The notes under the pieces: generated by a model | Seen by the model: the letters and a program-made list of their open reading frames with translations, nothing else | Database searches by the model: none | What the model was told of the DNA's origin: nothing | Shown: piece after piece, positions 1-64,000 of the stretch | Numbering within the stretch: the first letter of the stretch is position 1 | How the letters are laid out: the number at the start of each line of letters is the position of its first letter | Program-made: the position numbers and the translations under genes | DNA from: an uncultured Clostridia bacterium | GTDB lineage: Bacteria; Bacillota; Clostridia; Christensenellales; CAG-138 | Assembly (NCBI GenBank): GCA_937915455.1 | Contig: CALDNN010000196.1 | Coordinates: forward strand, 8,945 to 72,944 | Reading direction: 5' to 3' | DNA: 64,000 bases

Positions 1-13
1 AACCGATGCAGCG

Positions 14-1303
14 TCATTTCGGCGCTACCCCCAGCGGCAGCACAACCTTCAATGTGAACATACCGTCCTCCGCCTCGAAGGCGCAGTAGCCGGCGTACTT
101 TTCCACGATTAACTTGATGCTTTTGACGCCGAAACCATGCCCAGGCCGAGAGCTTTCCGGCAATCCGTCCCGCATGGCGACGGTTCCCTGATAAGGATTG
201 CTAATATAAATAAGTAACTTATCCTTGTGAGACTGGCAATTGACGCGTACCACCGGCTGCTCGTCGCCGGCTATTTGCGCGGCGGCGGAGATGGCGTTCT
301 CCAGGCCATTGGAGAGCAGGGCGCACAGCTCGGTATCCGAAAGTACGAAGGCGGCGGGAATGTTGACCTTGGCGCTCAGCGTCACACCCTGCTGCGCCGC
401 TTTGGCGGCGAAGGAGGATAGGATCAGATTGACGGCATTATGTTTGCAGTATTGCACTGGCACGATCCTATCGATATCGGCTTGCGCTTGACGGATGTAT
501 TCACCAGCCTGGGAAAAGCTTCCGGCTTCAAGGTAGCCGCTCAAGAGCGATAGATGATGGCGCATATCGTGGCGGTAGACCGCTGTCTGCTGCTGCACCT
601 GCTGTAAAGCGAAGATCTCGTTTTTCGCACATTCCGATTGCGCTGCAAGCATGGCGTTATCTACTTCTAACTGATTGCGCCGCTGCACTTCCGCATGGTA
701 TACGGTCACAAACGCCACATAAAAGAGCGCCATGGCGGCGGGGAGGAATTCGCTGACCATCCGCACGCCTGTATATAAAGCGTCGGTATAAACGGTGGTA
801 GCATAGTCGAACAGGTAATAAAACAAAGGCAGACCGCCGAATATATAAAGCGACCGTTTGGAATAGGTCATTGCCCGGTAAGCGGGCATGGTGAAATAGC
901 GCTGCAAAAGGAAGTACAACGGAACAAGCGAGATCATATAGCCGGCCTGATACGCGAGCTCCGTACCGAATAAATAAAGCGTGAGCGTGCCGATCCAGCG
1001 TGGCAGCTGGCAACAGAAATATGCCGTCAAAATGCTTGCCAACGCCACGCCCCATGGCCTTTTGAATATCAATACCAGCATGAGGAAAAGCGGGAAGTGG
1101 GAGATTATCGGGTAGAGCTTCTTGGTATATTCAAGCCCCCAAAGGGTATAGCTTAGAATCTGTGCCACCAAAATGATAACACTTAGTGCCACCACCGTGT
1201 AGCGCTCCTTTTTTAAGGTGCAGCCGCCTGCAAAGCGAACTGTGAGTAAAGTGCCATACAGCAAAACGAATGCATAATTGAGCATGCCTAGAATGACCGC
1301 CAT
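14..1303 (-). CDS. Sensor histidine kinase, AgrC/LytS-like (multi-pass membrane N-terminus + GHKL ATPase)
   Basis: From ORF 14..1438. Start moved to the internal Met (MAVILGML) at 1303, giving a 1-nt TGATG stop/start overlap with the upstream response regulator. N-terminal ~200 aa are hydrophobic. H-box YRHDMRHHLS. C-terminal GHKL motifs LLSNGLENAI and GHGFGVKS. Confidence 0.85.
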   Translation of the reverse strand: MAVILGMLNYAFVLLYGTLLTVRFAGGCTLKKERYTVVALSVIILVAQILSYTLWGLEYTKKLYPIISHFPLFLMLVLIFKRPWGVALASILTAYFCCQLPRWIGTLTLYLFGTELAYQAGYMISLVPLYFLLQRYFTMPAYRAMTYSKRSLYIFGGLPLFYYLFDYATTVYTDALYTGVRMVSEFLPAAMALFYVAFVTVYHAEVQRRNQLEVDNAMLAAQSECAKNEIFALQQVQQQTAVYRHDMRHHLSLLSGYLEAGSFSQAGEYIRQAQADIDRIVPVQYCKHNAVNLILSSFAAKAAQQGVTLSAKVNIPAAFVLSDTELCALLSNGLENAISAAAQIAGDEQPVVRVNCQSHKDKLLIYISNPYQGTVAMRDGLPESSRPGHGFGVKSIKLIVEKYAGYCAFEAEDGMFTLKVVLPLGVAPK

Positions 1304-2025
1304 CACTCCACCCCCTTTTCTACAAAGAGCTGATCCATATATGCCTTGCGTACCTGCGCATAAAGCCGCCGGGAAACCGGCACTACGCTGTGCGTATAAG
1401 TCAGAATATCCGTGGGGCGCAGTTCCTGAACCTGCCAAAGGTTGACGATGAACGCCCGGTGTACACGAATAAATTCCGGCCTTTGCAAAAGAGCTTCCTC
1501 ATAATCCGAAAGTGGCGCAATCAATTCTCTTGTGCTGCCATCCGTCAGGTGGAAACGCAGGGTTTTGTTCATCACCTCCACATAGGCCAGGCGTGAAAAG
1601 AGGATGTTGGCCATGCCGTTGTGGAACTTGACCATCAGCCCCTCCTGCGGATTGCGGGCGGCGCGAAACAGCTTATCCAACATAGGGAAAAGATTATCCC
1701 GGGAAGCGGGCTTCAAAAGATAGGTAAATGCCCCTACCGCATAGCTTTCAACCGCGAATTCCGGCGAGGCGGTAAGAAATACGATCTTTACATTATCATC
1801 GAATTCACGTATTTCATGGGCCGCCTGCATGCCGTTTAGCATCGGCATCATCACATCCAAAAGGAGCAGGTCGAAGCCGCCCCGGCGTACATCCTCCAGC
1901 AGCGAAAGCCCATCCTCATAGGCTTTATAAGCTAAGCCCGCCCTGGTCTCCAGCCGATAGGCGTCTAATAGCCCCGTGAGCCGTCTCAATTCACGAGGGT
2001 CGTCGTCGCAGACTGCAATGCGCAT
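1303..2025 (-). CDS. LytTR-family response regulator (receiver + LytTR DNA-binding domain)
   Basis: From ORF 1303..2139. Likely start is MRIAVCDDD at 2025. Receiver motifs DLLLLDVMMP and KIVFLTA. C-terminal LytTR-like FIRVHRAFIVNL. Confidence 0.9.
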   Translation of the reverse strand: MRIAVCDDDPRELRRLTGLLDAYRLETRAGLAYKAYEDGLSLLEDVRRGGFDLLLLDVMMPMLNGMQAAHEIREFDDNVKIVFLTASPEFAVESYAVGAFTYLLKPASRDNLFPMLDKLFRAARNPQEGLMVKFHNGMANILFSRLAYVEVMNKTLRFHLTDGSTRELIAPLSDYEEALLQRPEFIRVHRAFIVNLWQVQELRPTDILTYTHSVVPVSRRLYAQVRKAYMDQLFVEKGVE

Positions 2026-2284
2026 TTGTACACGCCTCCATGATCTTACAAATATCCACCTTAATTTTACCATAGCCGCACATGCCGTTCCATCCCGCTT
2101 CGTACCGTTTACACCCAAAACCTGTACCGTTCGCGCCAAAGGCGGTTTTGGATGGAATTTTTTGTTACTATGACATACGGAATGTTGCTGACCATATTAT
2201 GCAAACTCCCCCCCGCGAAAAACCACAAAAACGCTTGTGGTTTTTATATGAACCGAATCAAAACAATATGGAGGAAATTGATTT

Positions 2285-2863
2285 ATGCGGATTAAAAAAT
2301 GGTTGATCTCCCTGCTGGCCCTGGCCCTGGCCTTTAGCTTTGTGGCCTGCGGCGGCGCGAAAGAACCCGCCGGTGCCCCTGCTGCTGCCCCCGCCGCAGC
2401 TCCCGCTGCGGAAGCTCCCGCTGCCGAAGCCCCTGCTGCCGAACCCGCTGCGGAGCCTGCCGAGGAACCAGCCGCCAAAGAAGAGCTTACCTATACCCTG
2501 GATTACGATTCCATTGCCGCCTGGGTGGATGGCGGCTACCTGGGCATGTCCGATGCGGGCGAGGCCATCCTGCTGGTATTCAACGCAGATATGACCATGG
2601 CCGGTATGGTGTTTGGCGACCCGGAGAGCGGCAGCGCGGTCAGCTTCTTTGGTGAAATGGTGGATAACGACGACGGCTCCGTTACCATCAACGATGAAAT
2701 CAACGGCCTTTCCATGACCTTTGGCGTGGAGCAGGTGAGCGACACTGTGATGGCACTGGATATGGGCGAAGAGCTGGGCGCGGCCCAAATCGAAGCCGCT
2801 CCCTTGGATACGCTGCTCGAGTCCCTTCAGGGCGCAATCGAGAATTTTAACCACGTTGCCTAA
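2285..2863 (+). CDS. Hypothetical lipoprotein with Pro/Ala/Glu-rich linker
   Basis: Signal peptide with lipobox MRIKKWLISLLALALAFSFVAC. Tandem AAEAP-type linker, then a ~130-aa acidic domain with no motif I recognise. Confidence 0.75.
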   Translation: MRIKKWLISLLALALAFSFVACGGAKEPAGAPAAAPAAAPAAEAPAAEAPAAEPAAEPAEEPAAKEELTYTLDYDSIAAWVDGGYLGMSDAGEAILLVFNADMTMAGMVFGDPESGSAVSFFGEMVDNDDGSVTINDEINGLSMTFGVEQVSDTVMALDMGEELGAAQIEAAPLDTLLESLQGAIENFNHVA

Positions 2864-2878
2864 AAGCTTCGACAAAAC

Positions 2879-2923
2879 AGGCCGCCCCGCCATGGCTTAT
2901 AGCCCGGCCCGGCGGCCTTTTTT
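2879..2923 (+). terminator. Rho-independent terminator after the lipoprotein gene
   Basis: AGGCCGCC ... GGCGGCCT stem followed by TTTTTT (2918..2923). Confidence 0.6.
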
Positions 2924-3035
2924 GACATTGCATCCAATAAATGCGATATGTGTAACCGAAATTTGTTTTTTCTTGTGTACAATAAAAGGGCGCTGGAGCG
3001 CCCTTCGTGTAGTTAGCTTCATTTAAAGGCAATAT

Positions 3036-3428
3036 TCAAACGTTCAGCCGTTCCTTGAGAGACAGTATGTTACTTTCAATCTGCCGTATAACCTTAATAA
3101 ATTCTTCATCGTTTTTCCCTGTGGGGTCATCCAGCCCCCAATCCTCCCTGTGACTAGAAGGGAGATAGGGGCACTCGACATTACAGCCCATCGTAACTAC
3201 AATATCAATGGGGGGAAGCTCTGAAAGTAGCTTCGAACGTTGAGTTTCTTCCATATTAATTCCGTAAAGTTGCTTCATCAGGCGAACCGCATCCTGATTG
3301 ATTTGCAGCTTGGTTTCTGTTCCCGCAGAATAGCTTTCAAAAGCATCACCGGCAAGGTGCTTGCCTAACGCCTCCGCAATCTGGCTACGGCAGGAGTTGT
3401 GAACACAGATGAATGCTACCTTTTTCAT
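3036..3428 (-). CDS. arsC: Arsenate reductase, LMW-PTPase / thioredoxin-coupled type
   Basis: From ORF 3036..3479. Start at MKKVAFICVHNSCRSQ, which carries the CX5R P-loop. Last gene of the ars operon. Confidence 0.9.
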   Translation of the reverse strand: MKKVAFICVHNSCRSQIAEALGKHLAGDAFESYSAGTETKLQINQDAVRLMKQLYGINMEETQRSKLLSELPPIDIVVTMGCNVECPYLPSSHREDWGLDDPTGKNDEEFIKVIRQIESNILSLKERLNV

Positions 3429-3438
3429 ATTGTTATCC

Positions 3439-5175
3439 TTATAGCGACAACAGGCGGTCGCCCATGATCTCCTCAGCACTCCACTTAATCAGCGCAAACT
3501 TACCGGCCGCATGTTTATCAATACGATTGAGCCACTCAACTTCGCCTGCTGCTTTTGCCGCCAGCATGGGGTTGGTTGTGTTCGTGCCGTAAAGGGACTG
3601 ATTGACAACCCACCATTTAGCAGCGATGCCCGCCCGTTTTAGATCATCCTCCAAACGCAGCGCCTCATAAACGGGAGTCGCTTCGGGCAGGGTCACAATA
3701 ATGACTTCGGTTTCTTTGGATTTCAGCCGGGGCAACAACCTCTTTACCGCTTCGGGAATTTCACCCTTGGTACGTTGGATTTCGTGGTTATAGCTTTGTG
3801 TGGATTCTAGTAAGAGAAGGGTGTGACCGGTGGGCGCGGTATCGATTACCACCACTTGATCATCCGCTTTTTCCACAACATCTGCAAACGCCCGGAATAC
3901 GGCGATCTCCTGGGTGCAGGGGGAGCGTAGATCTTCCTCCACATAGGCGATGTCCTCGTTGCTCATGCCGGATGCGCGGGCTTTCGATAGCACCTCGAAT
4001 TGATATTTTTCCAACTCCTCGGCCTCGTCGATATGGCTCATGGAAACACCGCTGCTCTCGTCCAGCACGAATTTTAGGTGTGCAGCAGGGTCGGTGGTGG
4101 TGAGATGGACTCTCTTTCCTCGATTCGCAAGTCCAAGCGCGATAGCGGCAGCCACGGTAGTCTTACCTACGCCGCCCTTGCCCATGGTGAAAATGACGCG
4201 CTTTCCCTCTGCGGCCAGTTCGTCTATCACATCGTTCAGCACGGGAATATGCGTAGCGTGCAGCGTTTGCGCATGGGCGGTCACGCGGTCGGCATGCAGC
4301 AGGGCGCGCACGTTTTCAAGACCTGTGACATTATAGGCTCGAAGTGGAACCATATAGCGAGGAAATGATCGCAGGCCCTCCGGCAGCGCGATAAAGGCTG
4401 CTTGCTGCTTTTCATACAGGCTAAGTGATAAGGCATCGCTGTGTTCCATGAGCATGCCGTTGATGACTAACGTTTGATTGTTTACGCCCAATGCGGAAAG
4501 CTCGTTGGAAGCCCGTTCCGCCTCCTTGAACGGTGCGATTTCGGGACGAGTAACGAGGATCAACGTGGTCAGGTTGCCGTCTGCCAGTGTTTCCACGGCC
4601 TGCTTGTAGATGGCTTTCTTGCTCTCCAAGCCTGAAAGCTGGCCCAAGCAAGACGCCCCATGTGTGCTTTCGCTTATGAAATTGCTCCACGCGGAGGGAA
4701 GTTGAAGCATCCGCAGGGTATGGCCTGTGGGCGCAGTATCAAAAATAATATGGTCGTATTCCTGCTGTATCTTATCGTCGGTAATGAAGCTGGAAAACTC
4801 ATTGAACGCCGCGATTTCGACTGTGCAGGAGCCGGAAAGCTGTTCCTCCATATTAGCGATCACGGACGCGGGTAATCTGCCACGGTAAGGCGCGATCACG
4901 CTTTCCCGGTACTCGGCGGCGGCTTGTATGGGGTCTAGGTTTGCTACCGTCAAATTCGGTACGCCTGGGATGGGTGTTCCTCTGTTGGTTAATTCCATCG
5001 AAAAAACATCCTGTAAATTGGAAGCGGGGTCGGTGCTGATAAGCAACACTTTTTTTCCGCTGTCCGCCAGCGTCACGGCTGTGGCGCAGGCGATGCTGGT
5101 TTTGCCAACGCCGCCTTTGCCGGTATAGAAAAGGTATTTTGTCAGGTTGATATTGTTGGGATCGAATACCTTCAT
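3439..5175 (-). CDS. arsA: Arsenite-stimulated ATPase ArsA (two fused halves)
   Basis: 578 aa. Two P-loops (GKGGVGKTS, GKGGVGKTT) and two DTAPTGHT signal-transduction motifs. Confidence 0.95.
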   Translation of the reverse strand: MKVFDPNNINLTKYLFYTGKGGVGKTSIACATAVTLADSGKKVLLISTDPASNLQDVFSMELTNRGTPIPGVPNLTVANLDPIQAAAEYRESVIAPYRGRLPASVIANMEEQLSGSCTVEIAAFNEFSSFITDDKIQQEYDHIIFDTAPTGHTLRMLQLPSAWSNFISESTHGASCLGQLSGLESKKAIYKQAVETLADGNLTTLILVTRPEIAPFKEAERASNELSALGVNNQTLVINGMLMEHSDALSLSLYEKQQAAFIALPEGLRSFPRYMVPLRAYNVTGLENVRALLHADRVTAHAQTLHATHIPVLNDVIDELAAEGKRVIFTMGKGGVGKTTVAAAIALGLANRGKRVHLTTTDPAAHLKFVLDESSGVSMSHIDEAEELEKYQFEVLSKARASGMSNEDIAYVEEDLRSPCTQEIAVFRAFADVVEKADDQVVVIDTAPTGHTLLLLESTQSYNHEIQRTKGEIPEAVKRLLPRLKSKETEVIIVTLPEATPVYEALRLEDDLKRAGIAAKWWVVNQSLYGTNTTNPMLAAKAAGEVEWLNRIDKHAAGKFALIKWSAEEIMGDRLLSL

Positions 5176-5176
5176 T

Positions 5177-5569
5177 TTAACAGCAGCCTCCCTTACAGCC
5201 GCAACCGCCTGTATTCTTCTTGAGCTTTACCGCTACGGGCTTAACCGGCCCTGCCAGCACACGATCGGGAAGGTCAAGCAGCTTGGTAAATTCCTCATTG
5301 GTGGGATATCGGCCCGTAATGACAATTTTGCCATCGACCATTACGGCGGGCAAGCCCTCCGGTCCCGTCTCGTTGATATAGGCATTGATTGTCTGGTCGG
5401 TAATGAATTCCATGGGCGCGCTGTTCAGGTTAAAGCGGTCAACAACTACACCGTGCTTTTTCAACGTGTCCAGCACAGTAGAGATACGCAGCAGTTCGGG
5501 ATCAACACCCACGCCACAGATCCCGGTGGAGCAGCACATGGCAGGCTCAAAAATCTTCATTTTCTTCAT
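5177..5569 (-). CDS. arsD: Arsenical metallochaperone / trans-acting repressor ArsD
   Basis: MKKMKIFEPAMCCSTGICG N-terminus with the Cys12/13/18-type motif. AAGGAG lies 9 nt upstream of the ATG at 5569. C-terminal Cys-rich tail GGCGCKGGCC. Confidence 0.9.
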   Translation of the reverse strand: MKKMKIFEPAMCCSTGICGVGVDPELLRISTVLDTLKKHGVVVDRFNLNSAPMEFITDQTINAYINETGPEGLPAVMVDGKIVITGRYPTNEEFTKLLDLPDRVLAGPVKPVAVKLKKNTGGCGCKGGCC

Positions 5570-5646
5570 AGCTAATAGCTCCTTCAAACAAAATTATTTT
5601 TTATCCGCCAAACTTAGGGGCGGAGTTTTCGGAAGAACAGCAGCAT

Positions 5647-5982
5647 TTACTCATTCCCACAAAATCCCTTACAGTTATTTGCGCTCTCTTGGCAAATACA
5701 ATTTTCCTTATCGGAGGTGATATCCTGGAAAAACCGTTTTGTTTTATCGATAGTCTCCGCGTCCAGCGTGTAGTAAATCCACTTGCCCTCTTCCCGGCCT
5801 TTAACAAGCCCGCATTCACACAAAGTTTTCATGTGGTGAGATAGCGTGGATTGGGACATTTGGAACTTCTCCAAAATGTTGCAGGCGCAAAGCTCCCCGC
5901 AGGAGAGCATATCCACGATCATGGCTCTCTTGGGATCGCCCAGCGCCTTAAACACTTTCGTATTCTCTAAGTAATAATCCAT
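5647..5982 (-). CDS. arsR: ArsR/SmtB-family metalloregulator
   Basis: 111 aa with a winged-HTH and the metal site ELCACNILE. First gene of the ars operon. Confidence 0.9.
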   Translation of the reverse strand: MDYYLENTKVFKALGDPKRAMIVDMLSCGELCACNILEKFQMSQSTLSHHMKTLCECGLVKGREEGKWIYYTLDAETIDKTKRFFQDITSDKENCICQESANNCKGFCGNE

Positions 5983-6017
5983 ATTGACACCTCAAATCTA
6001 AAGATATCGATGTGATT

Positions 6018-6046
6018 ATAATATGCAATAGATCGAAAAGTGTCAA
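6018..6046 (-). promoter_or_regulatory. Candidate sigma-A promoter of the ars operon
   Basis: On the minus strand: TTGACA (6046..6041), 17-nt spacer, TATTAT (6023..6018). About 35 nt upstream of the arsR start. Confidence 0.55.
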
Positions 6047-6178
6047 TATGAAATTGCAGATAATAGCACCGATATTCCTTACCCTATTCGCGACCCGCCA
6101 CTTAAAATATGCAGTGCCTGGGAACGACAGGCTTTACCATATAGTGCTTAACTTATTGTCCGAAATATCGTTTACTTC

Positions 6179-6430
6179 TCATTTCTGCCTAATGGCATTC
6201 ACAATAAGCAACAAGATAATAGCACCACCAGTGGCAACTAAGAGGCTCCAAAGATTGAAACCTGTAATTCCATGGCCTCCCAGCAGGTTCATTGCAAGGC
6301 CGCCAATAAATCCCCCGATGATTCCCACCAAGATATTTGATCCAGCTCCCATTTTCCTATTGTTTTTTGTAACCATGCTTGCAATCCAACCTGCCACGGC
6401 ACCAATAATAATCCAACCAATAATACCCAT
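6179..6430 (-). CDS. GlsB/YeaQ/YmgE-family (transglycosylase-associated) small membrane stress protein
   Basis: 83 aa, Gly-rich, with 3 hydrophobic helices. Starts MGIIGWIIIGAVAGWIASMV. Confidence 0.8.
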   Translation of the reverse strand: MGIIGWIIIGAVAGWIASMVTKNNRKMGAGSNILVGIIGGFIGGLAMNLLGGHGITGFNLWSLLVATGGAIILLLIVNAIRQK

Positions 6431-7057
6431 ACTTACCTCCTTTTCTGGGACTATTATTTGTCAAAATCAAGATAATATGCATCTTACTTTAGAAACTATT
6501 TGAGCGGCTACTATATTAAGGACAGCAAGTCCATACGGATTTCCTCTTATTCGCTGCTGCAAGATCGCTTCTATGAGCGCATGCGGGAAACCGGGCTTGC
6601 AGGCTTGCGTGAGGAGAGCGCGGCAAAACGGCGCAGCATTTTTCCGTCCTTTATTACAAAACTCAAAAGGTTACTTCGCTGATAGTAGCTGTTTCTGACT
6701 ACGGATTTGGGATTCCATCGATATTGACCGCGAATTACTCCACCGCTCCCATGTGTTGGCGGCCTGCGGGGATGCCGTGGACGAAAAACCATGAAAAGCG
6801 ATATCGCCGTTAAGGAAAACCGGCTTAATTTAACTATACCGTTTATAGTTACCGTGGTATACTATGGGCAATGTAAGGTCGGGAAGGGCGTGTGGCTATA
6901 AAAAACCCCTATGTTGCGACGCGGAAAAACGCATTACGCAATATAAAGTATACGATGAAAGCGGAAGTCAGTCAGAAACGCCGCTAAGTGCTGGCAGCGC
7001 GAACCAAGGCCAACCAAGCGGTCACGAAATATATCCGGCAGGATTCAAGCAACACCC

Positions 7058-7348
7058 ATGAGCGATTACTTTACCGATCGCGGAGATGTGCTTGAAAACA
7101 AGCCGGAGAGTCAACACCCGTAGCTCATGAAAGAAGCCGAAGCCGCTTTTGTCCCATTACGGCTGTGGAGCTATTGGCCCCCTTTAGACAAGTTCGATTT
7201 TGTCTCCCTATGCCACATCCATGAAAAGCTATTTTCCGGTATATATCCCATCGCCGGAAATGTGCGAACCGTGGATATGGCAAAGGGCGGTTCTGCTTTT
7301 GGTAAAAAATATATAAGCTTCTTCGGAAGCTGTTTGCGCTATGCTTGA
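7058..7348 (+). pseudogene. Fic/DOC-family (fido) gene remnant with in-frame stop, frameshift and no catalytic motif
   Basis: MSDYFTDRGDVLENKPESQHP then TAG at 7121..7123, then in frame ...FDFVSLCHIHEKLFSGIYPIAGNVRTVDMAKGGSAF. The reading frame degrades after 7300. The HPFxxGNGR motif is absent before trkA begins. Confidence 0.6.
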
Positions 7349-7456
7349 ACCTCAGAAGGCGGTTTATCGGATCACAGGGCTGCTTTACGGCAAAAAGAGT
7401 ATGGCGAAAAGCTTTTGTAAACTCGAAATTTTTCATATAGAAAGTGGAGACCTTTT

Positions 7457-8818
7457 ATGAACATCATTGTCGTGGGGGACGGCAAGGTGGGCCTTTCCAT
7501 CACCGCCCAGCTGTCCCGCGAGGGGCATAATCTCACAATCATCGACTCCAATCCCAATGTCCTGGAGACCAGCGTTGAGCAATACGACGTTATGATCCTG
7601 CATGGGAACGGCGCCTCCCTGCCTGTACTGAGAGAGGCGGGGGCCGAGAAAGCCGACCTGCTCATTGCTGTCACCAGTACGGACGAGGTCAATATGCTCA
7701 CCTGCATCCTGGCCCGTCGGCTGGGCACCCGCCACACCATTGCCCGCGTGCGCAATCCCGAATACGCCGAGCAGCTGCAGTTTCTCCGGGAGGAGCTGGG
7801 CCTTTCTATGACGGTGAACCCCGAGCTGGCCGCCGCCGCAGAGGCATACCACATTCTACAGTTCCCTTCCTTTCTCCGCCGGGAGACCTTTGCCAAGGGG
7901 CTGGTGGAGATCGTGGAGCTGCGCGTCGGCCCCGACTCGCGCCTCCGGGACATTCCTTTGAACCGAATGCAGCAGGCGATGTCGGTCAAGACACTGGTAT
8001 GCGCCGTGGAGCGGCAGGGCAAGGCCTTCATTCCGGGGGGCGACTTTGTGCTCCAAGAGGGAGATAAGATTCATGTGACCGCTGCGGCCGGCGATCTGGC
8101 CCGCCTAGTGAGCCTCCTGGGGCTGACGAATCAAAAGATCCACAGCTGTATGATCATCGGAGGGAGCCGCATTGCCTACTATCTGGCCGCCATGCTGCTC
8201 AAAAGCCATATCTCCGTCAAGATCATCGAGCAAAGCAGGGCCCGCTGTGAGGAGCTGTCCAACCTCCTTCCCAAGGCCGTCATCATCCACGGGGACGGCA
8301 ACCGCCAGCGTCTGCTGCTGGAAGAAGGGCTCCGGGAGACTGACGCCCTCGTCACCCTCACCGGTATGGACGAGCAGAACATCATTCTCTCCCTCTACGG
8401 CAGTCACGAAGGGGTGGGGAAGGTTATCACCAAAATCAGCCAGACTGAATATTACCCTGTCATTCAGGATATGGGGATCGAGTCGGTTATCAGTCCCAAG
8501 GCGCTTTCAGCCACCGAGGTGGTGCGGTATGTCCGGGCGATGGCCAACGCCACGGGAGGTTCGGTCGTCGCGATGACCGAGCTGGCCGACGGCCAGGTGG
8601 AGGCCCTGGAATTCCTGGCCACGCTCGATATCCTGTACCTGAACAGGCCGCTTTCCGAAACCCCCATCCGAAAAGATATCCTTATCGCCTGTATCATCCG
8701 CCATGGGAAAAACCTCATTCCCCAGGGGAACGACTCCCTCCAAGAGGGGGATGGCGTGATCGTAATTTCCCCCCGCGGGCTGGCCATCACCAACCTCGAC
8801 GATATTTTTGAGAAGTAA
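7457..8818 (+). CDS. trkA: Trk potassium uptake system, NAD-binding peripheral subunit
   Basis: 453 aa with two RCK/TrkA-N Rossmann repeats (MNIIVVGDGKVG, CMIIGGSRIA). Confidence 0.95.
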   Translation: MNIIVVGDGKVGLSITAQLSREGHNLTIIDSNPNVLETSVEQYDVMILHGNGASLPVLREAGAEKADLLIAVTSTDEVNMLTCILARRLGTRHTIARVRNPEYAEQLQFLREELGLSMTVNPELAAAAEAYHILQFPSFLRRETFAKGLVEIVELRVGPDSRLRDIPLNRMQQAMSVKTLVCAVERQGKAFIPGGDFVLQEGDKIHVTAAAGDLARLVSLLGLTNQKIHSCMIIGGSRIAYYLAAMLLKSHISVKIIEQSRARCEELSNLLPKAVIIHGDGNRQRLLLEEGLRETDALVTLTGMDEQNIILSLYGSHEGVGKVITKISQTEYYPVIQDMGIESVISPKALSATEVVRYVRAMANATGGSVVAMTELADGQVEALEFLATLDILYLNRPLSETPIRKDILIACIIRHGKNLIPQGNDSLQEGDGVIVISPRGLAITNLDDIFEK

Positions 8819-8851
8819 AGCGCACGGGTGCGCTGTGAGGGATTTTTAACC

Positions 8852-10306
8852 ATGAACTTCAAAATCATCCTGCGGATACTGGGCGATCTCTTTTTAATCG
8901 AGGCGTTGCTTCTGGTTCCGTCTGTCGGATTAGCGATCTACGATGGGGAGGCCCATGTACTTAGGGCGCTTGCCATCACGATCGTGCTTCTAGCGCTCCT
9001 CGCGCTTGCCATACGAATTATTTTCAGGTGTAAGGAGCGTACTTTTTACGCCAGGGAGGGTTTCGTCCTGGTGGGCGCAGCCTGGATTACTCTCTCCGCT
9101 TTCGGGGCGCTCCCGTTCTACCTCAGCGGGGAGATTCCCCATTATGTGGATGCGTTCTTTGAGATCGTATCCGGCTTTACCACCACCGGCTCCTCCATTT
9201 TAACCAACGTGGAGGCGATGAGCCGCCCTCTGCTCTATTGGCGGAGCTTTTCCCATTGGGTAGGAGGAATGGGCATCCTCGTGTTCATGCTGGCGCTCAT
9301 GCCTAGCGCCAAGGGCAACGGCAGCAACTTCCATTTGCTCCGCGCGGAGAGCCCAGGCCCCTCGATTGAAAAGATGACGCCCAAAATGCAGAGCCACGCG
9401 AGCGCTCTCTACATCATCTACATCGTCTTGACGATCCTGTGCCTGGTTTTGCTGGTCGCGGGCGGGATGCCTTTCTTTGACAGCCTCTGCATCACCTTTG
9501 GTACGGCGGGTACCGGCGGCTTCGGCATCAAAGTGGATTCCATGGCCTCTTACCCCACGTTCTGCCAGGGGGTGGTTACGGTCTTTATGGCGCTGTTCGG
9601 CGTCAACTTCAACATTTACTTTTTGCTCCTGCTCCGCAGGTGGAAGGAGGCTCTGTTAGACGAGGAGCTGCGGGTTTACCTAGGCATTATGCTCAGCGCC
9701 ATTGCCATCATCACGCTGAATGTCACCCACCTCTTTTCCAACCTATGGGAAGCGGCTCACCATGTCGCTTTCTCAGTGAGCAGCGTAATGACCACCACCG
9801 GATACGTCACCGCCAACTTCGACAAATGGCCGGAGCTCTCCCGGGGTATCCTGCTAGTGCTGATGCTGTTCGGAGCGTCGGCGGGCTCCACCGGCGGCGG
9901 CATCAAGATCGTGCGCCTGGTGATGATGGCCAAATCCGCCCGGCGGGAATTGCGCCGAATGCTTCATCCCGGTTCGGTGATGTCGGTACGGATGAACAAC
10001 CGCTCCGTCGGGGAAAACACCCTTCAGGGTGTCGGCGTGTTTATGACCTATTACCTGACGATTCTGGTATCCTCCTTTCTGCTGGTTTCCCTAGATGATT
10101 TCTCGTTGGAAACCAACCTCTCGGCGGTGATCTCCTGCCTGAACAACATCGGCCCCGGCCTGGGGATGGTAGGGCCCGATGGGAACTTTGCCGCATACTC
10201 CCCCCTGAGCAAACTGGTTTTATCTGCGGATATGCTGCTGGGCCGCCTAGAAATCTTCCCTCTGGTCATCCTATTCAGCCCTCGCTCTTGGCATAGAACG
10301 GTATAA
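8852..10306 (+). CDS. trkH: TrkH/KtrB-type potassium transporter membrane subunit
   Basis: From ORF 8828..10306. Start MNFKIILRILG lies 8 nt after GAGGGA. Polytopic, with repeated selectivity-filter-like TTTGS / GTAGTGGFG / TTTGY / GSTGGGIK motifs. Confidence 0.9.
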   Translation: MNFKIILRILGDLFLIEALLLVPSVGLAIYDGEAHVLRALAITIVLLALLALAIRIIFRCKERTFYAREGFVLVGAAWITLSAFGALPFYLSGEIPHYVDAFFEIVSGFTTTGSSILTNVEAMSRPLLYWRSFSHWVGGMGILVFMLALMPSAKGNGSNFHLLRAESPGPSIEKMTPKMQSHASALYIIYIVLTILCLVLLVAGGMPFFDSLCITFGTAGTGGFGIKVDSMASYPTFCQGVVTVFMALFGVNFNIYFLLLLRRWKEALLDEELRVYLGIMLSAIAIITLNVTHLFSNLWEAAHHVAFSVSSVMTTTGYVTANFDKWPELSRGILLVLMLFGASAGSTGGGIKIVRLVMMAKSARRELRRMLHPGSVMSVRMNNRSVGENTLQGVGVFMTYYLTILVSSFLLVSLDDFSLETNLSAVISCLNNIGPGLGMVGPDGNFAAYSPLSKLVLSADMLLGRLEIFPLVILFSPRSWHRTV

Positions 10307-10469
10307 CCATTTTATGTTTCATAACCTGATGGTTCCTTTTATAGGAAAGCTTGATGATACGTTTGGTGCATCAAGCAATCCTGGTGAGGATAAAAGATAT
10401 TCAGATTTCAAGAAGCGGGCTGTGAACATGAGCTATAGCAGCGAACGCCCAGCCAAGGTTTGCCCGGCC

Positions 10470-11171
10470 TCAAGCGTCGATGATAAAAATGCCTAGCTCC
10501 TTCCGGCCCGGCAGGTAAAAAGGAAAATCGCACCTGCCGGTGGAAACGAGGTTCTCGGCCAGAAAGGCTTGGAGCTCCCCATCCGCTATAGCCGGGCTAT
10601 TGCAGCGGATGAAAGCGGCCGCGTCCGCCTCGCTTCGCAGGGGCTGGCCGAATTCAAAGGTGCTTCGTAGCAGCTGGTAAGTAAGTCCGGTCCTATCCAG
10701 TAGGGCGGCGATATCCGGCACGGTCTCGCGCTTCTTGCTGTGACCGTTGGGCTGGAGAGCAGCACCCTCCGGCTTGGCGTTGGCTACTCTTATTAACGAA
10801 CGAGAGGCCAGTTTCAGGCAATCCAGCATCATTTGCGGCGGGGGGCCGAAAAAGACCATGAGCACAACATCGAAAACCTCTCGGATATCCCGTGCATCGC
10901 CGCATATTGTGGTTAGGTTTGCAATGCCGGCCTCGGCAGCATTCTGCCGCAGGTTCGCCAGCACGGCCTCGTCCGTATCCACACAAGTGATATGATTTAC
11001 CATCGGGGTCAGGGCCAAGTCCAGCCCGCCCAGGCCGCATCCCATGTCACACAGGCGATCCTGCGGCAAAAGATAAGGGCGTATGGTATCCGCCAGCCTT
11101 TGGTGGAAATCGCGGTAGCGGCTGGCATCCAGATACCAATCTATGCGCTGCTTCGTCCAAATAAATGCCAC
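10470..11171 (-). CDS. Class I SAM-dependent methyltransferase, substrate unknown
   Basis: 233 aa. Motif I DMGCGLGGLDL, and an acidic residue after beta-2 (VDTD). Confidence 0.75.
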   Translation of the reverse strand: MAFIWTKQRIDWYLDASRYRDFHQRLADTIRPYLLPQDRLCDMGCGLGGLDLALTPMVNHITCVDTDEAVLANLRQNAAEAGIANLTTICGDARDIREVFDVVLMVFFGPPPQMMLDCLKLASRSLIRVANAKPEGAALQPNGHSKKRETVPDIAALLDRTGLTYQLLRSTFEFGQPLRSEADAAAFIRCNSPAIADGELQAFLAENLVSTGRCDFPFYLPGRKELGIFIIDA

Positions 11172-11443
11172 GTGCTTCTCTCCTTATTGGTTCACGCGCC
11201 GCCACTTATCGAATAGCCTGCCGCGTGGGTCTTCTGATTGTTTACATCCCACTCATCCGCCGTACATCCCACATGGCGGCAGAAGAGGACGGATGTGAGC
11301 TATGGCTATTCCCCAACCCCCCAAAAATTGCGATAATAGATTGCTTACGTCTTTAGCTGCCCCATAGCGGCTCCTTTTTATGCGAAAAGGGCGAAAGGCC
11401 GCGTTTCCGGGCCTCCCGCCTCCCAATGGGTGGGTGGAGTCGC

Positions 11444-12619
11444 TTATGCCGCCGGTTGCAGCGCTGCAGCCTTGAGGGTGGAATTGCCCAACAGACTCTG
11501 CACTTCTGCGTCGGTCAGCTCGTACCGGTAGAAGAGGCTGAAGAAATCCTTTACTTCCTTTTCGATGTCATAATCGAAGACCTCGGGATAAAGGAGGTTG
11601 CCAAGCCAGCGCACGCTGATCATGCGGTTGGGTCCCGGCGGGCGGCCCAGCCAGTTATAAGGCTCTGTGGGTATCTCGTAATACGTGTCATTTTTAATGG
11701 CATTGAGGGCCGCCCAGGAGGTATCCTCGGCTACGGTGGCATAAATGCTGCCTTGCGCAAACATGATCACATCCGGATCCCAGGCCAGCAGTTGTTCCAT
11801 GGAGATAGTGCCGCCGCCCTGCTGCACTTGGGCATTGCCCGCTTCCACCACGATCTTCGCGCCCACCAGCTCGTAGATTTGGGAGTGGATGGTGCCGCTG
11901 AGGATAGTGGAAAGGCCGGTATCCTTTTCGCCGTAGTAAACGGTTTTGCGCTTCGCCTCGGGGATGGAGGCCGCCTTTTCTTTGGCGTCCGCGAGTACGG
12001 TTTCACAATAGGAGGCCAGGGCTTCGCCCCGCGCCGGTTCGCCCAACAGCGAGCCGATGGTGCGATAGGCCGCGGGATTCTGCTCCAAGTTAGCTTCCAC
12101 CAAGATCACCGGGATGCCAAGCTGCTCCTGCAAGGTGTCAAGATCGGCCTTGTATTCTTCATCCCACTCGCCCACGTCGATGATGACCTCGGGTGCGCTG
12201 GCCATGAGGGCCTCGCGGTTGAAATCCTCTGCGTTGTCATAGAACTTGCCGTATTCCGGCAGATCCCAATAGGCTTCGCCGATGTACTTTTGGGCTAGCT
12301 TGGAAGGGCTGCTCGACCAACCCACGATCACCTCGGGCTTTACTGCATAGATCATGATGTTAGCCAGGGGGCCGCCGCTGGCTACGCGGGTGATGTTGCG
12401 AGGAAGTTCCACCTCGCGGCCGGTGGAATCGGTGAAGACATAGGTTTCGCTTTCTGGCTCAACTGTGGGTTCCGGCTCCGGTGCAGGGGCAGCCGGCTCA
12501 GCCGCGGGAGCCGCCGGTTCCGGGGCCGCTGCGGAGGGCGCTGCGCCGCAGCCGGCCAAGGCCAGCGTGAGGGCCAGGCACAACGCCAGGCATATGCATG
12601 CTCGCCAATTCTTGTTCAT
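11444..12619 (-). CDS. ABC transporter substrate-binding lipoprotein, FecB/BtuF (siderophore/cobalamin, type II importer) class
   Basis: From ORF 11444..12817. Start MNKNWRACICLALCLALTLALAGC (lipobox) at 12619, preceded by GGAGAG. Pro/Ala/Glu linker, then a periplasmic-binding-protein-2-like body. Confidence 0.85.
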   Translation of the reverse strand: MNKNWRACICLALCLALTLALAGCGAAPSAAAPEPAAPAAEPAAPAPEPEPTVEPESETYVFTDSTGREVELPRNITRVASGGPLANIMIYAVKPEVIVGWSSSPSKLAQKYIGEAYWDLPEYGKFYDNAEDFNREALMASAPEVIIDVGEWDEEYKADLDTLQEQLGIPVILVEANLEQNPAAYRTIGSLLGEPARGEALASYCETVLADAKEKAASIPEAKRKTVYYGEKDTGLSTILSGTIHSQIYELVGAKIVVEAGNAQVQQGGGTISMEQLLAWDPDVIMFAQGSIYATVAEDTSWAALNAIKNDTYYEIPTEPYNWLGRPPGPNRMISVRWLGNLLYPEVFDYDIEKEVKDFFSLFYRYELTDAEVQSLLGNSTLKAAALQPAA

Positions 12620-12639
12620 GGTCACTCTCCTTTTTTGCA

Positions 12640-13425
12640 TTATATCGTCATCGGCAGGCAAACCTTCACCCGCCGCTGATCGCGCTTTAAAGCGATATCC
12701 GCCAGCTGGATATCGATGCCGTACAGAGTGCGCAAGGTCTCCTCTGTGAGGATGGCATCCGGTGCGCCCAAAGCGAAATATCCATCCTTGCCCACGGCCA
12801 GCACTTTGTTGGCGCACAAAAAGGCATGGCCCGGCACATGGGTGATCATTACGATGGTGTAGCCCAAACCGGCGAGTTTTTTCACTTGGGCCAGCACACG
12901 GGTTTCGTTGCCGTAATCGAGGTGGGCGGTAGGCTCGTCCATCACCAAAAGCTTGGTGTTTTGCGCCAAAGCCCGGGCGATCATCACCATTTGCCGTTCG
13001 CCGCCGCTCACCTCAGTGTAATCCCTCTCTGCCAGGTGATCGATGCCCAGGAGGGCCAGCTTTTCATCGGCCGTATCATAATCCGCCTTGCCGGGGGAGG
13101 ATAACTCGTGCATATTGGGATTGCAGCCCATCACCACCACATCCCGCACCGCATAGGGAAAGGGCGGGATATGGCCCTGGGGCACATAGGCCACCATGCG
13201 GGCAAACTCTTTGGGCGTATTGGCGTGATAATCGCTGCCGTTCACCACAATGGAGCCGCCAAGGGGTTTCAAAAGGCCGAGGATGGTTTTAAACAGGGTG
13301 CTTTTGCCGATACCGTTGGAGCCGATCAGGCAGGCGATATCCCCCTTCTCAATTTCAAAGGACAGGGGGCCGATCACGGGCTTATTCGGCGCATAGCCGC
13401 AGATGAGATTTTCTACCTTGATCAT
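12640..13425 (-). CDS. ABC transporter ATP-binding protein, FecE/FepC/BtuD class
   Basis: Walker A GSNGIGKST, signature VSGGERQ, Walker B LLVMDEPTAHLD. No permease gene is adjacent. Confidence 0.9.
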   Translation of the reverse strand: MIKVENLICGYAPNKPVIGPLSFEIEKGDIACLIGSNGIGKSTLFKTILGLLKPLGGSIVVNGSDYHANTPKEFARMVAYVPQGHIPPFPYAVRDVVVMGCNPNMHELSSPGKADYDTADEKLALLGIDHLAERDYTEVSGGERQMVMIARALAQNTKLLVMDEPTAHLDYGNETRVLAQVKKLAGLGYTIVMITHVPGHAFLCANKVLAVGKDGYFALGAPDAILTEETLRTLYGIDIQLADIALKRDQRRVKVCLPMTI

Positions 13426-13512
13426 GATACGAACCCCTTTTTAGAGCGGCCGTTTCCTTTATCAAATTTGTGGCGAATACGGATATCAAGCATGTGTTTT
13501 GGCTGTTCCTGC

Positions 13513-13593
13513 CAGCCTGCGTCGTTTTGCTGCCGATGTGCCCGAAGGTGAACAACAATCGGCAGCAGCGCCAGCCATCCGGCGCGCAGGCTG
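13513..13593 (-). promoter_or_regulatory. Candidate cis-regulatory RNA element (tight three-way junction) in the 5' leader of the ABC ATPase gene
   Basis: Minus-strand RNA. P1 is CAGCCUGCG / CGCAGGCUG, 9 bp (13593..13585 with 13521..13513). P2 is the hairpin CGCCGG-AUGG-CUGGCG, and its G-U pair exists only on the minus-strand transcript. P3 is UGCUGCCGAU / AUCGGCAGCA, 10 bp with a 20-nt loop. No class assigned. Confidence 0.4.
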
Positions 13594-13668
13594 CCTTTTA
13601 TTTCATTATCCAAATCCACGTCCACCTTCCGCGTTATTCTTTTGCAAAGCATACGATAATCTGATATG

Positions 13669-13697
13669 ATTATATGTATCCAAACGGAATATGTCAA
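13669..13697 (-). promoter_or_regulatory. Consensus sigma-A promoter driving the ABC ATPase/SBP operon
   Basis: On the minus strand: TTGACA (13697..13692), exactly 17 nt, TATAAT (13674..13669). This leaves a ~236-nt untranslated leader before the ATG at 13425. Confidence 0.7.
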
Positions 13698-13767
13698 TCA
13701 TACACGCAATATCTCCGGGTTTATCTATAGCGAACGAATAAAATAATGGGAAAGGTAATAAAGGACG

Positions 13768-15015
13768 ATGGCTTTGCAAAAAGAAATTATCCCAAAGCGG
13801 GGCGAAATGGTACGCTTGATCCTGGAACACGTACGTCCCATCGGGCGGGCAGAGCTGATTCCCTTCGACCAGGCCTGCGGCAGGGTCTGCGCCGAGGATG
13901 CATACAGCAGCAATACTCTGCCCAACCGGCCCGTGAGCCGCTTTGACGGCATCGCCGTACGCTTTGCGGATTTCGCGGCCGGCCCGCCGGATACCGCAGG
14001 CTGGCGTGAAGGCCTAGAATATGCCTATGGCAATACGGGCATCGCCCTGCCCGAGAGCTACGATACCATGATCCCCATCGAGGATGTTACCATACATGAA
14101 GTGGGCATCGAGGTGCGCGCGCAGCCCAAATACAGGGGCGAAATGGTGAACGCCGTCGGTGAAAACCTACGAAAAGGCGAGCGGCTTATCGCCAAGGGCG
14201 AGGTAATCGCACCGGCACACGTAGGCCTGCTGGCAGCCGGGGGCGTTGCCGAGGTGTGCGTATTTGCCAAGCCCCGGGTGGGCGTGATCCCCACCGGGGA
14301 TGAACTGGTGCCGCCTACTACCGATGTAGCGCCCGGCAAAAACGTGGAGACCAACAGCTATATGATCGCGGCTTATCTGGAAGGCTGGGGCGCTATGCCC
14401 TGCCGCTACCCTATCGTGCGGGATGATCCGCAGGCGATCCGGGCGGCCCTCCAAAATGCCCTAAACGAGAACGACGCGGTAGTCATCATCGCCGGCTCTT
14501 CCCTGGGCACCAAGGATTATACCCTCCGTGTGCTTGGAGAGATGGGGGAGGTGGTCGTGCCCCAACTGGCCCACGGGCCCGGGCGTAAGAGCAGCCTTTC
14601 AGTGGTGGGCGGCAAGCCGGTGCTGGGCGTTGCCGGGCCGCCGCTGGGCGCGCAAATCACCTGCGACCTCTATCTGGCCCCTTTTGTGAGCGCGCTGCAG
14701 GGCCTGCTGCCCGTGGAAATGCGCACGCTGGAAGTGATCGCGGATGATGCCTTCCGGCCCCACGAGGTGGATTTTTGTGAGCGGGTACATATTTATCAGG
14801 CAAAGGACGGCTATCATATCCGCTCTGCCTTTGCCCCCAAGACCACCCGCGCCCAGATGCAGGCCCTGGCAAACGGCAACTTTTATCGGGTTGCCGGAAC
14901 CGCCTGTGCGGCGGGGGGAAGGACCACCGTGGAGCTGCTTTGTCCGCCGGAATACCTGCCGGAGGGGGATATGCTGACTGAAATTTTAGGAGAGGATGTG
15001 AAGCCCTATGCATAA
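13768..15015 (+). CDS. MoeA-like molybdopterin molybdotransferase paralog (divergent)
   Basis: 415 aa with MoeA architecture. It has PVSRFDGIAVR where MoeA has SAMDGYAVR, a conserved IPTGDELV, and GSSLGTKDY where MoeA has GGVSVG. Confidence 0.75.
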   Translation: MALQKEIIPKRGEMVRLILEHVRPIGRAELIPFDQACGRVCAEDAYSSNTLPNRPVSRFDGIAVRFADFAAGPPDTAGWREGLEYAYGNTGIALPESYDTMIPIEDVTIHEVGIEVRAQPKYRGEMVNAVGENLRKGERLIAKGEVIAPAHVGLLAAGGVAEVCVFAKPRVGVIPTGDELVPPTTDVAPGKNVETNSYMIAAYLEGWGAMPCRYPIVRDDPQAIRAALQNALNENDAVVIIAGSSLGTKDYTLRVLGEMGEVVVPQLAHGPGRKSSLSVVGGKPVLGVAGPPLGAQITCDLYLAPFVSALQGLLPVEMRTLEVIADDAFRPHEVDFCERVHIYQAKDGYHIRSAFAPKTTRAQMQALANGNFYRVAGTACAAGGRTTVELLCPPEYLPEGDMLTEILGEDVKPYA

Positions 15016-15808
15016 TCCCTGGAAGCTGTATGATGAGCTGATCGAAGGAATCCCAGCCGAACCTACGATCAAATATTACCAGGGTGGCTACAATTGGAGC
15101 CGGGTGGTTTCCAGCGAGGATAGCATGGGCTTGGCCATGACCATCCCCATGATCACGCGGCCGGCGCTTTTTCATGATCCCACCCTGGCAGGCAAGCCCT
15201 TGCGGGAGGCGGCCCAATTGGTGAAAAGCTGGAATTTTGTGGAGGCCGCCTTAGGCATGGCCGCCATTAACAGCTGGTATAACCAGCCCAAGCGGGCCGA
15301 AAGCTGCGGCTTTGTGCATCCCAACGTAGCCAACGGCCTACGCGAGGCATTCGATGTGTATTTTGAAGAAGTACAGGGCAAAAAAGTATGCATCGTCGGC
15401 CACTTCCCCTTCATCGAAAAGCGCTTTAGCGGTTACTGCGACCTTTCCATTCTGGAGCGCAACCCGGACATGGGGGATTATCCCGACCCAGCCTGCGAAT
15501 ACATCCTGCCCGAGCAAGACTATGTGTTCATCACCGGCAGCACCTTTGTCAACAAGACCCTGCCGCGCCTATTGGCCCTTTCGCAAAACGCCCGGGTGGT
15601 GATCGTCGGCCCCAGTACGCCCCTCGCGCCCATCCTCTTCGAGCGCGGCGTTTACGGCCTCTCCGGCTTTACCTCCACCAGCATCGACAGATTGGAGGAC
15701 GCCTTGCGCGGCGCCAGTAACATGACCCTCTTCGACGCCGGGCTGATGGTGGATCAGATGCGGGTGGGAAGGTTATCATGCTCGACGTATCCGTCGGGAG
15801 GTAGATAA
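15008..15808 (+). CDS. DUF364/DUF4213-type protein (Rossmann-like; conjectured heavy-metal chelation family)
   Basis: 266 aa with N-terminus MHNPWKLYDELIEGIP typical of the family as I recall it. Overlaps the MoeA-like gene by 8 nt, which suggests translational coupling. Confidence 0.6.
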   Translation: MHNPWKLYDELIEGIPAEPTIKYYQGGYNWSRVVSSEDSMGLAMTIPMITRPALFHDPTLAGKPLREAAQLVKSWNFVEAALGMAAINSWYNQPKRAESCGFVHPNVANGLREAFDVYFEEVQGKKVCIVGHFPFIEKRFSGYCDLSILERNPDMGDYPDPACEYILPEQDYVFITGSTFVNKTLPRLLALSQNARVVIVGPSTPLAPILFERGVYGLSGFTSTSIDRLEDALRGASNMTLFDAGLMVDQMRVGRLSCSTYPSGGR

Positions 15809-15846
15809 AGAGGCCGGCGCAGAGCGGCTCGATGGAAAACCCACGT

Positions 15847-15975
15847 AGGGGATGTTGAAAAAGCGGTGGCGATGGCCGGGATTGACTTTATCCTCAATGT
15901 GGTGCTTAATAAAGAAGGCCACGCCGTGGCGGGGCATCCCGTGCAGGCACACGGGGAAGGATACAAGTTCGGCAA
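15847..15975 (+). pseudogene. Possible C-terminal remnant of a LarA/DUF2088-like gene
   Basis: A 42-codon open stretch GDVEKAVAMAGIDFILNVVLNKEGHAVAGHPVQAHGEGYKF bounded by stops. The resemblance is recalled from memory only. Confidence 0.2.
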
Positions 15976-16104
15976 TGTGCTTTAGATGCGCTTTTTAGCC
16001 TTGGCAGGCATAAGACGGCGGCCATCGCCATGGCGCTCGAGGAGAGCGAAGCATTATATCGAAGCTTTTGTTGAATTATAATAATTCTCAAGGAGAAATA
16101 AAGT

Positions 16105-17280
16105 ATGGATTATGCCAAAGAATCCCTGCGGCTACATGAACAATGGCGAGGCAAGATCGAGGTGATCGCCAGCGTGCCTACCAAAGATAAAACCGATCTG
16201 TCCCTCGCCTATACCCCCGGCGTGGCGCAGCCCTGCTTGGAAATTCAAAAGGATGTGAACAGGAGCTATGATCTGACTCGGCGCTGGAATATGTGCCTCG
16301 TGGTATCGGATGGCACAGCGGTTCTGGGCCTTGGCGATATCGGCGCGGAGGCCAGCATGCCGGTCATGGAGGGGAAGTGCGTCCTCTTTAAATCCTTTGG
16401 CGATGTGGATGCGTTCCCAATGTGCATCAAGAGCAAGGATGTGGATACCATCGTGGAAACGATCTACCAGATCTCCGGCTCTTTTGGCGGCGTAAACCTG
16501 GAGGATATCGCCGCGCCGCGCTGCTTCGAGATCGAACGCAAGCTCAAAGAGCGCTGCGATATCCCGATCTTCCATGATGACCAGCACGGCACGGCGGTCG
16601 TGACCTTGGCGGGCCTTGTCAACGCGCTCAAGGTCGTAGGCAAGAAAAAAGAGGATGTGAAGGTCGTTTTCAACGGCGCAGGCGCTGCCAGTGTATCCAT
16701 TACCAAGCTACTGCTTTCCGACGGCTTTGAGCATATCACCATGTGCGATCGCACCGGCATCATATACCAGGGCCGCGAGAAGGGCATGAACGCCGTTAAG
16801 GAAGAGATGGCGAAGATCACCAACCTGGAGAAGAAGCAGGGCAGCCTGGCCGACGCGCTGGTGGGCGCGGATGTATTCATCGGCGTTTCTGCTCCCGGCA
16901 CGGTTACGCGGGAAATGGTGCGGCCCATGGCGGATCAGGCGATCGTGTTCGCCTGCGCAAACCCCACGCCGGAAATTTTCCCGGACGAAGCCAGGGAAGG
17001 CGGCGCTACGGTGATCGCGACGGGCCGGAGCGACTTCCCGAACCAGGTGAATAACGTGCTCGCGTTCCCAGGCATTTTCAGGGGAACCTTCGATGTGCGC
17101 GCCTCGGATATCAACGACGAAATGAAGATCGCGGCGGCCTATGCCCTCGCTGGGCTCATTTCCGATAGCGAGCTAAGGGCGGATTATATCATCCCCGCTT
17201 CCTTTGACCCGCGGGTCAGCAAGGCCGTATCGGCGGCGGTCGCCGAGGCCGCGCGAAAGAGCGGCGTCGCCAGGATTTAG
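16105..17280 (+). CDS. NAD(P)-dependent malic enzyme (oxaloacetate-decarboxylating malate dehydrogenase), short form
   Basis: 391 aa. Contains LAYTPGVA, GLGDIG and the NAD-binding GAGAA motif. Confidence 0.9.
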   Translation: MDYAKESLRLHEQWRGKIEVIASVPTKDKTDLSLAYTPGVAQPCLEIQKDVNRSYDLTRRWNMCLVVSDGTAVLGLGDIGAEASMPVMEGKCVLFKSFGDVDAFPMCIKSKDVDTIVETIYQISGSFGGVNLEDIAAPRCFEIERKLKERCDIPIFHDDQHGTAVVTLAGLVNALKVVGKKKEDVKVVFNGAGAASVSITKLLLSDGFEHITMCDRTGIIYQGREKGMNAVKEEMAKITNLEKKQGSLADALVGADVFIGVSAPGTVTREMVRPMADQAIVFACANPTPEIFPDEAREGGATVIATGRSDFPNQVNNVLAFPGIFRGTFDVRASDINDEMKIAAAYALAGLISDSELRADYIIPASFDPRVSKAVSAAVAEAARKSGVARI

Positions 17281-17294
17281 GATCACGGTCAAAA

Positions 17295-17328
17295 GGGCGC
17301 GTGCGGGTTTCCCGCATGCGCCCTTTTT
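17295..17328 (+). terminator. Rho-independent terminator of the malic enzyme gene
   Basis: 13-bp stem GGGCGCGTGCGGG / CCCGCATGCGCCC (one G-U pair), loop TTT, then TTTTT. Confidence 0.8.
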
Positions 17329-17350
17329 CGTTGGCATAGATCCTTTCCGT

Positions 17351-17375
17351 AATAAAGGCCCCGCAACGCGGGGCC
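17351..17375 (-). terminator. Rho-independent terminator of the rhamnose ABC operon
   Basis: GGCCCCGC / GCGGGGCC stem. On the minus strand it is followed by TTTATT. Confidence 0.7.
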
Positions 17376-17421
17376 TTTGACGGTTGTAGCTTCCATTCGG
17401 TTGCGCCGGTTTCCGTGCGGA

Positions 17422-18447
17422 TTAATACACATCTTTCCAGTCGGCAATGTTGGTGGCATCGAAACGGAACGGAGGCCCAATGATGATCTCTGTGCCGCCG
17501 TCGCCGGCCTCGGTCACGACATACTCCGTGCCGTTGGCCGCGGTGAACTTACCGCCGACCTTGCCGTCGAGACCGTTGTTGACCATCTCAAGCATCGTGT
17601 AAGCGGCCACCTTGCCCACATCGATCGGGTTCCAGAGGAACATATAGGGGCAGGCCACATCGCCTTCGCCCATGAACTCGGCCATCTCGGAGGGAAGGCC
17701 GAGGCCGGTGATGATGAGCTTGCCCTGCAGGCCGCTATCCGTAACGACCTTGGAGGCGGCGGCGATACCAACGGTGGTGGGCGCGCAGATGACCTTTAGG
17801 TTGGGGTAATTGCCGATCAGCGCCTGGGTTTGGTCAACGGATTTTTGGAACATATCGTCGCCATAGGCGACTTCTACCAGGTTCATGCCGGAATACTTGC
17901 TGTCCTTGAGGATCTCCTTCATCGCGTCGATCCAGGCGTTCTGGTTGGTAGCGGTAGAGGTGGCGGAGAGGATGGCCCAATCGCCCGAGCCGCCGGTGAG
18001 GTCATACACGGCGTCCACGAGACCTTGGGCAACCTGCTGCACGCCCGCCTGGTTGATGTGGGTCAGGCGGCTGGCTGGGTTCACGGAGGAGTCCATGGAA
18101 ACGACCTTGATACCCTTGGCCATGGCCGCCTTGAGGGCGGTTTCCAGCGCGTCGGGGTCGTTGGCGGCCACGGCAATGCCGCTCACGCCCTGCGCAACCA
18201 GCTCGTTGATCAGGGTGATCTGGGCCTCCGCGGTGATCTCGGCGGGGTACTTGACGATAACTTCCGCACCGGCGGCCTTGACGACTTCTTCAAAGCCGGC
18301 TGCCATCCGCTCCATGTAGGGGTTACCAGCGGATTTGGCGATGATGGCGTAGGAAGCCGATGCGGCAGCCCCCTCCGTGGGCTTCGTGCAGGCGAACGCC
18401 GTGAGCGCAAGCACGAGGCACAGTACGAGTACAATCAGTTTTTTCAT
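17422..18447 (-). CDS. Sugar ABC transporter substrate-binding lipoprotein (RbsB-fold; probable L-rhamnose binding, RhaS-like)
   Basis: Lipobox MKKLIVLVLCLVLALTAFAC. Periplasmic-binding-protein type I body. Last gene of the rhaM-rhaA-ABC operon. Confidence 0.85.
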   Translation of the reverse strand: MKKLIVLVLCLVLALTAFACTKPTEGAAASASYAIIAKSAGNPYMERMAAGFEEVVKAAGAEVIVKYPAEITAEAQITLINELVAQGVSGIAVAANDPDALETALKAAMAKGIKVVSMDSSVNPASRLTHINQAGVQQVAQGLVDAVYDLTGGSGDWAILSATSTATNQNAWIDAMKEILKDSKYSGMNLVEVAYGDDMFQKSVDQTQALIGNYPNLKVICAPTTVGIAAASKVVTDSGLQGKLIITGLGLPSEMAEFMGEGDVACPYMFLWNPIDVGKVAAYTMLEMVNNGLDGKVGGKFTAANGTEYVVTEAGDGGTEIIIGPPFRFDATNIADWKDVY

Positions 18448-18517
18448 TGTTTTCTCCCTCCCATTTTGTTTAATATAAACACGCCTAATGGTGTTTACTT
18501 GACCGGATATGACCGCT

Positions 18518-19564
18518 TTATTGCGGCGCGGATACCTGCTGCTGCATGCCGGCCGCCGAGGCCCGCGCCTTTTTGGCTGAGGAAGTATCGATAACGTTGG
18601 GCAGCATCACCATGAGGATAAGGATGGCGCCGATAATCATCAGGATGGTCTGCGTGTTGACGTTCGCCAGGCCCAGACCGTAGCGCAAAAGGCCCACGGT
18701 GAAGATGGAGATGATCGTGCCCGGAAAATTGCCCTTGCCGCCCGCCGTGGAGATGCCGCCCAGCACGACCATGCTGATGGCCTCCAGTTCATAGCCCGTG
18801 GCGATATCGCTGCGCACAGTGCCCATCCAGGAGCCGTAGAACACGGCGGAAAGGCCGCAGATGAGGCCGATCAGCGCATAGCTGATGAAGCGCACGCGCT
18901 GTACGGGAACGCCCGCATAGCGCGCGGCCATGCGGTTGGTGCCGATGGCGTAGAGCTGCCGGCCAAAGAGCGTTTTGTGCAGCACGAAGCCGAATACGAC
19001 GGCCAGTAGACAGAAAACAAGGAACACATAAGGGATGGGGCCGAGCTTGGCATAATAGAGTTCGTAGAACCAGGCGCATTGGTGGAGGTTGCTGGCGCTC
19101 TGGCTGCCCAGGAGAATCTCCGCGATGCCACGATAGAGCGTCATGGTACCCAGGGTGACGATCATGGGCGCAAGCTCCTGGAACTGGGTGAGCAGCAGGC
19201 CGTTGATCAGGCCGCAGGCCATGCCGCAAAATAGGGCGATGAGTACGGAGGCGCCCATGGGTAGGCCGGCGTTATAGCTTAGGCCCAGCAGCGTGGCCGA
19301 GAGGGCCACGGTGGAGCCCACGGAAAGGTCGATCTCGCCCAGCACCAGAATATAGGCCATCGGCAGGGCGATGAAGCCGCGCACGAGGAAGGTGCTGATG
19401 GCGGTAAAAATATTGTCCACATTGAGGTAATTGGAAGAGATTGAGGCGTTCATTACGTTGACAGCCACGAACAATACCAGCAGAAGCGTTTCCCAGCGCA
19501 ATAAAACGGAGCGGAGGGTCTTCTTCTGGGTGGAAACGATGTTGCGGGAACCATGCTCTGCCAT
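18518..19564 (-). CDS. Sugar ABC transporter permease (RbsC/RhaQ-like)
   Basis: 348 aa, polytopic, of the branched-chain/ribose permease family. Lies 1 nt after the upstream permease. Confidence 0.85.
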   Translation of the reverse strand: MAEHGSRNIVSTQKKTLRSVLLRWETLLLVLFVAVNVMNASISSNYLNVDNIFTAISTFLVRGFIALPMAYILVLGEIDLSVGSTVALSATLLGLSYNAGLPMGASVLIALFCGMACGLINGLLLTQFQELAPMIVTLGTMTLYRGIAEILLGSQSASNLHQCAWFYELYYAKLGPIPYVFLVFCLLAVVFGFVLHKTLFGRQLYAIGTNRMAARYAGVPVQRVRFISYALIGLICGLSAVFYGSWMGTVRSDIATGYELEAISMVVLGGISTAGGKGNFPGTIISIFTVGLLRYGLGLANVNTQTILMIIGAILILMVMLPNVIDTSSAKKARASAAGMQQQVSAPQ

Positions 19565-19565
19565 G

Positions 19566-20582
19566 TTAGATCTCCCTTGCCTTAAGCTGGTTTTTCTGCA
19601 GCGCGCGCTGCGCTAGGATATTAATGATGATGGCCAGCAGAATGATGAGGCCCTTGATCGCCCGCTGCCAGAATTGCGAAATGCCGATCAGCGGCAGCGC
19701 CTTGCTGATTACGGTCATGGTTAGCGCGCCCAACAGCACGCCCACCACCGAGCCCTGGCCGCCGCTGAGGCTCACGCCGCCCAGTACGCAGGCGGCGATG
19801 GCGTCCATCTCCATACCCGTGGCCATGTCGTTTTGGGCGGAGGCGTAGAGCGCTGTATACATCGCGCCCACCAGGCCTGAAAAGCTGCCCATCATGGTAT
19901 AGACCACGAGCTTGATGCGCTTGATGCGGATGCCGCTGATGGACGCGGCCTCCGGGTTGCTGCCCACTGCGTAGATACGCCTGCCAAAGCGCGTCCAGCG
20001 CATGACGACGAAGAACACAGCGTAACAGATGAGCGCGATAAAGATTAGGTTGTTCATCAGGCCAAAGGAGAGCGTGTTGGTCTGCGCGAATTGCTTGAAG
20101 GAAGCCTGGAACTGATAGGCCGAGACCCATTGGCTATCCGAAACGAGGTAGGTCGCGCCACGAAAAATATTCGTCAGGCCCAATGTGGCAATGATGGGGA
20201 TTACCTGGCCGTAGGCAATCACAGAGCCCACGAGCAGGCCGCAGAGCGTGCCGATGGCGATGCTCACCAGGAACATGACCAGCGTGGAGGAATAGACGCC
20301 CTCGCGCATCAGCAGCGAGGCGCACATCCCCGAGAAGGCCAGGGAAGAGGCCACGGAGATATCGATGCCACCGATGAGCAGCACGCTCATCATGCCGAGG
20401 GAGAGCGTGATGGTGGTGGAGTAGTTCTTGAGCATATCCTCGATGGTTTTGCCTGTGAGGAAGCTATGGTTTCTAGCTTGAATAAACGCGCAGATCAGCG
20501 CCAGCACGAGGAAGAGCGTCATTTCACGAGAGGCGGTGAGGCGCTTCCAAAGGGCCTTAAAATCGAAAGAAGTCTTTTGCAT
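19566..20582 (-). CDS. Sugar ABC transporter permease (RbsC/RhaP-like)
   Basis: 338 aa, polytopic, a paralog of the downstream permease. Confidence 0.85.
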   Translation of the reverse strand: MQKTSFDFKALWKRLTASREMTLFLVLALICAFIQARNHSFLTGKTIEDMLKNYSTTITLSLGMMSVLLIGGIDISVASSLAFSGMCASLLMREGVYSSTLVMFLVSIAIGTLCGLLVGSVIAYGQVIPIIATLGLTNIFRGATYLVSDSQWVSAYQFQASFKQFAQTNTLSFGLMNNLIFIALICYAVFFVVMRWTRFGRRIYAVGSNPEAASISGIRIKRIKLVVYTMMGSFSGLVGAMYTALYASAQNDMATGMEMDAIAACVLGGVSLSGGQGSVVGVLLGALTMTVISKALPLIGISQFWQRAIKGLIILLAIIINILAQRALQKNQLKAREI

Positions 20583-20595
20583 CTGCTATCCCTCC

Positions 20596-22104
20596 TTACG
20601 CGCCCTGGGCAGGCTGCGCGTGTTTGCGCATGGCCAGCTCGAGGATGCGCTCCTGCGTGGCCTCGGCCCGGCTCAGCTCGCCGGTCATCCGTCCGTCGCA
20701 CATCACGAAGATGCGGTCGCACATGCCGAGGATCTCGGGCATTTCGGAGGAGATCATGATCACGGCAAGGCCCGCTTCGGCCAGCTCGCCCATAATCTCG
20801 TAAACGGCCGCCTTCGCGCCCACATCCACACCCTTGGTCGGCTCGTCCATGATGAGTACTTTGAGGGAGGAGTTGAGCGCCTTGGCGACCACCACCTTTT
20901 GCTGGTTGCCGCCGGAGAGCGAGCTGCATGCATCAAAGATTGAAACCGCCCTTACATCTACCCTCTCGGCCAGGCGCTTGGCGTCGGCGTTTTCCTCGCT
21001 TTCGGAAAGGACGCCGTATTTTGCGTAGCGCTTGAGCTCGGATAGGGTGATGTTGCGTCCAATGCCCCAATCCAACAGCAGGCCCTGCTGCTGGCGGTCC
21101 TCCGTGAGTAGGCCGATGCCCAGGCGCATGGCATCCTGCGGCTTTTTGATGGAAACGGGCTTGCCTTCAAGGAAAATCTTGCCTGCGTCGTAGCGCTCCA
21201 CGCCAAAGAGCGTTTGGACCACCTCCGTACGCCCAGCGCCCACCAATCCGGTGAGGCCCACGATCTCGCCACGCCGCACATTTAGGGAGACATCCTTAAA
21301 ATAGCCCGCGTGGCTCAGCCCCTCCACCTGCAGCACCTCTTCGCCCGGCACGATGGAGGGCTTGGGGAAGAGCTCCTTGATCTCGCGGCCCACCATGGCC
21401 TTAATCAGCTCCGGCTCGGTGATGGTGGCCGCATCGAAGGTGCCGATATAATGCGCATCGCGGAAAACCGTGACCCGCGAGGCCAGGCGGTACATATCCT
21501 CCAGCCTGTGCGAGATGAAGATGATGGATGTGCCCTCGTCCCGTAGGGCCTCGGTGATGCGGTAAAGCTCTTCGGATTCGCTTTTGGTCAGGGCGGCCGT
21601 GGGCTCATCCATGATGATGATGTTCGCGTTCATGGAGAGGGCTTTGGCGATCTCCACCATCTGCTGCTGGGCTACGGATAGCGAGCTCATCAGCGCCGTG
21701 GCGCTGAAGGATACGCCCAAGGGGCGAAGCAGCTCCTCTGCGCGGCGGTTCATTTCCTTCCATTGCAATAGGCCGCCCTTGACGCACTCGTGGCCCATAA
21801 AAATGTTTTCCGCCACAGAAAGATGCGGGTAGCTGGTCACATGCTGGTAGATGGCTGCGATGCCGTGGCGCTGGGCGTCCAGCGGCGTCTTGAATTCCAC
21901 CTTCCGGCCATCCATGAAGACGCTACCCTCGTCGGGCTGGTGCACGCCGGTAATCACCTTGATGAAGGTGGATTTACCTGCGCCGTTTTCCCCCATGATG
22001 GCGTGGATCTCGCCAGGCAGCAATTGGAAGCTCACCCGGTCGAGCGCCTTCACGCCCGGGAAAACCTTTGTGATATTCTTTAGTTCCAAACGGAATTCGG
22101 ACAT
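20596..22104 (-). CDS. Sugar ABC transporter ATP-binding protein with duplicated ABC domains (RbsA/RhaT-like)
   Basis: 502 aa. Walker A GENGAGKST, a second degenerate P-loop GLVGAGRTE, and two signature motifs. Confidence 0.9.
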   Translation of the reverse strand: MSEFRLELKNITKVFPGVKALDRVSFQLLPGEIHAIMGENGAGKSTFIKVITGVHQPDEGSVFMDGRKVEFKTPLDAQRHGIAAIYQHVTSYPHLSVAENIFMGHECVKGGLLQWKEMNRRAEELLRPLGVSFSATALMSSLSVAQQQMVEIAKALSMNANIIIMDEPTAALTKSESEELYRITEALRDEGTSIIFISHRLEDMYRLASRVTVFRDAHYIGTFDAATITEPELIKAMVGREIKELFPKPSIVPGEEVLQVEGLSHAGYFKDVSLNVRRGEIVGLTGLVGAGRTEVVQTLFGVERYDAGKIFLEGKPVSIKKPQDAMRLGIGLLTEDRQQQGLLLDWGIGRNITLSELKRYAKYGVLSESEENADAKRLAERVDVRAVSIFDACSSLSGGNQQKVVVAKALNSSLKVLIMDEPTKGVDVGAKAAVYEIMGELAEAGLAVIMISSEMPEILGMCDRIFVMCDGRMTGELSRAEATQERILELAMRKHAQPAQGA

Positions 22105-22117
22105 AGGCCCTCCTTAT

Positions 22118-23362
22118 TTATCCGCGCTCATAAGCCCTAGCGATTGCTAACCACTCTCCATCCTGCGGAGTGCCACGCTGCTCGCAATAATGCGCCCAAA
22201 CCGCGCCGAAAGGCATGGTTTTACGATCTTCCAGAGCGGCGAAGCGGGCTGTGTAATCCCCGGCATATTCCACCTCGCGGATGGCCCGCGCGGGCGCGAG
22301 GCAGGATTTGAGCAGCGCCTTGCGCGCGTTGCGCATGCCGATGGCCCAGGCCGCGATGCGGTTGATGGAGGCGTCGAAATAATCGAGGCCGATGAACACC
22401 CGCTCTTCGAGGCCATTCCAGATGATCTCGTCCATGATGCGCATCAGCTCGTCGTCTAGGGTGATCACGTGGTCGCTATCCCAGCGCACGCCGCGGCTCA
22501 CATGCAGCAGGATCTTATCGAGGAATTGCAGCACCGCGGTGATCTTGGCGCTGATGACCTCGGTGGGATGGAAATGGCCCGCGTCCAGCGTATAGAGCTT
22601 GCCGCGCGAAAGGGCGTAGCCCAGCGCGTACTCGTGGCTGGCCACCGTGTAGCTTTCCACGCCCACGCCAAAGAGCTTACTCTCCACAGAGCAGGGGACG
22701 AGCGCCTCGTCGATGGGCTCTTTAAAGATAGCGTCCAGCGATGCGGTCATCAGGTCGCGGCGGCGCACGGTATCCACGCACACATCCTTATAGCCATCCG
22801 GCATCCAATAATTGACCGTGCAGGGTTGGCCAGTGCCTTTGGCGAATTCGAGGGCGATCTCGCGGCAGCGCTTGCCGTGCTCAATCCAGAAGCTGCGCGT
22901 GCCCGGATCGAAGCTGCTGAGCGAAAAGTCGCCGTCCATTCTGGGGTGCGAAAAATAGGTGGGGTTGAAATCGAGACCCAGGCCGGTCTGCTTAGCCCAA
23001 TCCAGCCAGGCGGCGAATTGCTCGATCGTATAAGCGTCGCGGTCGATCTTGCGTCCGCCCTTCTCCGCGTAGCTGGCATGCAGGCTCAGCTTGGTGCGGC
23101 CCGGAATCAGGCGCAGGGCCGCCTCGATATCCGCTCGAAGCTCACCCGGCGTGCGGGCGCGGCCCGGGTAATTGCCGGTGGTCTGTATGCCGCCACTGAG
23201 GGCGTCCGAACCGTCGAAGCCGATCACATCGTCCCCCTGCCAGCAATGCATGGATACGGGAACCGCGTCCGCCCGGGCGATGGCGGCTTCCACATCTACG
23301 CCCACAGCGGCATATTGCTCTTTGGCGATTTCAAACGCCTGGTTGATCTTTACGCTCTCCAT
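22118..23362 (-). CDS. rhaA: L-rhamnose isomerase
   Basis: 414 aa. N-terminus AFEIAKEQYAAVGVDVEAAIARADAVPVSMHCWQGDDVIGFD is colinear with the E. coli RhaA N-terminus. Confidence 0.95.
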   Translation of the reverse strand: MESVKINQAFEIAKEQYAAVGVDVEAAIARADAVPVSMHCWQGDDVIGFDGSDALSGGIQTTGNYPGRARTPGELRADIEAALRLIPGRTKLSLHASYAEKGGRKIDRDAYTIEQFAAWLDWAKQTGLGLDFNPTYFSHPRMDGDFSLSSFDPGTRSFWIEHGKRCREIALEFAKGTGQPCTVNYWMPDGYKDVCVDTVRRRDLMTASLDAIFKEPIDEALVPCSVESKLFGVGVESYTVASHEYALGYALSRGKLYTLDAGHFHPTEVISAKITAVLQFLDKILLHVSRGVRWDSDHVITLDDELMRIMDEIIWNGLEERVFIGLDYFDASINRIAAWAIGMRNARKALLKSCLAPARAIREVEYAGDYTARFAALEDRKTMPFGAVWAHYCEQRGTPQDGEWLAIARAYERG

Positions 23363-23426
23363 TTATCTCTCCTAAATTGATTGAATTAAATCATGCGAAT
23401 GCGTGCCGCGGGGCGTGCGCAACACG

Positions 23427-23741
23427 CTATTTATGCAAAAATACCTGCCGCAGTAGCGGCTGCGCACCGGTCACAGGATCCATCTCCATGGCCATAACGT
23501 CTTTCATATAGTCGTTCCATCTTTGCACGACAGGGCTCTCGGCCTGCACCCGAGCCGCGTGCGCCACGCTCTCGCATTCGTAATAGCCGAAAAGCTCGTC
23601 GCCTACGTTCCAGATCGTATAGTTGTGGATGCCGGCCTTGTTGAGCACCTCGGTCATCACCGGCCAGATGGCATCGTGCCTGTGGATATATTCTTCCAGC
23701 TTCCCGGGCAGCACGCGCGCCTTCCAAGCGTAACGTTCCAT
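23427..23741 (-). CDS. rhaM: L-rhamnose mutarotase
   Basis: 104 aa. Starts MERYAWKARVLPGKLEEYIHRHDAIWPVMTEVL and contains NYTIW....LFGYYE. Confidence 0.9.
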   Translation of the reverse strand: MERYAWKARVLPGKLEEYIHRHDAIWPVMTEVLNKAGIHNYTIWNVGDELFGYYECESVAHAARVQAESPVVQRWNDYMKDVMAMEMDPVTGAQPLLRQVFLHK

Positions 23742-23818
23742 AAGGTCTCCTTTCGGCTTAAGCGTTTTGGTGATTGGACTTAACTATATAAATATCTTGT
23801 GTAAGTATGTTGACATTT

Positions 23819-23969
23819 TATTGCACTATGTTGCCATGGGCTTCCGTGGCTACCCATACCCGCTCTATATGTTACGGTTAACGAATTGTGCGGAATTAAT
23901 AGGGGGAAAATCGAATTGTTGCAATACCCTGCTGCGATGCAATATACTAGAACTATATTTAGTATTGCA
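23819..23969. promoter_or_regulatory. Four copies of the heptamer TGCAATA/TATTGCA in the divergent rha control region
   Basis: TATTGCA at 23819..23825 and 23963..23969. TGCAATA at 23920..23926 and 23938..23944. All sit in the AT-rich gap between rhaM and the AraC-type regulator. Candidate operator half-sites. Confidence 0.45.
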
Positions 23970-24040
23970 GATTATGTTATGTTTGTCATTGCTTAATGTT
24001 GGTTAACTATCAAAATATCTTGGCTTGGAGGACATCTTCT

Positions 24041-24928
24041 ATGGCGGGCGTTCAATTAAACTATGAGCTGGATATTACGTCCAATTCCACCTGGCTCACC
24101 GTCACATCCGGCCAGCAGGCCAAGCAGAGCCTGCCCTATGTGCAGGAGGTGGGGGATTTTCTTGCGCGGGAAAAATACTATACGCGGCGCGAGGGGCTGC
24201 CATCTTATCTGATCAAATACGTCGTTTCCGGCGAGGGCCTGCTGGAGTATAACGGCGCTACGGAAACCGTGAGCCCGGGCCAGGCCTTCTGGATCGAGTG
24301 CCGCAAGCCGCAGTTTTACCAAACCAGCCCCATAAAAAAGGAATGGCATATGCTCTGGGTGCATTTTTACGGCCATGGCTGTGCGCGCTATTATGACCTC
24401 TTTTTATCGCAAAACGATGGTTGCAACGTGATCACCCTCCCTCCCAATACCGCCGCGCCGGCCATCCTGCGCGAGCTGATGGAGATCTACAGGTACGGGC
24501 AAAGCTCCCTGGCAGGGGATATCCGCGCGGCCAGGCTGCTGACGGACCTGATGAGCGATTGCGCCCTGAGCGCCTGCACCCTGCCGGAGCATGAGATGGT
24601 GCCCGACTGCATCCAGGAGGCGCGCACGTATTTGCTGGATAACTACCATATGCGCATTACGCTGGATGATCTGGCCAAGCGCTTTTCAATGAACAAGTTC
24701 TATTTTCAAAAGCTCTTCAAGCGCTACACGGGCTTCACGCCCAACGAATTTTTGATCTTTACACGGCTCAACCGGGCCAAGGAGCTTTTGCGTACCACCA
24801 ACGATACCATCAACCAGATCGCCTTTGAGGTGGGCATCGAAAACTCCAGCCACTTCATCAACCAGTTTAAGCAGCGCGAGGGGATCACGCCCCATGCCTT
24901 CCGCCAGAGCTGGTATAAGATGATTTAG
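24041..24928 (+). CDS. AraC/XylS-family transcriptional regulator (RhaR/RhaS-like; cupin sensor + dual HTH)
   Basis: From ORF 23996..24928. Start MAGVQLNYELD lies after GGAGGA. The C-terminal HTH_18 region contains FYFQKLFKRYTGFTPNEF and SSHFINQFKQREGITP. Confidence 0.9.
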   Translation: MAGVQLNYELDITSNSTWLTVTSGQQAKQSLPYVQEVGDFLAREKYYTRREGLPSYLIKYVVSGEGLLEYNGATETVSPGQAFWIECRKPQFYQTSPIKKEWHMLWVHFYGHGCARYYDLFLSQNDGCNVITLPPNTAAPAILRELMEIYRYGQSSLAGDIRAARLLTDLMSDCALSACTLPEHEMVPDCIQEARTYLLDNYHMRITLDDLAKRFSMNKFYFQKLFKRYTGFTPNEFLIFTRLNRAKELLRTTNDTINQIAFEVGIENSSHFINQFKQREGITPHAFRQSWYKMI

Positions 24929-25070
24929 CCGCTTTTGTCAAGATAGCGATATTATTGTCCAACTTTGCTGGTGTACGTTCTGAAACGGCTTTGCTATAAT
25001 GGAACCATAAGGTGTTATCATTTCCCATGCACGGCGTCAATGTAATGTTATGGATCAAGAGGAAAAGCAG

Positions 25071-26132
25071 ATGGATTTTTTTACAACGCATCAGGAAAGG
25101 CTGCAAGCCTTCCGCACGCTCTCCTGTGAGATCGGCGCGCGGACGGATTATGTGCAGGGCGGGGGCGGCAACACTTCCGTAAAGCTGGAAGGGGGGCTGA
25201 TGGCCATCAAGGCCTCGGGCTACCGCCTAAGCGACATCCGAGAGGACGCGGCCTATGCCGTGCTCGACGGGGCGGCCGTGCGGGAATTCTACCTTTCGCA
25301 CCAGCCAGGGGATTTTAGCGATGTGGAAAGTGAGTGCGCCGCCTTCACCAAGGGGCAGGTCAAGCAAATCGCGGGGCTGGCCGCACTGCGCCCCTCTGTA
25401 GAGGCGGGCTTTCATTCCCTGCTCGACAGATATGTGATCCACAGCCACAGCGTATACGCCAACCTCGCCGCCTGCGCCAAAGAATGCGAAAGCATACTAG
25501 CCGTGGCCTTTGCGGACGCGCACTTCGCCTGGGGCATGGTTCCCTATGTGGATCCGGGCGGCCGGCTTACCTTTTCCATCCGCGATGAGATAAAGCGCGT
25601 GGAAGCGCTAGCGGGCCGCCGGCCGGCCGTGCTGGTGATGCAAAACCACGGCATCATCGCGCATGCGGAGGATGCGGCGGAAGCCATAAGCATCCATGCG
25701 GCCGCAAACGAGCGCCTGGCCGGCTATTTCGGCCTTAGCGGCGATTCCTTCCCGGAGGCGCGTATCCGCCAAACGGGCGAAAACGAATTCGTTTCGGATA
25801 CGCCGTATCTGCAAAGCTTCCTGCGGGGGGATGGCTATCCGGAAGAAAAGCTCTTGGCTGAGCCGCTCTATCCGGATCAAATGGTGTTTTTAACCGGCAC
25901 GCTGGGCGAGACGGCTTTGATCGATCGTGCGAGCGGCACGGTGCGGTATCGCATGGAGGAAAGCGCCGCCCTCACCCTGGAGCAAACGCTCATGGCCGTT
26001 GTTTTTATTGAAGAAACGCTGCGCGCAGCCAACCTGACCCTGCAAACGATGGGAGAGGCGGCCAAAGCCTTTATTGCCAACTGGGAAAGCGAGAAATACC
26101 GCAAGCAGCTGGCCGCGGGTGCGAAGCCATGA
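25071..26132 (+). CDS. Class II aldolase/adducin-domain protein, RhaE-like (probable L-rhamnulose-1-phosphate aldolase), stand-alone
   Basis: From ORF 25050..26132. The ATG at 25071 has the upstream AGAGGA. GGGNTSVK N-terminal motif, PSVEAGFH (catalytic Glu), IHSH (Zn His pair), QNHG. Confidence 0.75.
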   Translation: MDFFTTHQERLQAFRTLSCEIGARTDYVQGGGGNTSVKLEGGLMAIKASGYRLSDIREDAAYAVLDGAAVREFYLSHQPGDFSDVESECAAFTKGQVKQIAGLAALRPSVEAGFHSLLDRYVIHSHSVYANLAACAKECESILAVAFADAHFAWGMVPYVDPGGRLTFSIRDEIKRVEALAGRRPAVLVMQNHGIIAHAEDAAEAISIHAAANERLAGYFGLSGDSFPEARIRQTGENEFVSDTPYLQSFLRGDGYPEEKLLAEPLYPDQMVFLTGTLGETALIDRASGTVRYRMEESAALTLEQTLMAVVFIEETLRAANLTLQTMGEAAKAFIANWESEKYRKQLAAGAKP

Positions 26133-27610
26133 CGCGCGATATGCTGGCCTTCGACCTGGGCGCTTCCAACGGCCGCGCCGTGCTGGCCCGCTTCGACGGC
26201 GATAAGCTGGTCCTTTCGGAGCTGCACCGCTTCCCCAACGCGCTACATAATAAGGGCGGGCTCTCCTATTGGGATGCGGGCGCGCTCTTTGCCGAGCTAA
26301 AGGAGGGCTTTCACGCCTACAGCCGGGATGTGGGCGGCGAGCTTTCCAGCTTCGGCATCGATACCTGGGGTGTGGATTACGGCCTGCTCGATGCGGGCGG
26401 CGGCCTGATCGGCGACCCACGCGCCTACCGCACCGCCGTGGATGACGATATGGATCTAGCGTGGCAGCGGGCGGATAAGCACGGGCTTTTTGCCCGCACG
26501 GGTATCGCGGCTATGTCCTTCAACACTGTATACCAGCTCTATAGGCGCGTGCGAGAAAACGACGAGCAGCTGGCCAGCGCGCACACCCTGCTCTTGATGC
26601 CCGATCTTTTGGGCTATTTCTTTACCGGCGATAAGCTCACCGAATATACCAATGCCACCACCACCAATCTGCTGGCCGCGGATACCGCTTCTTGGGATGG
26701 CGAGACCTTGCGCCTGTTGGATATCCCGGCGCGCATCTTTACCGCCATCGATTTCCCCGGTACGCTTCGCAGCCCCCTTAAAACCGAGCTTGCAAACGAG
26801 CTTGGCCTGCGAAACGTGCGTTTGGCCGCTGTGGGGACGCATGACACGGCCTCGGCAGTAGCGGCCATACCGGGTGAGGGCAGCTTCGCCTTTTGCTCGA
26901 GCGGCACATGGTCCCTCTTTGGCGTGGAAACGGAAAAGCCCATGCTGACGGATGCGGTGTTCGCGGCGAATTTTTCCAACGAGGGCACCGTGCAGGGTGG
27001 CTTCCGGCCACTCAAAAACATCATGGGCCTGTGGATCATTCAGGAATGCCGCAGGGAGTGGGCGGCCGAAGGTAAGGCGTTTTCATGGGACGAGCTCGTA
27101 CGTCTGGCCAAAAGGGAAGCCCCCTTCCGCTCGGTGATCGATCCGGACGACGCACCCTTTTTCAAGCCGGGTGCTATGCTGCAAAAGATCCGCGTCTATT
27201 GCCTAGAAACGGGCCAGATTGCGCCGGAAACGGAAGGGCAGTTCGCGCGGTGCGTATACGAAAGCTTGGCGCTCAAATACCGCCATGCCCTGGAAACGCT
27301 GGAAACCATCAAGGGCAGGCGCATCGATACGCTCAATATCGTGGGCGGCGGCAGCCAAAACGGCCTTTTGAACCAGATGGCCGCGGATGCCACGGGCCGC
27401 ACTGTGGTCACCGGCCCCATCGAGGGCGCGAGCGCCGGCAACGCGCTGATGCAAGCGCAGGCGCTGGGTGAGATCAGGAATATTGCAGAAGCGCGCGAGG
27501 TCATCCGCCGCTCTTTCCCGCTGACCGTGTGGGAGCCGCGGCAAACGCAGGCCTGGCAGGATGCTTATGCGCGACTGCTGCGCTATATGGAGGTAAAGAA
27601 GCATGCTTGA
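26129..27610 (+). CDS. rhaB: Rhamnulokinase (FGGY family)
   Basis: 493 aa. N-terminus LAFDLGASNGRAVLARF....LHRFPN. ATGA overlap with the upstream gene. Confidence 0.9.
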   Translation: MTRDMLAFDLGASNGRAVLARFDGDKLVLSELHRFPNALHNKGGLSYWDAGALFAELKEGFHAYSRDVGGELSSFGIDTWGVDYGLLDAGGGLIGDPRAYRTAVDDDMDLAWQRADKHGLFARTGIAAMSFNTVYQLYRRVRENDEQLASAHTLLLMPDLLGYFFTGDKLTEYTNATTTNLLAADTASWDGETLRLLDIPARIFTAIDFPGTLRSPLKTELANELGLRNVRLAAVGTHDTASAVAAIPGEGSFAFCSSGTWSLFGVETEKPMLTDAVFAANFSNEGTVQGGFRPLKNIMGLWIIQECRREWAAEGKAFSWDELVRLAKREAPFRSVIDPDDAPFFKPGAMLQKIRVYCLETGQIAPETEGQFARCVYESLALKYRHALETLETIKGRRIDTLNIVGGGSQNGLLNQMAADATGRTVVTGPIEGASAGNALMQAQALGEIRNIAEAREVIRRSFPLTVWEPRQTQAWQDAYARLLRYMEVKKHA

Positions 27611-28478
27611 TATGACGGTTTACGAGGAGATCGCGCGTAAACATGCGGCTAAGCGATCGCAAACGGGCGGCAGGCTCTCGGGCAGGGTCGCCCTGGTCAC
27701 GGGCGGCGCACAGGGCTTTGGCAGGGGCATCGCACAGGAACTATACCGCGAGGGCGCTTCCATATGCATCGCCGATCTCAACGGACCGCTGGCCCAGCAA
27801 ACGGCAGGGGAGATGGGCGAGCGCGCCTTTGCCGTGAAAACGGACGTGACGGATGAGCAAAGTGTGGCGGCGATGATCGCTGCCTGCGTGGAGCGCTTCT
27901 ATGGCCTCGATATCCTGGTCTCTAATGCCGGTATCCTCAAGGCCGGTTCGCTCGATGAAATGGAGAAGCGGGATTTCGAGCTGGTGACCAGCGTTAATTA
28001 TACGGCGTATTTCACCTGCGTCAAATACGCCAGCCGCATTATGAAGGCGCAGCACGAAGCCGCGCCTGAAGAATTTTACGACATTATCGAGATCAATTCC
28101 AAATCGGGCCTTGCGGGCAGCAAAAAAAACTTTGCCTACGCGGGGAGCAAGTTTGGCGGCATCGGTCTCACGCAGAGCTTCGCCCTGGAGCTTGCGCCCT
28201 ATAACATAAAGGTCAACGCCATCTGCCCGGGCAATTTTTACGATGGACCGCTGTGGAGCGACCCGGAGAAGGGCCTCTTTGTGCAATACCTGCGCGCGGG
28301 CAAGGTGCCCGGCGCGAAAACGCTGGCAGATGTTAAGACGCATTACTTAAACAAATCCCTCATTAAGCGCGGCTGCACGCCAGAGGACGTAGCCAAGGCC
28401 ATCTTCTACTGCGTGGAGCAAACCTTTGAAACCGGGCAGGCGATCCCGGTTACGGGCGGGCAGGTGATGCTCAGATGA
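27603..28478 (+). CDS. Short-chain dehydrogenase/reductase, RhaW-like (probable L-lactaldehyde dehydrogenase half of RhaEW)
   Basis: 291 aa. VTGGAQGFG cofactor motif and a YAGSK catalytic tetrad segment. GGAGGT lies 8 nt upstream. 8-nt overlap with rhaB. Confidence 0.75.
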   Translation: MLDMTVYEEIARKHAAKRSQTGGRLSGRVALVTGGAQGFGRGIAQELYREGASICIADLNGPLAQQTAGEMGERAFAVKTDVTDEQSVAAMIAACVERFYGLDILVSNAGILKAGSLDEMEKRDFELVTSVNYTAYFTCVKYASRIMKAQHEAAPEEFYDIIEINSKSGLAGSKKNFAYAGSKFGGIGLTQSFALELAPYNIKVNAICPGNFYDGPLWSDPEKGLFVQYLRAGKVPGAKTLADVKTHYLNKSLIKRGCTPEDVAKAIFYCVEQTFETGQAIPVTGGQVMLR

Positions 28479-29542
28479 TCGATCAATTGCTGCTCGATAA
28501 GCTTAACGCCCCCACCAAAGAGGAGCGGCTCTCCGCCCTGCGTACCGCCCTGCAAACGGCGGCCTTCCCGCCGATGGACGAGCGGCTCGTGAACAACCAC
28601 ATCCACACCACCTTCTCCTTTTCGCCCTATTCGCCCACGGCCGCGGTCTATGCCGCACGGGCGGAGGGGCTTTGCACCTGCGGTATTGTCGATCACGATT
28701 CCATGGGTGGGGCGGAGGAATTCATTGAGGCGGGCAAGCTCGTTGGCATCCCCACCACGGTCGGCGTCGAGTGCCGCGTTTCCATGGCTGGAACCCCCTT
28801 TGAAAACCTTCGCACCAACAACCCCGATCAGTTGGGCGTGAGCTATATGGCCCTGCACGGCGTGCCGCACAGATCCATCCCCTATATACAGGCCTTTTTC
28901 GCCCCCCTGCGGGAAAAGCGCAACAATCGCAACCGCGAAATGCTCGATCGCATTAACGCCGAAATTGGCGTATCGCTCGATTTTGAACGCGATGTGCTGC
29001 CGCTTTCGCAATACGCGAACGGAGGCACGGTCACCGAGCGCCACCTGATGCAGGCGCTGGCGCGCAAGCTCGAGCCGCATAATGCCATGCTGGCAGAATA
29101 CGGCCTCATCGGCACGCTCAAAAAGGACTGCATCCCCAAGGTTTACATCCCCGCCACGGCGGAATGCCCGCGCCTTGATGAGATCGTGGGCCTGGGCAAG
29201 GAGACCGGGGCCATCCTCTGCTACGCCTATTTGGGGGATGTTACGGCTTCCGTCACAGGCGATAAAAAGGCGCAACGCTTTGAGGATGAAAATCTCGAGC
29301 TGCTGTTCGAAACGCTCGTGGAGCGCGGCGTTCGCGCCCTCACCTATATGCCCACCCGCAATACGGACGCACAGCTTGACAGGCTTCGCGCGCTCTGCGA
29401 GCGCTACGGCTTTTTGCAGGTGAGCGGCGAGGATATCAACTCGCCCCGCCAGAGCTTCGTCATTGAAAAAATGCACGAACCGCGCTTTGCGAATCTTATC
29501 GAAAGCACCTGGGCAATCATCCGCAACGAAACGGAGGAATAA
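28475..29542 (+). CDS. PHP-domain (polymerase/histidinol-phosphatase superfamily) metal-dependent phosphoesterase, function unknown
   Basis: 355 aa. NNHIHTTFSFSPYSP (HxH) and GIVDHDS motifs. ATGA overlap with the SDR gene. Confidence 0.7.
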   Translation: MIDQLLLDKLNAPTKEERLSALRTALQTAAFPPMDERLVNNHIHTTFSFSPYSPTAAVYAARAEGLCTCGIVDHDSMGGAEEFIEAGKLVGIPTTVGVECRVSMAGTPFENLRTNNPDQLGVSYMALHGVPHRSIPYIQAFFAPLREKRNNRNREMLDRINAEIGVSLDFERDVLPLSQYANGGTVTERHLMQALARKLEPHNAMLAEYGLIGTLKKDCIPKVYIPATAECPRLDEIVGLGKETGAILCYAYLGDVTASVTGDKKAQRFEDENLELLFETLVERGVRALTYMPTRNTDAQLDRLRALCERYGFLQVSGEDINSPRQSFVIEKMHEPRFANLIESTWAIIRNETEE

Positions 29543-29544
29543 AA

Positions 29545-30837
29545 GTGAACCTTTCCTATTTGCACCCGGCGGATCAACTGGTGATGTTCATGCAGCGCAT
29601 CTACGACAAGGGGCTGACCACCACCTCGGGCGGCAATCTTTCCATCCTGGATGAAGAGGGCAATCTCTGGATCACCCCAGCGGGCATCGACAAGGGCACC
29701 TTAACGCGGCAGGATATCATCTGTATCCGGCCGGACGGAACCGCCATCGGCCCGCATAAGCCCTCGAGCGAGCTGCCCTTTCACCAATCCATCTATAAAA
29801 AGCGTGAGGATATCAAGGCTGTGTTGCACGCGCACCCGCCAGCGCTGGTGGCCTTTTCCATCGTGCGCAAAACCCCCGCGCTGGGCCTGATTCCTTCCGT
29901 ATATAAGACCTGCGGCGACGTGGCCATGGCGTCCTACGCCCTACCCGGCAGCGAGGAGCTGGGCGATAACATTGCGGCGGAATTTGAAAAGGACGTCAAC
30001 ATCGTAATGCTCGAGAACCACGGCGTATGCATTGGCGCGAAGGATATGTTCACGGCCTTTATGATGTTCGAAACGCTCGAATACACGGCCAACCTCGAAA
30101 TGCTCGCCTGCAGGCTGGGCAAGCCCAATGCGCTGGATGCGGCCTCTTTTGCCGTAACGGAGACCCGTTACCACCTGCGCATGGATGATTTCATCCCCAA
30201 TGCCAGGAGTTCCGAGGAGTTGGCTGCGCGGCGCGATATGGTCACCCTCATCCACCGCTCGTACCGCCAGGGGCTGTTTACGGCCACGCAGGGTACCTAC
30301 TCCGTGCGCCTCGCGGACGGCAGTTTTCTCATCACCCCGTTTGGTAAAGACCGCGCCTATCTCAATGAAGAGGACCTCGTGCGCGTGAAGGCGGGCATGA
30401 AGGAGCAGGGGAAGACCCCGTCTCGCGCCGTGCGGGTGCACGAGTTGATCTACGAAAAGAACCCCCATGTCAACGCCGTGCTGCTGGCGCACCCGCCCAA
30501 GGCCATGGCCTTTGCCGTTACGGATGCTCCCTTTGACCCGCGCACTATACCGGAGAGCTACATCCTCCTACGCGATATCGAGAAGCGGCCGTTTTGCGAG
30601 CTTTACACAGCGCCCGAAAAGGTGGCTACGGAATTTAAAGAAAACCGGCCCGCGCTCATCTTCCACAACGACTGCGTGATCGTGACCGGTGGCACGCTTT
30701 TGCAGGCCTTTGACCGGCTGGAGGTGCTGGAATCCACAGCCCATTCCATTTTGAATGCCGTGGATCTGGGACCTGTGGCGCATATCTCGGAAACCGAGGT
30801 GGAGGGGCTCAAAACAGCCTTCCATCTGAAAGACTGA
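29545..30837 (+). CDS. Tandem (two-domain) class II aldolase/adducin-family protein; N-domain catalytic, C-domain degenerate
   Basis: 430 aa with a GTG start 6 nt after GGAGGA. The N-domain has PSSELPFH, HAHP and ENHG. The C-domain shows PSRAVRVH, LAHP and FHND at the equivalent positions. Confidence 0.8.
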   Translation: MNLSYLHPADQLVMFMQRIYDKGLTTTSGGNLSILDEEGNLWITPAGIDKGTLTRQDIICIRPDGTAIGPHKPSSELPFHQSIYKKREDIKAVLHAHPPALVAFSIVRKTPALGLIPSVYKTCGDVAMASYALPGSEELGDNIAAEFEKDVNIVMLENHGVCIGAKDMFTAFMMFETLEYTANLEMLACRLGKPNALDAASFAVTETRYHLRMDDFIPNARSSEELAARRDMVTLIHRSYRQGLFTATQGTYSVRLADGSFLITPFGKDRAYLNEEDLVRVKAGMKEQGKTPSRAVRVHELIYEKNPHVNAVLLAHPPKAMAFAVTDAPFDPRTIPESYILLRDIEKRPFCELYTAPEKVATEFKENRPALIFHNDCVIVTGGTLLQAFDRLEVLESTAHSILNAVDLGPVAHISETEVEGLKTAFHLKD

Positions 30838-30870
30838 CCCAACGATGACTATTATTTGGAGGTGTTTGCT

Positions 30871-32133
30871 TTGAAAACGAAGGCGGTGCGCCTATACGGC
30901 GTGAACGATCTAAGGCTCGAGGAGTTCGAGCTGGGCCCTATAGGCGATGACGACGTGCTCTGCGAGGTGATGTGCGATAGCCTCTGCATGTCGAGCTACA
31001 AGGAAGCTTCGCAGGGTGCGGCGCACAAGCGCGTGCCGGACGACGTAGCGGAGAACCCCGTCATCGTGGGTCATGAGTTTTGCGGCAGGATCGTGGAGGT
31101 GGGTAAAAACTGGCGCCATAAATACCGGCCGGGCCAGGGCTTTGCCATCCAGCCCTCGCATTTTTATCAGGGTTCGCTATCCGCGCCCGGCTATTCCTAT
31201 CCGCTCTGCGGCGGCGATGCTACGTATGTAAAAATTCCCCTGGAAACCCTGCTCTCAGACTGCCTGCTGCCGTATGAGAGCGATACCTTCTTTTATGGTT
31301 CGCTGGCGGAACCGATGAGCTGCATCGTGGGCACCTACCACGCTATGTACCACACAGAGCTCGGCAGCTACGAGCATAAGATGGGCATCGTGGATGGCGG
31401 CAAGCTGGCCCTTCTTGCAGGCGCCGGGCCCATGGGCCTGGGTGCAATCGACTATGCGCTCCACAGCGAGCGCAGGCCCGGCCTGCTCGTGATAACGGAT
31501 ATTGATGACGAGCGTCTGGCCCGTGCCGAAAGCATCTATACCGTAGAACATGCGGCGGCCTGCGGCATAGAACTTAAATATGTGAATACGGCCAAAACTG
31601 AAAGCCCGGTGGCGGCCCTGTTGGAACTGACGGGCGGCACGGGCTATGACGACGTGATCTGCTTCGCACCCGTGCGAGCGGTGGCGGAGCAGGCGGACGC
31701 CATCCTAGGCCAGGACGGCTGCCTCAACTTCTTCGCCGGCCCCTCGGATACATCCTTTACCGCGGGCATGAATTTCTATAACATCCACTATGCAGGCCAT
31801 CACGTGATGGGCACCTCGGGCGGCAATACGGATGACATGCGCGAATCCATCGCCCTGATGAACGCGGCTAAGCTTAACCCCGCCGCCATGATCACCCACA
31901 TCGGCGGGCTTAACTGCGTGCCGGAAACCACCATCAACCTGCCGCACATCGCAGGTGGCAAAAAACTCGTCTACACGCACCTTGATATGCCACTCACAGC
32001 CCTTGCTGAATTTGAGCAAAAGGGCCGGGATGACCCGCTGTTTGCCGGGCTCGGCCGCATCGTCAAGGAGCATGGCGGCATGTGGTGCGCGGAGGCGGAG
32101 CAATACCTGCTCGCGCACGCAAAAACCGAATAG
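30871..32133 (+). CDS. Zn-dependent medium-chain dehydrogenase/reductase, L-sorbose-1-phosphate-reductase-like
   Basis: From ORF 30856..32133. Likely TTG start (MKTKAVRLYG) 6 nt after GGAGGTG. Contains CDSLCMSSYK, GHEFCGRIVEVG and the Rossmann motif GAGPMGLG. Confidence 0.75.
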   Translation: MKTKAVRLYGVNDLRLEEFELGPIGDDDVLCEVMCDSLCMSSYKEASQGAAHKRVPDDVAENPVIVGHEFCGRIVEVGKNWRHKYRPGQGFAIQPSHFYQGSLSAPGYSYPLCGGDATYVKIPLETLLSDCLLPYESDTFFYGSLAEPMSCIVGTYHAMYHTELGSYEHKMGIVDGGKLALLAGAGPMGLGAIDYALHSERRPGLLVITDIDDERLARAESIYTVEHAAACGIELKYVNTAKTESPVAALLELTGGTGYDDVICFAPVRAVAEQADAILGQDGCLNFFAGPSDTSFTAGMNFYNIHYAGHHVMGTSGGNTDDMRESIALMNAAKLNPAAMITHIGGLNCVPETTINLPHIAGGKKLVYTHLDMPLTALAEFEQKGRDDPLFAGLGRIVKEHGGMWCAEAEQYLLAHAKTE

Positions 32134-32211
32134 CGGGCGCATAGCAGCCACATAGATTGGAAGCGATTTCCGTGCCGGAGGTGCTTTTGCACCCCGGCGC
32201 AGCTTTGCTTC

Positions 32212-32237
32212 CTTGAACCCCTGGCCTCTTGAACCCC
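32212..32237 (+). repeat. Direct repeat CTTGAACCCC x2 (16-bp period), second copy part of a CTTGAA/TTCAAG hairpin
   Basis: Exact 10-mers at 32212..32221 and 32228..32237. Palindrome arms at 32228..32233 and 32239..32244. Sits in the 300-bp non-coding gap upstream of the MBL hydrolase gene. Confidence 0.6.
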
Positions 32238-32433
32238 ATTCAAGAATGCTTTTGCGTCTCGACGCGGCTTCGCCTCCGGTAGAAAACGGTTGGGACGCAC
32301 CCCATCCGGCGTGTTATGCTGATAGGGAAAACCTCGGGTCAAAGGCCGCTTGCGGCCCGGACCGCAAAAGGAGAATGCCTTATGATATCCATGACCGGCC
32401 GCGCCTGTGCCGCGATTATGGGCTGATCCGCTC

Positions 32434-33228
32434 ATGGCGAGGAACAAGAACGCGATAACCATTACCCTGCTGGCAAACGCCGGCCTTATAGTAGAACACG
32501 CCGGCACACGCATCCTTATCGACGGCCTGTTTGCAAGGCAGGGCCATCCGTTCAGCACCCTGCCAACCAACATGTATGATGAAATGATGCGGGGGGAGGG
32601 GCTATTTGCGCAGGCCGATTACCTGGTTTTTTCCCATGGCCATCCGGATCATTACGACCCGGAGGCCGTGGCGCAATATCTGCAAAGGAACCGCGTGCGC
32701 GGCCTGTTCCTGCCCCCGGATGCGGGCGGCTGCAACGCACCGGCCAAGGAGGCTGCCAGGGCGCAGGGCGCGTATGTTTGGGAATCCGGCTTGGAGTTGG
32801 GGCAGGCGCATGCCTGCGAACTGCAAAGCGGCCTCCGGCTGGAACTGCTGGCCTTGCCGCATATGGAGATGGGCTCTTTCAGCGCATATGGGCAGGTGGA
32901 TTGCAGCTGCATCCTGCTGGAGTTTGACGGCCGCAGCCTGTTCTTTGGCGGCGATTGTGACGCCCTGCCGCCGGCGCGCTTCGCGCCCTTTACTCAAACC
33001 GAGATCGAGGCGGCTTTCATCAACCCTTATTTTTACCATACGGCCCGGGGCCGGGCCGCCCTGTGCAACTATATCCGGCCCAGGCATACTTTTATCTGCC
33101 ACCTGCCCTTTGCGGGGGAGGAAGACACCCTGCAGCTGCACGCCCTGCTACGGCATGATCTACGCCGCGCAGAGGGCCCGGCCGCCGTACCGCTGGACGG
33201 GCTATGCCAGCAGGCCGTTCTGGCGTGA
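32434..33228 (+). CDS. MBL-fold metallo-hydrolase
   Basis: From ORF 32407..33228. Start uncertain: GTG at 32407 or ATG at 32434. HxHxDH motif SHGHPDHYD. Confidence 0.75.
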   Translation: MARNKNAITITLLANAGLIVEHAGTRILIDGLFARQGHPFSTLPTNMYDEMMRGEGLFAQADYLVFSHGHPDHYDPEAVAQYLQRNRVRGLFLPPDAGGCNAPAKEAARAQGAYVWESGLELGQAHACELQSGLRLELLALPHMEMGSFSAYGQVDCSCILLEFDGRSLFFGGDCDALPPARFAPFTQTEIEAAFINPYFYHTARGRAALCNYIRPRHTFICHLPFAGEEDTLQLHALLRHDLRRAEGPAAVPLDGLCQQAVLA

Positions 33229-33356
33229 AGCTGGGGCGATAATCGAGCATTTCGCGCCGGATGTTATCATCCGGGGCCGTGAACTGCACGAGGCTAAGAG
33301 CGTGCAGGCCGCCCTCTGGCAACTAAAAAGGAATGACTGGGTGTAAATTAAATGGC

Positions 33357-33391
33357 GCGGCGCGGATGCATATCCGCGCCGCCGTGCTTTT
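33357..33391. terminator. Bidirectional terminator between the MBL hydrolase and GNAT genes
   Basis: GGCGCGGAT / ATCCGCGCC extended stem with loop GCAT. T-run on the plus side and A/T-rich on the other. Confidence 0.7.
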
Positions 33392-33403
33392 AAGAGGTGC
33401 TGC

Positions 33404-33973
33404 TTATTCGGCCGCTTTGTAATATTTGGAAGTATCGCAGCCCAGCTCGTAATAGTGGTTGTTGTTGAAATCGAAGCTTTTGATTACATCCAGCCCCAGC
33501 TTGCGGGTGTGCGCTTGGTAGGAGCGGGGATTGATGTGGTTGATGAAGGTGATGAGGATGGGGTAGCGCTTACCCATCTGCTCTGCGGAAAAGGCGAAGA
33601 GCCTAGGCAACACCTCCGTGCCCCGGTAATCCTTATCAACGCAAACGGGGCCGTATTGGTAGGAATTCTCCACAGAAAGGGTTCGGCCCTTGTATTGTGT
33701 GTGTGGCAGGTCTTGAATCATGTGCTGGAAAAGCGGCCATTTGGACCAGTATTCCCAGGAAGCGGCCATGGCGTAGGCGGCGACGCGCGCCCCGTCGCAG
33801 GCCAGGGCGATGCCATTTTCCTTTTCGATCAGCTCTTTGAACTGTTCTTCCGTAAATAAGGTGGTGACAAAGCCGTCCTTTTTATCTTCCTCGCTGATGG
33901 TGGAAACGTGGTATTTCTTTTGCAGCTCGAAAATAGCAGGGATGTCCTCAATCGTGGCGTTGCGGTAGATCAT
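33404..33973 (-). CDS. GNAT-family N-acetyltransferase
   Basis: Starts MIYRNATIEDIPAIFELQ. An acetyl-CoA binding region lies in the second half. Confidence 0.75.
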   Translation of the reverse strand: MIYRNATIEDIPAIFELQKKYHVSTISEEDKKDGFVTTLFTEEQFKELIEKENGIALACDGARVAAYAMAASWEYWSKWPLFQHMIQDLPHTQYKGRTLSVENSYQYGPVCVDKDYRGTEVLPRLFAFSAEQMGKRYPILITFINHINPRSYQAHTRKLGLDVIKSFDFNNNHYYELGCDTSKYYKAAE

Positions 33974-34301
33974 AGCGTCCTCCCTCAAATGGTGTATTCA
34001 TGATTTATTTATTATTCTATCATGGAAGGCAGATTTTTGAAGCCCCCTATTTCGACAGGCCTTGGGCCGCGGTTTTTGCTTAATATGATTCAAATCTTTT
34101 GGGAAAGATGGTAGAATGAAAAACAAACGAAAAACGCGGGCTAAAGAGGTGGGGGCGCATGAAAAAACTGACGAATATGGTGGCTAACAGCGGCGCTTGC
34201 GGATTGCCGGGCCTACGGCGCGCGTTTTACGCGGGCGCTGTAAGCGCGGCGGTACAGAAAAAACCAACAAAAGAATATATAGAATAACAAGGAGGATCAC
34301 C

Positions 34302-34490
34302 ATGAAAGCGACATTGGATCGAAGCGGCTGCATTTCCTGCGGTATGTGCGCAGATACCTGCCCCGAGGTTTTCCGTATGGCTGAGGATGGGGTGGCCGAA
34401 GTGTACCGGGAGGACGTACCCCCTGAGGCCGAAGAGAGCGCCGTCGAGGCGCAGGAGGGCTGCCCGGTTTCTGTGATCACAGTGGAATAG
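34302..34490 (+). CDS. Small ferredoxin (single [4Fe-4S]/[3Fe-4S] cluster type)
   Basis: 62 aa, with GGAGG 6 nt upstream. CISCGMCADTCP plus a distal CP. Confidence 0.85.
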   Translation: MKATLDRSGCISCGMCADTCPEVFRMAEDGVAEVYREDVPPEAEESAVEAQEGCPVSVITVE

Positions 34491-34536
34491 CTTTTGCAAA
34501 CCAATCCCCCGGCCAAGCCGGGGGATATTGATTTGC

Positions 34537-34895
34537 TTATACGTCCAATCGCATGGAGCAGGATATCTCCAGCCCTTTTTCCTTCATATAGCCAGCGCCC
34601 CATTCATACATGGCGGTTAGGATAGGCTTAAGGCTCTTGCCCCGCGCCGTGAGCGAATATTCCACTTTGGGCGGAACCACCGGAAAGACCTCGCGTGCGA
34701 GCAGGTCATCCGCCTCCAGCTCGCGCAGCTGCTGCGTGAGCATCTTAGGCGTAGCCGCAGGGATCAGCCGCTGCAGCTCCCATGGCGCAGCGTACCGCTT
34801 AAAAGGTGCCAGAGGATCAGCGACTTGTACTTGCCGCCGATCAGGCGCAAAGTCGCGTCCACAGGGCAATGCAGGCAGGTTTCGTCGCATTTCAT
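34537..34895 (-). pseudogene. HxlR-family transcriptional regulator, interrupted by a 1-nt frameshift
   Basis: From the ATG at 34895 the frame reads [39 protein letters not shown]. The remainder, [44 protein letters not shown], continues in another frame (ORF 34537..34890). The junction is a CCC run at 34779..34781; one more C would restore the frame. Confidence 0.75.
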
Positions 34896-35034
34896 GAAGA
34901 ATTCCTCCTTACTATCATTTTGGATAGTATTGCACAATAAAGTACATACTTGTCATTATGAATATTATGGTTACAATAATAATATGACGGCTGGAAGCTG
35001 TCAAGGCCAAATGTGAGGAACGAGGTGATCCCGT

Positions 35035-37518
35035 ATGGAAAGTCAGGTATTGAGCATTCGTGGCATGACCTGCGCGGCCTGCGCCCAGCGCATCGAGAAG
35101 GCCGTAAAAAAGCTGCCCGGCGTGCAGCAGGCTGCCGTGAATCTGGCGAGCGAAAAGCTCTTTGTGGAATATGGCGAGGACGCTACCCTAGAGGATATCA
35201 AGGCGGCCGTGACCAAAATTGGCTATGAAGTCGAGGAAAAGGCGGCAAACAGCACCATCGCCATCCCCATCGGCGGCATGACCTGTGCTGCCTGTTCGCA
35301 GCGCGTCGAAAAGGTGCTCAATCGCCTCGACGGGGTGGTGAGCGCCTCGGTCAACCTGGCCACCGAAAAGGCCACGGTTACCTACGAGCCGCAGAAGATA
35401 CGCCAATCCGCCATCAAGGCGGCCATCGAAAAGGCTGGCTACCAGCCTTTGGAAATCGCCAAGACCGACGCCGCCGAGGAAGACCGGCTACGCAAGCAAA
35501 AGGCCATCCGCCTGCAATGGATCAAGTTCATCGTGGCCGCGGCCTTTGGCCTGCCGCTCCTATATATCGCTATGGCGCCCATGATAAGCTTTGTGCGTCT
35601 GCCCTTCCCGGCCTGGCTGCAGCCCATGCGCTACCCATTGATCTACGGCCTGGTGCAGATCGCGTTGGTGATCCCCATCATTGCCGTGGGGCATAGGTTT
35701 TACACCGTAGGCTTCAAGGCGCTTTGGCAGCGCAGCCCGAATATGGATTCGCTCATCGCCATCGGCACCACGGCCGCTGTGGTCTACAGCGTGTATAACG
35801 TATTTCAAATCGTTAAGGGCCATTATATGGCCGTGGACGCGCTCTATTTTGAGACCGCAGGCGTGATCATCGCCCTCATCATGCTGGGCAAAACGCTAGA
35901 AGCCGTTTCCAAGGGGAAGACCAGCGAGGCCATCAAAAAGCTGATGGGCCTAGCCCCCAAAACAGCCATCATCCTGCACGATGGCGAGGAAAAGGAAATC
36001 CCCATCGACGAGGTGGAAATCGGCGATATCCTCATCGTCAAGCCCGGCGCGAAAATACCCGTGGATGGCACCGTGCTTTCCGGCCACACGGCCATCGATG
36101 AATCCATGCTCACCGGCGAGAGCATGCCTGTGGATAAAAAAGCGGGGGATGCGGTCTACGCCGCGTCGCTCAACACCAACGGCAGCATCCAGTTCCGCGC
36201 CGAAAAGATCGGTAGCGATACGGCCCTGGCGCAAATCATCAAGCTGGTGGAGGATGCGCAGGGCTCCAAGGCCCCCATCGCCCAAATGGCGGATATCGTC
36301 TCCGGCTATTTCGTGCCTATCGTCGTGGCTATCGCCCTGGTTGCGGGCCTCGTCTGGCTGATCGGCACGGGCGGGGATGTGAAATTCAGCCTCACCATCT
36401 TCATCTCCGTGCTGGTCATCGCCTGTCCCTGCGCCCTGGGCCTGGCCACCCCCACAGCCATCATGGTGGGCACGGGAAAGGGCGCGGAAAACGGCATCCT
36501 CATCAAGGGGGGCGAAGCGCTGGAAACGGCGCACAAGGTGGATACCATCGTTTTCGATAAGACCGGCACCATCACCGAGGGCAAGCCCACGGTTACGGAT
36601 GTTCTGCCCGCAGACGGTTTCTCCGAAGAGGCGCTTATGCGCGTCACCGCCTCTGCGGAAATGGGTTCCGAGCACCCGCTGGGCCAGGCCATCGTGCAGG
36701 GTGCGCAGGAAAAGGGCCTGGAGCTTATGCAGGTGGCGGATTTCGAAGCCCTCACGGGCCGGGGCATCCGCGCCAAGATCAACGGCCAAACCATCCTCGC
36801 GGGCAACCGCAAGCTGATGGAAGAGCAGGGCGTCGCCCTGGGTGCGTTCGAGGCCGAGGCGGATAGGCTGGCCGGTGAAGGCAAGACCCCTATGTATGTG
36901 GCTGCGGATAACAGCCTTGCCGGCATCGTGGCCGTGGCGGATGTGGTCAAGCCCAGCAGTCGCCGGGCCATCGAGCGCCTGCATAAGATGGGCATTCAGG
37001 TGGCGATGATTACCGGTGATAACAAAAAGACCGCCGGCGCCATTGCCAAGCAGGTGGGGATCGACCGGGTACTGGCCGATGTGCTGCCGCAGGATAAAGC
37101 GGGCGAGGTCAAAAAGCTGCAAGCCGAAGGCCGTAAGGTGGCCATGGTGGGGGATGGCATCAACGACGCGCCCGCCCTGGCCCAGGCAGATGTGGGCATC
37201 GCTATCGGCTCGGGCACGGATGTGGCCATGGAGTCCGCGGATATCGTGCTCATGCGCAGCGATCTGATGGATGTTTCCGCGGCCATCGAGCTGAGCAAAA
37301 AGACCATCCGCAACATCAAGCAGAATTTGTTCTGGGCCTTTGGCTATAACTCCATCGGCATTCCCATCGCGGCGGGCCTGCTGTACCTGTTCGGCGGCCC
37401 CCTGCTCAACCCGATCTTCGCCGCCGCGGCCATGAGCCTCAGCTCCGTTTCGGTGGTGACCAACGCCCTGCGGCTCAAAGGCTTCAAGGTGACCCATTCC
37501 GAAGAGGAGGCGGTTTAG
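35035..37518 (+). CDS. copA: Copper-translocating P1B-type ATPase
   Basis: 827 aa. Two N-terminal HMA domains (GMTCAAC twice), CPC ([11 protein letters not shown]), [13 protein letters not shown]. Confidence 0.95.
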
Positions 37519-37520
37519 CC

Positions 37521-38192
37521 ATGAAAAACACCAAACGTATTGTTATGATCTCTCTGCTGGTGGCGCTGCTGCTCCTTTCCGCCGCCTGCGCCCAATTGAA
37601 ACAGGATCTGGATGTGATCGGGAAAGGCTCCACAGATTCCTTTGAAGCGCTGCTGCTAGCCGCGCCGGAGCAGATCAAAGATACGGCGGGTGGCTGGGCC
37701 TTCCAAGCGCCGGATGGCGGCGCGAAGTTCATCTGGCGTGAGGATTGGAGCGCCGGCAACGACGTTCAGCTCGTCTTCGACGCCTCGCCCTTCCTGGCCG
37801 CCGGGCTGGATGCAGCCAAGCTACCGGAAGCTTACGCCTACGATGGCGAAACCATCACTATGGGCGTGGAATTAGGCGAAGCATCCGTACAGGATGGTAC
37901 GCCCCTTGGGGCCTACGAGCGGATCGTCAGGCTCGCGCCGGATGCCATCGGCTACCATAGCGATATGGATCACTTTGGTGTGAGCCTGGGGGGCGGCAAT
38001 ATGTTCGAGTGGGCCAACGATTTAGAAGCCAATAATAAGGATATCGTATTTGCCCTCAACCCCGAACCGCTAATCGCTGCCGGGGTCGATCCGGGCGCTG
38101 TGGCGGGCTGGGCCTTTGCCAAGGTCTCCATGCACGAGCGCGGTAAAACGGTAGACGTAGATAGGCTTTTAAAGCCCTTCAACTTAGTATAA
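37521..38192 (+). CDS. Hypothetical lipoprotein with internal duplication, embedded in the cop operon
   Basis: Lipobox LLLLSAAC. Starts 2 nt after the copA stop. Two repeats align (GAKFIWREDWSAGNDVQLVFDASPFLAAGLD vs GNMFEWANDLEANNKDIVFALNPEPLIAAGVD). HSDMDH lies between them. Confidence 0.75.
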   Translation: MKNTKRIVMISLLVALLLLSAACAQLKQDLDVIGKGSTDSFEALLLAAPEQIKDTAGGWAFQAPDGGAKFIWREDWSAGNDVQLVFDASPFLAAGLDAAKLPEAYAYDGETITMGVELGEASVQDGTPLGAYERIVRLAPDAIGYHSDMDHFGVSLGGGNMFEWANDLEANNKDIVFALNPEPLIAAGVDPGAVAGWAFAKVSMHERGKTVDVDRLLKPFNLV

Positions 38193-38213
38193 ATAGAGAA
38201 AACGGAGGAAATT

Positions 38214-38426
38214 ATGATGGAAAAGAGCATCATTCGGGTCGACGGCATGTCCTGCCAGCATTGTGTGAAGGCCGTGAGTGGGGCCGTGAATGCCCTGCCG
38301 GGCATTGAGAGCGTGGAGGTGGATCTGGCGGCCAAAACGGTGGCCGTGGCGCACGACGCTGCCAAGAGCAGCCTCAAAACCATAAAAGCGGCCATCGAGG
38401 ATCAGGGCTACGATGTAGTCGGTTAA
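38214..38426 (+). CDS. copZ: Copper chaperone CopZ (HMA domain)
   Basis: 70 aa with the GMSCQHC metal-binding motif. GGAGGA RBS. Confidence 0.9.
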   Translation: MMEKSIIRVDGMSCQHCVKAVSGAVNALPGIESVEVDLAAKTVAVAHDAAKSSLKTIKAAIEDQGYDVVG

Positions 38427-38791
38427 AGGTAGGGGGAGCGGCGCATGAATAAAAAGAGTTATAGTTACCCACATTAACGAAATGTGGGGTAAATCCTATG
38501 GTTATTACAGTGAATTAGAAAAGAAACTCGATAATGTTTTCTTTGCCTATGATGGTATGGAAATTATAGTATAGCGCATCAGCTAATAAACATGCTCTGC
38601 ATCAAGCAAATTCCGATTTCCTGCGCATCGTACCTAATAAAAGCAATGGGCCGCATCGCTTTTCGCTATGCGGCCTATGTTTATCTATGGTATCGCCACG
38701 TATCCGAGTGCCGATTCGCTTGTGGGCGGCCCATCTGATCGCATAGCCCCAAGCCCGGCTGCCAATACTAGGGAGCGGAAGGGGTGAGGCT

Positions 38792-41106
38792 ATGGCGACG
38801 GTTCGCTTGGACGCGCCGCTCAAGGTGAGCGGTCAGGCCCAATACACAGCGGATATCGACGCGCCGCCGCAGCTATATGCCGCCTATGCAGTGGCAGGTG
38901 TGGGTCATGGCGTGCTGCACGCCGTGCATACGCACGAGGCTGAGTGTCTAGATGGCGTACGCGCGGTCATCTGCGGGCGCGCGAGCCTGCCATTAACGGG
39001 CATTTTGCTGGAGGATCGGCCCATCTTGGCCACGGGCCGGGTGCGCTATGCAGGCGAACCTATTGCCCTGGTAGTTGCGGATACGCAGCAGCAGGCCGAA
39101 GCCGCCGCCCTGCTTATCACCGCCGATATCACGCCCCTGCCCGTGGTCAACGCGCTGGATGAAGCCCTGCGGGCCGGCGCAGCGCTTTTGCACCCGGAGC
39201 TGGCAGGTTACGCCAAGCTGGTGGAGGATGTTTATCCTCAGTCGGGTACAAATATCGCTTCCTCGTATAGAATTTCTAAGGGCGACAGCAGTACCGCTTT
39301 TTCTCAATGCGTCGTCGTTGTGAGCATACCTACCACCTGCCGCAATCAGACCACATCGCGCTGGAGCCACGCTGCTCTAGCGCCCTGTTTCTTGCAGACG
39401 GCAGGTTGAAGATCCGCAGTTCCACCCAAGCACCCTATACGGTGCGTTGGCTGGTAGCCAAGGCCCTGGGCCTGGAAATGGGCAAGGTGGAGGTGGAAAC
39501 GCCTTTTCTGGGCGGGGCCTTTGGAGGGAAAACCCCGGTATTCCTCGAATATCTGGCCGCGCTGGCTGCCCGCAAATTCCCAGGATTTACCATTAAGCTG
39601 GAAAACAGCCGTGGCCGGGATATGGCCTCATCCCCCAGCCGTCTGGCTTTAGAGGCGGTTATCCGCCTTGGCGCGGACGTAAACGGCAAGATCCTTGCGG
39701 CCAGGATGGAATATCTCTTGGATTGCGGGGCCTATTGCGATATCGCCCCCAATATGGCCAAGGCCATCGCCGTGGATTGCAGCGGGCCCTATAATATCGA
39801 AAATTTATACTGCGATTCCCTCTGCGTGTATACCAACCATACATACGCCACCTCTTTTCGCGGCTTCGCCCACGAATCTTATACCTTTTGCCTGGAGCGC
39901 ACGCTAGATGCGCTGGCAGACGCGTTGCATATGGACAAATTGCAGCTGCGGGAGATCAATGCCATCCGCCCCGGCGATTTCACGCCCACCATGGTCAAGA
40001 CCAACGCCAGCAACCTGGGGAATGTAGCCGCCTGTATCAACAGCCTGCGTAGCCAGCTTGATTGGCAGGCGGGGGAGCGCGTGCAGCTAGAAAATGGCCT
40101 GATCCGGGCCAAAGGGATATCCCTGCTGTGGAAGACGCCTAACCCTAGCCTCCGGGCCAGTGCCGGAGCCGTGCTCACATTTAATGGAGACGGCAGCGCC
40201 AACCTCAATGTGGGCGTGGTGGAGATGGGGAATGGTGGCAAGGAGACGCTAGCCCTACTGGCGGCCCAGCGCCTGCGGATGGCGGCCGGCCGCGTGCACG
40301 TTTCTTTTTCTGTGGATACCAAGCTTACGCCGGAGTATTGGAAGACCGTGGCTTCCCTTTCGAGCTTCCTCGCGGGCAAAGCGGTGATCGCCGCTTGCGA
40401 CGATGCCCTGCGCCAGCTTATCAGCCAGGCGGCGATCGTCCTACGCTGCTCAGAGGAAGATCTTGATTATGGGCAAGAAAAGGTCTTTTTCAAGGGCGAA
40501 CCGGATTTTTGCGTGGGCTATCAGGATCTTGTTTCCGGCGTGATCCTTAGCGGAGGCAACTCTATAGGCGGCCAGATCATCGGCAGGGGTAGCCATGTGA
40601 TGCGCCACACCGGCCCTCTGGCGAAGGATACCGGCAAGGGGAGAACCGGCCATTCCTGGACGGTGGGCGCGCAGGGAGTAGAGGTGGAATACGACCCAAA
40701 GGATCATTCTTACCGCCTGCTTCGGGCCTGCACTTCCATGGATATTGGCGCCGTGCAGGATTTTGACGCAGCAGTTGCCATGATCCGTGGAGGCATGAGC
40801 ATGGGTTTGAGCCTGGCGCGCAATGAGGAATATATTTACGATGAAGGCGCCCGCCTATTGACCGCTAGCCTACGCAACTATGAGCTGCTGCGTATTGGCG
40901 AAGAACCGGCCTATGATGTGGCACTCATCACCACACCGCAGGCGGATGCGCCTGGCGGCATGCGCGTTTTTTCTGAACATGGCGTGATCGGCATGCCCGC
41001 AGCTCTGGCCAATGCCCTTTCCTGCGCGGCCGGGGTATCACTGGACATGCTGCCGCTCACGCCGGAGAGCATTTGGTACGCCCTTGGGCAGGAGAGCGCG
41101 CTGTGA
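38792..41106 (+). pseudogene. Xanthine-dehydrogenase-family molybdopterin-binding large subunit, split by a frameshift near 39322
   Basis: ORF 38792..39409 carries the a/b-hammerhead N-terminus (LDAPLKVSGQAQYTAD). ORF 39307..41106 carries the rest (HTYHLPQSDHIALEP, GGAFGGK). The junction reads GTTGTGAGCAT; one extra G would give ...SQCVVVVEHTYHLPQ. Confidence 0.8.
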
Positions 41107-41927
41107 TTCCCTGCAACTTCGATTATTATCGGCCAGAAAGCCTGCAAGAGCTGGGCCAGGCCATCCGCGAAGCGCCCCGGCCTTTTCAATTCCTGGCCGG
41201 CGGCACGGAGATCGTGACGATGGCGCAGGCGGGGGAGGTCGCCCCTAAAGCAGTGATCGACCTCAAGGCCATACCCGCCTGCAACAAGCTGGCTATGGAA
41301 AACGGCAGGCTGCACATGGGCGCGGCCCTGACGTTGACACAAGCGGCCACATCCGGCCTCTTTCCCCTGCTGGGGAGCGTGGCCCGGCGCATATCCGACC
41401 ACACCAACCAATGCACCATCACGCTGGGCGGGAATATCTGCGGCACGATCGCCTACCGCGAGGCCATTTTGCCTCTGCTGCTCTCGGAGGCGCGGGCGGG
41501 CTTCTTTCGCAAGGGGCGGGTCGTTGAGCAAAAGCTGGCCGATTGCTTTCATGGCCGCTTGCAGCGGGAGGAAGAAACCGCGCTGCTCTACCTCTGCGTG
41601 GAGCAAAAATACCTGTCCATGCCTTATGTCCATGTGAAAAAGGTAAAAAACGAAAAGATCGACTATCCGCTTCTAACCCTCGCCGCACTCAAAGCGCCCG
41701 AAGGAGTCCGGCTGGCGGTCTCGGGCCTTTGCTCTTTCCCCTTTTTAGTTGAATGTGCGGCGCTGGCGGACCCAAGCCGCATGCCCGGCCAAAGGGCGGA
41801 GGCGGTGATCAAAAGCCTGCCCGAGCAGCCCCGTGCGGACTCCTTCGCCAGTGCCGCATGGCGCGCCTTCATCATGAAGCAGGCTGTGGAGGATGCTATC
41901 GCCCGATTGGAGGGCAGGGGAGGATGA
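41103..41927 (+). CDS. Mo-hydroxylase FAD-binding (medium) subunit, CoxM/XdhB-like
   Basis: Starts (V)IPCNFDYYRPESLQEL....FLAGGTE. The GTG at 41103 overlaps the large-subunit stop (GTGA). Confidence 0.8.
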   Translation: MIPCNFDYYRPESLQELGQAIREAPRPFQFLAGGTEIVTMAQAGEVAPKAVIDLKAIPACNKLAMENGRLHMGAALTLTQAATSGLFPLLGSVARRISDHTNQCTITLGGNICGTIAYREAILPLLLSEARAGFFRKGRVVEQKLADCFHGRLQREEETALLYLCVEQKYLSMPYVHVKKVKNEKIDYPLLTLAALKAPEGVRLAVSGLCSFPFLVECAALADPSRMPGQRAEAVIKSLPEQPRADSFASAAWRAFIMKQAVEDAIARLEGRGG

Positions 41928-42401
41928 TCGTTTACAAAGGCAAGGCGGAAATCACCCTGCTTGTGAACGGCCGGACCCACGTGCTATGGGTACGGGCCGC
42001 GGATGTGCTGCTGGATGTGCTACGCGGCCAGCTGGGCCTCACCGGGGCCAAGCCCGGCTGCCGCAATGGCGATTGCGGGGCCTGCACCGTGGTAATGGAC
42101 GGGCTGCCCGTCAAAAGCTGTCTGGTTCTTGCCTGTGCCGCAGAGGGTAAGCAGATCCTCACCGTGGAGGGCATTGGTGAAAGCCCGCTGGCCAAAGCTT
42201 TTAGTGAAGCCAGGGCCTTTCAATGCGGCTATTGTACGCCGGGCTTCCTGATGGCCAGCTTACGCCCTTTTGCAAAATGAGCCTCAGGCGGACGAGGGCA
42301 CAATGGAGGAATGGCTGCAAGCAAACATCTGCCGTTGCACCAGCTATGCGGAGATCCGTGCGGCCCTGCGCGCTGTTTTGCCGGGCACGGCGCGGCCGTG
42401 A
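41924..42401 (+). pseudogene. Mo-hydroxylase [2Fe-2S] small subunit, C-terminus displaced by a frameshift near 42260
   Basis: MIVYKG...GCRNGDCGACTV...QCGYCTPGFLMAS, then a premature stop. The second cluster motif (LLQNEPQADEGTMEEWLQANICRCTSY) continues in another frame to the TGA at 42399..42401. AGCTTACGCC would be in frame as AGCTACGCC. Confidence 0.8.
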
Positions 42402-42442
42402 AGAAGTACCTCGCCTTTACGGGGGCTCTATCGTGACGAAGA

Positions 42443-42462
42443 GTGGCTATCGCCACTTTTTT
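42443..42462 (+). terminator. Terminator after the Mo-hydroxylase operon
   Basis: GTGGC-TATC-GCCAC followed by TTTTTT. Nearly identical to the hairpin at 50654. Confidence 0.7.
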
Positions 42463-42470
42463 GACGTACA

Positions 42471-42493
42471 AAAAGGCCCCGTGAGGGGCCTTT
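42471..42493 (-). terminator. Terminator of hpf
   Basis: GGCCCC-GTGA-GGGGCC. The minus-strand reading is followed by TTTTT. Confidence 0.75.
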
Positions 42494-42515
42494 GATATTT
42501 GATAAATAAAGCGGA

Positions 42516-43046
42516 TCAATATTTCGGCTCGATGAGGCCATAGTTGCCGTCCTTGCGAAGGTACAGGACGTTTACTGTGCCATCCTCGGCGTTTTCGAAT
42601 ACGTAGAAGGAGTGACCCAAGAGTTCCATTTGCAGGATGGCCTCCTCTACATCCATGGGCTTAATGGAGAAGCGCTTTACGCGCACTACCTGCCTGGGCT
42701 CGTCGTCGAAATCTTCCAGCGGGGCGTACACAGGCTCGGCCTTGAAGGCGCCCTGGCGCAGGTTCTTTTCGAGCTTGGTGCGGTGCTTGACGATCTGGTG
42801 CTCAAGCTTGGCCAGCACGCTGTCCACAGAGGCGTACATATCGCCGGAAGCGACCTCGCCGCGAATGATGCCGCCCACATAGGGGATGGTAACCTCGACG
42901 ATGTGGCGGTTGCGCTCTACCGCCAGCGTCACATGTGCTTCGGTGCCCTCGGGGAAATACTTGTCGAGCTTGGATACCTTTTTGGTTACGAGATCCTCCA
43001 GGTATTCCGATACCTCAATGTTTTTGCCCGTAATGATAATTCGCAT
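42516..43046 (-). CDS. hpf: Ribosome hibernation-promoting factor, long form
   Basis: 176 aa. Starts MRIIITGKNIEVSEYLEDLVTKKVSKLDKYF, followed by the C-terminal dimerisation domain. Confidence 0.95.
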   Translation of the reverse strand: MRIIITGKNIEVSEYLEDLVTKKVSKLDKYFPEGTEAHVTLAVERNRHIVEVTIPYVGGIIRGEVASGDMYASVDSVLAKLEHQIVKHRTKLEKNLRQGAFKAEPVYAPLEDFDDEPRQVVRVKRFSIKPMDVEEAILQMELLGHSFYVFENAEDGTVNVLYLRKDGNYGLIEPKY

Positions 43047-43192
43047 GGTTCTTCCCCTTTCCTGCGCCGGATTGGGCGAGACCGCCCCATGTTGCGGCGC
43101 TCTTTCTTCTATGCTCTAAGTATAGCATAAAGTGCGCGCGATAAAACAGATATTTTTGTGAAAAGATGGGGGCGCAGGCGGGACAATCTTCC

Positions 43193-43333
43193 TCATCTTT
43201 CCCCTCCGCATCGCCCGCGCTTGGGGCAATCCGCACAGCCGCTGTGACAGCCTTTTTTGCGGCCCTTCCACCATCTGACCAGGCACCAGGCCGTGTAAAG
43301 CAGGATCAGACCCGCCAGGATATACCAGATCAT
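43193..43333 (-). CDS. FeoB-associated Cys-rich small membrane protein (missed by the 60-aa ORF cutoff)
   Basis: 46 aa: MIWYILAGLILLYTAWCLVRWWKGRKKGCHSGCADCPKRGRCGGER. One TM helix plus a Cys-rich tail. Lies 43 nt downstream of feoB. Confidence 0.75.
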   Translation of the reverse strand: MIWYILAGLILLYTAWCLVRWWKGRKKGCHSGCADCPKRGRCGGER

Positions 43334-43376
43334 ACGTCCGCTCCCTTCCCTACAGTCGAATCCCTTACTATTTATA

Positions 43377-45941
43377 TTATGGCAGGATTGGGCCCAATAA
43401 CATGTAAGCGATAAAGCTAATCACATAGGCCACGGCCATCTGCCAAAACACGGCGAAGGCCGTCCACTTGCCGCTTTGCAGCTCCCGATGCATGGTGGAG
43501 ACGGCGGCGGCGCAGGGCACATACAACAGCACGAAGATGAGGAAGGCATAGGCGGAGCGGGGGGTGAAGGTACCTGAGAGGGCCGTGGCTACAGCGCCGC
43601 TTTCCGCCGATAGGGAGAAGCCGTAAAACATAGCTAGGCTGGAGACCACCGCTTCCTTGGCGATGAGCCCCGTGAGCAGGGATACCGCGGCCTGCCAGGT
43701 GCCGAAGCCCTGGGGCCGGAAGAGAGGCGCGACGAGGCCGCCCAAAATGCCCAGGATGCTTTTTGAGGCATCCTCCACTAATATAAGGCGGGGGTCGAAG
43801 CTTTGCAGGAACCAGAGCACCACGCTCATGGCGAAGATGATGGTGCCCGCCTTTTGCAAAAAGTGGCTCACCCGCTCCCAAACGTGGGTAAACGTATTGC
43901 GGACCGTGGGCACGCGGTAGGGGGGCAGCTCGATCACGAAGGGGGCATCCTCACCCGGGAAAAGGCGCTTTTTGAACAGCAGGCCCGAGAGCACGCCCAG
44001 CAGGATGCCGATGGCGTAGAGCGAAAAGATCACCAGCGTGCGCCCCTTGGCGAAGAAGGCCCCGGCGATGAGGCCGTAGACCGGCAGCTTGGCCGAGCAG
44101 CTCATAAAGGGCAGCAACAGGATGGTCATGCGCTTGTCTTTTTCATTATCCATGGTGCGCGCGCCCATGGCCGCGGGCACGGTGCAGCCAAAGCCCATTA
44201 ACAGGGGGATGAAGCTCTTGCCGGAAAGGCCGAAGCGGCGCATGGGCTTATCCATGATAAAGGCGATGCGGCTCATGTAGCCGCTATCTTCCAGCAGGGA
44301 GAGGCAGAAGAAGAGAATGGCGATCTGCGGCAGGAAGGTGAGCACGCCGCCCACGCCGGTGAGGATACCGTCGCAAACGAGGCCCGTAAGCCAGGCGAAC
44401 GCGCCGGAGGCAGTCATGGCCTCGCGTACATAGGGGATGACAAAGGAGCCGAGGGCCACGCTTACCGAGTCCGCAAGGAAAGCCCCGAGGCTGGAAAAGG
44501 TGAGGCCGAATATCAGCATCATGATGCCGAAGAAGAGGGGCAGAGCCAGGAACTTGTGGGTAAGCAGGGCGTCGATGCGGTTGGATCTGCTGGCCTCTCC
44601 CTGCTTGCGCGCCCGCTTGAGGGCGAGGGCGCACACCCGGCCCACGTAGCGGTAGCGGCTATCCGCCACCATGCTCTCGTTATCGCCCAGGGGACTGGCC
44701 GCGGCGTATTCTGCCGCCACGGCCTCTATCTGCCGGGCCACCTCCGGCGGCAGGCCCAGGCTATCCTTGATGAGCTCGTCGCCCTCCAGCAGCTTAATCT
44801 GTGTCCAATGCAGCGGCAGGCCCGCGGCCTTGGCGTAGCTTTCGACCAGCTTGCCGATGCGGTGGTGGGCCATGTGGGTGAAATCGTCGTAAAGGTCGTC
44901 CGGCTCTATGTTGAAGCCCTCGTGGAATTGGGTGTGAATGGCGTGGATCAGCTTTTGCGCCTGGGCCACCAGCTCGTCCACCCCCATGCCCGTGCGGGCG
45001 GAGATGGGGATTACGGGCACGCCCAGCTCCAAGGAAAGCCGATTTACGTCGATGCGATCGCCACTCTTCTGCACCTCGTCCATCATATTGAGGGCCACGA
45101 TCATGGGGTGCTCCAGCTCCATCAGCTGCACGGTGAGGTAAAGGTTGCGCTCGAGATTGGTGCCATCCACGATGTTGATAATGGCGTCCGGTTTTTCATC
45201 CACAATGAAGCGCCTGGCGATGATCTCTTCCATGGAATGGGGGGAGAGCGAATAGATGCCCGGCAGATCCACCAGCGTCATATCATGGCCGTGGGTGCAT
45301 ATGGCGTTCTTACCCACCGCGCCCCGGTTGGGCTGCTTGACCCGGCCCTCTTTTTTTTCTACCGTTACGCCGGGCCAGTTGCCCACGTATTCGTGGCCGC
45401 CGGTCATGGCGTTGAACAGGGTGGTTTTGCCGCAGTTGGGGTTGCCCACCAGGGCCAGCTTCACGGGTTGGTTCTCCGCGCCGGGGTCGATTTTATGCGA
45501 GCAAACGGCGCATTCGTCCGCCTCACCTGCGCGAGAGCAGGTGCTGGGAGTGCTGGTGAATGCCTCGGTCAGCAGGGCGGCCCGGCGGTGGCCCTCGGCA
45601 TCGGTATCCCGCTTGTGGCCGAGCTGTGAGCGGGAGCTCCGCTCGTATTCGGCCAGGGTTTGACGTTGCTGTTTTTGCAGGGCATCCTTTTCGCCGCCTT
45701 TCATCAGGGTGATCTGCAGGGCATCCTCTCGCCTAAGGGAAAGGGAATAGCCCCGCAGGGCGATCTCGATGGGGTCGCCCATGGGGGCCACCTTAACCAC
45801 CGTTACCTCTGTGCCGGGGGTGATGCCCATGTCCACGATGCGGCGGCGCACGCGCTTATCCGCCGTATTTACGCCGTATATATGGCCGCTTTGCCCAGGC
45901 AAGAGTTCACCCAGGGATTTACGCCCGCCTTTGTCATTCAT
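43377..45941 (-). CDS. feoB: Ferrous iron transporter, FeoA-FeoB fusion
   Basis: 854 aa. N-terminal FeoA SH3-like domain (GQSGHIYGVN...GDPIEIALRG), a ~100-aa linker with CSRAGEADECAVCSH, the G-domain GNPNCGKTTLFN, and a polytopic C-terminus. Confidence 0.9.
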   Translation of the reverse strand: MNDKGGRKSLGELLPGQSGHIYGVNTADKRVRRRIVDMGITPGTEVTVVKVAPMGDPIEIALRGYSLSLRREDALQITLMKGGEKDALQKQQRQTLAEYERSSRSQLGHKRDTDAEGHRRAALLTEAFTSTPSTCSRAGEADECAVCSHKIDPGAENQPVKLALVGNPNCGKTTLFNAMTGGHEYVGNWPGVTVEKKEGRVKQPNRGAVGKNAICTHGHDMTLVDLPGIYSLSPHSMEEIIARRFIVDEKPDAIINIVDGTNLERNLYLTVQLMELEHPMIVALNMMDEVQKSGDRIDVNRLSLELGVPVIPISARTGMGVDELVAQAQKLIHAIHTQFHEGFNIEPDDLYDDFTHMAHHRIGKLVESYAKAAGLPLHWTQIKLLEGDELIKDSLGLPPEVARQIEAVAAEYAAASPLGDNESMVADSRYRYVGRVCALALKRARKQGEASRSNRIDALLTHKFLALPLFFGIMMLIFGLTFSSLGAFLADSVSVALGSFVIPYVREAMTASGAFAWLTGLVCDGILTGVGGVLTFLPQIAILFFCLSLLEDSGYMSRIAFIMDKPMRRFGLSGKSFIPLLMGFGCTVPAAMGARTMDNEKDKRMTILLLPFMSCSAKLPVYGLIAGAFFAKGRTLVIFSLYAIGILLGVLSGLLFKKRLFPGEDAPFVIELPPYRVPTVRNTFTHVWERVSHFLQKAGTIIFAMSVVLWFLQSFDPRLILVEDASKSILGILGGLVAPLFRPQGFGTWQAAVSLLTGLIAKEAVVSSLAMFYGFSLSAESGAVATALSGTFTPRSAYAFLIFVLLYVPCAAAVSTMHRELQSGKWTAFAVFWQMAVAYVISFIAYMLLGPILP

Positions 45942-46110
45942 AAAAAATGGCCTCTTTCGCCTTTTACACTTTTATTCAGTATATGTTCCCGCCTTGTGCC
46001 TGTCAAGCGGCGCAAACGGGGCGGGCTACCGCTAAGATGCGTATTGCATGGCGGTTGGGGAAAGACTATAATGTTACTCGGTATAACTATGAGAACAGGG
46101 AGGGAAACGA

Positions 46111-46671
46111 ATGCTGGAAGTTTATAAACAGGCCCAAGCGGCCGTGGCGGAGCTGATGGCCTCCGCGGATAATCTCAAAGCCGGGGATATGCTGGTCGTG
46201 GGCTGTTCCACCAGCGAGATCTGCGGCAAGCGTATCGGCACCGGCTCCTCACAAGAGGCGGCCAAGGCCGTGATGGATGCTATATTGCCTGTGGCCAAGG
46301 CCCGGGGGCTGTATCTGTGCGTGCAATGCTGCGAGCACCTCAACCGCTGCTTGGTCGCGGAGCGTGCCTGCATGGAGCGATATGACCTACAGCAGGTGTG
46401 GGTGCGGCCCCAGCTGCACGCGGGCGGCGCGTTTGCCATGGAGGCCGTGAAGCGGTTGGACGAGCCTGTGATGGTGGAAGACCTTCGGGGCAAGGCATCG
46501 GCGGGCCTGGATATCGGCGGCACGCTAATCGGCATGCATCTGCACCCGGTGGTGGTGCCCATCCACGCAAACACGCGCAAGATCGGCGAAGCCAACCTCG
46601 TGATGGCCCGCACGCGGCCCAAATACGTGGGCGGCCCTCGCGCGATTTATGACGAAATTACACCACATTGA
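46111..46671 (+). CDS. TIGR01440/UPF0340 (YwlG-like) family protein
   Basis: 186 aa. Contains LVVGCSTSEICGKRIG, QCCEHLNRCLV and DIGGTLIGMHL, colinear with B. subtilis YwlG as I recall it. Confidence 0.8.
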   Translation: MLEVYKQAQAAVAELMASADNLKAGDMLVVGCSTSEICGKRIGTGSSQEAAKAVMDAILPVAKARGLYLCVQCCEHLNRCLVAERACMERYDLQQVWVRPQLHAGGAFAMEAVKRLDEPVMVEDLRGKASAGLDIGGTLIGMHLHPVVVPIHANTRKIGEANLVMARTRPKYVGGPRAIYDEITPH

Positions 46672-46779
46672 TGCGTTTTAGCTCGAATTGCAGGAAAAGA
46701 AGGGCGAACTTGCACGAAAGAACATAATCTAGAAAAATATTTGTTGTGTTTTTTATTACAATCGGTTATAATACACTTT

Positions 46780-47010
46780 AGGTTGTATGGGTTTTCGGGC
46801 TGTGGTTGCAAATCGATGCCAGTCGCAGGCGAAACGATCCACATAAGCGGGCAAAGCCCGTGAGCATGGTGCGGCTTAGATGTAAGTCCGCCCGTGGCCA
46901 TTGACCACGAGAGGAGCAGTAGTGGGGGGCATAATGCCTAGTAGCGAACCTCCCGGGCGGCGAGTGTGGGGTCAAAGACCAGGTCAGCCGAAAGGCCGGC
47001 AACCAGAAAA
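46780..47010 (+). ncRNA. Candidate structured RNA / long 5' leader upstream of the zinc-ribbon gene (class unassigned)
   Basis: TATAAT at 46767..46772. Hairpins CGGGC-AAA-GCCCG (46848..46860), GTGG-CCATTGA-CCAC (46894..46908) and GGCAT-AA-TGCC (46928..46938). A long-range 7-bp pairing CCGCCCG (46888..46894) / CGGGCGG (46954..46960) is stacked on GAGG/CCTC. No ORF. Confidence 0.4.
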
Positions 47011-47036
47011 ATTTTTTACAAGGGGATTTTTACACA

Positions 47037-47306
47037 ATGTTCGAAGACAAGACTTTGGTATGCAAGGATTGCGGCGCTGAGTTCGTTTTTACCGCTGGCG
47101 AGCAGGAATTCTACGCTGAGAAGGGTTTCCAGAACGAGCCCATCCGCTGCAAGGCGTGCAGGAACAACCGTAAATCCCAGCGCAGCGGTGAGCGCGAGAT
47201 GTACGATGCCGTTTGCGCCGAGTGCGGTGCTCCCACCAAGATCCCGTTCGTTCCTAAGAACGACCGCCCGATCTATTGCAGCGCTTGCTTCCAGAACCAC
47301 CGTTAA
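47037..47306 (+). CDS. Zinc-ribbon protein with two CxxC...CxxC units (CxxC-x17-CxxC family)
   Basis: 89 aa. First unit CKDCGAEF...CKACR, second unit CAECGAPT...CSACF. Confidence 0.8.
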   Translation: MFEDKTLVCKDCGAEFVFTAGEQEFYAEKGFQNEPIRCKACRNNRKSQRSGEREMYDAVCAECGAPTKIPFVPKNDRPIYCSACFQNHR

Positions 47307-47392
47307 CCGTTCTGACTATCTACGAGCAAAGGCTTCCTAATCCCCTTTTTGCCGCGTTGCGGAAAAATTCGGTGCATTAGTAAAAGCAAGAA

Positions 47393-47418
47393 GGCCCCAT
47401 GCACACGGGGCCTTTTTT
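47393..47418 (+). terminator. Terminator of the zinc-ribbon gene
   Basis: GGCCCC ... GGGGCC stem followed by TTTTTT. Confidence 0.8.
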
Positions 47419-47464
47419 GTTTGCCGCAAACGTTACATTATCACTTTTGGATATTGCATTAAGA

Positions 47465-47512
47465 ACACAAAATATATATACTATTCACACGGCATGATAC
47501 AATATGTTGTGT
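47465..47512 (+). promoter_or_regulatory. Tandem NrdR boxes upstream of nrdD
   Basis: Box 2 ATACAATATGTTGTGT (47497..47512) matches the acaCwAtATaTwGtgt palindrome at 14/16 positions. Box 1 ACACAAAATATATATA (47465..47480) is a half-match. The starts are 32 bp apart, as is typical for NrdR operators. Confidence 0.6.
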
Positions 47513-47551
47513 GGCCGGCGCGTTTCGGCCAGGATATAAGGGGGAATCAGT

Positions 47552-49855
47552 ATGATAGATGTCATCAAAAAACGTGATGGGCGGATCACGCCCTTTGATA
47601 TGCAAAAGATCACCACGGCCATTCAAAAGGCCTTCGACGCCACGGGCGTAAGCGCCAGCGGAGCGGAAGCCCTGGCGCAGCAGGTGGTGCAGCGCCTGGA
47701 GGAGGCGGGGGTGGAGCAGCCCGGGGTGGAGCAGATACAGGATTGCGTGGAGCGGGTGCTGCTGGATAACGGCCACGTGCGCACGGCCAAGGCCTATATC
47801 CTCTACCGCGCGGAGCGCAGCCGCGTACGTCAGGCCAATACCCGCCTGATGAAGATATATGAGGATATCACCTATTCCGACGCCAGCGACAGCGACATCA
47901 AGCGGGAGAACGCCAACATCGACGGCAACACCGCCATGGGCGCAATGCTCAAATATGGCAGCGAGGGCGCCAAGCAGTTCAATGAGCTCTACGTTCTCAA
48001 CCCCGAGCACGCCCGGGCTCACCGCGAGGGCGATATCCACATCCACGACCTGGATTTTTATACCCTCACCACCACCTGCTGCCAGATCGACCTGCTCACA
48101 CTCTTTAAGGGCGGCTTTTCCACAGGCCATGGCGTGCTGCGTGAGCCAATGCATATCACCAGCTATGCGGCCCTAGCCTGCATCGCCATCCAGTCGAATC
48201 AAAACGATCAGCACGGCGGCCAAAGCATCGTCAATTTCGATTACGGCCTGGCCCCCGGCGTTGCCAAGACATATGTCCGCACTTACCGCCAGATGCTTGG
48301 CCGCAGCCTCGAGCTGCTGCTCGACGAGCCGCAGGGTGTGATCGACGCGGTGAACGCCGCGCTGGCGGCCGAGAATCTGGAACCCCTGCTGGATGACGGT
48401 AACGGCTACCTGGCCCGCGAGCGAGCGCTCTATCTCGAGGCGGGCATAGAAGAGGCCCCCTTTGCCAAGGCCCAGGCCTTTGCCAGGGAGAAAGCCATGC
48501 AGGATACCGACAGGGAGACCTACAAGGCAATGGTGGCATTGGTACATAACCTCAACACCATGCACTCCCGCGCGGGGGCGCAGACCCCTTTTTCCAGCAT
48601 CAACTACGGCATGGATACCAGCGCAGAGGGCCGCATGGTGATGAAAAACATGCTGCTGGCCACCGAGGCGGGGCTGGGCCATGGCGAAACGCCGATTTTC
48701 CCCATCCAGATTTTCCGGGTAAAAGAGGGGATCAACTACAACCCCGGCGAGCCGAATTACGACCTTTTTCGCCTTGCCTGCCGCTGCAGCGCCAAGCGCT
48801 TGTTCCCCAATTTTTCCTTTATCGACGCGCCCTTCAATCTGCCTTACTATAAGCCCGGCCATTACGAGACCGAGGTAGGCTATATGGGCTGCCGCACCCG
48901 TGTAATGGCCAATGCGTACGACCCGAGCAACGAGATCGCGCCGCGCCGGGGCAATTTGAGCTTCACCACCATCAACCTGCCCCGCATCGCCATCCTCTCC
49001 GGCGGGAACGCGGAATGGTTCTTCGAAGAGCTCGACCGCAAGATCGACCTGTGCATCGAGCAGCTTTTGGAGCGCTTCGCCATCCAATGCAAAAAGAAGG
49101 TGTGCAACTTCCCCTTTCTCATGGGGGAAGGCTGCTGGCTGGACAGCGAAAACCTGCATTGGAACGACGAGATCGGCGAGGTGCTCAAGCACGGCACCCT
49201 GTCCGTGGGCTTCATCGGCCTGGCGGAAACGCTCAAGGCGCTGGTGGGCGAGCATCACGGCCAAAGTGAAAAAGCCCAGAATCTGGGCCTCGAAATCATC
49301 TCCCACATGCGGCGCAGGCTGGATGACGAATCGAAAAAGCGCAAGCTCAACTTTACCCTGCTGGCCACCCCGGCGGAGGGCCTTTCCGGCCGCTTCGTCA
49401 AGCTGGATAAAAAGCGCTTCGGTGTGATCGAGGGCGTTACGGATCGGGAGTATTATACCAACAGCTTCCACATCCCGGTCTATTTCCCCATCGCCGCCTT
49501 TGATAAGATCCGCCTGGAAGCCCCCTACCATGCCCTCACCAACGCGGGGCATATCAGCTATGTGGAGCTGGATGGCGACACGGCCCAGAACCTCGACGCT
49601 TTCGAGAGCATCGTGCGCTGCATGAAGGAGGCGGGCATCGGCTACGGCTCCATCAACCACCCGGTGGATCGGGATGGGGTTTGCGGCTACAATGGCATCA
49701 TCGGCGACGTTTGCCCCAAGTGCGGCCGCACAGAGCACGGCGGGCCGAAATTCCAACGCATCCGGCGCATCACAGGTTATCTCGTGGGCACCATGGATAA
49801 ATGGAACAACGCCAAGCGGGCCGAGGAGGCCGATCGGGTAAGTCACCAATTGTAA
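47552..49855 (+). CDS. nrdD: Anaerobic ribonucleoside-triphosphate reductase (class III)
   Basis: 767 aa. N-terminal ATP-cone, a C-terminal Zn site CGYNGIIGDVCPKCG, and the glycyl-radical motif RRITGYLVG. Confidence 0.95.
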   Translation: MIDVIKKRDGRITPFDMQKITTAIQKAFDATGVSASGAEALAQQVVQRLEEAGVEQPGVEQIQDCVERVLLDNGHVRTAKAYILYRAERSRVRQANTRLMKIYEDITYSDASDSDIKRENANIDGNTAMGAMLKYGSEGAKQFNELYVLNPEHARAHREGDIHIHDLDFYTLTTTCCQIDLLTLFKGGFSTGHGVLREPMHITSYAALACIAIQSNQNDQHGGQSIVNFDYGLAPGVAKTYVRTYRQMLGRSLELLLDEPQGVIDAVNAALAAENLEPLLDDGNGYLARERALYLEAGIEEAPFAKAQAFAREKAMQDTDRETYKAMVALVHNLNTMHSRAGAQTPFSSINYGMDTSAEGRMVMKNMLLATEAGLGHGETPIFPIQIFRVKEGINYNPGEPNYDLFRLACRCSAKRLFPNFSFIDAPFNLPYYKPGHYETEVGYMGCRTRVMANAYDPSNEIAPRRGNLSFTTINLPRIAILSGGNAEWFFEELDRKIDLCIEQLLERFAIQCKKKVCNFPFLMGEGCWLDSENLHWNDEIGEVLKHGTLSVGFIGLAETLKALVGEHHGQSEKAQNLGLEIISHMRRRLDDESKKRKLNFTLLATPAEGLSGRFVKLDKKRFGVIEGVTDREYYTNSFHIPVYFPIAAFDKIRLEAPYHALTNAGHISYVELDGDTAQNLDAFESIVRCMKEAGIGYGSINHPVDRDGVCGYNGIIGDVCPKCGRTEHGGPKFQRIRRITGYLVGTMDKWNNAKRAEEADRVSHQL

Positions 49856-49880
49856 TGATCATAATAAATAGGAGGCGGCG

Positions 49881-50390
49881 ATGAAAATACGACTTTATGG
49901 GGTGGTTCGGGATTCCATTGTGGATGGCCCCGGCCTGCGTACGGCTGTTTTCGTGCAGGGCTGCTCCCACCATTGCCCCGGCTGCCACAACCCCGCTTCC
50001 CACGACCCGGCCGCCGGCTACGAGACCGATACGGAGGATATCCTGGCCGCCATGGCTGCAAATCCCCTCTGCACCGGCCTTACCCTCTCGGGTGGTGAGC
50101 CTTTCGAGCAGCCCGGCCCCTGCCTTGAATTGGCCAGGGGCGCACGCGCACTCGGTAAAAACGTGTGGGCCTATTCGGGCTATACGCTGGAAGAATTACG
50201 GGCCATGGAGAATGAAGATGTACGAGCCCTGCTCGATGAACTCGATGTGCTGGTGGACGGCCCCTTTTTGCTGGATCGGCGCTCGCTCGATTTGAAATTT
50301 CGCGGTAGCGCCAACCAGCGCCTGATCGATATGAAAAAATCCGCGCTCGGAGCCATCGTGCTCTGGGAGGATCCCTGGGAAAAATTATAG
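49881..50390 (+). CDS. nrdG: Anaerobic ribonucleotide reductase activating protein (radical SAM)
   Basis: 169 aa. Contains DGPGLRTAVFVQGCSHHCPGCHNP. Confidence 0.9.
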   Translation: MKIRLYGVVRDSIVDGPGLRTAVFVQGCSHHCPGCHNPASHDPAAGYETDTEDILAAMAANPLCTGLTLSGGEPFEQPGPCLELARGARALGKNVWAYSGYTLEELRAMENEDVRALLDELDVLVDGPFLLDRRSLDLKFRGSANQRLIDMKKSALGAIVLWEDPWEKL

Positions 50391-50400
50391 CATGCAAAAA

Positions 50401-50419
50401 GCCCCGGCACGCCGGGGCT
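50401..50419. terminator. Hairpin after nrdG (better terminator in minus orientation)
   Basis: GCCCCGG-CACG-CCGGGGC preceded by AAAAA and followed by only TT. Confidence 0.5.
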
Positions 50420-50653
50420 TCAGACTGCCCCCAAATCCTTGGGGGCTCGGGGGCCGTTCACAGTTCGCAATAGTCGCCACGCTTCCTCTGGGTCGCGTTG
50501 CTCCTTTGCTCACTGGGCTTCCGCCTCCAGGAGGCTATAATCGCCGCCAGCGACAGGCGCGGTGGCGGCGAAAGGCCTTGCGCAGCAAGGGCCTCTCCGC
50601 AGGGCTTTCCGGCCGTGTCCACAGGCACAAGCAAACCCTGTAAACTCAAAAAA

Positions 50654-50673
50654 GTGGCTATAGCCACTTTTTT
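50654..50673. terminator. Bidirectional terminator at the 3' end of the flippase gene
   Basis: AAAAAA-GTGGCTA/TAGCCAC-TTTTTT. Confidence 0.8.
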
Positions 50674-50679
50674 GACAAG

Positions 50680-52272
50680 CTAATCCCGATACATCAGCCG
50701 CTTGATCTTTGCCCCGCCCGGGATGTATTCCAGTTCCTCCCTGGAGAAGAAGCGCAGGTATACGGCCATCACGGCATAGGCAAATACGCCCATGGCCACG
50801 GAGAGCAGGGTGGAGAGGGAGGCGTGCTCCGTCTCTGCCATCAGCTGGCCCAGCATGTAGACCACGAAACCCATCATGGCGCTGGAAAGCAGGGGCTTGA
50901 GCAGCACGTCGAACATGCTGAGGGAGAGTTTAGCCTTGCGGATCACATAGATGGTATCGGCAATGCCCGCAAAGGCATAGCAGACCACCGTGGATACGGA
51001 TGCACCCTGAATATTGACCTCGGGGATATTCATCAGAACCAGCTGGGTGACCACTTTGAGGATAAAGCCGATAAAGAGATTGAAAACCGGCACATGCGGC
51101 TTGCCCATGCCCTGGATTACGCCCGTCATCGATTGTACCAGCGAGAGGAAGATCACGCCGATGGCGGAGGTATGCATCAAATCCGTGGCCAGTTGCAATT
51201 CCGCTAGGGAGAGCTTGGGATAGAGCATGGAAAGCACCGGTCCGGCCAGGATGTAGAGACCCACGGCGCAAGGCAGGCCGATGATCAGGGCCAGCTTGAG
51301 GCCCATGCGGGCGATGCTCTGCATGCCGGCCTTATCCCGCTTGGCCATGAAGGCGGAGATGGCGGGCACCAGGCTCATGGCCAGGGCCATGGTGAGCACG
51401 CCCGGCATGTTGGTAAGAGTGGCCACATTGGTGCGCATGAGGGAGAAGGCGGTTTGCGCGGTTTCTTTTTCGTAGCCCAGTTTGAGCAGGATGCGGATGA
51501 TGAGGGCGCTGTCCACCACGCTGGCTAGGGGGCTGATGGATGCGCCGATGGTAATGGGTAGGGCCAAGGCCAGCAGGCGCTTGGCTACGGGCTTATCCTC
51601 CGTGCGGCGGCTGCGCTCCATGCGCGAGCGGATGCGGGGCCACCTGCGGCGGTAGGCCAGGATGATGTAGAAGAGGGCTAGCAGTTCGCTGGCCGTAACG
51701 CCGATGAGCGCGCCCATGGCTGCATATTCCGGCCCCTTGGGCAGGAGCAGAATGGCCAGGCCCAGACCGATGACCAGCTTGCCCACCTGCTCCACCACCT
51801 GCGAAAGGGCGGTGGGGGCCATCTGCTGCATGCCCTGCAAATAGCCCCGGTAGGCGCACATCAGCGCTACAAAGAAAAGGGCAGGGGCCAGCGCGCGGAA
51901 GGAATAGGCCACCTCGGGCAATAGGTGCAGCTTAGCGAGATAATCCGCGCCGAAAAACATCAGCAGTGCGGTGATCACGCCGATTCCTAAGAGGATTTGG
52001 AGCGCCGTGGTGAATACGCGGTGCGCGCCCCGGTAATCCCCCAGGGTGACCCGCTCGGAAACCATTTTGGAGATAGCCGTAGGCAGGCCACTGGTAGAGA
52101 TGACCAGCAGCCAGGAATAGTAAGGATAGGCCGTATCGTAATAGCTGGTGCCGATCAGGCCGATGGCATTGGCCAGGGGGATGCGGAAGGCCGCACCAAT
52201 TATTTTGACCAGGATGCCTGCCGCGCCCAGCACAGCTGCACCCTGGATGAAGGACGTTTTTTTCTTTTCCAT
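50680..52272 (-). CDS. MOP-superfamily flippase (MurJ/SpoVB-like polysaccharide biosynthesis protein)
   Basis: 530 aa with ~14 TM segments. N-terminus FIQGAAVLGAAGILVKIIGAAFRIPLANAIG. Confidence 0.85.
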   Translation of the reverse strand: MEKKKTSFIQGAAVLGAAGILVKIIGAAFRIPLANAIGLIGTSYYDTAYPYYSWLLVISTSGLPTAISKMVSERVTLGDYRGAHRVFTTALQILLGIGVITALLMFFGADYLAKLHLLPEVAYSFRALAPALFFVALMCAYRGYLQGMQQMAPTALSQVVEQVGKLVIGLGLAILLLPKGPEYAAMGALIGVTASELLALFYIILAYRRRWPRIRSRMERSRRTEDKPVAKRLLALALPITIGASISPLASVVDSALIIRILLKLGYEKETAQTAFSLMRTNVATLTNMPGVLTMALAMSLVPAISAFMAKRDKAGMQSIARMGLKLALIIGLPCAVGLYILAGPVLSMLYPKLSLAELQLATDLMHTSAIGVIFLSLVQSMTGVIQGMGKPHVPVFNLFIGFILKVVTQLVLMNIPEVNIQGASVSTVVCYAFAGIADTIYVIRKAKLSLSMFDVLLKPLLSSAMMGFVVYMLGQLMAETEHASLSTLLSVAMGVFAYAVMAVYLRFFSREELEYIPGGAKIKRLMYRD

Positions 52273-52344
52273 GCTCGCTCCTGAAGGGGCAGATGGCCTG
52301 CAGCCCGCCGCCCGAGATATACCATACTATTATAACAGATTTAT

Positions 52345-52737
52345 TCAATAAGGCGAGACAAGATTCACAAGATAGGCCGCATAGGCCCCCAGGGCGGAGA
52401 TGGGTAGGGCCATGAGGCACCAAAGCAGGGAAAAATCCAGGCAAACCTGGCCGTAGAGGTTGCGGGACCGGGTGGAATAATCCCACACGCCCAGGCCCAG
52501 ATGGCGGTTTACTGCACAGCCGCAGAGGAATTCCGCAGCCGTGATAACCAACCCCGCCAACAGGAACCGCAGGGGCCAGGCCGGCGCATAGCGTAAAAAG
52601 AGGGCGCTAAGGAGCATGCAGCAAAGGCCGCCCGTAATAAACATGGATAGGTGGCTGCGGCCCCGCCAGGCAAGCTCGAGCAGCAAATACAGCAGGCCGC
52701 CAATGATAAATGTAAACAAACTTTGAAGCATAACCAT
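52345..52737 (-). CDS. Small polytopic membrane protein (possibly the PF06541/DUF1113 'ABC-transporter type IV' family)
   Basis: 130 aa with 4 hydrophobic helices. The family call is tentative. Confidence 0.55.
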   Translation of the reverse strand: MVMLQSLFTFIIGGLLYLLLELAWRGRSHLSMFITGGLCCMLLSALFLRYAPAWPLRFLLAGLVITAAEFLCGCAVNRHLGLGVWDYSTRSRNLYGQVCLDFSLLWCLMALPISALGAYAAYLVNLVSPY

Positions 52738-52839
52738 AGGCTTCTATTTTCCAGGCTGCATTATTCAAAAAAGAGGCGTAGCATGGTATAATATCCATAA
52801 TTGGAGGAATATTGACAAATTTCCAGGAGGTATCACACG

Positions 52840-53568
52840 ATGTCAACAAAGGTTTGGGCCCATCGCGGGGCCAGCGCCTACGCGCCGGAAAACACCATAC
52901 CCGCCTTCCGCCTGGCCATGGAGCAGGGCGCGGATGGCATTGAGTTGGACGCGCAGCTTTCTAGCGACGGCAAGCTGGTGGTGATCCACGACGAATGGGT
53001 GGATCGTACCAGCAACGGCAAAGGCCGGGTTGTGGATATGACCTGCCAGGCGCTTAAAAAGCTGGATTTCTCCGCTGGCATGCAGGATTATGCCTTTACC
53101 CGCATCCCCACGCTCAAAGAGGTCTATGGCCTGCTAAGGGGCAGCGGCCTCACCGTGAATGTGGAGATCAAATACGGCGAGGTGGAATATCCCGGCATTT
53201 GGGATAAGCTGATCCAGCTCGAGCGGGAGATGGGCATGCAGGGCAGGGTGACGTATTCCTCCTTTAACCATTATGTGCTAAAAAAGATCCGCGAGCTGGA
53301 TCCTGATGCTGAGATCGGTCTGCTGTACAGCGGCGTTCTGGTAGACCCCTGGGTCTATGCCGGCTACCTTAAGGCGGATGCCATCCACCCGCATTATAAA
53401 GCCGTTCTGGGCAGCCCCGGTCTTTTAGAGGGCTGCCGGGACGCCGGCGTGGCCGTGAACGCCTGGACTGTGAACGACCCGGACGCGGCCCAGCTGCTGG
53501 CCTCTTCCAATGTGAATGCAATCATCACCAACTGCCCCGATGTCGCCCTGCGCGCCATCGGGCGCTGA
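52840..53568 (+). CDS. Glycerophosphodiester phosphodiesterase
   Basis: Contains HRGASAYAPENT, ELDAQLSSDGKLVVIHD and a C-terminal WTVND. Confidence 0.9.
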   Translation: MSTKVWAHRGASAYAPENTIPAFRLAMEQGADGIELDAQLSSDGKLVVIHDEWVDRTSNGKGRVVDMTCQALKKLDFSAGMQDYAFTRIPTLKEVYGLLRGSGLTVNVEIKYGEVEYPGIWDKLIQLEREMGMQGRVTYSSFNHYVLKKIRELDPDAEIGLLYSGVLVDPWVYAGYLKADAIHPHYKAVLGSPGLLEGCRDAGVAVNAWTVNDPDAAQLLASSNVNAIITNCPDVALRAIGR

Positions 53569-53583
53569 AAATAAAGGGAGCTT

Positions 53584-55608
53584 ATGGATAAAGGACGGGA
53601 GGAACTGAGCCTGCCAAGCTACATGCAGGTCAAGGGCGCGAATCAATCGTCCTCGGCTTTGCGTGCGCGAAAACGAGCGCAACCAGTCGGCAAAGCGCTC
53701 GCCCGGCAGGCCGCCCCCGAACAGATCACCCTGGATGAATTTGCAGCCTCCGCTTCCCCCAAGCATAAGGCTAACCGGCCCGGCGCAACCCGCCAGAGTG
53801 CTTCCCAGGCCAAGCGGGCAAGGCCCGCAAGCCGGATCAGCCAAAGCGCCTCCGCGAACGCATTGGCCCGCATGTCCCCAAAGACCGCGCAGGGCGAGCT
53901 GCGTAGCGGCCCCGCGCCGGTGAAAATGGGCGGGCAAAAGAGCGCCTCCTCCCGGCGGGCTGCAGGGAATGCGATCCGCAGCGCAAATGCCGCAACAGCC
54001 AAACGGCCGGCGCGGGCGCGGCGTGCCGCAAGCGGCCTCGATATGACCTCCTCCCGCATCGCCAACCAGCCCCGGCGGGTAGAGGAGAAACAGCAGCGCA
54101 AAAAAGGCGCGGGCATCCACATCGGCAGGCTGCTGCTGGTGCTGCTGGTGCTCTCGGGCCTCTTCGCCGGCATTTACGCCCTGGCAAAGAGCCTTCCCAG
54201 CGCGGCCGGGGCGGCGGGGGATAGCATAGACGTGGGCGCCACGGCCAAGCTGCCCAAGGGCGTAAGCATATTGGGCATAGACGTTGGCGGGCAAACCAAA
54301 TCCGCCGCGCGCGGCGCCGTGCTCGAGGCTGCGGAGACAGCCCTTGCAAAGGCCCAGGTAACGCTCAAGCTGGGGGAGGAAAGCTACGTCATCAAGGGCA
54401 GCGACATGGCCCTAAGCTACGATATCGAAGCTGTGCTCGATAAGGCCCTGGCCTACGACCCCGATGAAGCGGATAAGGCCGGGGTGGTGGATGTGACCGG
54501 CGGCGCTTCTGCAGCGCCCGGCGAATTCAACAATATTTTCACCTGCGATGCGGCGGCTCTTCGGCAAGCTGTGGAGGAGATCGCGGCCCAGTTCGATATA
54601 GAGCCGGTCAACGCCATCGGCAAGCCGGCCATGAACGCGGATCATACCGTTTCCTTCGAGTATCAGGAGGGTAAAACGGGCCGGGCGCTGGATGTGGATG
54701 CCACCGTGCAAAAGATCGAAGATATGCTGGCCAGGGGCATTTACACAGCCCAGATCGAGGGCGTATACGGCAGTGTGGAGCCGGCCGTGACCGGGGCTAT
54801 GCTGACCCAGGAGATGGGTATGCGCGGCAGCTTTACCACCAAATACGCCACCATCGGCAGGGTCAGCGCGGATACCCCCACCATTGAGAACCGGGTGTTC
54901 AACATCCATAAGGCCGCGGATATCATCAACGGCTGCCTGGTGGCCCCGGATGAGGAATGGAGCTTCAATACCTTTGTCGGCCCGCGCACCCTGGCAACGG
55001 GCTGGAAGGAGGCCAAGGGCATTGCCGATGGCAAGGAGTACACCATGCAGGCCGGCGGCGGCATCTGCCAAGTCTCTACCACCCTTTACAACGCCCTGCG
55101 CCAATCCAAGGTCACCGTAACGGATCGGCGCGCCCACAGCATTCCTTCGGATTATGTGGATCATGGCTTGGACGCTACCGTGGATTATGCTATGGATCTC
55201 GACTTGAAATTCATAAACGACACCGGCGCGCCCCTTTACCTTTTCGCCTATTTTGAGGACGACCCGAATGGCCGCCATATGGAATACATCACCTTCATCA
55301 TCTACGGCAAGCCGCTGGAAAACGGCGTAAGCTACAAAATGCGCAGCGTGATCGCCGACCAAAAGCAGCGTACGGATGTGAAATACACACAGGATGAAAC
55401 CATTCCCCGGGGTTACAAGGTGGTGACCATCGAATCCCGGCCCAGCTATATGGCCGAGGTCTACCTCGATAAATACGTGGGCGAGGGCCTGGTGGACAGC
55501 GAGTATCTTTATACCGATAAGTATGCCGGCAACGCCGAGGAGGCCAAGCTTGGTACAGGCAGCCCAAAATATCACGCGGTGCCCGATGGTGCGGTAGCGG
55601 TGGATTGA
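53584..55608 (+). CDS. VanW-domain protein with basic disordered N-terminus and one TM helix
   Basis: 674 aa. A ~175-aa Ala/Arg/Ser-rich region, TM helix LLLVLLVLSGLFAGIYAL, and the VanW core GGGICQVSTTLYNA. Confidence 0.85.
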   Translation: MDKGREELSLPSYMQVKGANQSSSALRARKRAQPVGKALARQAAPEQITLDEFAASASPKHKANRPGATRQSASQAKRARPASRISQSASANALARMSPKTAQGELRSGPAPVKMGGQKSASSRRAAGNAIRSANAATAKRPARARRAASGLDMTSSRIANQPRRVEEKQQRKKGAGIHIGRLLLVLLVLSGLFAGIYALAKSLPSAAGAAGDSIDVGATAKLPKGVSILGIDVGGQTKSAARGAVLEAAETALAKAQVTLKLGEESYVIKGSDMALSYDIEAVLDKALAYDPDEADKAGVVDVTGGASAAPGEFNNIFTCDAAALRQAVEEIAAQFDIEPVNAIGKPAMNADHTVSFEYQEGKTGRALDVDATVQKIEDMLARGIYTAQIEGVYGSVEPAVTGAMLTQEMGMRGSFTTKYATIGRVSADTPTIENRVFNIHKAADIINGCLVAPDEEWSFNTFVGPRTLATGWKEAKGIADGKEYTMQAGGGICQVSTTLYNALRQSKVTVTDRRAHSIPSDYVDHGLDATVDYAMDLDLKFINDTGAPLYLFAYFEDDPNGRHMEYITFIIYGKPLENGVSYKMRSVIADQKQRTDVKYTQDETIPRGYKVVTIESRPSYMAEVYLDKYVGEGLVDSEYLYTDKYAGNAEEAKLGTGSPKYHAVPDGAVAVD

Positions 55609-55811
55609 GCGATAATCAGTGAACAAGCAAAAGCCCGACGCATGACAACATGCGCCGGGCTTTGTACTATGCGGGTGACAGGTACGTGAGATGGCAAGTA
55701 GGGGCCGCCGAGGGTGGCGTCCCCTGTATCAGAGGGAACCTTAGGCCTGTCTCCAAAACCAAAGGGCGGCCCGAAAGCCACCCTTTTTATCATTCCGAAC
55801 GCCCAGGCCCT

Positions 55812-57065
55812 TTACATATCCTCAAACGCCTCCAGCTTTCCCTTAGGCGCGGGTTTATTATCGCCGTGGCGCGTGAGGGACATGGTCACAAAGGAGAGGG
55901 CCACGCAGAAGGCTGCGTAGGGGAAGAGGGTGTAGTAGCCTACATGCTCAAGCAGCGCGCCGCTGAGGGTGGGGGTGACGATCTGCGCTGCCATGGAGAA
56001 GGTGTAATAATAGCCTGTGTATTTGCCCACGGAGCCCAGCTTGCTGATCTCCACCACCATGGGGTAGCTGTTGACGTTGATGGCGGCCCAGGCAAAGCCG
56101 ACCAAGGCGAAGATGACATACAGGGTGGTGCTGAAATTGGTGGCGATGATGCCGCCTGCGGCGAAGCAGGCTGCCAGTATGACCGCGCCGATGAGGATGG
56201 TCTTTTTGCGGCCGATGTGGCTGGCGATAAAGCCGATGGGTATATAGGAAATCACGGCTCCGGCCGTGGCAATGAGCAGGCAGGTACTGGCCTGGCCTAC
56301 CCCATGGCCCCAAACCACCTCCGCGTATTTGGTGAAAGCCGTGGTCACGGCGTTATAGCCCATGAACCAGAAGGCCACGGAGGCCAGGATCAAATACAGG
56401 CTGCGGCGCACAGGGGGGGCGAGGGAAGCATCCACGGCCGTTTCTTGCCCTTCATCGGGCTCAGCCATCGCCTTCTTGATGGCGCCCTCGCGGATGGTGA
56501 GCCGCAGGAGAAATACGCATAGTACCATAATGGCGGCCACGGCGATGAAGAGGGGCAGATAATTGGGAAGGCCCCCATCCGGTTGTTTGACCAGCACCTT
56601 GATGGCAAGGAGGGCATACACACCGCCTAGGGCCCCCATCAGGTTAATCACGGCATTGGCCTTGGAACGGAGGGGCTTGGGCGTAAGATCCGGCATCAGG
56701 GCCACCGCCGGGGAACGGTAGGTGCTCATGGCGACTAGCAGCAGGCCCAGGGCAATCATGAAGGGGATCAACAGGCCTGGCCGGTCGAACATCGGCAGGC
56801 TGATGCAAAGGACAACCGCCAGCGCCGTGCCGCCGATGACAAAGGGCATGCGGCGGCCGGCCTTATCGCTCAAAGCGCCGAAGAGGGGCAGCATGAAGAG
56901 GGCCAGGATATTATCGAGGGACATGATAAAACCGGAAACGGTATCCCCCAATTCAAAGGTATTTTTGAGGATGAGGGGGATGATGCTGTCGTACATCTGC
57001 CAAAAGGCGCAGATCGAGAAAAAAGCAAGCCCCAAAAGAATGGTTCGTTTGTAGTTGAGCTGCAT
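55812..57065 (-). CDS. MFS transporter (GPH/SLC45-like), substrate unknown
   Basis: 417 aa with 12 predicted TM segments. Loop 2-3 motif GALSDKAGRRMP. Confidence 0.8.
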   Translation of the reverse strand: MQLNYKRTILLGLAFFSICAFWQMYDSIIPLILKNTFELGDTVSGFIMSLDNILALFMLPLFGALSDKAGRRMPFVIGGTALAVVLCISLPMFDRPGLLIPFMIALGLLLVAMSTYRSPAVALMPDLTPKPLRSKANAVINLMGALGGVYALLAIKVLVKQPDGGLPNYLPLFIAVAAIMVLCVFLLRLTIREGAIKKAMAEPDEGQETAVDASLAPPVRRSLYLILASVAFWFMGYNAVTTAFTKYAEVVWGHGVGQASTCLLIATAGAVISYIPIGFIASHIGRKKTILIGAVILAACFAAGGIIATNFSTTLYVIFALVGFAWAAINVNSYPMVVEISKLGSVGKYTGYYYTFSMAAQIVTPTLSGALLEHVGYYTLFPYAAFCVALSFVTMSLTRHGDNKPAPKGKLEAFEDM

Positions 57066-57164
57066 AGTCGTCCTCCGGCGGATATGATATAATAAAGTAT
57101 AGACAATAATCGCTGCTTTTCTCAGTATAGCGTCAAATTATAACCAATGCAAGGAGGCTTTCTT

Positions 57165-58151
57165 ATGTCTCGCATATTGCTCATGGCCACCGGCGGCACC
57201 ATTGCCAGCATACCCTCACCCGATGGGCTGGTGCCCGGCCTTTGTGCGCAGGAACTGCTTTCCTGCCTGCCCGTGCTGCCCTGCCCAGTAGATTGCATCG
57301 ACGTGTTCAATATGGATAGCTCCAACATCCAGCCCGAGGAATGGCAGATCATGGCCAAATCCGTTCTGCTCAACATGGGCGATTACGATGGTGTGGTCAT
57401 CACCCACGGCACGGATACCATGGCCTATACGGCCTCCATGCTCACCTTCCTTTTGCAAAACCTACCGCTGCCCGTGGTGCTCACGGGCTCGCAGTGGCCT
57501 ATGGTGCGGCCGGATAGCGATGGCCGGGCCAACCTGGCCCATTCCCTGTTGGCTGCCCAGCGCCTGCCCGGCGGGGTCTACATCTGCTTTGGCAGCGCGG
57601 TGATGCGCGGCTGCCGCGCCGTGAAGACCCGCACCACCTCCCTCAACGCCTTTGAATCCATCAACGCGCCCTATGTGGGTACGGTGGTGGACGGCCGCTT
57701 CATCGACCTGACACTGGTTGAGGCGGAGGAAGAAGGGCGGCATTTCGAGTATTATTCGGATATCGAGCCCAATGTGGCCCTCGTCAAGCTGATCCCGGGA
57801 ACCACGGCCCAGCAGCTTTCCATCCTTTCCTCCTGCGGTGTGAAGGGCGTGGTGGTGGAGGCATTCGGCCTGGGCGGCGTTTCAAATTTCCGCAGAGACC
57901 ATGCCGAGGCCCTACGGGGGCTGATGGATTTGGGTATCCCCGTGGTGCTCACCTCCCAATGCCTCTATGAGGCCAGCACGCCGGATGTTTACGAGGTCAG
58001 CCGCCCCCTACGCGAGGCGGGCGTCATTTCTGCGGGGGATATGACCACCGAGGCTGCCGTGACCAAGCTCATGTGGGCCCTGGCCCAAGCCAAGGATATG
58101 GTATCCCTACGCACGCTGATGCGCAAGAATATCTGCGGAGAAATTATATAG
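57165..58151 (+). CDS. ansA: L-asparaginase, type I (cytosolic)
   Basis: Start lies 8 nt after AGGAGG. Contains MATGGTIAS and HGTDTMAYTA. Confidence 0.9.
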   Translation: MSRILLMATGGTIASIPSPDGLVPGLCAQELLSCLPVLPCPVDCIDVFNMDSSNIQPEEWQIMAKSVLLNMGDYDGVVITHGTDTMAYTASMLTFLLQNLPLPVVLTGSQWPMVRPDSDGRANLAHSLLAAQRLPGGVYICFGSAVMRGCRAVKTRTTSLNAFESINAPYVGTVVDGRFIDLTLVEAEEEGRHFEYYSDIEPNVALVKLIPGTTAQQLSILSSCGVKGVVVEAFGLGGVSNFRRDHAEALRGLMDLGIPVVLTSQCLYEASTPDVYEVSRPLREAGVISAGDMTTEAAVTKLMWALAQAKDMVSLRTLMRKNICGEII

Positions 58152-58166
58152 CAAATCAGATTCGCC

Positions 58167-58571
58167 CTAAAAAAGATTATAAATGCTCAATGTCTCCGTA
58201 TCGTCCCAATAATCCACGATGCGCAGCACAATTTGTAGCTCGGTCAGCAGATTGCCGCTCTCGTCGATCATAGTGAGATCCCGGGCAGCATGAAGGGCTG
58301 TGCGGAGCTCGTCTACCTCCTCATGGTTCAAAAAAAGCTTGAGGGGCTGTTCGGCTTGCGCAAAATCCGCGCACATGCGAGCGATGGCTTCGTCCGCAGC
58401 CGTGAGGTCATCCTGCAAAACGGCGTATTCCGCTTCCCAGGCGGCTGTGCGCAGCTTTTCCGTTACACCGGTGAGGAAGTGGCGGGGCACGGTCAGAAGA
58501 AAAAGAATTAACAAGATCGCCAGCGCGGTGATGATGGAATTGGCCAGGGGGAAGCCGGTGCGCCTGGTCAT
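58167..58571 (-). CDS. DUF4363-family protein
   Basis: From ORF 58167..58652. The internal Met28 gives an ATGA overlap with the upstream DUF421 gene. One TM helix followed by a helical domain. Confidence 0.65.
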   Translation of the reverse strand: MTRRTGFPLANSIITALAILLILFLLTVPRHFLTGVTEKLRTAAWEAEYAVLQDDLTAADEAIARMCADFAQAEQPLKLFLNHEEVDELRTALHAARDLTMIDESGNLLTELQIVLRIVDYWDDTETLSIYNLF

Positions 58572-59284
58572 GCCGCGCCGCCCCGGATATCCACAAAGCG
58601 CACAAGTCCGCCGTATTTTTGCTTGCTCTGTAGATGCAACGTATCCCCGCAAAGAAAGGCGAAGAGCACCTGCTCTACGCCGGAAACGCCTGCCCGCTTA
58701 AGCTGGCCCTCCAGCCAGGGCAGACTAAAGCCGGATTGACGCAGGGCTTCCTTGTGCACTTTACCATCCTGGATCAAGAGGAAAGGGGGCGCAGTCTCGG
58801 GCGGGGGCAGGGAGAGCGCTTCATAGGTAGGCGCTTGCTTGGGGCCCTTGGGAAGAATGGAAAGGTCGCCGTTGGTTTCCAAAATGGCGTAATCCACCTC
58901 CGCCAGATCGAAGATATCCTTAGCGCGCACCTGTTCCATCAGATCATTGAGGGTATAACGCGCATCTTTGAGGGCCTGCTCGTTGACCACGCCGCGGTTC
59001 ACCAGCAACAGCGGCCTGCCACAGAGCAGATGACGGAAGCCCGATGATTTGAGGGAAAGGAGGGAGACCGCTTGGTGGGCCAGGAACAGCGCCAGGATGG
59101 GCACCACGCCGTAAAGCAGGGGGATGCCCATATTGGCCGCGGGTTCGCTGGCTAGCTCAGCTAAAAGCAGGGTGATGATTAGGTCGAAGGGCTGCAAATC
59201 ACTAAGCTGGCGCTTGCCCGTCATACGAATGGCCACAAACACAAGCAAATATAAGATGATAGCGCGCACAAACAGGATGACCAT
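58568..59284 (-). CDS. DUF421 (YetF-like) membrane protein
   Basis: From ORF 58568..59350. Likely start MVILFVRAIILYLL. Contains RMTGKRQLSDLQPFDLIITLLLAELAS. Confidence 0.75.
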   Translation of the reverse strand: MVILFVRAIILYLLVFVAIRMTGKRQLSDLQPFDLIITLLLAELASEPAANMGIPLLYGVVPILALFLAHQAVSLLSLKSSGFRHLLCGRPLLLVNRGVVNEQALKDARYTLNDLMEQVRAKDIFDLAEVDYAILETNGDLSILPKGPKQAPTYEALSLPPPETAPPFLLIQDGKVHKEALRQSGFSLPWLEGQLKRAGVSGVEQVLFAFLCGDTLHLQSKQKYGGLVRFVDIRGGAA

Positions 59285-59354
59285 AGCCCTAGTTTGCGCA
59301 AAAGAAAAGGGCCGATGCGGCCCAAAGATTGGCAGGGGGCGGGCTGTCACGACT

Positions 59355-59651
59355 TCAGAAGCCCCATAGCCTGGAATTTCCCCCGGGGCTCTCCTGCGGG
59401 TGATATTCCTTGGAGCAATTTAATATGTCCGCCTGCGTTCTCTTTGGCAGCTTGCCAAGCGCATAGGAATATGCGTGCCCGATCATCGCCCTTATGGCGG
59501 GTTCGTCTACCCGGCCATCCACGAAGACGGTATTGCCGTAGGATTGCTGCCTGGGCGGATAGTGATAGGGCCTTAATACGAGGCCCGGATACTGCTGCCT
59601 AAAGAAATCACCGTAGGCGGGTTTACAGCGCAAGGTTATCATGGGGATCAT
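59355..59651 (-). CDS. MmcQ/YjbR-family protein, apparently N-terminally shortened
   Basis: ITLRCKPAYGDFFRQQYPGLVLRPYHY...VFVDGRVDEPAIRAMIGHAYSYALGKLPK matches the C-terminal two thirds of the family. Only ~20 codons are available before the trmO stop. Confidence 0.45.
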   Translation of the reverse strand: MIPMITLRCKPAYGDFFRQQYPGLVLRPYHYPPRQQSYGNTVFVDGRVDEPAIRAMIGHAYSYALGKLPKRTQADILNCSKEYHPQESPGGNSRLWGF

Positions 59652-59715
59652 GGCCTCGCGGGAAATTCGGTCACGGGCGCGGCCAATCCGCGCCCGTAAA
59701 ATGTGTATGGTAAAA

Positions 59716-60192
59716 TCAGAAGTTGAACACGCTTGCCCAATTGAAATCGCCGGAATCCTCGCAGCAGGGCGGCCAGTCCGCGCACCAGTCTGGCACGGCG
59801 GGGCTGGCGACTCGATCGAGGCTGGGGGTATAGGGCTTGATATCCAAAAGCGGGCTGCCATCGTCTGCATCGATATAGGCCAGGCCCACGATGGCGTTCT
59901 GCAGGTCAAGATAGGTCACCTGGGCGCAGGAGAGGGCGATCGGGTTGGGTCGCTCCGGGGAACGCGTAGCAAATGTACCCAGCACGGCGGGCGCATGCTT
60001 ATAGGGGGCGTGCTCGGTCAACCGGCTTCTTGCGCGGCTATTATCGCATCTCGAAAACCACCAGAGGATATTGAGATGGCTGAAGCCCTCCAAGCCGGTG
60101 AGCGCGGCCGTATATCGTGGATCCAGCTCCAGGCGCATACCGTCTTCGTCGGCCCGGATCAGGCCGATCTTTTTAATTTTATATTCTTCCAT
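59716..60192 (-). CDS. trmO: tRNA (t6A37) methyltransferase TrmO/TsaA (YaeB family)
   Basis: 158 aa. Contains IGLIRADEDG, GFSHLNILWWF, GTFATRSPERPNPI and DGSPLLDIKPY. Confidence 0.85.
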   Translation of the reverse strand: MEEYKIKKIGLIRADEDGMRLELDPRYTAALTGLEGFSHLNILWWFSRCDNSRARSRLTEHAPYKHAPAVLGTFATRSPERPNPIALSCAQVTYLDLQNAIVGLAYIDADDGSPLLDIKPYTPSLDRVASPAVPDWCADWPPCCEDSGDFNWASVFNF

Positions 60193-60567
60193 AAACGATC
60201 TCCTTGTTTTGATCTATTTACGGCGCCGTAATTTCAGTTTAGCAGAAGTTTGCTACACTTCAACCCTTTTTTTCAAACATGATCGGCTTTTTTCAGCGCA
60301 TGTCTCCGTCGACTTTTCAAGGCGTATTTTTGCATTGCAAAGCGCACCTGCAGGTTTTCTTTTCCGCCTATGCAGCGGCTTCGCGCACATGGCGATGAAC
60401 CTGCGTGGCCGCCACGCTTTTGTGGAGAACGAAGCCCGGCAGTCTGCCGTCTCGCCCTGCGCGCTCTTTACCAGCGGCCAGGAACATGCTAAAATGCTAT
60501 ATCCGTAGTTGGAGGGATGTAATAAGGCAGCAACGCAAAGCTGCCGCTGTGATATGAGGTGTATTGT

Positions 60568-61095
60568 ATGAAAAAATGCTTGATCGTGGTGGATTATCAA
60601 AACGACTTTGTATCCGGCGCGCTGGGCTTCCCCGGGGCGGTAGCGCTGGAGCAGGCCATCGCAGAGAAGATACGGCAATATCGCGAAAATGGCGATGAGG
60701 TGATGTTCACCTTCGATACCCATGAGGCGGATTACCCGGATACCCAGGAGGGCCGCAACCTGCCCGTGGCCCATTGCCTTCGGGGCACGCCCGGCCACGC
60801 ACTATATGGCCAAATGGCGGCGCTGATCCAGGAGGGGGACAAGCAGTTCCACAAGCCTGCCTTCGGCTCGGACGAGCTATATGAATACCTGAAAGTAACG
60901 CCCTTTGCTTCCATCGAGCTGGCGGGCGTGGTCTCCAACATCTGCGTTATCTCCAACGCCGTGCTGGCTAAGACCGCCCAGCCGGAAACGCCCATATTGG
61001 TAGACGCGCGCTGCACGGCCAGCAACGACGCCGGCCTAAACGAAGCCGCGCTCCGAGTGATGGCTGGTTTACAGGTGCGGATCATCAACGGCTAA
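60568..61095 (+). CDS. Isochorismatase-family cysteine hydrolase (nicotinamidase/PncA-like)
   Basis: Starts MKKCLIVVDYQNDF. Has the nucleophile context GVVSNICV. GAGGTG RBS. Confidence 0.8.
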   Translation: MKKCLIVVDYQNDFVSGALGFPGAVALEQAIAEKIRQYRENGDEVMFTFDTHEADYPDTQEGRNLPVAHCLRGTPGHALYGQMAALIQEGDKQFHKPAFGSDELYEYLKVTPFASIELAGVVSNICVISNAVLAKTAQPETPILVDARCTASNDAGLNEAALRVMAGLQVRIING

Positions 61096-61098
61096 AGC

Positions 61099-61605
61099 TT
61101 ATTCCTTGATCAGCGCATACATCTTCATATCCAGCAGCGCGCCGTTCTTTTGCGCGTTACAGCGAAGTGTACCCTCATAAACAAAGCCGTTCTTTTCGAG
61201 GACGCGACAGGAAGCGACATTGTACGCGAAGGGCTCGGCAAAAATACGCAGAATATCCGTATGTTCAAACACATAGCGGCAGGTCTGTCCCACGGCGCTG
61301 GCGCCAAGGCCCCGGCCCCAAAAAGGCTCCCCAATATAGTAGCCCATCTCGGCTGTCCGGAAATGGATATTCGCCTGGCGGTAAACGCCGATGCTACCCA
61401 CCACCCGATTCTCCGCCACAATAGCAAAGGCCAAGGTCTCGTTGGGGTCTGCCGCCAGCATGGCGGTGATATATTCCCGCGCATCCGCTTCTGTGTAGGG
61501 ATAAGGTAAGCCGTCCCGCAGGTTATCCTGCACCTTTTTGTTGCTCAGCGTCTGTGCCAGCTCTGCCGCATCTTCCATTTTCCAGTGTCTGATCTCGCAT
61601 TCCAT
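61099..61605 (-). CDS. GNAT-family N-acetyltransferase (RimJ/RimL-like)
   Basis: From ORF 61099..61737. Likely start MECEIRHWKMEDA. Contains YYIGEPFWGRGLGA. Confidence 0.75.
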   Translation of the reverse strand: MECEIRHWKMEDAAELAQTLSNKKVQDNLRDGLPYPYTEADAREYITAMLAADPNETLAFAIVAENRVVGSIGVYRQANIHFRTAEMGYYIGEPFWGRGLGASAVGQTCRYVFEHTDILRIFAEPFAYNVASCRVLEKNGFVYEGTLRCNAQKNGALLDMKMYALIKE

Positions 61606-61637
61606 AACCGCTTCCTGCTTTCGTAAATATTCTCTGT

Positions 61638-62783
61638 TTACGCCCTGCGGCCGCCCATGAGCCGCGCCATCAGGGGGCGGCTCACGCGGATCACGCCCTT
61701 GGGGCAAAATTCCTGGCAGCAGAAGCAGCGTACGCATTCATCCCGCCGGATGCGCGCTCGCTTATTGATGATTTGGATCGCCTGGGCCGGGCAAACGCTT
61801 TTGCATTCCCCGCAGCCCACGCAAGCGGCGCTTTCGATCACGGGTCGGTTGGCGAACAGGCGGGTTAGTAGCTTGGCTGCGGTTTCGTTGGTAGATCCCC
61901 AAAGGCGGATATCATGCTGGGCTGCGTGCTGAAAATCCGCGATGGCGAAGTCCGCCAGCTCACCGAATACGTGCAGCTCGGAGGCCTCACCCGGGATCAG
62001 CCCGCGCGTATGGGCTGCGGCAAGGGTGGGGACATCCTGTGCGCCCAGTCCCATCAAATGGGCTGCCGCCAAATCGAGCGCGTGGGGGTTGCGGGCGGCC
62101 AGAAGCGCGTCCATCCGCCTGGGCGCTCCGCCCGAGGGGCCGTTTCCTTCCATGGCCACCACCCCATCGGCAATGCAGAGGCGGGGCTTGCACCATTCGC
62201 AGATATCCACCAGCATATCCGCAAAGGCTTCCTTTGTTTGGTATTGATAATGATATTCGGATTTGCGCATGCCCGGCACGGCCCCAAAGAAATTTTTGCA
62301 TGCGCCTGTAAAGGCCATGAGGCCATGGGTTTTGAGCTTGCATAGGTCGATGATAGCGTCCGCCTCGGCCAGGTAGCGCGTTACCTGAAAGGATTTGGCC
62401 GCCACGGCATCCGCGTTTTCGATATCCATATAGGTGAAATCATCGTTGAGGGAAGCGCCGGTCTTACGTACCTCGTTCATACCCGTAGATGCGTAAATGG
62501 CCCCAACATAAGCCGCGTTGAAGGGTCCGCCCGGGCTATCCCCCAGCACCACCTGCGCCTGCCGTTCCACCAGCAATTCACACAGGGCCACGGCCACCGC
62601 CGGGTGCACGGTGGCTGCCCGCTCCGGGCGTACGCGCGTCATCAAATTGGCTTTAACGGCGATCTTCATGCCTGGCTTCACCCAGTCCAGCCCGCCCAGG
62701 GGCGCAAGCGCCGCGGTGAGGGCTCCCTTTACCTGTGCCGGCTCGTAGCTCTCACAGCGCGCGATCGATACTTCCCGATCCAT
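61638..62783 (-). CDS. DUF362-domain protein with C-terminal 2x[4Fe-4S] ferredoxin domain
   Basis: Starts MDREVSIARCESYEP (DUF362). C-terminal CVGCGECKSVCP and CVRCFCCQEFCP. Confidence 0.75.
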   Translation of the reverse strand: MDREVSIARCESYEPAQVKGALTAALAPLGGLDWVKPGMKIAVKANLMTRVRPERAATVHPAVAVALCELLVERQAQVVLGDSPGGPFNAAYVGAIYASTGMNEVRKTGASLNDDFTYMDIENADAVAAKSFQVTRYLAEADAIIDLCKLKTHGLMAFTGACKNFFGAVPGMRKSEYHYQYQTKEAFADMLVDICEWCKPRLCIADGVVAMEGNGPSGGAPRRMDALLAARNPHALDLAAAHLMGLGAQDVPTLAAAHTRGLIPGEASELHVFGELADFAIADFQHAAQHDIRLWGSTNETAAKLLTRLFANRPVIESAACVGCGECKSVCPAQAIQIINKRARIRRDECVRCFCCQEFCPKGVIRVSRPLMARLMGGRRA

Positions 62784-63077
62784 TCCCATCCCTCGCAATG
62801 CTCCATTGTTAAAACGTATAACCCCAAAATAACACAGGGCCGCGCCAAATGCAATGCGTGCGTGCGGTCCTGTGAAATTGCGGCATAAAGATGCGCTTTA
62901 CGCCCGGTACATCCATGCGTGTTCCTTGATTTTTTGGAAGGTCTCCTCGCTCAGGTCATGCTCGATCTTGCAGGCGTCCGCAGCCGCCGTTTCCTCGATG
63001 ACCCCCAGCTGAATGAAGAAGTCGGTCCAAATAAGCGGCACCGGCGGTCTGCAAAAAAAGAGAGTACATCGCGGGTA

Positions 63078-63106
63078 TTGACAATTCCAAACCCGGCCAG
63101 TATAAT
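63078..63106 (+). promoter_or_regulatory. Consensus sigma-A promoter of tRNA-Leu
   Basis: TTGACA (63078..63083), 17 nt, TATAAT (63101..63106). The tRNA begins 15 nt later. Confidence 0.75.
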
Positions 63107-63120
63107 AATTCGTGCAGCTT

Positions 63121-63203
63121 GCGGTCGTGGCGGAACAGGCAGACGCGTACGTTTGAGGGGCGTATGGGAGACCGTATGGGTTCAAGTCCCATCGACCGCA
63201 CCA
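63121..63203 (+). tRNA. tRNA-Leu (anticodon GAG), CCA encoded
   Basis: Hand-folded cloverleaf. Acceptor stem GCGGTCG/CGACCGC. D-loop with GG. Anticodon stem TACGT/GCGTA with loop TTGAGGG. 11-nt extra arm. T-arm ATGGG-TTCAAGT-CCCAT. Discriminator A followed by CCA. Confidence 0.9.
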
Positions 63204-63210
63204 AAGAAAA

Positions 63211-63235
63211 GGCTAGATGATATCTAGCCTTTTTG
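63211..63235 (+). terminator. Terminator after tRNA-Leu
   Basis: GGCTAGAT-GAT-ATCTAGCC followed by TTTTT. Confidence 0.8.
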
Positions 63236-63273
63236 CATATACTGTTACATCGAATAACACGCGAAATAACACA

Positions 63274-63441
63274 CTACCCAATTATTCTGTTTAGTGGCTC
63301 GTCCATCATTTCGGCGGCGCGATCAAGGTCTCCCTCTATCTCGTGGCAATAGGTTCCGTCAGAATCCATGTTCTTGCTGTGCCCGAGAATAAGCTTTTTA
63401 AGAGCATCGGGCATGTCTTTGTTCATGCTTGAAAGGGTTGC
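63274..63441 (-). pseudogene. Tyrosine recombinase (phage-type integrase) C-terminal remnant
   Basis: An open stretch of ~55 codons bounded upstream by TAG: ...MNKDMPDALKKLILGHSKNMDSDGTYCHEIEGDLDRAAEMMDEPLNRIIG. It carries the LGHS...TYxH catalytic-Tyr box, and the rest of the gene is absent. Lies 70 nt from the tRNA 3' end. Confidence 0.65.
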
Positions 63442-63775
63442 CTAACTCAGACGATCTACTCCTCATAGACCTGGACAATGGGGGGCCGGAGGGGCATGTA
63501 TGGATAGATAAGCGCCTCATGGCACCGGACGAATTTATCGCAACACTCAAACCCATCGTAGAAAAACACAATATGACATTGGAGGTAGACCTATGAAGTA
63601 TTATCCCATTGTAACCGTAGTAACCCTAAAGGGCGGCGACCGCCCAATTATGATATTGATGATTTAATATTACTCGGAAGCGGTTTATATGGGAAAATTA
63701 TAGGCCAAAGGAATAGCACCAAACAATCGTTTAGAATATTATGATATTATGAATGAATAATTGAGGTGCTATGCT

Positions 63776-64000
63776 ATGGTATCCACTCCGGATGTCCAAG
63801 ATCTTCCATATAAACCTCAAAACGGTGTTAAATATTTTAAACTCATTGCCGAACCTGTAAGAAGAGAGATTCTGCCTGGTTTATACATAAACGGTTGGGG
63901 ATATAACGGAAGCATACCTGGCCCGACCATCCAGGTCTACTCCGGAGACTATGTGAATATCCGAGTTGTCAATCATCTGCCTCAAGCGACAAGTGTGCAT
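63776..64000 (+). CDS. Multicopper oxidase, N-terminal fragment (runs off the window)
   Basis: MVSTPDVQDLPYKPQNGVKYFKLIAEPVRREILPGLYINGWGYNGSIPGPTIQVYSGDYVNIRVVNHLPQATSVH, a cupredoxin domain-1 pattern ending at the first HxH copper site. GAGGTG RBS. Confidence 0.75.
   Translation, partial: MVSTPDVQDLPYKPQNGVKYFKLIAEPVRREILPGLYINGWGYNGSIPGPTIQVYSGDYVNIRVVNHLPQATSVH

Follow-up and report, generated by a model that had tools for sequence, protein, structure and literature searches.

A probable molybdenum or tungsten uptake-and-insertion cluster with a destroyed MolB-type permease gene in an uncultured Clostridia bacterium

The standard route for molybdenum and tungsten consists of oxyanion import followed by insertion catalysed by MoeA. 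MolBC-A of Haemophilus influenzae (HI1470/HI1471/HI1472) is a type II molybdate/tungstate importer (PMC4031551), and a literature search found no published description of its coupling to moeA, DUF364 and methyltransferase genes. The DUF364 family is structurally represented by Dhaf4260 (PDB 3L5O), and its link to Mo, W, V and Fe transporters was already reported in a 2010 paper; in the methanogen M. maripaludis, a modABC-DUF364 operon is cofit with nifH. The sole DUF364 protein with a demonstrated reaction is Orf5 of the bonnevillamide cluster, a 4-methylazetidine-carboxylate synthase that performs the intramolecular cyclisation of a SAM derivative under release of MTA (PMC12930334), with Tyr61 and Glu204 as catalytic residues.

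We analysed a 64-kb stretch of DNA (the window) and found a locus of a kind that is common among anaerobic Firmicutes and that is probably a molybdenum (or tungsten) uptake-and-insertion cluster, composed of a MolBC-A-type importer and MoeA, whose permease gene was destroyed by deletion and inversion. The four open reading frames described in the initial annotation were recovered with the same coordinates and strands. On the minus strand, a 391-aa MolA-like class III substrate-binding lipoprotein (11444..12619; lipobox LALAGC; Pfam Peripla_BP_2, 9e-19, as initially proposed) follows a 261-aa MolC-like ABC ATPase (12640..13425; Pfam ABC_tran, 5e-30). A candidate sigma-70-type promoter on the same strand (TTGACA-17-TATAAT, 13669..13697, pattern match at 12/12 hexamer positions) faces the permease remnant, the ATPase gene and the binding protein gene. 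On the plus strand, a 415-aa molybdopterin molybdo/tungsto-transferase (13768..15015), which falls in a Clostridia-type clade of the MoeA family, precedes a 266-aa DUF4213/DUF364 protein of subfamily A (Dhaf4260-like; 15008..15808), the start of which overlaps the moeA end by 8 nt. Two features had been overlooked by the earlier reader, namely a permease remnant in the 342-bp gap upstream of the ATPase gene and a methyltransferase-like gene (10470..11171, minus strand) that belongs to the same module.

The initial annotation assigned the transporter to the siderophore/cobalamin class of chelate uptake systems, but by sequence comparison the closest characterised homologues of its permease, ATPase and binding protein are H. 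influenzae MolB, MolC and MolA. The permease of the closely related locus L001 matches MolB (2NQ2_A) with 2.3e-79 and 270 bits, as compared to 168 bits for HmuU and 139 bits for BtuC. The best PDB match of the ATPase is MolC (HI1470, 2NQ2_C, 9e-42), followed among transporter partners by FhuC (2e-34). The family profile of the binding protein first retrieves three uncharacterised periplasmic binding proteins (4PAG, 4OVK, 4HN9) and then MolA (HI_1472) over its full length with 8e-31, and is far weaker against IsdE (6e-14) and BtuF/FhuD (about 1e-7 to 1e-11). Intact relatives of the locus share the three-part layout of MolBC-A, in which an ATPase and a permease of the FecCD fold work with a binding protein of class III, whereas the window copy has lost the permease, encodes a Gram-positive lipoprotein of low identity to MolA with the three uncharacterised structures nearer to it, and is coupled to moeA, DUF364 and the methyltransferase-like gene. 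Judged by its H. influenzae homologues, the ancestral minus-strand operon, encoding MolB, MolC, the lipoprotein MolA and the methyltransferase-like protein, would have taken up molybdate/tungstate oxyanions.

The MoeA-like protein contains the two divergent motifs that had been pointed out before (SRFDGIAVR and GSSLGTKDY). The proposed N and MoCF domains were borne out by Pfam (MoeA_N, 9e-27; MoCF_biosynth, 2e-21), while the proposed C domain had no Pfam match, and the protein scored below equivalog level (173 bits vs the NCBIfam cut-off of 440 bits). The clade profile spans E. coli MoeA residues 13–402. Residues D60, T90, E179, D219, D250 and P291 are clade-invariant; the invariant positions include those matching E. 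coli D59, T100, E188, D228 and D259, whose roles are reported from the 2NQ*/2NR* mutant series. The equivalent of E. coli D142 is not conserved and is Asn in the window protein. Compared to E. coli MoeA, gephyrin E and Cnx1E, the window clade has kept the catalytic-cleft residues checked and has a moaA neighbour in other Clostridia (in L057, moaA directly follows the gene of a clade member), but the C-terminal domain of the window protein is divergent. Because of these conserved catalytic residues and the moaA linkage in the clade, we infer that MoeA of the plus-strand operon would load adenylylated molybdopterin with the metal. Import of the oxyanion and its subsequent insertion by MoeA do not constitute the undescribed acquisition and insertion route envisaged in the initial annotation.

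Assignment of the protein encoded at 15008..15808 to DUF364 was confirmed (Pfam DUF364, 3e-35; DUF4213, 4e-19), and it matches Dhaf4260 with 8e-61. Most pocket residues of Dhaf4260 are kept (G37, N83, G129-H130, E148, T174 and T182) and three positions are changed (G39 to Ala, R42 to Ile, D180 to Asn; alignment read against PMC2954201); the protein has an adenosyl-type ligand pocket. The gene is translationally coupled to moeA in the window, as are its counterparts at some two thirds of the separate loci sampled for the clade (~13/19, hand count), and its product may act between import and insertion. It is partnered by MoeA and by a type II importer of the Mol kind, in contrast to the ModABC/WtpABC partners of the methanogen DUF364 proteins. 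The 233-aa class I SAM-methyltransferase-like protein (Pfam Methyltransf_25/31/11, motif I DMGCGLG) is encoded by the last gene of the mol operon; no specific relative of it was found in NCBIfam or PDB. It is part of the conserved module and a recurrent companion of DUF364; homologues adjoin the binding protein or DUF364 gene in 12 of the 32 DUF364 loci and one lies inside a Moco-riboswitch operon in L107. DUF364 and its methyltransferase-like partner are both conserved in the Mo/W regulon.

These two proteins raise the alternative that DUF364, possibly together with the methyltransferase-like protein, builds a nicotianamine/azetidine-type ligand from SAM, that the importer takes up the metal-ligand complex instead of the bare oxyanion and that MoeA receives the metal from it, which we regard as unlikely. 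Such a metallophore would fit the azetidine-forming, MTA-releasing reaction of Orf5 (PMC12930334), a member of the same Pfam family, but Orf5 functions in a Streptomyces secondary-metabolite context with a B12-radical-SAM methylase, and the window has no such partners. The window DUF364 retains the adenosyl-ribose-binding glutamate (PMC2954201), and a different physiological ligand for MolA is conceivable because its reported affinity for free molybdate is low (PMC4031551). DUF364 adjoins the methyltransferase-like gene at many loci, but exporter genes and biosynthetic genes other than these two were not seen at any of the annotated loci. Moreover, MolA crystals reportedly carried bare molybdate or tungstate (Tirado-Lee, 2011), and amino-carboxylate ligands generally bind Mo(VI)/W(VI) oxyanions poorly.

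The proposed conservation of the four-gene combination was substantiated. MoeA-like, DUF364, ATPase and binding protein genes remain linked among relatives down to ~35–40% identity and in varying gene orders, including arrangements on single strands (L048, L050, L054, L060, L074, L107). Moco/Wco riboswitches (RF01055) are located upstream of MoeA-PBP-DUF364 in L050 (80 bits), of SBP-permease-ATPase-MT-MoeA and, separately, of DUF364 in L107, and of an FDH-CobW-ABC-like-DUF364-MT operon in L016, and a Mop protein gene is adjacent to the cluster in L033. The riboswitches upstream of homologous operons and the Mop neighbour tie the cluster to Mo/W, as the initial annotation had suspected, and are a further likeness to MolBC-A; scans of the window and of its nearest relatives (L001, L002, L008 and L036) yielded neither a riboswitch nor any other Mo-responsive element. 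It is very improbable that an ordinary ABC operon for iron-siderophore, haem or corrinoid uptake that lost its permease merely lies beside an unrelated moeA-DUF364 operon. The Pfam/NCBIfam classes of the transporter parts are FecCD, Peripla_BP_2 and corrinoid-haem-Fec ATPase, as chance neighbours would have it, but all score below equivalog cut-offs, and the nearest characterised homologues are MolA/B/C and not Btu, Fhu, Fec or Hmu. In A. woodii, a cobalamin riboswitch occurs close to the homologous locus (L015), but on the opposite strand and pointing away from the operon, and none was found in the window, whereas the Moco riboswitches lie immediately 5' of transporter genes (L107) and PBP genes (L050) and the linkage outlasts the changes in gene order.

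As stated initially, the window has no intact FecCD permease gene; tblastn with the L001 permease (341 aa) retrieved only fragments at 13425..13625 (minus strand). Comparison with L001 by blastn, tblastn and open reading frames identified the 342-bp 'intergenic' stretch as a permease gene remnant, which retains codons 1–27 (13625..13545), the last 8 codons (13448..13425) and, in inverted orientation, two internal fragments (13436..13491 and 13490..13554) that correspond to L001 positions 8121–8066 and 8007–7943. All relatives with the ATPase/SBP pair encode a FecCD permease of 338–354 aa exactly between the ATPase gene and the divergent promoter and MoeA gene (full-length in L001–L004, L008, L036–38, L006/L033–35, L007, L015, L021 and L023–25; split over two frames in L005), an arrangement that the initial annotation had named beforehand as speaking against its reading. 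The missing permease is therefore a deletion-inversion scar and not a permease-less design. Through a complex deletion and inversion in this species, ~924 bp were reduced to ~100 bp. Local misassembly or collapse, which can produce inverted fragments at a junction, is the least probable explanation and hardly credible, as the 421-bp scar stretch is 100% identical in the independent assemblies L039 (ENA, MEGAHIT-style contig) and L040 (NCBI MAG contig, GCA_002409725.1). A third sample (L045) shows 99.2% identity and, given its 2 mismatches and 1 gap, represents a different strain.

With its permease gene destroyed, the importer as encoded cannot work unless a substitute permease is available. 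The five intact genes are under purifying selection (dN/dS 0.06–0.20), which is strongest for the binding protein (0.060) and the ATPase (0.108); the value is 0.142 for DUF364 and 0.195 for the methyltransferase-like gene (vs L001). The low values of the binding protein and ATPase genes fit a very recent loss, but they also fit an importer that is still in use and draws on a permease from another part of the genome. A xanthine-dehydrogenase-family Mo hydroxylase operon (38792..42410, plus strand; Pfam Ald_Xan_dh_C, MoCoBD_1/2, FAD_binding_5), the likely client of the Mo pathway, does exist 24 kb away as noted initially, but this operon, cited there in support of the proposed route, itself contains two reproducible frameshifts. 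Its large subunit shifts frame near 39310–39325, and its 2Fe-2S subunit ends at a stop at 42280, with the ...NICRCTSY... tail in another frame; the same truncated 205-aa product is present in two other assemblies. In their simplest reading, these three lesions within one 64-kb window, a destroyed permease gene and frameshifted Mo-hydroxylase genes nearby, suggest that molybdenum use has recently begun to decay in this lineage and that degradation has not yet reached the other genes.

The four open reading frames of the initial annotation were all verified, with Pfam domains as it had named them. They encode a lipoprotein substrate-binding protein (SBP; 11444..12619, minus strand, Peripla_BP_2, signal peptide ending LALAGC), an ABC ATPase (12640..13425, minus strand, ABC_tran), a MoeA homologue (13768..15015, plus strand, MoeA_N and MoCF_biosynth, without a MoeA_C match) and a DUF364 protein (15008..15808, plus strand). 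The last passes the gathering thresholds of both Pfam domains, with 69.1 bits for DUF4213 (PF13938, cut-off 23.5) and 121.5 bits for DUF364 (PF04016, cut-off 23); its first 8 nt are shared with the end of the MoeA gene, and the motifs quoted for the MoeA-like protein are found in the sequence. The gene set was right but incomplete: the gene that directly follows that of the SBP (10470..11171, minus strand), a sixth relevant one, was missed. Against PDB and NCBIfam, its class I methyltransferase-like product has generic class I methyltransferase matches only. The five intact genes are under purifying selection against the closest comparison locus, L001 (dN/dS 0.06 for the SBP, 0.11 for the ATPase, 0.16 for MoeA, 0.14 for DUF364 and 0.20 for the methyltransferase-like gene).

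The missing permease, which the initial annotation had read as the mark of a permease-less system, reflects decay of the gene rather than a novel design. Relatives were gathered via the DUF364 protein, using one genome per species and exact-protein look-ups, and each locus found with the ATPase and SBP genes carries a FecCD permease of 338–354 aa; the complete set of SBP, permease and ATPase is present in L001–L004, L008, L036, L033, L048 and others. In the close relatives (L001–L005, L008, L036–L038; DUF364 identity 77–89%) the permease gene, split over two frames in L005, lies exactly between the ATPase gene and the divergently transcribed MoeA gene, the arrangement that the initial annotation had itself held to speak for a simple deletion. 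The gap between ATPase and MoeA genes is about 1.2 kb in these relatives versus 342 bp in the window. Alignment with L001 (88% nucleotide identity) is colinear up to L001 position 7617 and resumes from 8541; in between, the window keeps only two short permease pieces, both inverted (window 13436–13491, equal to L001 8121–8066, and window 13490–13554, equal to L001 8007–7943). A 91-aa remnant open reading frame (13422..13697, minus strand) starts like the permease (NEIKGSLRAGWLALLPIVV versus NEKKGSQRAGWLALLPVVV), continues with an antisense reading of internal permease sequence and ends with the permease's final eight residues, RSKKGFVS, which overlap the ATPase start. The importer of the window is therefore incomplete, with SBP and ATPase present and the permease reduced to a scar of roughly 200 bp, and no other FecCD permease occurs within the 64 kb.

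The scar is no assembly error, since the surrounding 421 bp recur with 100% identity in two other assemblies carrying the locus of this species (L039, an ENA contig, and L040, an NCBI MAG contig of GCA_002409725.1) and with 99.2% identity in a third sample (L045). The remnant is still faced by a perfect TTGACA-17-TATAAT promoter match, so the ATPase and SBP genes are probably still transcribed. Given the purifying selection on the five genes, either the loss of the permease is recent relative to the divergence from L001, or what is left of the system remains in use. Rfam was searched at the gathering threshold over the full window and at E ≤ 1 over 10000..16200; the latter interval gave no match, and no riboswitch or leader element could be assigned near the locus. 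Matches in the full window are limited to one tRNA and a raiA RNA (46790..46996, plus strand, RF03072, 188 bits), which lies about 550 nt 5' of the gene for the anaerobic ribonucleotide reductase NrdD (47552..49855). The module is bordered by a TrkA/TrkH pair, with ArsA, ArsD and an ArsR-type HTH protein encoded upstream of it (window 3439..5175, minus strand, and neighbours; L039 1..2215). The ArsA product of GCA_002409725.1 is shorter (423 versus 578 aa) and its contig aligns with the window in three blocks, which suggests a strain-level rearrangement near the arsenic-resistance genes.

All three importer parts have MolA, MolB and MolC of Haemophilus influenzae as nearest characterised homologues, ahead of Btu, Fhu, Fec and Hmu proteins. 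The L001 permease matches MolB (HI1471, 2NQ2_A) with 270 bits (2.3e-79), about 100 bits above HmuU (168), FhuB (160) and BtuC (139). For the window ATPase the best solved relative is MolC (HI1470; 146 bits versus 123 for FhuC). The SBP family profile aligns with MolA (HI_1472, 3PSA/3PSH) over its full length (8e-31, 111 bits); it ranks three uncharacterised structural-genomics binding proteins ahead of MolA, and IsdE (55 bits), BtuF (33–45 bits) and FhuD far below it. The established type II importer MolBC-A, with a binding protein for molybdate and tungstate, provides H. influenzae with low-affinity molybdenum uptake (PMC4031551). By homology, the transporter is thus best assigned to the MolBC-A kind and not to the siderophore/cobalamin class of the initial annotation, for which no equivalog model is passed, no cobalamin riboswitch is found across the full window by Rfam, and the Mol proteins score higher. 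No NCBIfam model is passed by the transporter proteins; their corrinoid, haem and Fec matches, far under cut-off, account for the earlier "FecE/FecB-type" impression. A corrinoid transporter was prompted by the top NCBIfam match of the ATPase ('corrinoid ABC transporter ATPase'), by weak resemblance of the methyltransferase-like protein to CpaM/CbiT and by a URO-D gene nearby in L036, and was rejected because those matches are far under cut-off, the Mol proteins are better homologues, and the sole cobalamin riboswitch found, at the Acetobacterium woodii locus L015, faces away from the operon. Where annotation pipelines call such genes 'iron/corrinoid ABC transporter', the label probably hides a Mol-type Mo/W importer.

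The MoeA-like protein, described initially as a divergent paralogue, is read here as belonging to a clade of working MoeA proteins of many Clostridia that is not neofunctionalised. The clade profile aligns to Escherichia coli MoeA residues 13–402, so the C-terminal domain is present but divergent despite the lacking Pfam match, and Pfam and clade-profile alignment together yield the four-domain MoeA architecture. Across 22 clade members of 33–91% identity, six residues (D60, T90, E179, D219, D250 and P291) do not vary; they correspond in the profile alignment to E. coli D59, T100, E188, D228, D259 and a conserved proline; the position equivalent to D142 is not conserved in the clade. We take the five named E. 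coli residues to be those of the catalytic cleft (2NQ*/2NR* mutant study). Scores against the NCBIfam equivalogs stay below cut-off (NF007960 MoeA, 172.9 versus 440 bits; NF011068, 227.7 versus 534 bits). Linkage to molybdopterin synthesis genes is not found within the window and is present in L057, from a human-gut species (7983..14496, 40% identical), where the gene for MoaA (Radical_SAM and Mob_synth_C) comes directly after the clade member, followed by a xanthine/uracil permease, SelD, a TusA/DsrE protein and a cysteine desulfurase (class V aminotransferase). This neighbourhood, which has no DUF364 gene nearby, is a typical context of selenium-dependent Mo hydroxylases and, with the invariant residues and the C-terminal alignment, underlies our reading of the clade.

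The proposed co-occurrence of MoeA-like, DUF364, ATPase and SBP genes holds in relatives through deep divergence and shuffling of gene order. In L048, from a widespread Clostridia species, permease, ATPase, SBP, DUF364 and MoeA genes follow each other on a single strand, with a MoeA 38% identical to that of the window, and in L050 the order is MoeA-SBP-DUF364. A MoeA-centred scan of metagenome contigs, counted by hand, placed DUF364 within the available flank of about two thirds of the distinct MoeA-clade loci (~13/19; L054, L060, L064–66, L070–72, L074, L079, L099, L103, L107). DUF364 is absent from the lower-identity tandem MoeA and MoeA-SBP-fusion loci of the same scan, which are a natural control. 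In L070, a MoeA-DUF364 pair is followed directly by a group II intron domain (RF00029; 2380..2452). Neighbours were also counted in a DUF364-centred genome scan of 32 loci: the Mol-type permease, ATPase and SBP occur in 13 loci each, the methyltransferase-like gene in 12, MoeA in eight, a CobW/HypB-type GTPase in 12 and a soluble 339-aa ABC-like ATPase in 15. The triad of CobW, ABC-like ATPase and DUF364 recurs (L011–L015, L017, L019, L023–L025), and in L033 a 70-aa protein passing the Mop model (TIGR00638) adjoins the module. Literature searches on DUF364/PF04016/COG2014, on MoeA with FecCD and on the Moco riboswitch with siderophores returned no description of the MolABC/MoeA/DUF364 module.

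Riboswitches at homologous operons are the decisive sign that the module probably belongs to the Mo/W regulon. The Moco/Wco riboswitch RF01055 lies directly 5' of MoeA-SBP-DUF364 in L050 (80 bits); another relative's locus, L107, has one directly 5' of SBP-permease-ATPase-methyltransferase-MoeA and a separate one 5' of the DUF364 gene. A third, L016 (3237..11497), carries a tandem pair of P3-less Moco/Wco riboswitches, separated by a 122-aa open reading frame (3451..3819). Directly behind the second comes an operon of formate dehydrogenase, a 148-aa unknown protein, a CobW/HypB-type GTPase, the 339-aa soluble ABC-like ATPase, DUF364 and the methyltransferase-like gene; the formate dehydrogenase gene is interrupted by one in-frame stop, possibly selenocysteine. 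Rfam gave no match in L001, L002, L008, L036 or L048, nor near the window's own locus. The P3 stem, whose loss Regulski et al. tentatively tied to the tungsten cofactor (PMC2408646), is missing from the L050 and L016 aptamers and present in those of L107. Since both aptamer forms occur in the module, it may serve molybdenum or tungsten, depending on the organism.

A xanthine-dehydrogenase-family Mo hydroxylase operon (38792..42410, plus strand), cited in support of the initial annotation, exists but carries two frameshifts. Its large subunit changes frame near 39310–39325, between ...AFSQCVVVV and EHTYHLPQSDHIALEPR..., and is split into open reading frames of 205 aa and about 566–599 aa; the 2Fe-2S subunit stops at 42280 (118 aa), and its ...NICRCTSYAEI... 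tail lies in a different frame. Identical 205-aa and 118-aa products are called in GCA_002409725.1 and in the independent SRA assembly SRR29988989, and an exact-product look-up of the 599-aa large-subunit fragment gave no match. Immediately 5' of the operon (35035..38426, plus strand) are genes for a copper-type P1B ATPase with HMA domains (827 aa), a 223-aa lipoprotein without Pfam match and a 70-aa HMA (CopZ-like) protein. That a single window holds three lesions in genes related to molybdenum suggests a lineage in the process of giving up molybdenum use. Lesions in close relatives, all in MAGs and therefore given no weight here, may reflect either genuine decay or errors of the MAGs: the MoeA gene is broken into two frames in L002 (8763..10002) and cut to its last ~87 residues in L005 (8727..10005), where the permease is also split, and DUF364 is split in the nanopore MAG of L008 (10001..10766). 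While the observation behind it was correct, a permease-less chelate system is unsupported as the headline interpretation; the locus is a decayed representative of a known kind, Mol-type Mo/W import with MoeA insertion, with conserved DUF364 and methyltransferase-like accessory genes.

The remaining interest lies in these accessory proteins rather than in the window's own copy. The DUF364 protein is 50% identical to the crystal structure of Dhaf4260 (PDB 3L5O; 8e-61), and alignment with the published interdomain pocket shows that G37, N83, G129-H130, E148, T174 and T182 are kept, while G39 is changed to Ala, R42 to Ile and D180 to Asn; E148 is the acid that binds the adenosyl ribose (PMC2954201). 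The modules contain two DUF364 subfamilies, A (Dhaf4260-like, including the window protein) and B (~280 aa, 22–24% identical to the window protein), which has an insertion with a conserved ...AVCCPSSAK... Cys-Cys-Pro motif. Subfamily B members are found beside the same Mol/MoeA module in L048 (7153..8001), L050 (10458..11288), L033 (6907..7761) and L001 (2960..3772); L001, L003 and L006 have both subfamilies, the window A only. Distant archaeal DUF364 genes lie between Mrp/NBP35/ParA-type P-loop ATPases (L027 8505..10973, L028 8901..10690), in L027 beside 4Fe-4S ferredoxin domains, and these neighbourhoods point to a wider link of DUF364 with metallocofactor maturation.

The association of DUF364 with Mo/W transporters is itself already published and not new: in the 2010 structure paper, genomic context already tied the family to transporters of Fe, W, V and Mo, and in a 2024 preprint the DUF364 gene of the Methanococcus maripaludis modABC operon was cofit with nifH, with polar effects possible. 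The first biochemical function for any DUF364 protein came in 2026 with Orf5 of the bonnevillamide cluster, which converts 4''-methyl-SAM to methyl-azetidine-carboxylate and MTA (PMC12930334). Orf5 has catalytic Tyr61 and Glu204 and a B12-radical-SAM C-methylase as partner, whereas the module described here is without a radical SAM gene. DUF364 would bind an adenosyl-containing ligand, candidates being SAM, an ATP/AMP-activated oxyanion or MPT-AMP, and would act between import and insertion. It is conceivable, though we consider it rather unlikely, that DUF364 of both subfamilies, with the methyltransferase-like protein and elsewhere the CobW-type GTPase and the soluble ABC-like ATPase, forms an undescribed core of Mo/W cofactor assembly in anaerobes, namely an adenosyl/SAM-dependent step under Moco/Wco riboswitch control, in which the imported oxyanion is captured, activated or selected, or adenylylated molybdopterin is handled, ahead of MoeA insertion. 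DUF364 is widespread and has had a crystal structure since 2010. The survey sharpens the old question of its role in metal metabolism by placing the family inside Moco/Wco riboswitch regulons, in translational coupling to MoeA and with a methyltransferase-like protein, a CobW-type GTPase and an ABC-like ATPase as recurrent partners.

Follow-up and report, generated by a model that had tools for sequence, protein, structure and literature searches.

A widespread SDR-PHP-MDR module in rhamnose and fucose gene clusters of gut Clostridia

DmpG/DmpF and BphI/BphJ combine a metal-dependent cleavage enzyme with an NAD+-dependent dehydrogenase that clears the toxic aldehyde, and the cofactor of the partner stimulates cleavage, as is likewise reported for RhaEW. 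In the non-phosphorylative rhamnose/fucose pathways of the LRA5/LRA6 type, which act on unphosphorylated sugar acids, an SDR is followed by a metal-dependent hydrolase of FAH fold, and cleavage of a 2,4-diketo deoxysugar yields L-lactate together with a C3 keto compound. Two protein families also bear on the genes studied here: the class II (Zn) ketose-1-phosphate aldolases FucA/DrdA (4c25, 6btd, 1fua), and the TrpH/YciV (RNase AM) and Cv1693-type PHP phosphoesterases (COG0613; PDB 7ug9, 9etk, 2yb1, 3e0f). RhaEW (B. subtilis YuxG, C. aurantiacus Caur_2283) is a bifunctional rhamnulose-1-phosphate aldolase/L-lactaldehyde dehydrogenase that converts rhamnulose-1-phosphate into DHAP and lactate (PMC3870299). 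It forms no DHAP without NAD+, and thus provides a precedent for tight coupling of dehydrogenase and cleavage.

A rhamnose catabolic locus with three additional genes

The window, that is the whole stretch of 64,000 nucleotides analyzed, comes from a Clostridia bacterium, with Candidatus Pelethousia as the closest named relative, and carries a rhamnose catabolic locus. Genes were called from open reading frames and matches to Pfam/NCBIfam profiles. Unrelated genes flank the locus on the right, and its left border is an ABC sugar transporter on the reverse strand (17422..22104; Peripla_BP_4, two BPD_transp_2 and two ABC_tran Pfam matches), composed of a binding protein (17422–18447), two permeases (18518–19564 and 19566–20582) and a two-domain ATPase (20596–22104). 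This transporter is also found in the related rhamnose loci L085 and L093, at 71–78% identity. The same strand encodes the L-rhamnose isomerase RhaA (22118..23362; PF06134, 559 bits), which scores 596 bits against NF002203, above the cut-off of 572, and the L-rhamnose mutarotase RhaM (23427..23741; PF05336, 87.5 bits). An AraC-family regulator (23996..24928, forward strand; AraC_binding and HTH_18), with homologues in related rhamnose loci, is followed by six forward-strand genes: a RhaE-like class II aldolase-family protein (25071, or 25050, to 26132; PF00596, 64.7 bits), a rhamnulokinase-like FGGY kinase (26129..27610), a RhaW-type SDR (27603..28478; adh_short, 161 bits), a PHP-fold protein (28475..29542; PF02811, 29 bits), a tandem class II aldolase referred to as tAld (29545..30837; PF00596, 241 bits over two domains; GTG start) and a polyol-dehydrogenase-type Zn MDR of 420 aa (30871..32133; ADH_N and ADH_zinc_N; TTG start with GGAGG upstream).

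Reading from the sequence, the RhaE-like gene overlaps that of the kinase by 4 nt and the kinase gene that of the SDR by 8 nt. The junctions before PHP, tAld and MDR, re-read in the same way, are −4, +2 and +33 nt as in the initial annotation, and no terminator-like site stands out in the operon interior. PHP, tAld and MDR are real genes, and each has thousands of homologues at E < 1e-150. The operon contains genes beyond the textbook rhamnose route and linked to deoxyhexose catabolism, as had been proposed, and our searches for papers gave no description of these genes, in agreement with the view that the trio has no characterized pathway.

SDR-PHP as the conserved unit

We examined 87 PHP loci, 65 of which had room to test the gene upstream of PHP. 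In 58 of these 65, the gene immediately upstream is the SDR. The gene downstream of PHP in the 87 loci is the MDR in 36, the kinase in 26 and tAld in one, L088, the contig of the window itself; the MDR follows PHP in 36/69 loci. Our results showed that the conserved evolutionary unit is SDR-PHP, usually with a rhamnulokinase-like kinase and either the MDR or an ALDH. A PHP family representative that is a Mannitol_dh-PHP fusion again joins a sugar dehydrogenase to PHP. The SDR, which had been taken as an independent canonical RhaW step, is the constant partner of PHP.

The comparative locus data rejected PHP-tAld-MDR as a conserved unit. Among 80 tAld-seeded genome loci, the MDR adjoins tAld in L005 only. 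An insertion of tAld between PHP and MDR is restricted to close relatives of the window (L005, L088, L175, and L176); L175 and L176, found separately, keep the three genes contiguous and add one more related lineage, and L174, whose PHP is 70% identical, lacks tAld. This gene is mostly monocistronic, near-ubiquitous in these lineages and located outside sugar loci in 56 of 84 loci, with housekeeping neighbors; it is an independent gene, mostly of housekeeping character, that was inserted into this operon. Together with SDR-PHP it occurs in at least 7 loci from several lineages (L088, L145, L146, L166, L175, L176, and the window). The trio as initially defined is found mostly outside rhamnose loci, and the initial interpretation is only partly supported: a different, better-defined unit based on SDR-PHP emerges instead.

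This module is present in rhamnose loci (with RhaA and the RhaE-like protein), in fucose loci and alone. A link specific to rhamnose was not confirmed, since the module is equally frequent in fucose loci and also occurs without sugar genes nearby. The fucose loci have their own transporter and regulator and are ordered FucI-FucU-kinase-SDR-PHP-MDR, without a class II aldolase: in the fuc-type loci (n = 10), no class II aldolase-like sequence was detected within ±10 kb at E ≤ 1e-3. The RhaE-like protein is in no fuc-type locus and in every rha-type PHP locus, including 9/9 of the rha-type loci that include RhaA, in a sample that is not unbiased for this co-occurrence because loci were gathered by tAld or PHP seeding. 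Stand-alone SDR-PHP-MDR loci were observed in Cryosericum and Lachnospiraceae. One operon that is very abundant in the human gut has an ALDH3-like gene in fourth position, after the kinase, and lacks the MDR. SDR-PHP-MDR is a widespread uncharacterized module in rhamnose and fucose clusters of gut Clostridia, and we found no paper describing it.

Predicted active sites of the operon enzymes

The AF2 model of PHP (pLDDT 93) has the PHP barrel and helical insertion domain of the TrpH/YciV family, and its top solved-structure matches by Foldseek are 3e0f, 2yb1, and 9etk (TM 0.54–0.75). We aligned its active site to that of E. coli RNase AM (alignment A2), using the ligand roles published for this enzyme (PMC9410882). 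Although identity to the family is only about 20%, PHP retains the HxH, H, E and D ligands (H42, H44, H74, E99, and D320) as well as the RxxR and R/H of the distal 5′-phosphate pocket (R149, R152, and R189/H190). In contrast, the third metal site is dismantled (D20 replaced with F49, H257 with N322), H198 is replaced with Y252, and the arginine facing the scissile phosphate, R201, is replaced with an aspartic acid (D255). This signature is kept in most of the 67 aligned family representatives, those of at least 340 aa. PHP thus has kept its fold, a single intact metal site and the distal-phosphate arginine pocket of TrpH/RNase AM, and has lost the third metal site and the arginine pairing with the scissile phosphate. 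It may bind one or two metals, H128 being a possible beta-4 ligand. Since the third metal site and the scissile-phosphate arginine are lost, PHP is unlikely to be a phosphoesterase, and its initial naming as such is doubtful. Unlike TrpH/YciV, it belongs to a context of sugar catabolism and not of nucleotide/RNA metabolism; its residues mark it as a subfamily of its own whose catalytic site has been remodelled.

The SDR (motifs TGGAQGFG, D58, NAG108, and Y179/K183) shares 62–64% identity with the W half of RhaEW fusion proteins (645 aa) from related Clostridia, and its top curated match is sorbitol-6-phosphate dehydrogenase (228 bits). A RhaE-like protein is encoded in the same operon, and the expected net chemistry is that of RhaEW, ketose-1-phosphate + NAD+ to DHAP + lactate. 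However, E and W are distinct genes here, separated by that of the kinase; W always has PHP, which RhaEW loci lack, as the next gene; and SDR-PHP pairs with no RhaE are found in fucose loci and on their own. The RhaE-like protein (353 aa, or 360 aa if it starts at 25050) weakly matches the N-terminal domain in models of bifunctional aldolase/SDR proteins and retains E118, H131, H133, and H200 (numbering from 25050); it is either a rhamnulose-1-phosphate aldolase or a 4-epimerase. The kinase scores 452 bits against TIGR02627, short of the 528-bit cut-off. The fucose-type locus L086 has a 58%-identical kinase, which also scores rhamnulokinase-like rather than fuculokinase-like.

The N half of tAld matches FucA/DrdA best (96 and 90 bits; nearest solved relatives FucA 4c25 and 6btd) and retains the Glu and three His of these aldolases (E76, H95, H97, and H159). 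Unlike them, tAld fuses two domains in tandem, and the second is missing the Glu and all His but one, with A295, L314, and D376 at these positions and only H316 kept. It is below every curated equivalog cut-off, and it is mostly found alone among housekeeping genes, not in a fucose operon. These residues indicate that the N half is catalytic and FucA/DrdA-like and that the C half is degenerate. The MDR (C39, H68/E69, E147, GAGPMG184, and D210), whose nearest solved relatives are the ketose reductase 1e3j and sorbitol dehydrogenase, is probably NAD(H)-dependent. We propose that it is a lactaldehyde reductase. In L168, where SDR-PHP is absent, a 72%-identical MDR is found beside another isomerase, another kinase and another aldolase. 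This fits an enzyme acting on a shared aldehyde product.

Possible routes of 6-deoxyketose-1-phosphate cleavage

We infer all the catalytic roles that follow. The reading that we tentatively prefer, giving it somewhat less than an even chance, is that SDR and PHP perform an NAD+-linked cleavage of 6-deoxyketose-1-phosphate, with the MDR as lactaldehyde reductase and tAld as a FucA-like aldolase. The kinase would make a 6-deoxy-L-ketohexose 1-phosphate, which SDR and PHP would cleave between C3 and C4 into DHAP and L-lactate, as a non-homologous counterpart of RhaE-RhaW. The arginine pocket of PHP would anchor the 1-phosphate while the remaining metal would act on C3/C4. PHP could be a metal aldolase from which the SDR takes over lactaldehyde, or the SDR could first form a 4-keto intermediate for PHP to hydrolyze. 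The latter follows the logic of the LRA5/LRA6 type, although the module studied here includes a kinase; compared to DmpG/DmpF and BphI/BphJ, its folds and substrates are unrelated. In parallel, tAld would free L-lactaldehyde, which the MDR would reduce to 1,2-propanediol, and the RhaE-like protein would cleave rhamnulose-1-phosphate or C4-epimerize it into the fuculose-1-phosphate branch.

Several points weigh against this cleavage by SDR-PHP. The aldolase for fucose-type loci could be tAld or another one encoded elsewhere, which would remove the main argument for PHP as an aldolase replacement, and both the co-occurrence of tAld with SDR-PHP and the constant RhaE-like protein of rha-type loci create an apparent redundancy if PHP is the cleavage enzyme. 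With lactate as the product of SDR-PHP, the aldehyde for the MDR and ALDH would have to come from elsewhere; with free lactaldehyde as the product of PHP, the human-gut operon would carry an apparent redundancy of SDR and ALDH. An ordinary pathway with accessory genes, which we consider unlikely while still a serious contender, would leave all aldol cleavage to the RhaE-like protein (rhamnose) and a housekeeping tAld encoded elsewhere (fucose). The SDR would then be a RhaW lactaldehyde dehydrogenase, the MDR a lactaldehyde reductase, and PHP an auxiliary acting on a phosphorylated by-product, for example in sugar-phosphate stress relief or side-product hydrolysis. As a gene found widely and mostly on its own, tAld could serve aldolase-less operons, the SDR is closely related to RhaW, the MDR is found with an unrelated aldolase cluster, and one operon can hold both tAld and SDR-PHP. 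This accounts neither for the attachment of PHP to the SDR at virtually all loci, where stop and start codons overlap, nor for the way the two travel as a pair through rhamnose, fucose and stand-alone contexts. A phosphatase role also conflicts with the loss of scissile-phosphate-binding residues from the pocket, and the absence of PHP from fused RhaEW loci is what would be expected of PHP and the E domain as alternatives to each other.

A carbonyl shift modeled on L-sorbose catabolism (SorE/SorF) appears quite improbable. Here, the MDR would reduce C2 of the 6-deoxyketose-1-phosphate, the SDR, as an SrlD-like enzyme, would oxidize C5 to give a 1-deoxy-ketohexose 6-phosphate, and PHP would cleave the latter into hydroxyacetone and glyceraldehyde-3-phosphate. 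Such a scheme is redox-neutral and suits the best curated match of the SDR, the polyol/ketose-reductase type of the MDR and the existence of SDR, PHP and MDR as a self-contained trio. It conflicts with the identity of the SDR to RhaW, whose published net reaction gives lactate and DHAP and does not use NADH, with the many SDR-PHP operons that have no MDR beside PHP but an ALDH after the kinase, and with MDRs found without SDR-PHP. Least credible of all, and hardly to be expected, is the initial reading of PHP-tAld-MDR as one add-on unit, for reduction and/or dephosphorylation of rhamnulose-1-phosphate or for a second rare sugar entering through the same transporter. Its three genes are contiguous and tightly spaced in the window and in L175/L176, but their distribution largely refutes it, PHP lacks the phosphate-handling catalytic residues, and the SDR-PHP module is also used by fucose loci, which have a transporter and a regulator of their own.

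SDR-PHP-MDR may stand in for the usual sugar-splitting aldolase. If the proposed NAD+-linked cleavage by SDR and PHP is true, the operon would contain one branch that produces NADH and one that consumes it.

The deoxyhexose operon of the window

Phosphorylative deoxyhexose operons are a known kind of locus, and the window carries one. An ABC sugar transporter of four genes (17422-22104), RhaA (22118-23362), which scores above the NCBI equivalog cut-off, and RhaM (23427-23741) are encoded on the minus strand. On the plus strand, an AraC-type regulator (23996-24928) is followed by a RhaE-like class II aldolase-family protein of 353 aa (25071-26132), a rhamnulokinase-like FGGY kinase (RhaB; 26129-27610), a RhaW-type short-chain dehydrogenase (SDR; 27603-28478), a PHP-domain protein (28475-29542), a two-domain class II aldolase (tAld; 29545-30837) and a Zn-dependent medium-chain dehydrogenase (MDR; 30871-32133). 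Our ORF list and profile searches bore out every gene named in the initial annotation. Read from the DNA, the junctions from the RhaE-like gene through MDR measure -4, -8, -4, +2 and +33 nt, GTG and TTG start codons are preceded by a Shine-Dalgarno-like GGAGG, and no convincing internal terminator was found within the operon. Among named relatives, a Candidatus Pelethousia MAG comes nearest to the window proteins.

The stretch 32407-33382 holds an MBL-fold (Lactamase_B_2) gene, on the same strand and 270 nt past MDR, and behind it (33357-33382) a terminator-like hairpin stronger than any other in the region. The transcript might end with this gene. The flanks (13768-17280 and 35035-45941) have no relation to sugar use and carry MoeA-like, DUF364, malic enzyme and heavy-metal P-type ATPase genes, a molybdopterin-binding oxidoreductase subunit and FeoAB.

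Conserved neighborhoods of SDR, PHP, tAld and MDR

We compared 84 tAld loci (80 from reference genomes and 4 from assemblies) with 87 PHP loci (80 obtained by a metagenome scan, the remainder from assemblies), several of which are short contigs. As long antisense ORFs in GC-rich DNA confound the clustering of neighboring ORFs, neighbors were assigned by tblastn against reference proteins, together with called genes or ORF lists. The initial annotation had presented PHP, tAld and MDR as three extra genes forming a unit of the rhamnose operon, which both sets of 80 loci, the tAld-seeded and the PHP-seeded, contradict. Relatives of tAld number thousands at 68-95% identity, and at least 56 of the 84 loci lack rhamnose and fucose genes in the stored flanking sequence. 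Loci with called genes typically show tAld by itself in a housekeeping setting, for example with MutS-like genes on one side and a peptidase and ruvCAB on the other, or next to SHMT or SecA. In about 16 of the 84 loci tAld belongs to a rha operon, in one of three arrangements, and there it always comes in addition to RhaE-like or to a fused 645-aa RhaEW, never as a substitute. MDR adjoins tAld in a single one of the 80 genome loci (L005), which is 92% identical to the window. The order PHP-tAld-MDR recurs only in L088, which is the same sequence, and in L175 and L176, whose PHP is 81% identical, while L174 (PHP 70% identical) reads kinase-SDR-PHP-MDR without tAld. This restriction to near relatives indicates that tAld is an insertion into an older PHP-MDR junction within the lineage of the window.

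With a Pfam Aldolase_II score of 241 bits, tAld keeps the FucA catalytic Glu and three Zn-binding His in its N-terminal half (E76, H95, H97 and H159; motifs PSSELPFH, LHAHPP and ENHG). In the C-terminal half, 27% identical to the N-terminal half, the Glu and all but one of the three His are gone (A295, L314 and D376). Among solved structures, tAld comes closest to FucA (4c25) and a 5-deoxyribulose-1-P aldolase entry (6btd), and it scores below every curated equivalog cut-off tested (FucA, RhaD, MtnB and OtnC), the best being OtnC (170.7 vs 250), FucA (152.8 vs 264) and MtnB (121.8 vs 137, close to the cut-off). Nine loci (L002:6889-11940 and eight similar ones) read hisS-aspS-tAld-HAD hydrolase/phosphatase; further lone copies occur in L081, L084, L177 and L179, with about 70% identity across families. 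Such a lone and highly conserved gene among housekeeping genes suggests a constitutive role, perhaps in cleaving 5-deoxyribulose-1-P or methylthioribulose-1-P that stem from radical-SAM by-products.

Homologues of PHP and of MDR abound across Clostridia, at 65-80% identity. Of the 65 loci long enough on that side to hold it, 58 have the SDR gene immediately 5' of PHP, and some others have it a few hundred bases away. On the 3' side, PHP is followed by MDR at 36 loci and by a rhamnulokinase-like kinase at 26; tAld takes this place at a single locus, the window's own contig. Four contexts can be distinguished. The rhamnose type reads RhaA-RhaE-like-kinase-SDR-PHP-MDR and comes with AraC, RhaM and the ABC transporter seen in the window. 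The fucose type has a LacI regulator, FucI-FucU-kinase-SDR-PHP-MDR and its own ABC transporter; its kinase is 58% identical to the window RhaB and scores as rhamnulokinase-like rather than as an E. coli-type fuculokinase. A compact operon, SDR-PHP-kinase-ALDH3-like, has unrelated neighbors and is very abundant in human-gut metagenomes. Bare SDR-PHP-MDR is found in a Cryosericum MAG and in Lachnospiraceae, in the latter with a divergent ALDH. Since SDR stays beside PHP across these contexts, it belongs to an unexplained SDR-PHP module and not, as initially proposed, to a canonical RhaW step. No description of an SDR-PHP(-MDR) module was found in the literature searched, and neither ketose-1-P dehydrogenases nor a PHP protein at rhamnose or fucose loci turned up in full-text searches.

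All nine rhamnose-type loci with RhaA also have RhaE-like. In the ten fucose-type loci, a sensitive tblastn with tAld-N, tAld-C, the E domain of RhaEW, RhaE and, as an extra query only, E. coli FucA detected no class II aldolase-like sequence. The lone matches were short ones of the RhaEW E-domain query (E ~3e-4) at the 5' end of the SDR gene. This speaks against a hidden class II aldolase at these loci.

Near the compact operon loci (L137-L167, e.g. L155:9052-14081 and L144:2938-8498), isomerase, transporter and aldolase genes are lacking. One human-gut PHP variant from this operon belongs to a 90%-identity cluster of 6042 members, so the operon belongs to a very common human-gut bacterium. 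Other neighbors vary. E2 and E3 genes of a 2-oxoacid (or acetoin-type) dehydrogenase complex begin 2 nt after MDR in the closest relatives that share the PHP-tAld-MDR order (L175:13653-16807 and L176:7303-10457), at the place of the MBL-fold gene in the window. E1, E3 and E2 genes lie next door to a human-gut fucose-type locus (L126:13449-18620, minus strand). In some fucose-type loci (L086:12473-14065, L114, L116 and L124), MDR is directly followed by a second FGGY kinase (530 aa, xylulokinase-like). In L146:2100-11255, an isomerase-like gene and a kinase just 40% identical precede SDR-PHP-MDR-RhaE-like-tAld, the last two genes adjoining.

MDR has the Zn ligands Cys-His-Glu(-Glu) and the GxGxxG-plus-Asp NAD fingerprint of the polyol dehydrogenase branch, which takes in sorbitol dehydrogenase, ketose reductase and the sorbose-1-P reductase initially proposed (C39, H68/E69, E147, GAGPMG184-189 and D210, aligned to 1e3j and 3qe3). 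None of the curated models reached its cut-off with MDR (best IolM, 69 bits vs 450). A 72% identical copy lies in L168:6079-11263 after a different, xylulokinase-like FGGY kinase, in the absence of SDR-PHP. That cluster also encodes a class II FBA/tagatose-bisphosphate-type aldolase and a FucI_C-type isomerase weakly like the sulfoquinovose isomerase SftI, is followed by an ABC transporter and probably forms a sugar pathway. In the human-gut compact operon, MDR is missing and a non-acylating ALDH3-like aldehyde dehydrogenase comes fourth, after the kinase. Both situations fit enzymes acting on a small shared aldehyde (L-lactaldehyde or glycolaldehyde), and an action on a specific sugar phosphate fits less well. 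For MDR, the L168 context favors the shared aldehyde without proving it.

The PHP active site and the RhaEW precedent

An AlphaFold (AF2) model of PHP built from 20 homologues (pLDDT 93) shows a PHP (beta/alpha)7 barrel into which a helical domain is inserted; the Pfam PHP score is 29 bits for a cut-off of 26.4. The best Foldseek matches are 3e0f (E 2e-12), Cv1693 (2yb1) and RNase AM (9etk and 7ug9), and comparison with TrpH-type enzymes gives TM scores of 0.45-0.75 at about 12-22% identity. In RNase AM, Mn-alpha is bound by H13, E72 and D255, Mn-beta by E72, H83 and H198, and Mn-gamma by D20, H45 and H257, while R201 forms a salt bridge to the scissile phosphate and R107, R110 and R141 make up the 5'-phosphate pocket (PMC9410882). 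We examined the nine RNase AM ligands H13, H15, D20, H45, E72, H83, H198, D255 and H257 as the mark of a trinuclear center. In an alignment including E. coli RNase AM, PHP keeps the metal ligands H42, H44, H74, E99 and D320; D20 is replaced by F49, H198 by Y252, H257 by N322 and R201 by D255. The beta-4 ligand would be S/A123 according to the HMMER alignment, or H128, which is Gln in some members. PHP thus shares the fold and the distal phosphate pocket (R149 and R152, invariant even with respect to E. coli RNase AM) with the TrpH, RNase AM and Cv1693 phosphoesterases, but has neither their nine-ligand trinuclear center nor the scissile-phosphate Arg. For the same pocket, R189 and H190 fall within the shared GGxVTxxH motif.

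The same signature extends through the family, which has 190 members at E <= 1e-30 in a profile search of 1.8 billion representatives. It holds in most of 67 aligned representatives (at least 340 aa), and Asp is the commonest residue at position 255 (45 of the 60 aligned sequences with a residue there, the window and representatives taken together). The signature is also kept where PHP is fused to a mannitol-dehydrogenase-family domain, a methyltransferase, a GNAT domain or a PLP-dependent enzyme (P0426, P0414, P0412 and P0415). The Pfam scan revealed three LPG_synthase_TM fusions of about 850 aa, with P0443 and P0465 among the sub-branch members listed. This sub-branch and four other proteins of about 840 aa (P0480, P0498, P0499 and P0524) have lost the metal ligands; the Arg motif is kept, as is Tyr-Asp in most.

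The active-site comparison argues against the initial view of PHP as a phosphoesterase: at this level the loss of the scissile-phosphate Arg and of the third metal site makes a canonical phosphatase unlikely. We infer that PHP binds a phosphorylated substrate through its remote phosphate and would carry out non-phosphoryl chemistry at a reduced metal site. The C3-C4 bond of a ketose-1-phosphate would sit at the metal, because the bond count from O3/O4 to the phosphate is about that from O3' to the 5'-phosphate in pAp.

With the C-terminal half of the fused 645-aa RhaEW encoded after RhaB-RhaA in Faecousia rha operons, the SDR shares 62-64% identity, and the SDR part scores 161 bits with TIGR02632. 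It is an ortholog of the RhaW domain in a rha locus (RhaA, RhaM, RhaB and AraC adjoin), and at this identity its chemistry should be that of RhaW. The window differs from RhaEW by its unfused E: RhaE-like is a separate protein, 27-32% identical to the E domain, with the kinase gene between it and SDR, and all full-length RhaEW-type models score far below their cut-offs in the window. To our knowledge, RhaEW has been the subject of a single biochemical study. In its section on the enzyme, rhamnulose-1-P is converted to DHAP and lactate with NAD+, NADH being inactive; neither product is formed without NAD+, and the assays there did not supply lactaldehyde itself as a substrate (PMC3870299). As described in that section, cleavage and oxidation are therefore tightly coupled. 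Among the loci sampled, those with fused RhaEW lack PHP and split SDR genes always come with it, as they should if W pairs with either PHP or the E domain.

A putative NAD+-linked cleavage of deoxyketose phosphates

We propose that the kinase would form a 6-deoxy-L-ketohexose-1-P, which SDR-PHP would cleave to DHAP and lactate in an NAD+-linked reaction, PHP being either a metal aldolase that feeds SDR or a hydrolase of its 4-keto product. The FucA-like tAld would free lactaldehyde and MDR would reduce it to 1,2-propanediol, balancing NADH. RhaE-like, specific to rhamnose loci, would cleave rhamnulose-1-P or epimerise C4, the only center that differs between rhamnulose-1-P and fuculose-1-P. 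An epimerase would explain why RhaE-like always comes with tAld or SDR-PHP in the sampled loci, a co-occurrence to be read with the seeding of the sample on tAld and PHP, and why fucose loci need neither RhaE-like nor any aldolase. In its full form, the proposal makes PHP a new sugar-phosphate C-C cleaving enzyme that, with the RhaW-type SDR, would replace FucA/RhaD in abundant gut Clostridia, and RhaE-like a rhamnulose-1-P 4-epimerase feeding the fuculose-1-P branch or tAld. Judged from sequence comparisons, we hold it as a tentative possibility.

The SDR-PHP mechanism has weak points: fucose loci could rely on a housekeeping copy of tAld at another genomic site, tAld and SDR-PHP at times share an operon, and the roles of MDR and ALDH hinge on which PHP variant holds. 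Its main rival, which we consider rather unlikely, keeps to an ordinary pathway in which PHP plays an accessory part. A sorbose-like carbonyl-shift route fits the data less well and appears improbable. The reduction and/or dephosphorylation suggested in the initial annotation is also a poorer fit, and we consider it very improbable. Two further candidates, a module leading from DHAP through methylglyoxal to propanediol and a glycerol sink from DHAP through glycerol-P, were rejected: each would waste the only ATP-yielding half of the deoxyhexose and conflicts with the RhaW orthology of SDR.

For gut Clostridia, the fucose and rhamnose of mucus and plant walls rank among the major substrates and give rise to 1,2-propanediol, propionate and lactate. 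If SDR-PHP, a very common module, does perform the cleavage, current pathway models would mis-score these organisms, as they look for FucA/RhaD and FucO/AldA, and the PHP superfamily would gain a non-phosphoesterase function. The data also question RhaW as a mere lactaldehyde dehydrogenase and RhaE as a mere aldolase. What stands of the first reading, without its three-gene unit, is that the operon genes of the window point to a common, uncharacterised step in gut deoxysugar metabolism.

Follow-up and report, generated by a model that had tools for sequence, protein, structure and literature searches.

The locus and its genes

The window analysed here is the whole stretch of 64,000 nucleotides from an uncultured Clostridia bacterium. 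Its part of interest runs in the order DUF436, an RNA gene, a short gene for a zinc-finger protein (here zf) and nrdD, with the following features.

42516..43046, minus strand: hpf (the 'raiA' protein gene, coding for a ribosome hibernation factor), 3.7 kb upstream of the raiA RNA
46744..46749, plus strand: -35-like hexamer TTGTGT, with a 17-nt gap to the -10 box
46767..46772, plus strand: TATAAT, the raiA promoter's -10 box, conserved in relatives
46790..46996, plus strand: raiA-motif (ModT) non-coding RNA, RF03072, from cmscan and covariation
46997..47036, plus strand: 40-nt spacer from the RNA to zf, with the P1 extension's 3' strand, an A/U-rich run and the ribosome-binding site
47020-47026, plus strand: ribosome-binding site AAGGGGA of zf, ~25 nt after the fold
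47037..47306, plus strand: zf, coding for a protein of 89 aa whose two zinc fingers are of CxxC...CxxC type (zf_Tbcl and zf_Tbcl_2; TIGR04272, CxxC-x17-CxxC)
47391..47423, plus strand: intrinsic terminator AAGGCCCC-ATGCACAC-GGGGCCUU followed by UUUUGUUUG, read from the sequence

The closest locus is that of a Candidatus Pelethousia sp. MAG (Clostridia), whose neighbouring proteins are 93-99% identical to those of the window, and the host lies within the Bacillota/Actinomycetota range of raiA. The hpf product of the window is 52% identical to the Hpf protein of the relative Gehongia (tblastn) and 45% identical to a query sequence which we take to be that of B. subtilis YvyD. Typically, raiA RNAs have comFC upstream (74%) and the hpf/raiA gene downstream (66%), a context that is frequent, not obligatory; it is kept in Gehongia and is not seen in the window, where neither comFC nor recD2 was found within the 64 kb. 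As for the region in front of zf, the preliminary description had stated that it holds no ORF, which is wrong to the letter and right in substance: mechanically called ORFs of 59-84 aa do overlap it, none of them with any support.

The zf product scores well above the cut-offs of three protein families, with 93.2 bits against PF13451 (zf_Tbcl; cut-off 24) and 72.9 bits against PF23477 (zf_Tbcl_2; cut-off 27) in Pfam and 70.3 bits against TIGR04272 in NCBIfam (cut-off 36). It carries four CxxC motifs, whose eight cysteines do not vary among 64 homologues; zinc binding by CxxC-x17-CxxC proteins has been demonstrated for archaeal ones only (PMC12704099). An AlphaFold2 model of the protein is confident (mean pLDDT 89, pTM 0.49), its sequence has no PDB match at E <= 1, and a Foldseek search of the PDB with the model gave nothing better than E = 0.2. 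The predicted fold thus tells us only 'two small zinc fingers' and offers no hint of RNA binding. Downstream of zf, the hairpin at 47391-47423 also reads as a minus-strand terminator, and it was the minus strand that the terminator scan listed; terminator-like sites lie 3' of zf in 31 of 57 related loci.

Identity, fold and covariation of the RNA

Window positions 46790-46996 of the plus strand match the Rfam family raiA (RF03072) with 188 bits, where the gathering score is 101.3 (cmscan, E = 5e-48), and the match spans model positions 1-209 of 209, i.e. the full length, with the same outcome in E-value mode. This bears out the guess in the preliminary description, which had likened the region to the raiA-motif class and proposed the cmscan comparison. 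No other Rfam family was significant in the region and nothing else, SRP and 6S RNA included, matched at E <= 1; sub-threshold Rfam matches occur only at 47329-47424, where they merely reflect the terminator hairpin. There is a single raiA copy within the 64 kb, the family being known for one copy per genome. The RNA is almost certainly a member of the raiA/ModT family, whose C. difficile RNA bears the name ModT. With the Rfam alignment carried over to the element names of the cryo-EM study PMC12968392, all named elements of the family (P1a/b/c, P3a/b, P4, PK1, PK2, the UUAGAUGUAA linker, P5, P6, P7 and P8 with its E-loop) can be placed as listed here.

46781..46785, plus strand, pairs 47000-47004: P1 extension past the Rfam model, GGUUG with CAACC
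46790-46798, plus strand, pairs 46988-46996: P1a, from the Rfam alignment
46799, plus strand: bulged single G between P1a and P1b, the family's conserved GU bulge shortened to G
46800-46802, plus strand, pairs 46985-46987: P1b (CUG/CAG)
46803-46807, plus strand, pairs 46977-46981: P1c
46982..46984, plus strand: GGU bulge separating P1b from P1c, invariant in 49/49 sequences
46813..46837, plus strand: P3 hairpin
46813-46815, plus strand, pairs 46835-46837: P3a, UCG/CGA, with a UA to CG exchange in 17/48 sequences
Between P3a and P3b, plus strand: asymmetric, A-rich internal loop of P3, AU / GAAA
46818-46820, plus strand, pairs 46828-46830: P3b, GCC/GGC, invariant, with apical loop AGUCGCA
46822..46827, plus strand, pairs 46870-46875: PK1, GUCGCA of the P3b loop with UGCGGC, 100% paired
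46839..46843, plus strand, pairs 46965-46969: P4, CCACA with UGUGG, essentially invariant
46847..46861, plus strand: P5 hairpin GCGGGC-AAA-GCCCGU, 6/6 pairs with double changes in relatives
46867..46868, plus strand, pairs 46973-46974: PK2, U and G with C and A, mapped from PMC12968392, 95.8% of cells paired
46876..46885, plus strand: conserved single-stranded linker UUAGAUGUAA between PK1 and P6
46888..46960, plus strand: P6-P7-P8 domain
46888-46892, plus strand, pairs 46956-46960: P6, 5 bp, with compensatory changes
46893-46897, plus strand, pairs 46905-46909: P7, with compensatory changes
46913-46916, plus strand, pairs 46950-46953: base of P8, GGAG/CUCC, with compensatory changes
46928-46930, plus strand, pairs 46936-46938: tip helix of P8, an arm that also holds the AGUA/GAA E-loop

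These elements make up the compact architecture known for raiA, with a core of P3a/P3b, P4, PK1 and PK2, from which P1, P5, P6-P7 and the E-loop arm P8 extend as peripheral arms. The RNA belongs to the subtype without P2, and its P6 domain is the multistem version (P6-P7-P8 plus E-loop). The GGU bulge is a defining feature of the raiA family, and the family's linker, UUAGA(N)GUAA, is solvent-exposed and has been proposed as a binding site for KhpA-KhpB (PMC12968392). The GU bulge is a single G in the window, in the near-identical locus L001 and in L130, with the G of the base triple retained.

Covariation, which had also been proposed as a check, is clear in 49 relatives that were aligned by MAFFT with structure ignored. 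Paired cells amount to 90.3% (79.5% in shuffles), both sides have changed in 34 pairs, and the covariation score is 0.330 as against 0.136 in shuffles, none of which (0/500) reaches 0.330, while slid partners score 0.06-0.15. Nine helices carry compensatory changes, and in PK1 three of the six pairs show double changes, e.g. AU to GC in 8 sequences. Since P3b and P4 are both invariant, covariation does not touch their pairing, which is consistent with the model and nothing further.

What the preliminary description, made from the letters of the window, had observed is confirmed, with some corrections. Its three perfect local hairpins correspond to P5 (CGGGC/GCCCG, 46848-46860), P7 (CGTGG/CCACG, 46893-46909) and the P8 tip (GGC/GCC, 46928-46938). 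Its 7-bp long-range helix joins exact complements (CCGCCCG, 46888-46894, and CGGGCGG, 46954-46960) and was nevertheless drawn too long, since the two extra pairs compete with the base of P7 and leave a P6 of only 5 bp in the model; the GAGG/CCTC helix said to be stacked on it is actually the GGAG/CUCC base of P8. A hedged remark on likeness to SRP RNA concerned ACCAGGTCAG, which is indeed present at 46978, albeit not as part of any SRP match at E <= 1: it is a near-invariant raiA segment in which the GGU bulge sits between the 3' strands of P1c and P1b.

Promoter, transcript and the pairing of raiA with zf

The -10 box noticed earlier holds up as that of the raiA promoter and keeps a fixed distance to the RNA in relatives. 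Of 54 related loci, 50 have a perfect TATAAT, and the box precedes the invariant CUGUGG by 19-29 nt (mode 23); TTG stands at -35 in 50/54 and the spacer is 17 nt long in 44/54. As the -35 hexamer of the window is weak (3/6 consensus bases), a strict consensus scan did not call the raiA promoter in the window, and we relied on conservation across relatives instead. Judging from the position of the -10 box, the start site most likely lies near 46780, ~7 nt past TATAAT.

Beyond the Rfam model, the flanks of P1 can form 16 pairs at -23 kcal/mol in the window (RNAduplex), and across 35 loci the median of this duplex is -20.2 as compared to -11.5 when partners are swapped between loci. The P1 extension reaches the predicted start, from which we would predict an RNA of ~225 nt (about 46780-47005), and with the extension counted the ~230 nt estimated earlier is about right. 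We picture transcription as starting at a housekeeping, sigma-A-type promoter, so that the first transcribed bases would form the foot of the closing helix P1, reading through the 40-nt spacer into zf and stopping at the intrinsic terminator at 47391-47423. A single promoter would then yield both the raiA RNA and the zf protein. The paired ends of the mature RNA probably serve to release or stabilise it, with a cut in the A/U-rich spacer, and, to judge from the two species in which genetics has been done, it may act in trans. The raiA-zf spacer lacks a terminator-like site in 57 of 57 loci, and a consensus scan found no promoter in that of the window, which leaves no room for one. Co-transcription of raiA with zf is, we believe, probable.

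As a new member of an already known family the RNA is itself ordinary; what is new is its gene context. In the literature raiA is described as usually lying hundreds of nucleotides from the next ORF. Among the 80 zf loci closest to ours, 38 have the raiA-zf pair, with differing flanking genes, and the distance from the raiA end to the zf start codon is 28-62 nt in 37 of them, the remaining one being a truncated locus; 14 loci without a profile match were confirmed by Rfam to be raiA-free. Because these 80 loci were picked by similarity to the zf protein of the window, 38/80 overstates the general frequency of the pair. In an independent sample of 105 raiA loci drawn at random from metagenomes, zf lies directly downstream in 17, and ~84% have no zf gene there. 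The genes around the pair vary and are often on the opposite strand: only the 10 closest relatives have DUF436 upstream, only L001 has nrdD downstream, and no conserved flanking genes were found that would make raiA-zf part of a larger operon. We estimate the chance of a given gene lying next to a single-copy RNA gene at about 1 in a few thousand. The preliminary description had not foreseen the conserved link between raiA and the zinc-ribbon gene.

In most other loci, which form another clade, zf directly follows a gene for SigH or a SigH-like sigma factor (29/80 loci), and 12 of the 41 genes upstream of zf are strong matches (E <= 1e-55) to the SigH equivalog model. The gene appears to be single-copy, so to speak raiA-linked in one Clostridia clade and sigH-linked in another. 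In C. difficile, the sigma-H regulon is expressed less when ModT is deleted. As zf follows sigH elsewhere and ModT knockouts lose sigma-H regulon expression, we see in the zf protein a candidate partner of raiA, and tentatively suggest, as a possibility we ourselves hold to be rather doubtful, that the zf_Tbcl protein serves raiA/ModT RNA as a dedicated partner or effector within the sigma-H transition-state pathway. The RNA might bind or titrate the zf protein and thereby act on sigma-H or RNA polymerase. Published raiA neighbourhood analyses contain no candidate protein partner, and we found no mention of a raiA-zf or sigH-zf link in the literature searched. Few structured RNAs of bacteria without a known biochemical function are as widespread and abundant as raiA, even after knockouts and several cryo-EM structures. 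Were our suggestion true, zf would be the missing molecular handle on it; the arrangement points to one specific 89-aa zinc-finger protein and so turns an open question into simple experiments.

Competing readings and known systems

That the region belongs to no defined family, being instead a structured 5' UTR rich in GC, an RNA of the SRP or 6S sort or a set of chance hairpins, has a negligible probability. The folding energy of the single sequence, which is unremarkable (z = -1.12; 28 of 200 shuffles fold as well), would suit such a reading, and thermodynamics alone would not have singled the region out. What lifts it beyond chance is the covariance-model match together with covariation in relatives, and it is the full-model raiA hit at E = 5e-48, the lack of any other family at E <= 1 and the compensatory changes in nine helices that rule these candidates out. 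A cis-acting leader, riboswitch-like or protein-binding, by which the raiA fold would control translation or stability of the zf mRNA (e.g. in zf autoregulation) seems unlikely to us. Complementation of knockouts in trans in two species (PMC10861870, PMC11706538) speaks against it, even though Rfam types the family as 'Cis-reg; riboswitch' and the authors of the ModT work leave room for an ancient-riboswitch origin. The layout itself is that of a leader: RNA and gene share a strand at a gap of 28-62 nt with no terminator or promoter between (38 genome and 17 metagenome loci), and a spacing as tight as 40 nt, where hundreds of nucleotides are usual for the family, keeps the idea alive. Against it, zf is lacking downstream in ~84% of the raiA loci sampled, no expression platform is visible, and the 57 spacers hold no terminator. 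Partition-function folding of 35 leaders, a weak test in which pseudoknots are ignored, gave heterogeneous pairing of the ribosome-binding site and no partner in raiA that was consistent. The CUCC strand of P8, which resembles an anti-Shine-Dalgarno sequence, is not conserved and instead covaries as a helix, and no small-molecule binding was seen in vitro (PMC5737381).

Alternatively, raiA and zf could be mere neighbours, with the RNA ended or processed at the end of P1, zf expressed on its own and their adjacency meaningless. Against this, which we regard as decidedly improbable, stand the persistence of the pair while both flanks change, often between opposite-strand genes, the 38/80 loci seen where chance would give about 1 in a few thousand, and spacers with no terminator-like site in 57 loci and, in the window, no promoter or room for one. 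Transcription can, however, stop at the end of the core in C. difficile, where the longer of two ModT isoforms has been attributed to read-through and two independent termination events were described by the ModT authors; moreover, we found no residues that separate raiA-linked from unlinked zf proteins, and their modelled fold, as noted, gives no hint of RNA binding. On balance, we hold it quite probable that window positions 46780-47005 (+) are a raiA RNA gene with a sigma-A-type promoter, the product of which would act in trans and be co-transcribed with zf.

Riboswitches and protein-binding leaders likewise present a large conserved fold that immediately precedes a coding gene, both lying on one strand. 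The window differs from them in having no expression platform, most raiA members have no zf downstream, and there is no known ligand.

6S RNA is a structured and abundant RNA which binds the RNA polymerase holoenzyme containing sigma-A and thereby regulates the growth-phase transition. Its likeness to raiA is biological only, in that the raiA-linked zf gene is elsewhere linked to sigH; in sequence and structure there is no similarity, raiA being a compact pseudoknotted fold and not an open-promoter mimic. To our knowledge, there is no report of raiA binding RNA polymerase.

The closest system is raiA/ModT itself (RF03072; Weinberg 2017, PMC5737381; Soares 2024, PMC10861870; Lence 2024, PMC11706538; He 2026, PMC12968392), which the window RNA resembles in its full-length model match, all core elements, a Clostridia host, a similar size of about 205-225 nt and a promoter of sigma-A type as in C. 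difficile. P2 is absent, as it is in the C. acetobutylicum RNA. In the two species studied, raiA/ModT is abundant, stable and trans-acting, and the cells depend on it for passing normally from growth into stationary phase and for sporulating (PMC10861870, PMC11706538). The window departs from the described members in that its RNA does not lie between comFC and hpf, its P1 is longer by 5 pairs, its GU bulge is reduced to G and a protein gene follows 40 nt downstream without a terminator. The same arrangement exists in a cultured organism, Gehongia tenuis (Christensenellaceae, GCA_014384795.1, L203), whose raiA RNA scores 184 bits, is longer (295 nt) because of an insertion and is followed 40 nt later, on the same strand, by a zf_Tbcl gene with 80% identity. 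While the window has DUF436 and nrdD on either side, Gehongia keeps recD2-comFC upstream and hpf ~2 kb downstream, so that its order, recD2-comFC-raiA RNA-zf-...-hpf, sets the pair within the typical raiA context.

The RNA gene and its structure

The interval between the DUF436 gene and zf, the gene for an 89-aa double zinc-finger protein, is A/T-rich at both ends and ~60% G+C in its centre; mechanical ORFs of 59-84 aa overlap it, so that an earlier claim of no ORF does not hold literally.

Features of the window (window positions)
42516-43046 (-): hpf, 3.7 kb upstream of the raiA RNA, with feoAB and DUF436 between
43377-45941 (-): FeoAB fusion, single 854-aa ORF with N-terminal FeoA domain and complete FeoB
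46111-46671: DUF436/TIGR01440 gene
47037-47306: zf, 89-aa zinc-finger gene
47391-47423: terminator after zf, AAGGCCCC-ATGCACAC-GGGGCCUU then UUUUGUUUG
47497-47512 (+): NrdR-box-like site ATACAATATGTTGTGT, 40 nt upstream of nrdD
47552-49855: nrdD
49881-50390: likely nrdG, after nrdD
63121-63203 (+): tRNA-Leu (GAG), sole tRNA gene in the window

An Rfam 15 scan of the entire window, run at gathering thresholds, gave two matches, the tRNA at 63121 and raiA (RF03072), the latter at 46790-46996 (+) with 188 bits (gathering score 101.3, E = 5e-48) and spanning model positions 1-209 of 209. A raiA-family RNA gene with its conserved architecture complete occupies this region, bearing out the tentative raiA-class assignment of the preliminary description; as an additional member of an already known family it is, alone, unsurprising. 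A permissive Rfam scan (46600-47450, E <= 1) matched neither SRP nor 6S RNA and added two sub-threshold matches, both on the terminator hairpin. Individual elements were placed via the Rfam alignment and the cryo-EM nomenclature of PMC12968392. P2 is absent and the RNA is hence of the C. acetobutylicum-like subtype.

Elements of the raiA RNA (window positions)
P1a: 46790-98 with 46988-96
P1b: CUG/CAG
GGU bulge: 46982-84
P1c: 46803-07 with 46977-81
Junction: GCAA, GNRA-like
P3a: UCG/CGA
P3 internal loop: AU/GAAA
P3b: GCC/GGC
PK1 (pseudoknot): GUCGCA (46822-27) with UGCGGC (46870-75)
P4: CCACA/UGUGG
P5: 46847-61
PK2 (pseudoknot): UG/CA
Linker: UUAGAUGUAA, 46876-85
P6: 46888-92 with 46956-60
P7: 46893-97 with 46905-09
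P8: 46913-16 with 46950-53, bearing an AGUA/GAA E-loop

Perfect local hairpins noted before are indeed seen at 46848-46860 and 46893-46909, as is the long-range complement CCGCCCG (46888-46894) / CGGGCGG (46954-46960); the 7-bp helix drawn from it survives as P6, but its two additional pairs compete with P7. Similarly, the segment likened to SRP RNA (ACCAGGTCAG, at 46978) is real but not SRP: this near-invariant decamer spans the P1c 3' strand, the GGU bulge and the P1b 3' strand of raiA. The bulge between P1a and P1b (46799-46800) is reduced to one G in the window, its near-identical locus L001 and L130, against a conserved GU in the other 46 aligned relatives. Some zf-linked raiA genes carry ~80-140-nt insertions at model positions ~104-115 (P7 region) and their RNAs reach 280-350 nt (L008 4670-4962, L030 4683-4964, L108, L112, L190 and, in Gehongia tenuis, L203 2666-2960).

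For covariation, 49 raiA sequences, drawn from both genomes and metagenomes, were aligned structure-blind with MAFFT and the named structure was then counted. Standard pairs fill 90.3% of cells (79.5% when shuffled), both-sided changes occur in 34 of 61 pairs, and the covariation score of 0.330 compares with 0.136 in shuffles, none of 500 reaching it, and with 0.06-0.15 when partners are slid by 1-3 columns. Compensatory changes are found in each of P3a, PK1, P5, P6, P7 and P8; P1b, P3b and P4 are invariant and so uninformative on pairing, and the outer P1a columns are misregistered owing to the bulge nucleotide missing from the window. Folded alone, the RNA does not improve on the minimum free energy of shuffled sequences (z = -1.12), hence thermodynamics alone provides no evidence of function here.

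Promoter and RNA ends

The TATAAT box described earlier is present at 46767-46772, and among 54 related loci this -10 box is perfect in 50, TTG opens the -35 hexamer in 50 and the spacer measures 17 nt in 44, with 19-29 nt (mode 23) from the end of the -10 box to an invariant CUGUGG. The raiA promoter is thus conserved and sigma-A-type; a consensus promoter scan missed it in the window because the -35 there fits only three of six bases. Pairing extends beyond the Rfam match, GGUUG (46781-85) with CAACC (47000-04), giving an entire P1 duplex of 16 pairs and -23 kcal/mol; over 35 loci the median is -20.2, as opposed to -11.5 for 5' and 3' flanks from different loci. From these flanks we predict an RNA of ~225 nt, from ~46780 to ~47005, whose earliest transcribed bases would already be paired.

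Linkage of zf to raiA and to sigH

The zf protein matches zf_Tbcl (PF13451), zf_Tbcl_2 (PF23477) and the TIGR04272 CxxC-x17-CxxC domain, belongs to a large family (6286 clusters at E <= 1e-10) and has eight cysteines, all invariant. Zinc binding is known for archaeal CxxC-x17-CxxC small proteins (PMC12704099). No solved structure matched it by sequence, and its AlphaFold2 model, although confident (pLDDT 89), found no PDB match better than E = 0.2. With this protein as query and one genome per GTDB species, we collected the 80 closest loci, each from a different assembly, in keeping with a single-copy gene. The best locus, from a 'Candidatus Pelethousia sp.' MAG (Clostridia), shares 99% (zf), 97% (DUF436), 95% (NrdD) and 93% (FeoAB) protein identity with the window, which therefore belongs to this species or one closely allied to it.

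By profile search, 37 of these 80 loci have a full, same-strand raiA directly upstream of zf, and in one more a contig end truncates it; this frequency is biased by the choice of loci for likeness to the window protein. When 14 loci without a profile match were rechecked with Rfam, they had no raiA. The gap from raiA to the zf ATG is 28-62 nt, typically 34-45, and holds nothing but A/U-rich sequence and a strong ribosome-binding site. Terminator-like sites occur in none of 57 such spacers, and within 200 nt past the zf stop codon in 31 of these loci; the order is raiA, then zf without an intervening terminator, then terminator. In the window, T-runs flank the hairpin AAGGCCCC...GGGGCCUU on both sides, so two-way termination is possible, and the scan listed the minus strand only.

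The raiA-zf link is conserved, its flanks are not. An upstream DUF436 is confined to the 10 closest loci and a downstream NrdD to L001; next genes on either side fall into dozens of unrelated families by Pfam, among them upstream ComFC-like proteins at three loci and a downstream Hpf at one, and are frequently on the opposite strand. As for the window's own nrd flank, ATACAATATGTTGTGT agrees with 14 of 16 positions of what we take to be the NrdR-box consensus (0.17 such matches expected by chance per window). Clostridia-type raiA-zf also occurs in L026, L031 and L032, filed as Phocaeicola dorei, Alloprevotella sp. and Bacteroidaceae; since raiA is, to our knowledge, reported from Bacillota and Actinomycetota only, these contigs are probably mis-binned.

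The raiA RNA owes its name to hpf, the ribosome hibernation factor gene. Cultured Gehongia tenuis has the order recD2 - comFC - raiA RNA - zf - three small genes - hpf (raiA 184 bits, gap to zf 40 nt), which places zf inside the canonical raiA neighbourhood; in two close loci with an identical zf protein (L201, L202) secA also follows just past hpf. This neighbourhood is broken up in the window, and neither comFC nor recD2 occurs within its 64 kb. In a few loci hpf starts within 0.2-0.7 kb past zf (L019 5001-6541, L058 576-1814, L030 5001-5998), in L019 and L058 without raiA upstream of zf.

Where raiA is missing, a detectable upstream gene (n = 41) is on the zf strand in 39 loci and encodes a Sigma70_r2 + r4_2 protein in 27 (Pfam); by tblastn, a SigH-like gene ends just ahead of zf in 29 of 42. 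The SigH equivalog model NF006148 is matched at E <= 1e-55 by 12 of the 41, two examined individually scoring 271 and 301 bits (cut-off 208); for the rest SigH models are the best match, with scores below cut-off. In the raiA-free loci that have a SigH or SigH-like gene, zf follows it 30-150 nt downstream on the same strand (L016, L024, L022, L035, L037, L038, L042, L047, L056, L064, L066 and others, ~4200-4950 each), and genes downstream of zf vary here too. From both adjacencies, zf is tightly coupled to either raiA RNA or a SigH-type sigma factor gene. The raiA-linked copies essentially form a single clade (35 of 38 within one clade of 38); diagnostic residues were not found among them.

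Leader or trans-acting RNA

The main rival reading takes raiA as a cis-acting leader of zf mRNA, and the raiA-zf geometry favours it. In the converse direction, a conserved pattern from the 3' part of raiA, scanned over metagenome contigs, gave 120 loci; 117 are raiA, and 105 extend 400 nt or more downstream. In this sample, biased towards loci the scan reached first, zf is directly downstream in 17 of 105 (16%) and never seen elsewhere, 48 have a same-strand hpf at up to 2.5 kb, and 40 show other content. That ~84% of sampled raiA genes have no zf downstream speaks against a leader, as do the lack of any expression platform found and trans-complementation by raiA in two species (PMC10861870, PMC11706538). 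Tight, leader-like spacing is not peculiar to zf, since in several metagenome loci (L081-L200) hpf starts only 38-100 nt past raiA on the same strand; raiA-hpf distances there are bimodal (<500 nt and ~1100-1440 nt).

We favour, over a leader, a trans-acting RNA co-transcribed with zf. Judging from the anatomy, one promoter would yield both RNA and zf protein via a ~640-nt primary transcript, and the raiA domain would survive because P1 encloses both RNA ends. The sigma factor SigH serves the transition phase and early sporulation, and our leading, as yet unproven, hypothesis is that the zf protein shares a pathway with raiA and sigma-H. It may bind raiA RNA directly. In work on other species, KhpA-KhpB bind the RNA in vitro with only micromolar affinity. 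The literature searched yielded no paper that mentions both zinc and the raiA motif, and no description of a zinc-ribbon gene linked to sigH. In our view, what merits pursuit is the conserved raiA-zf transcription unit, together with its alternation with sigH-zf.

In C. acetobutylicum, raiA deletion renders cells sporulation defective (PMC10861870), and in other species raiA/ModT RNA is abundant, stable and trans-acting on the growth-to-stationary transition (PMC10861870, PMC11706538); by analogy, the window RNA may behave likewise. ModT of C. difficile has a sigma-A promoter with a single mapped start site (PMC11706538), in agreement with the promoter features of the 54 related loci.
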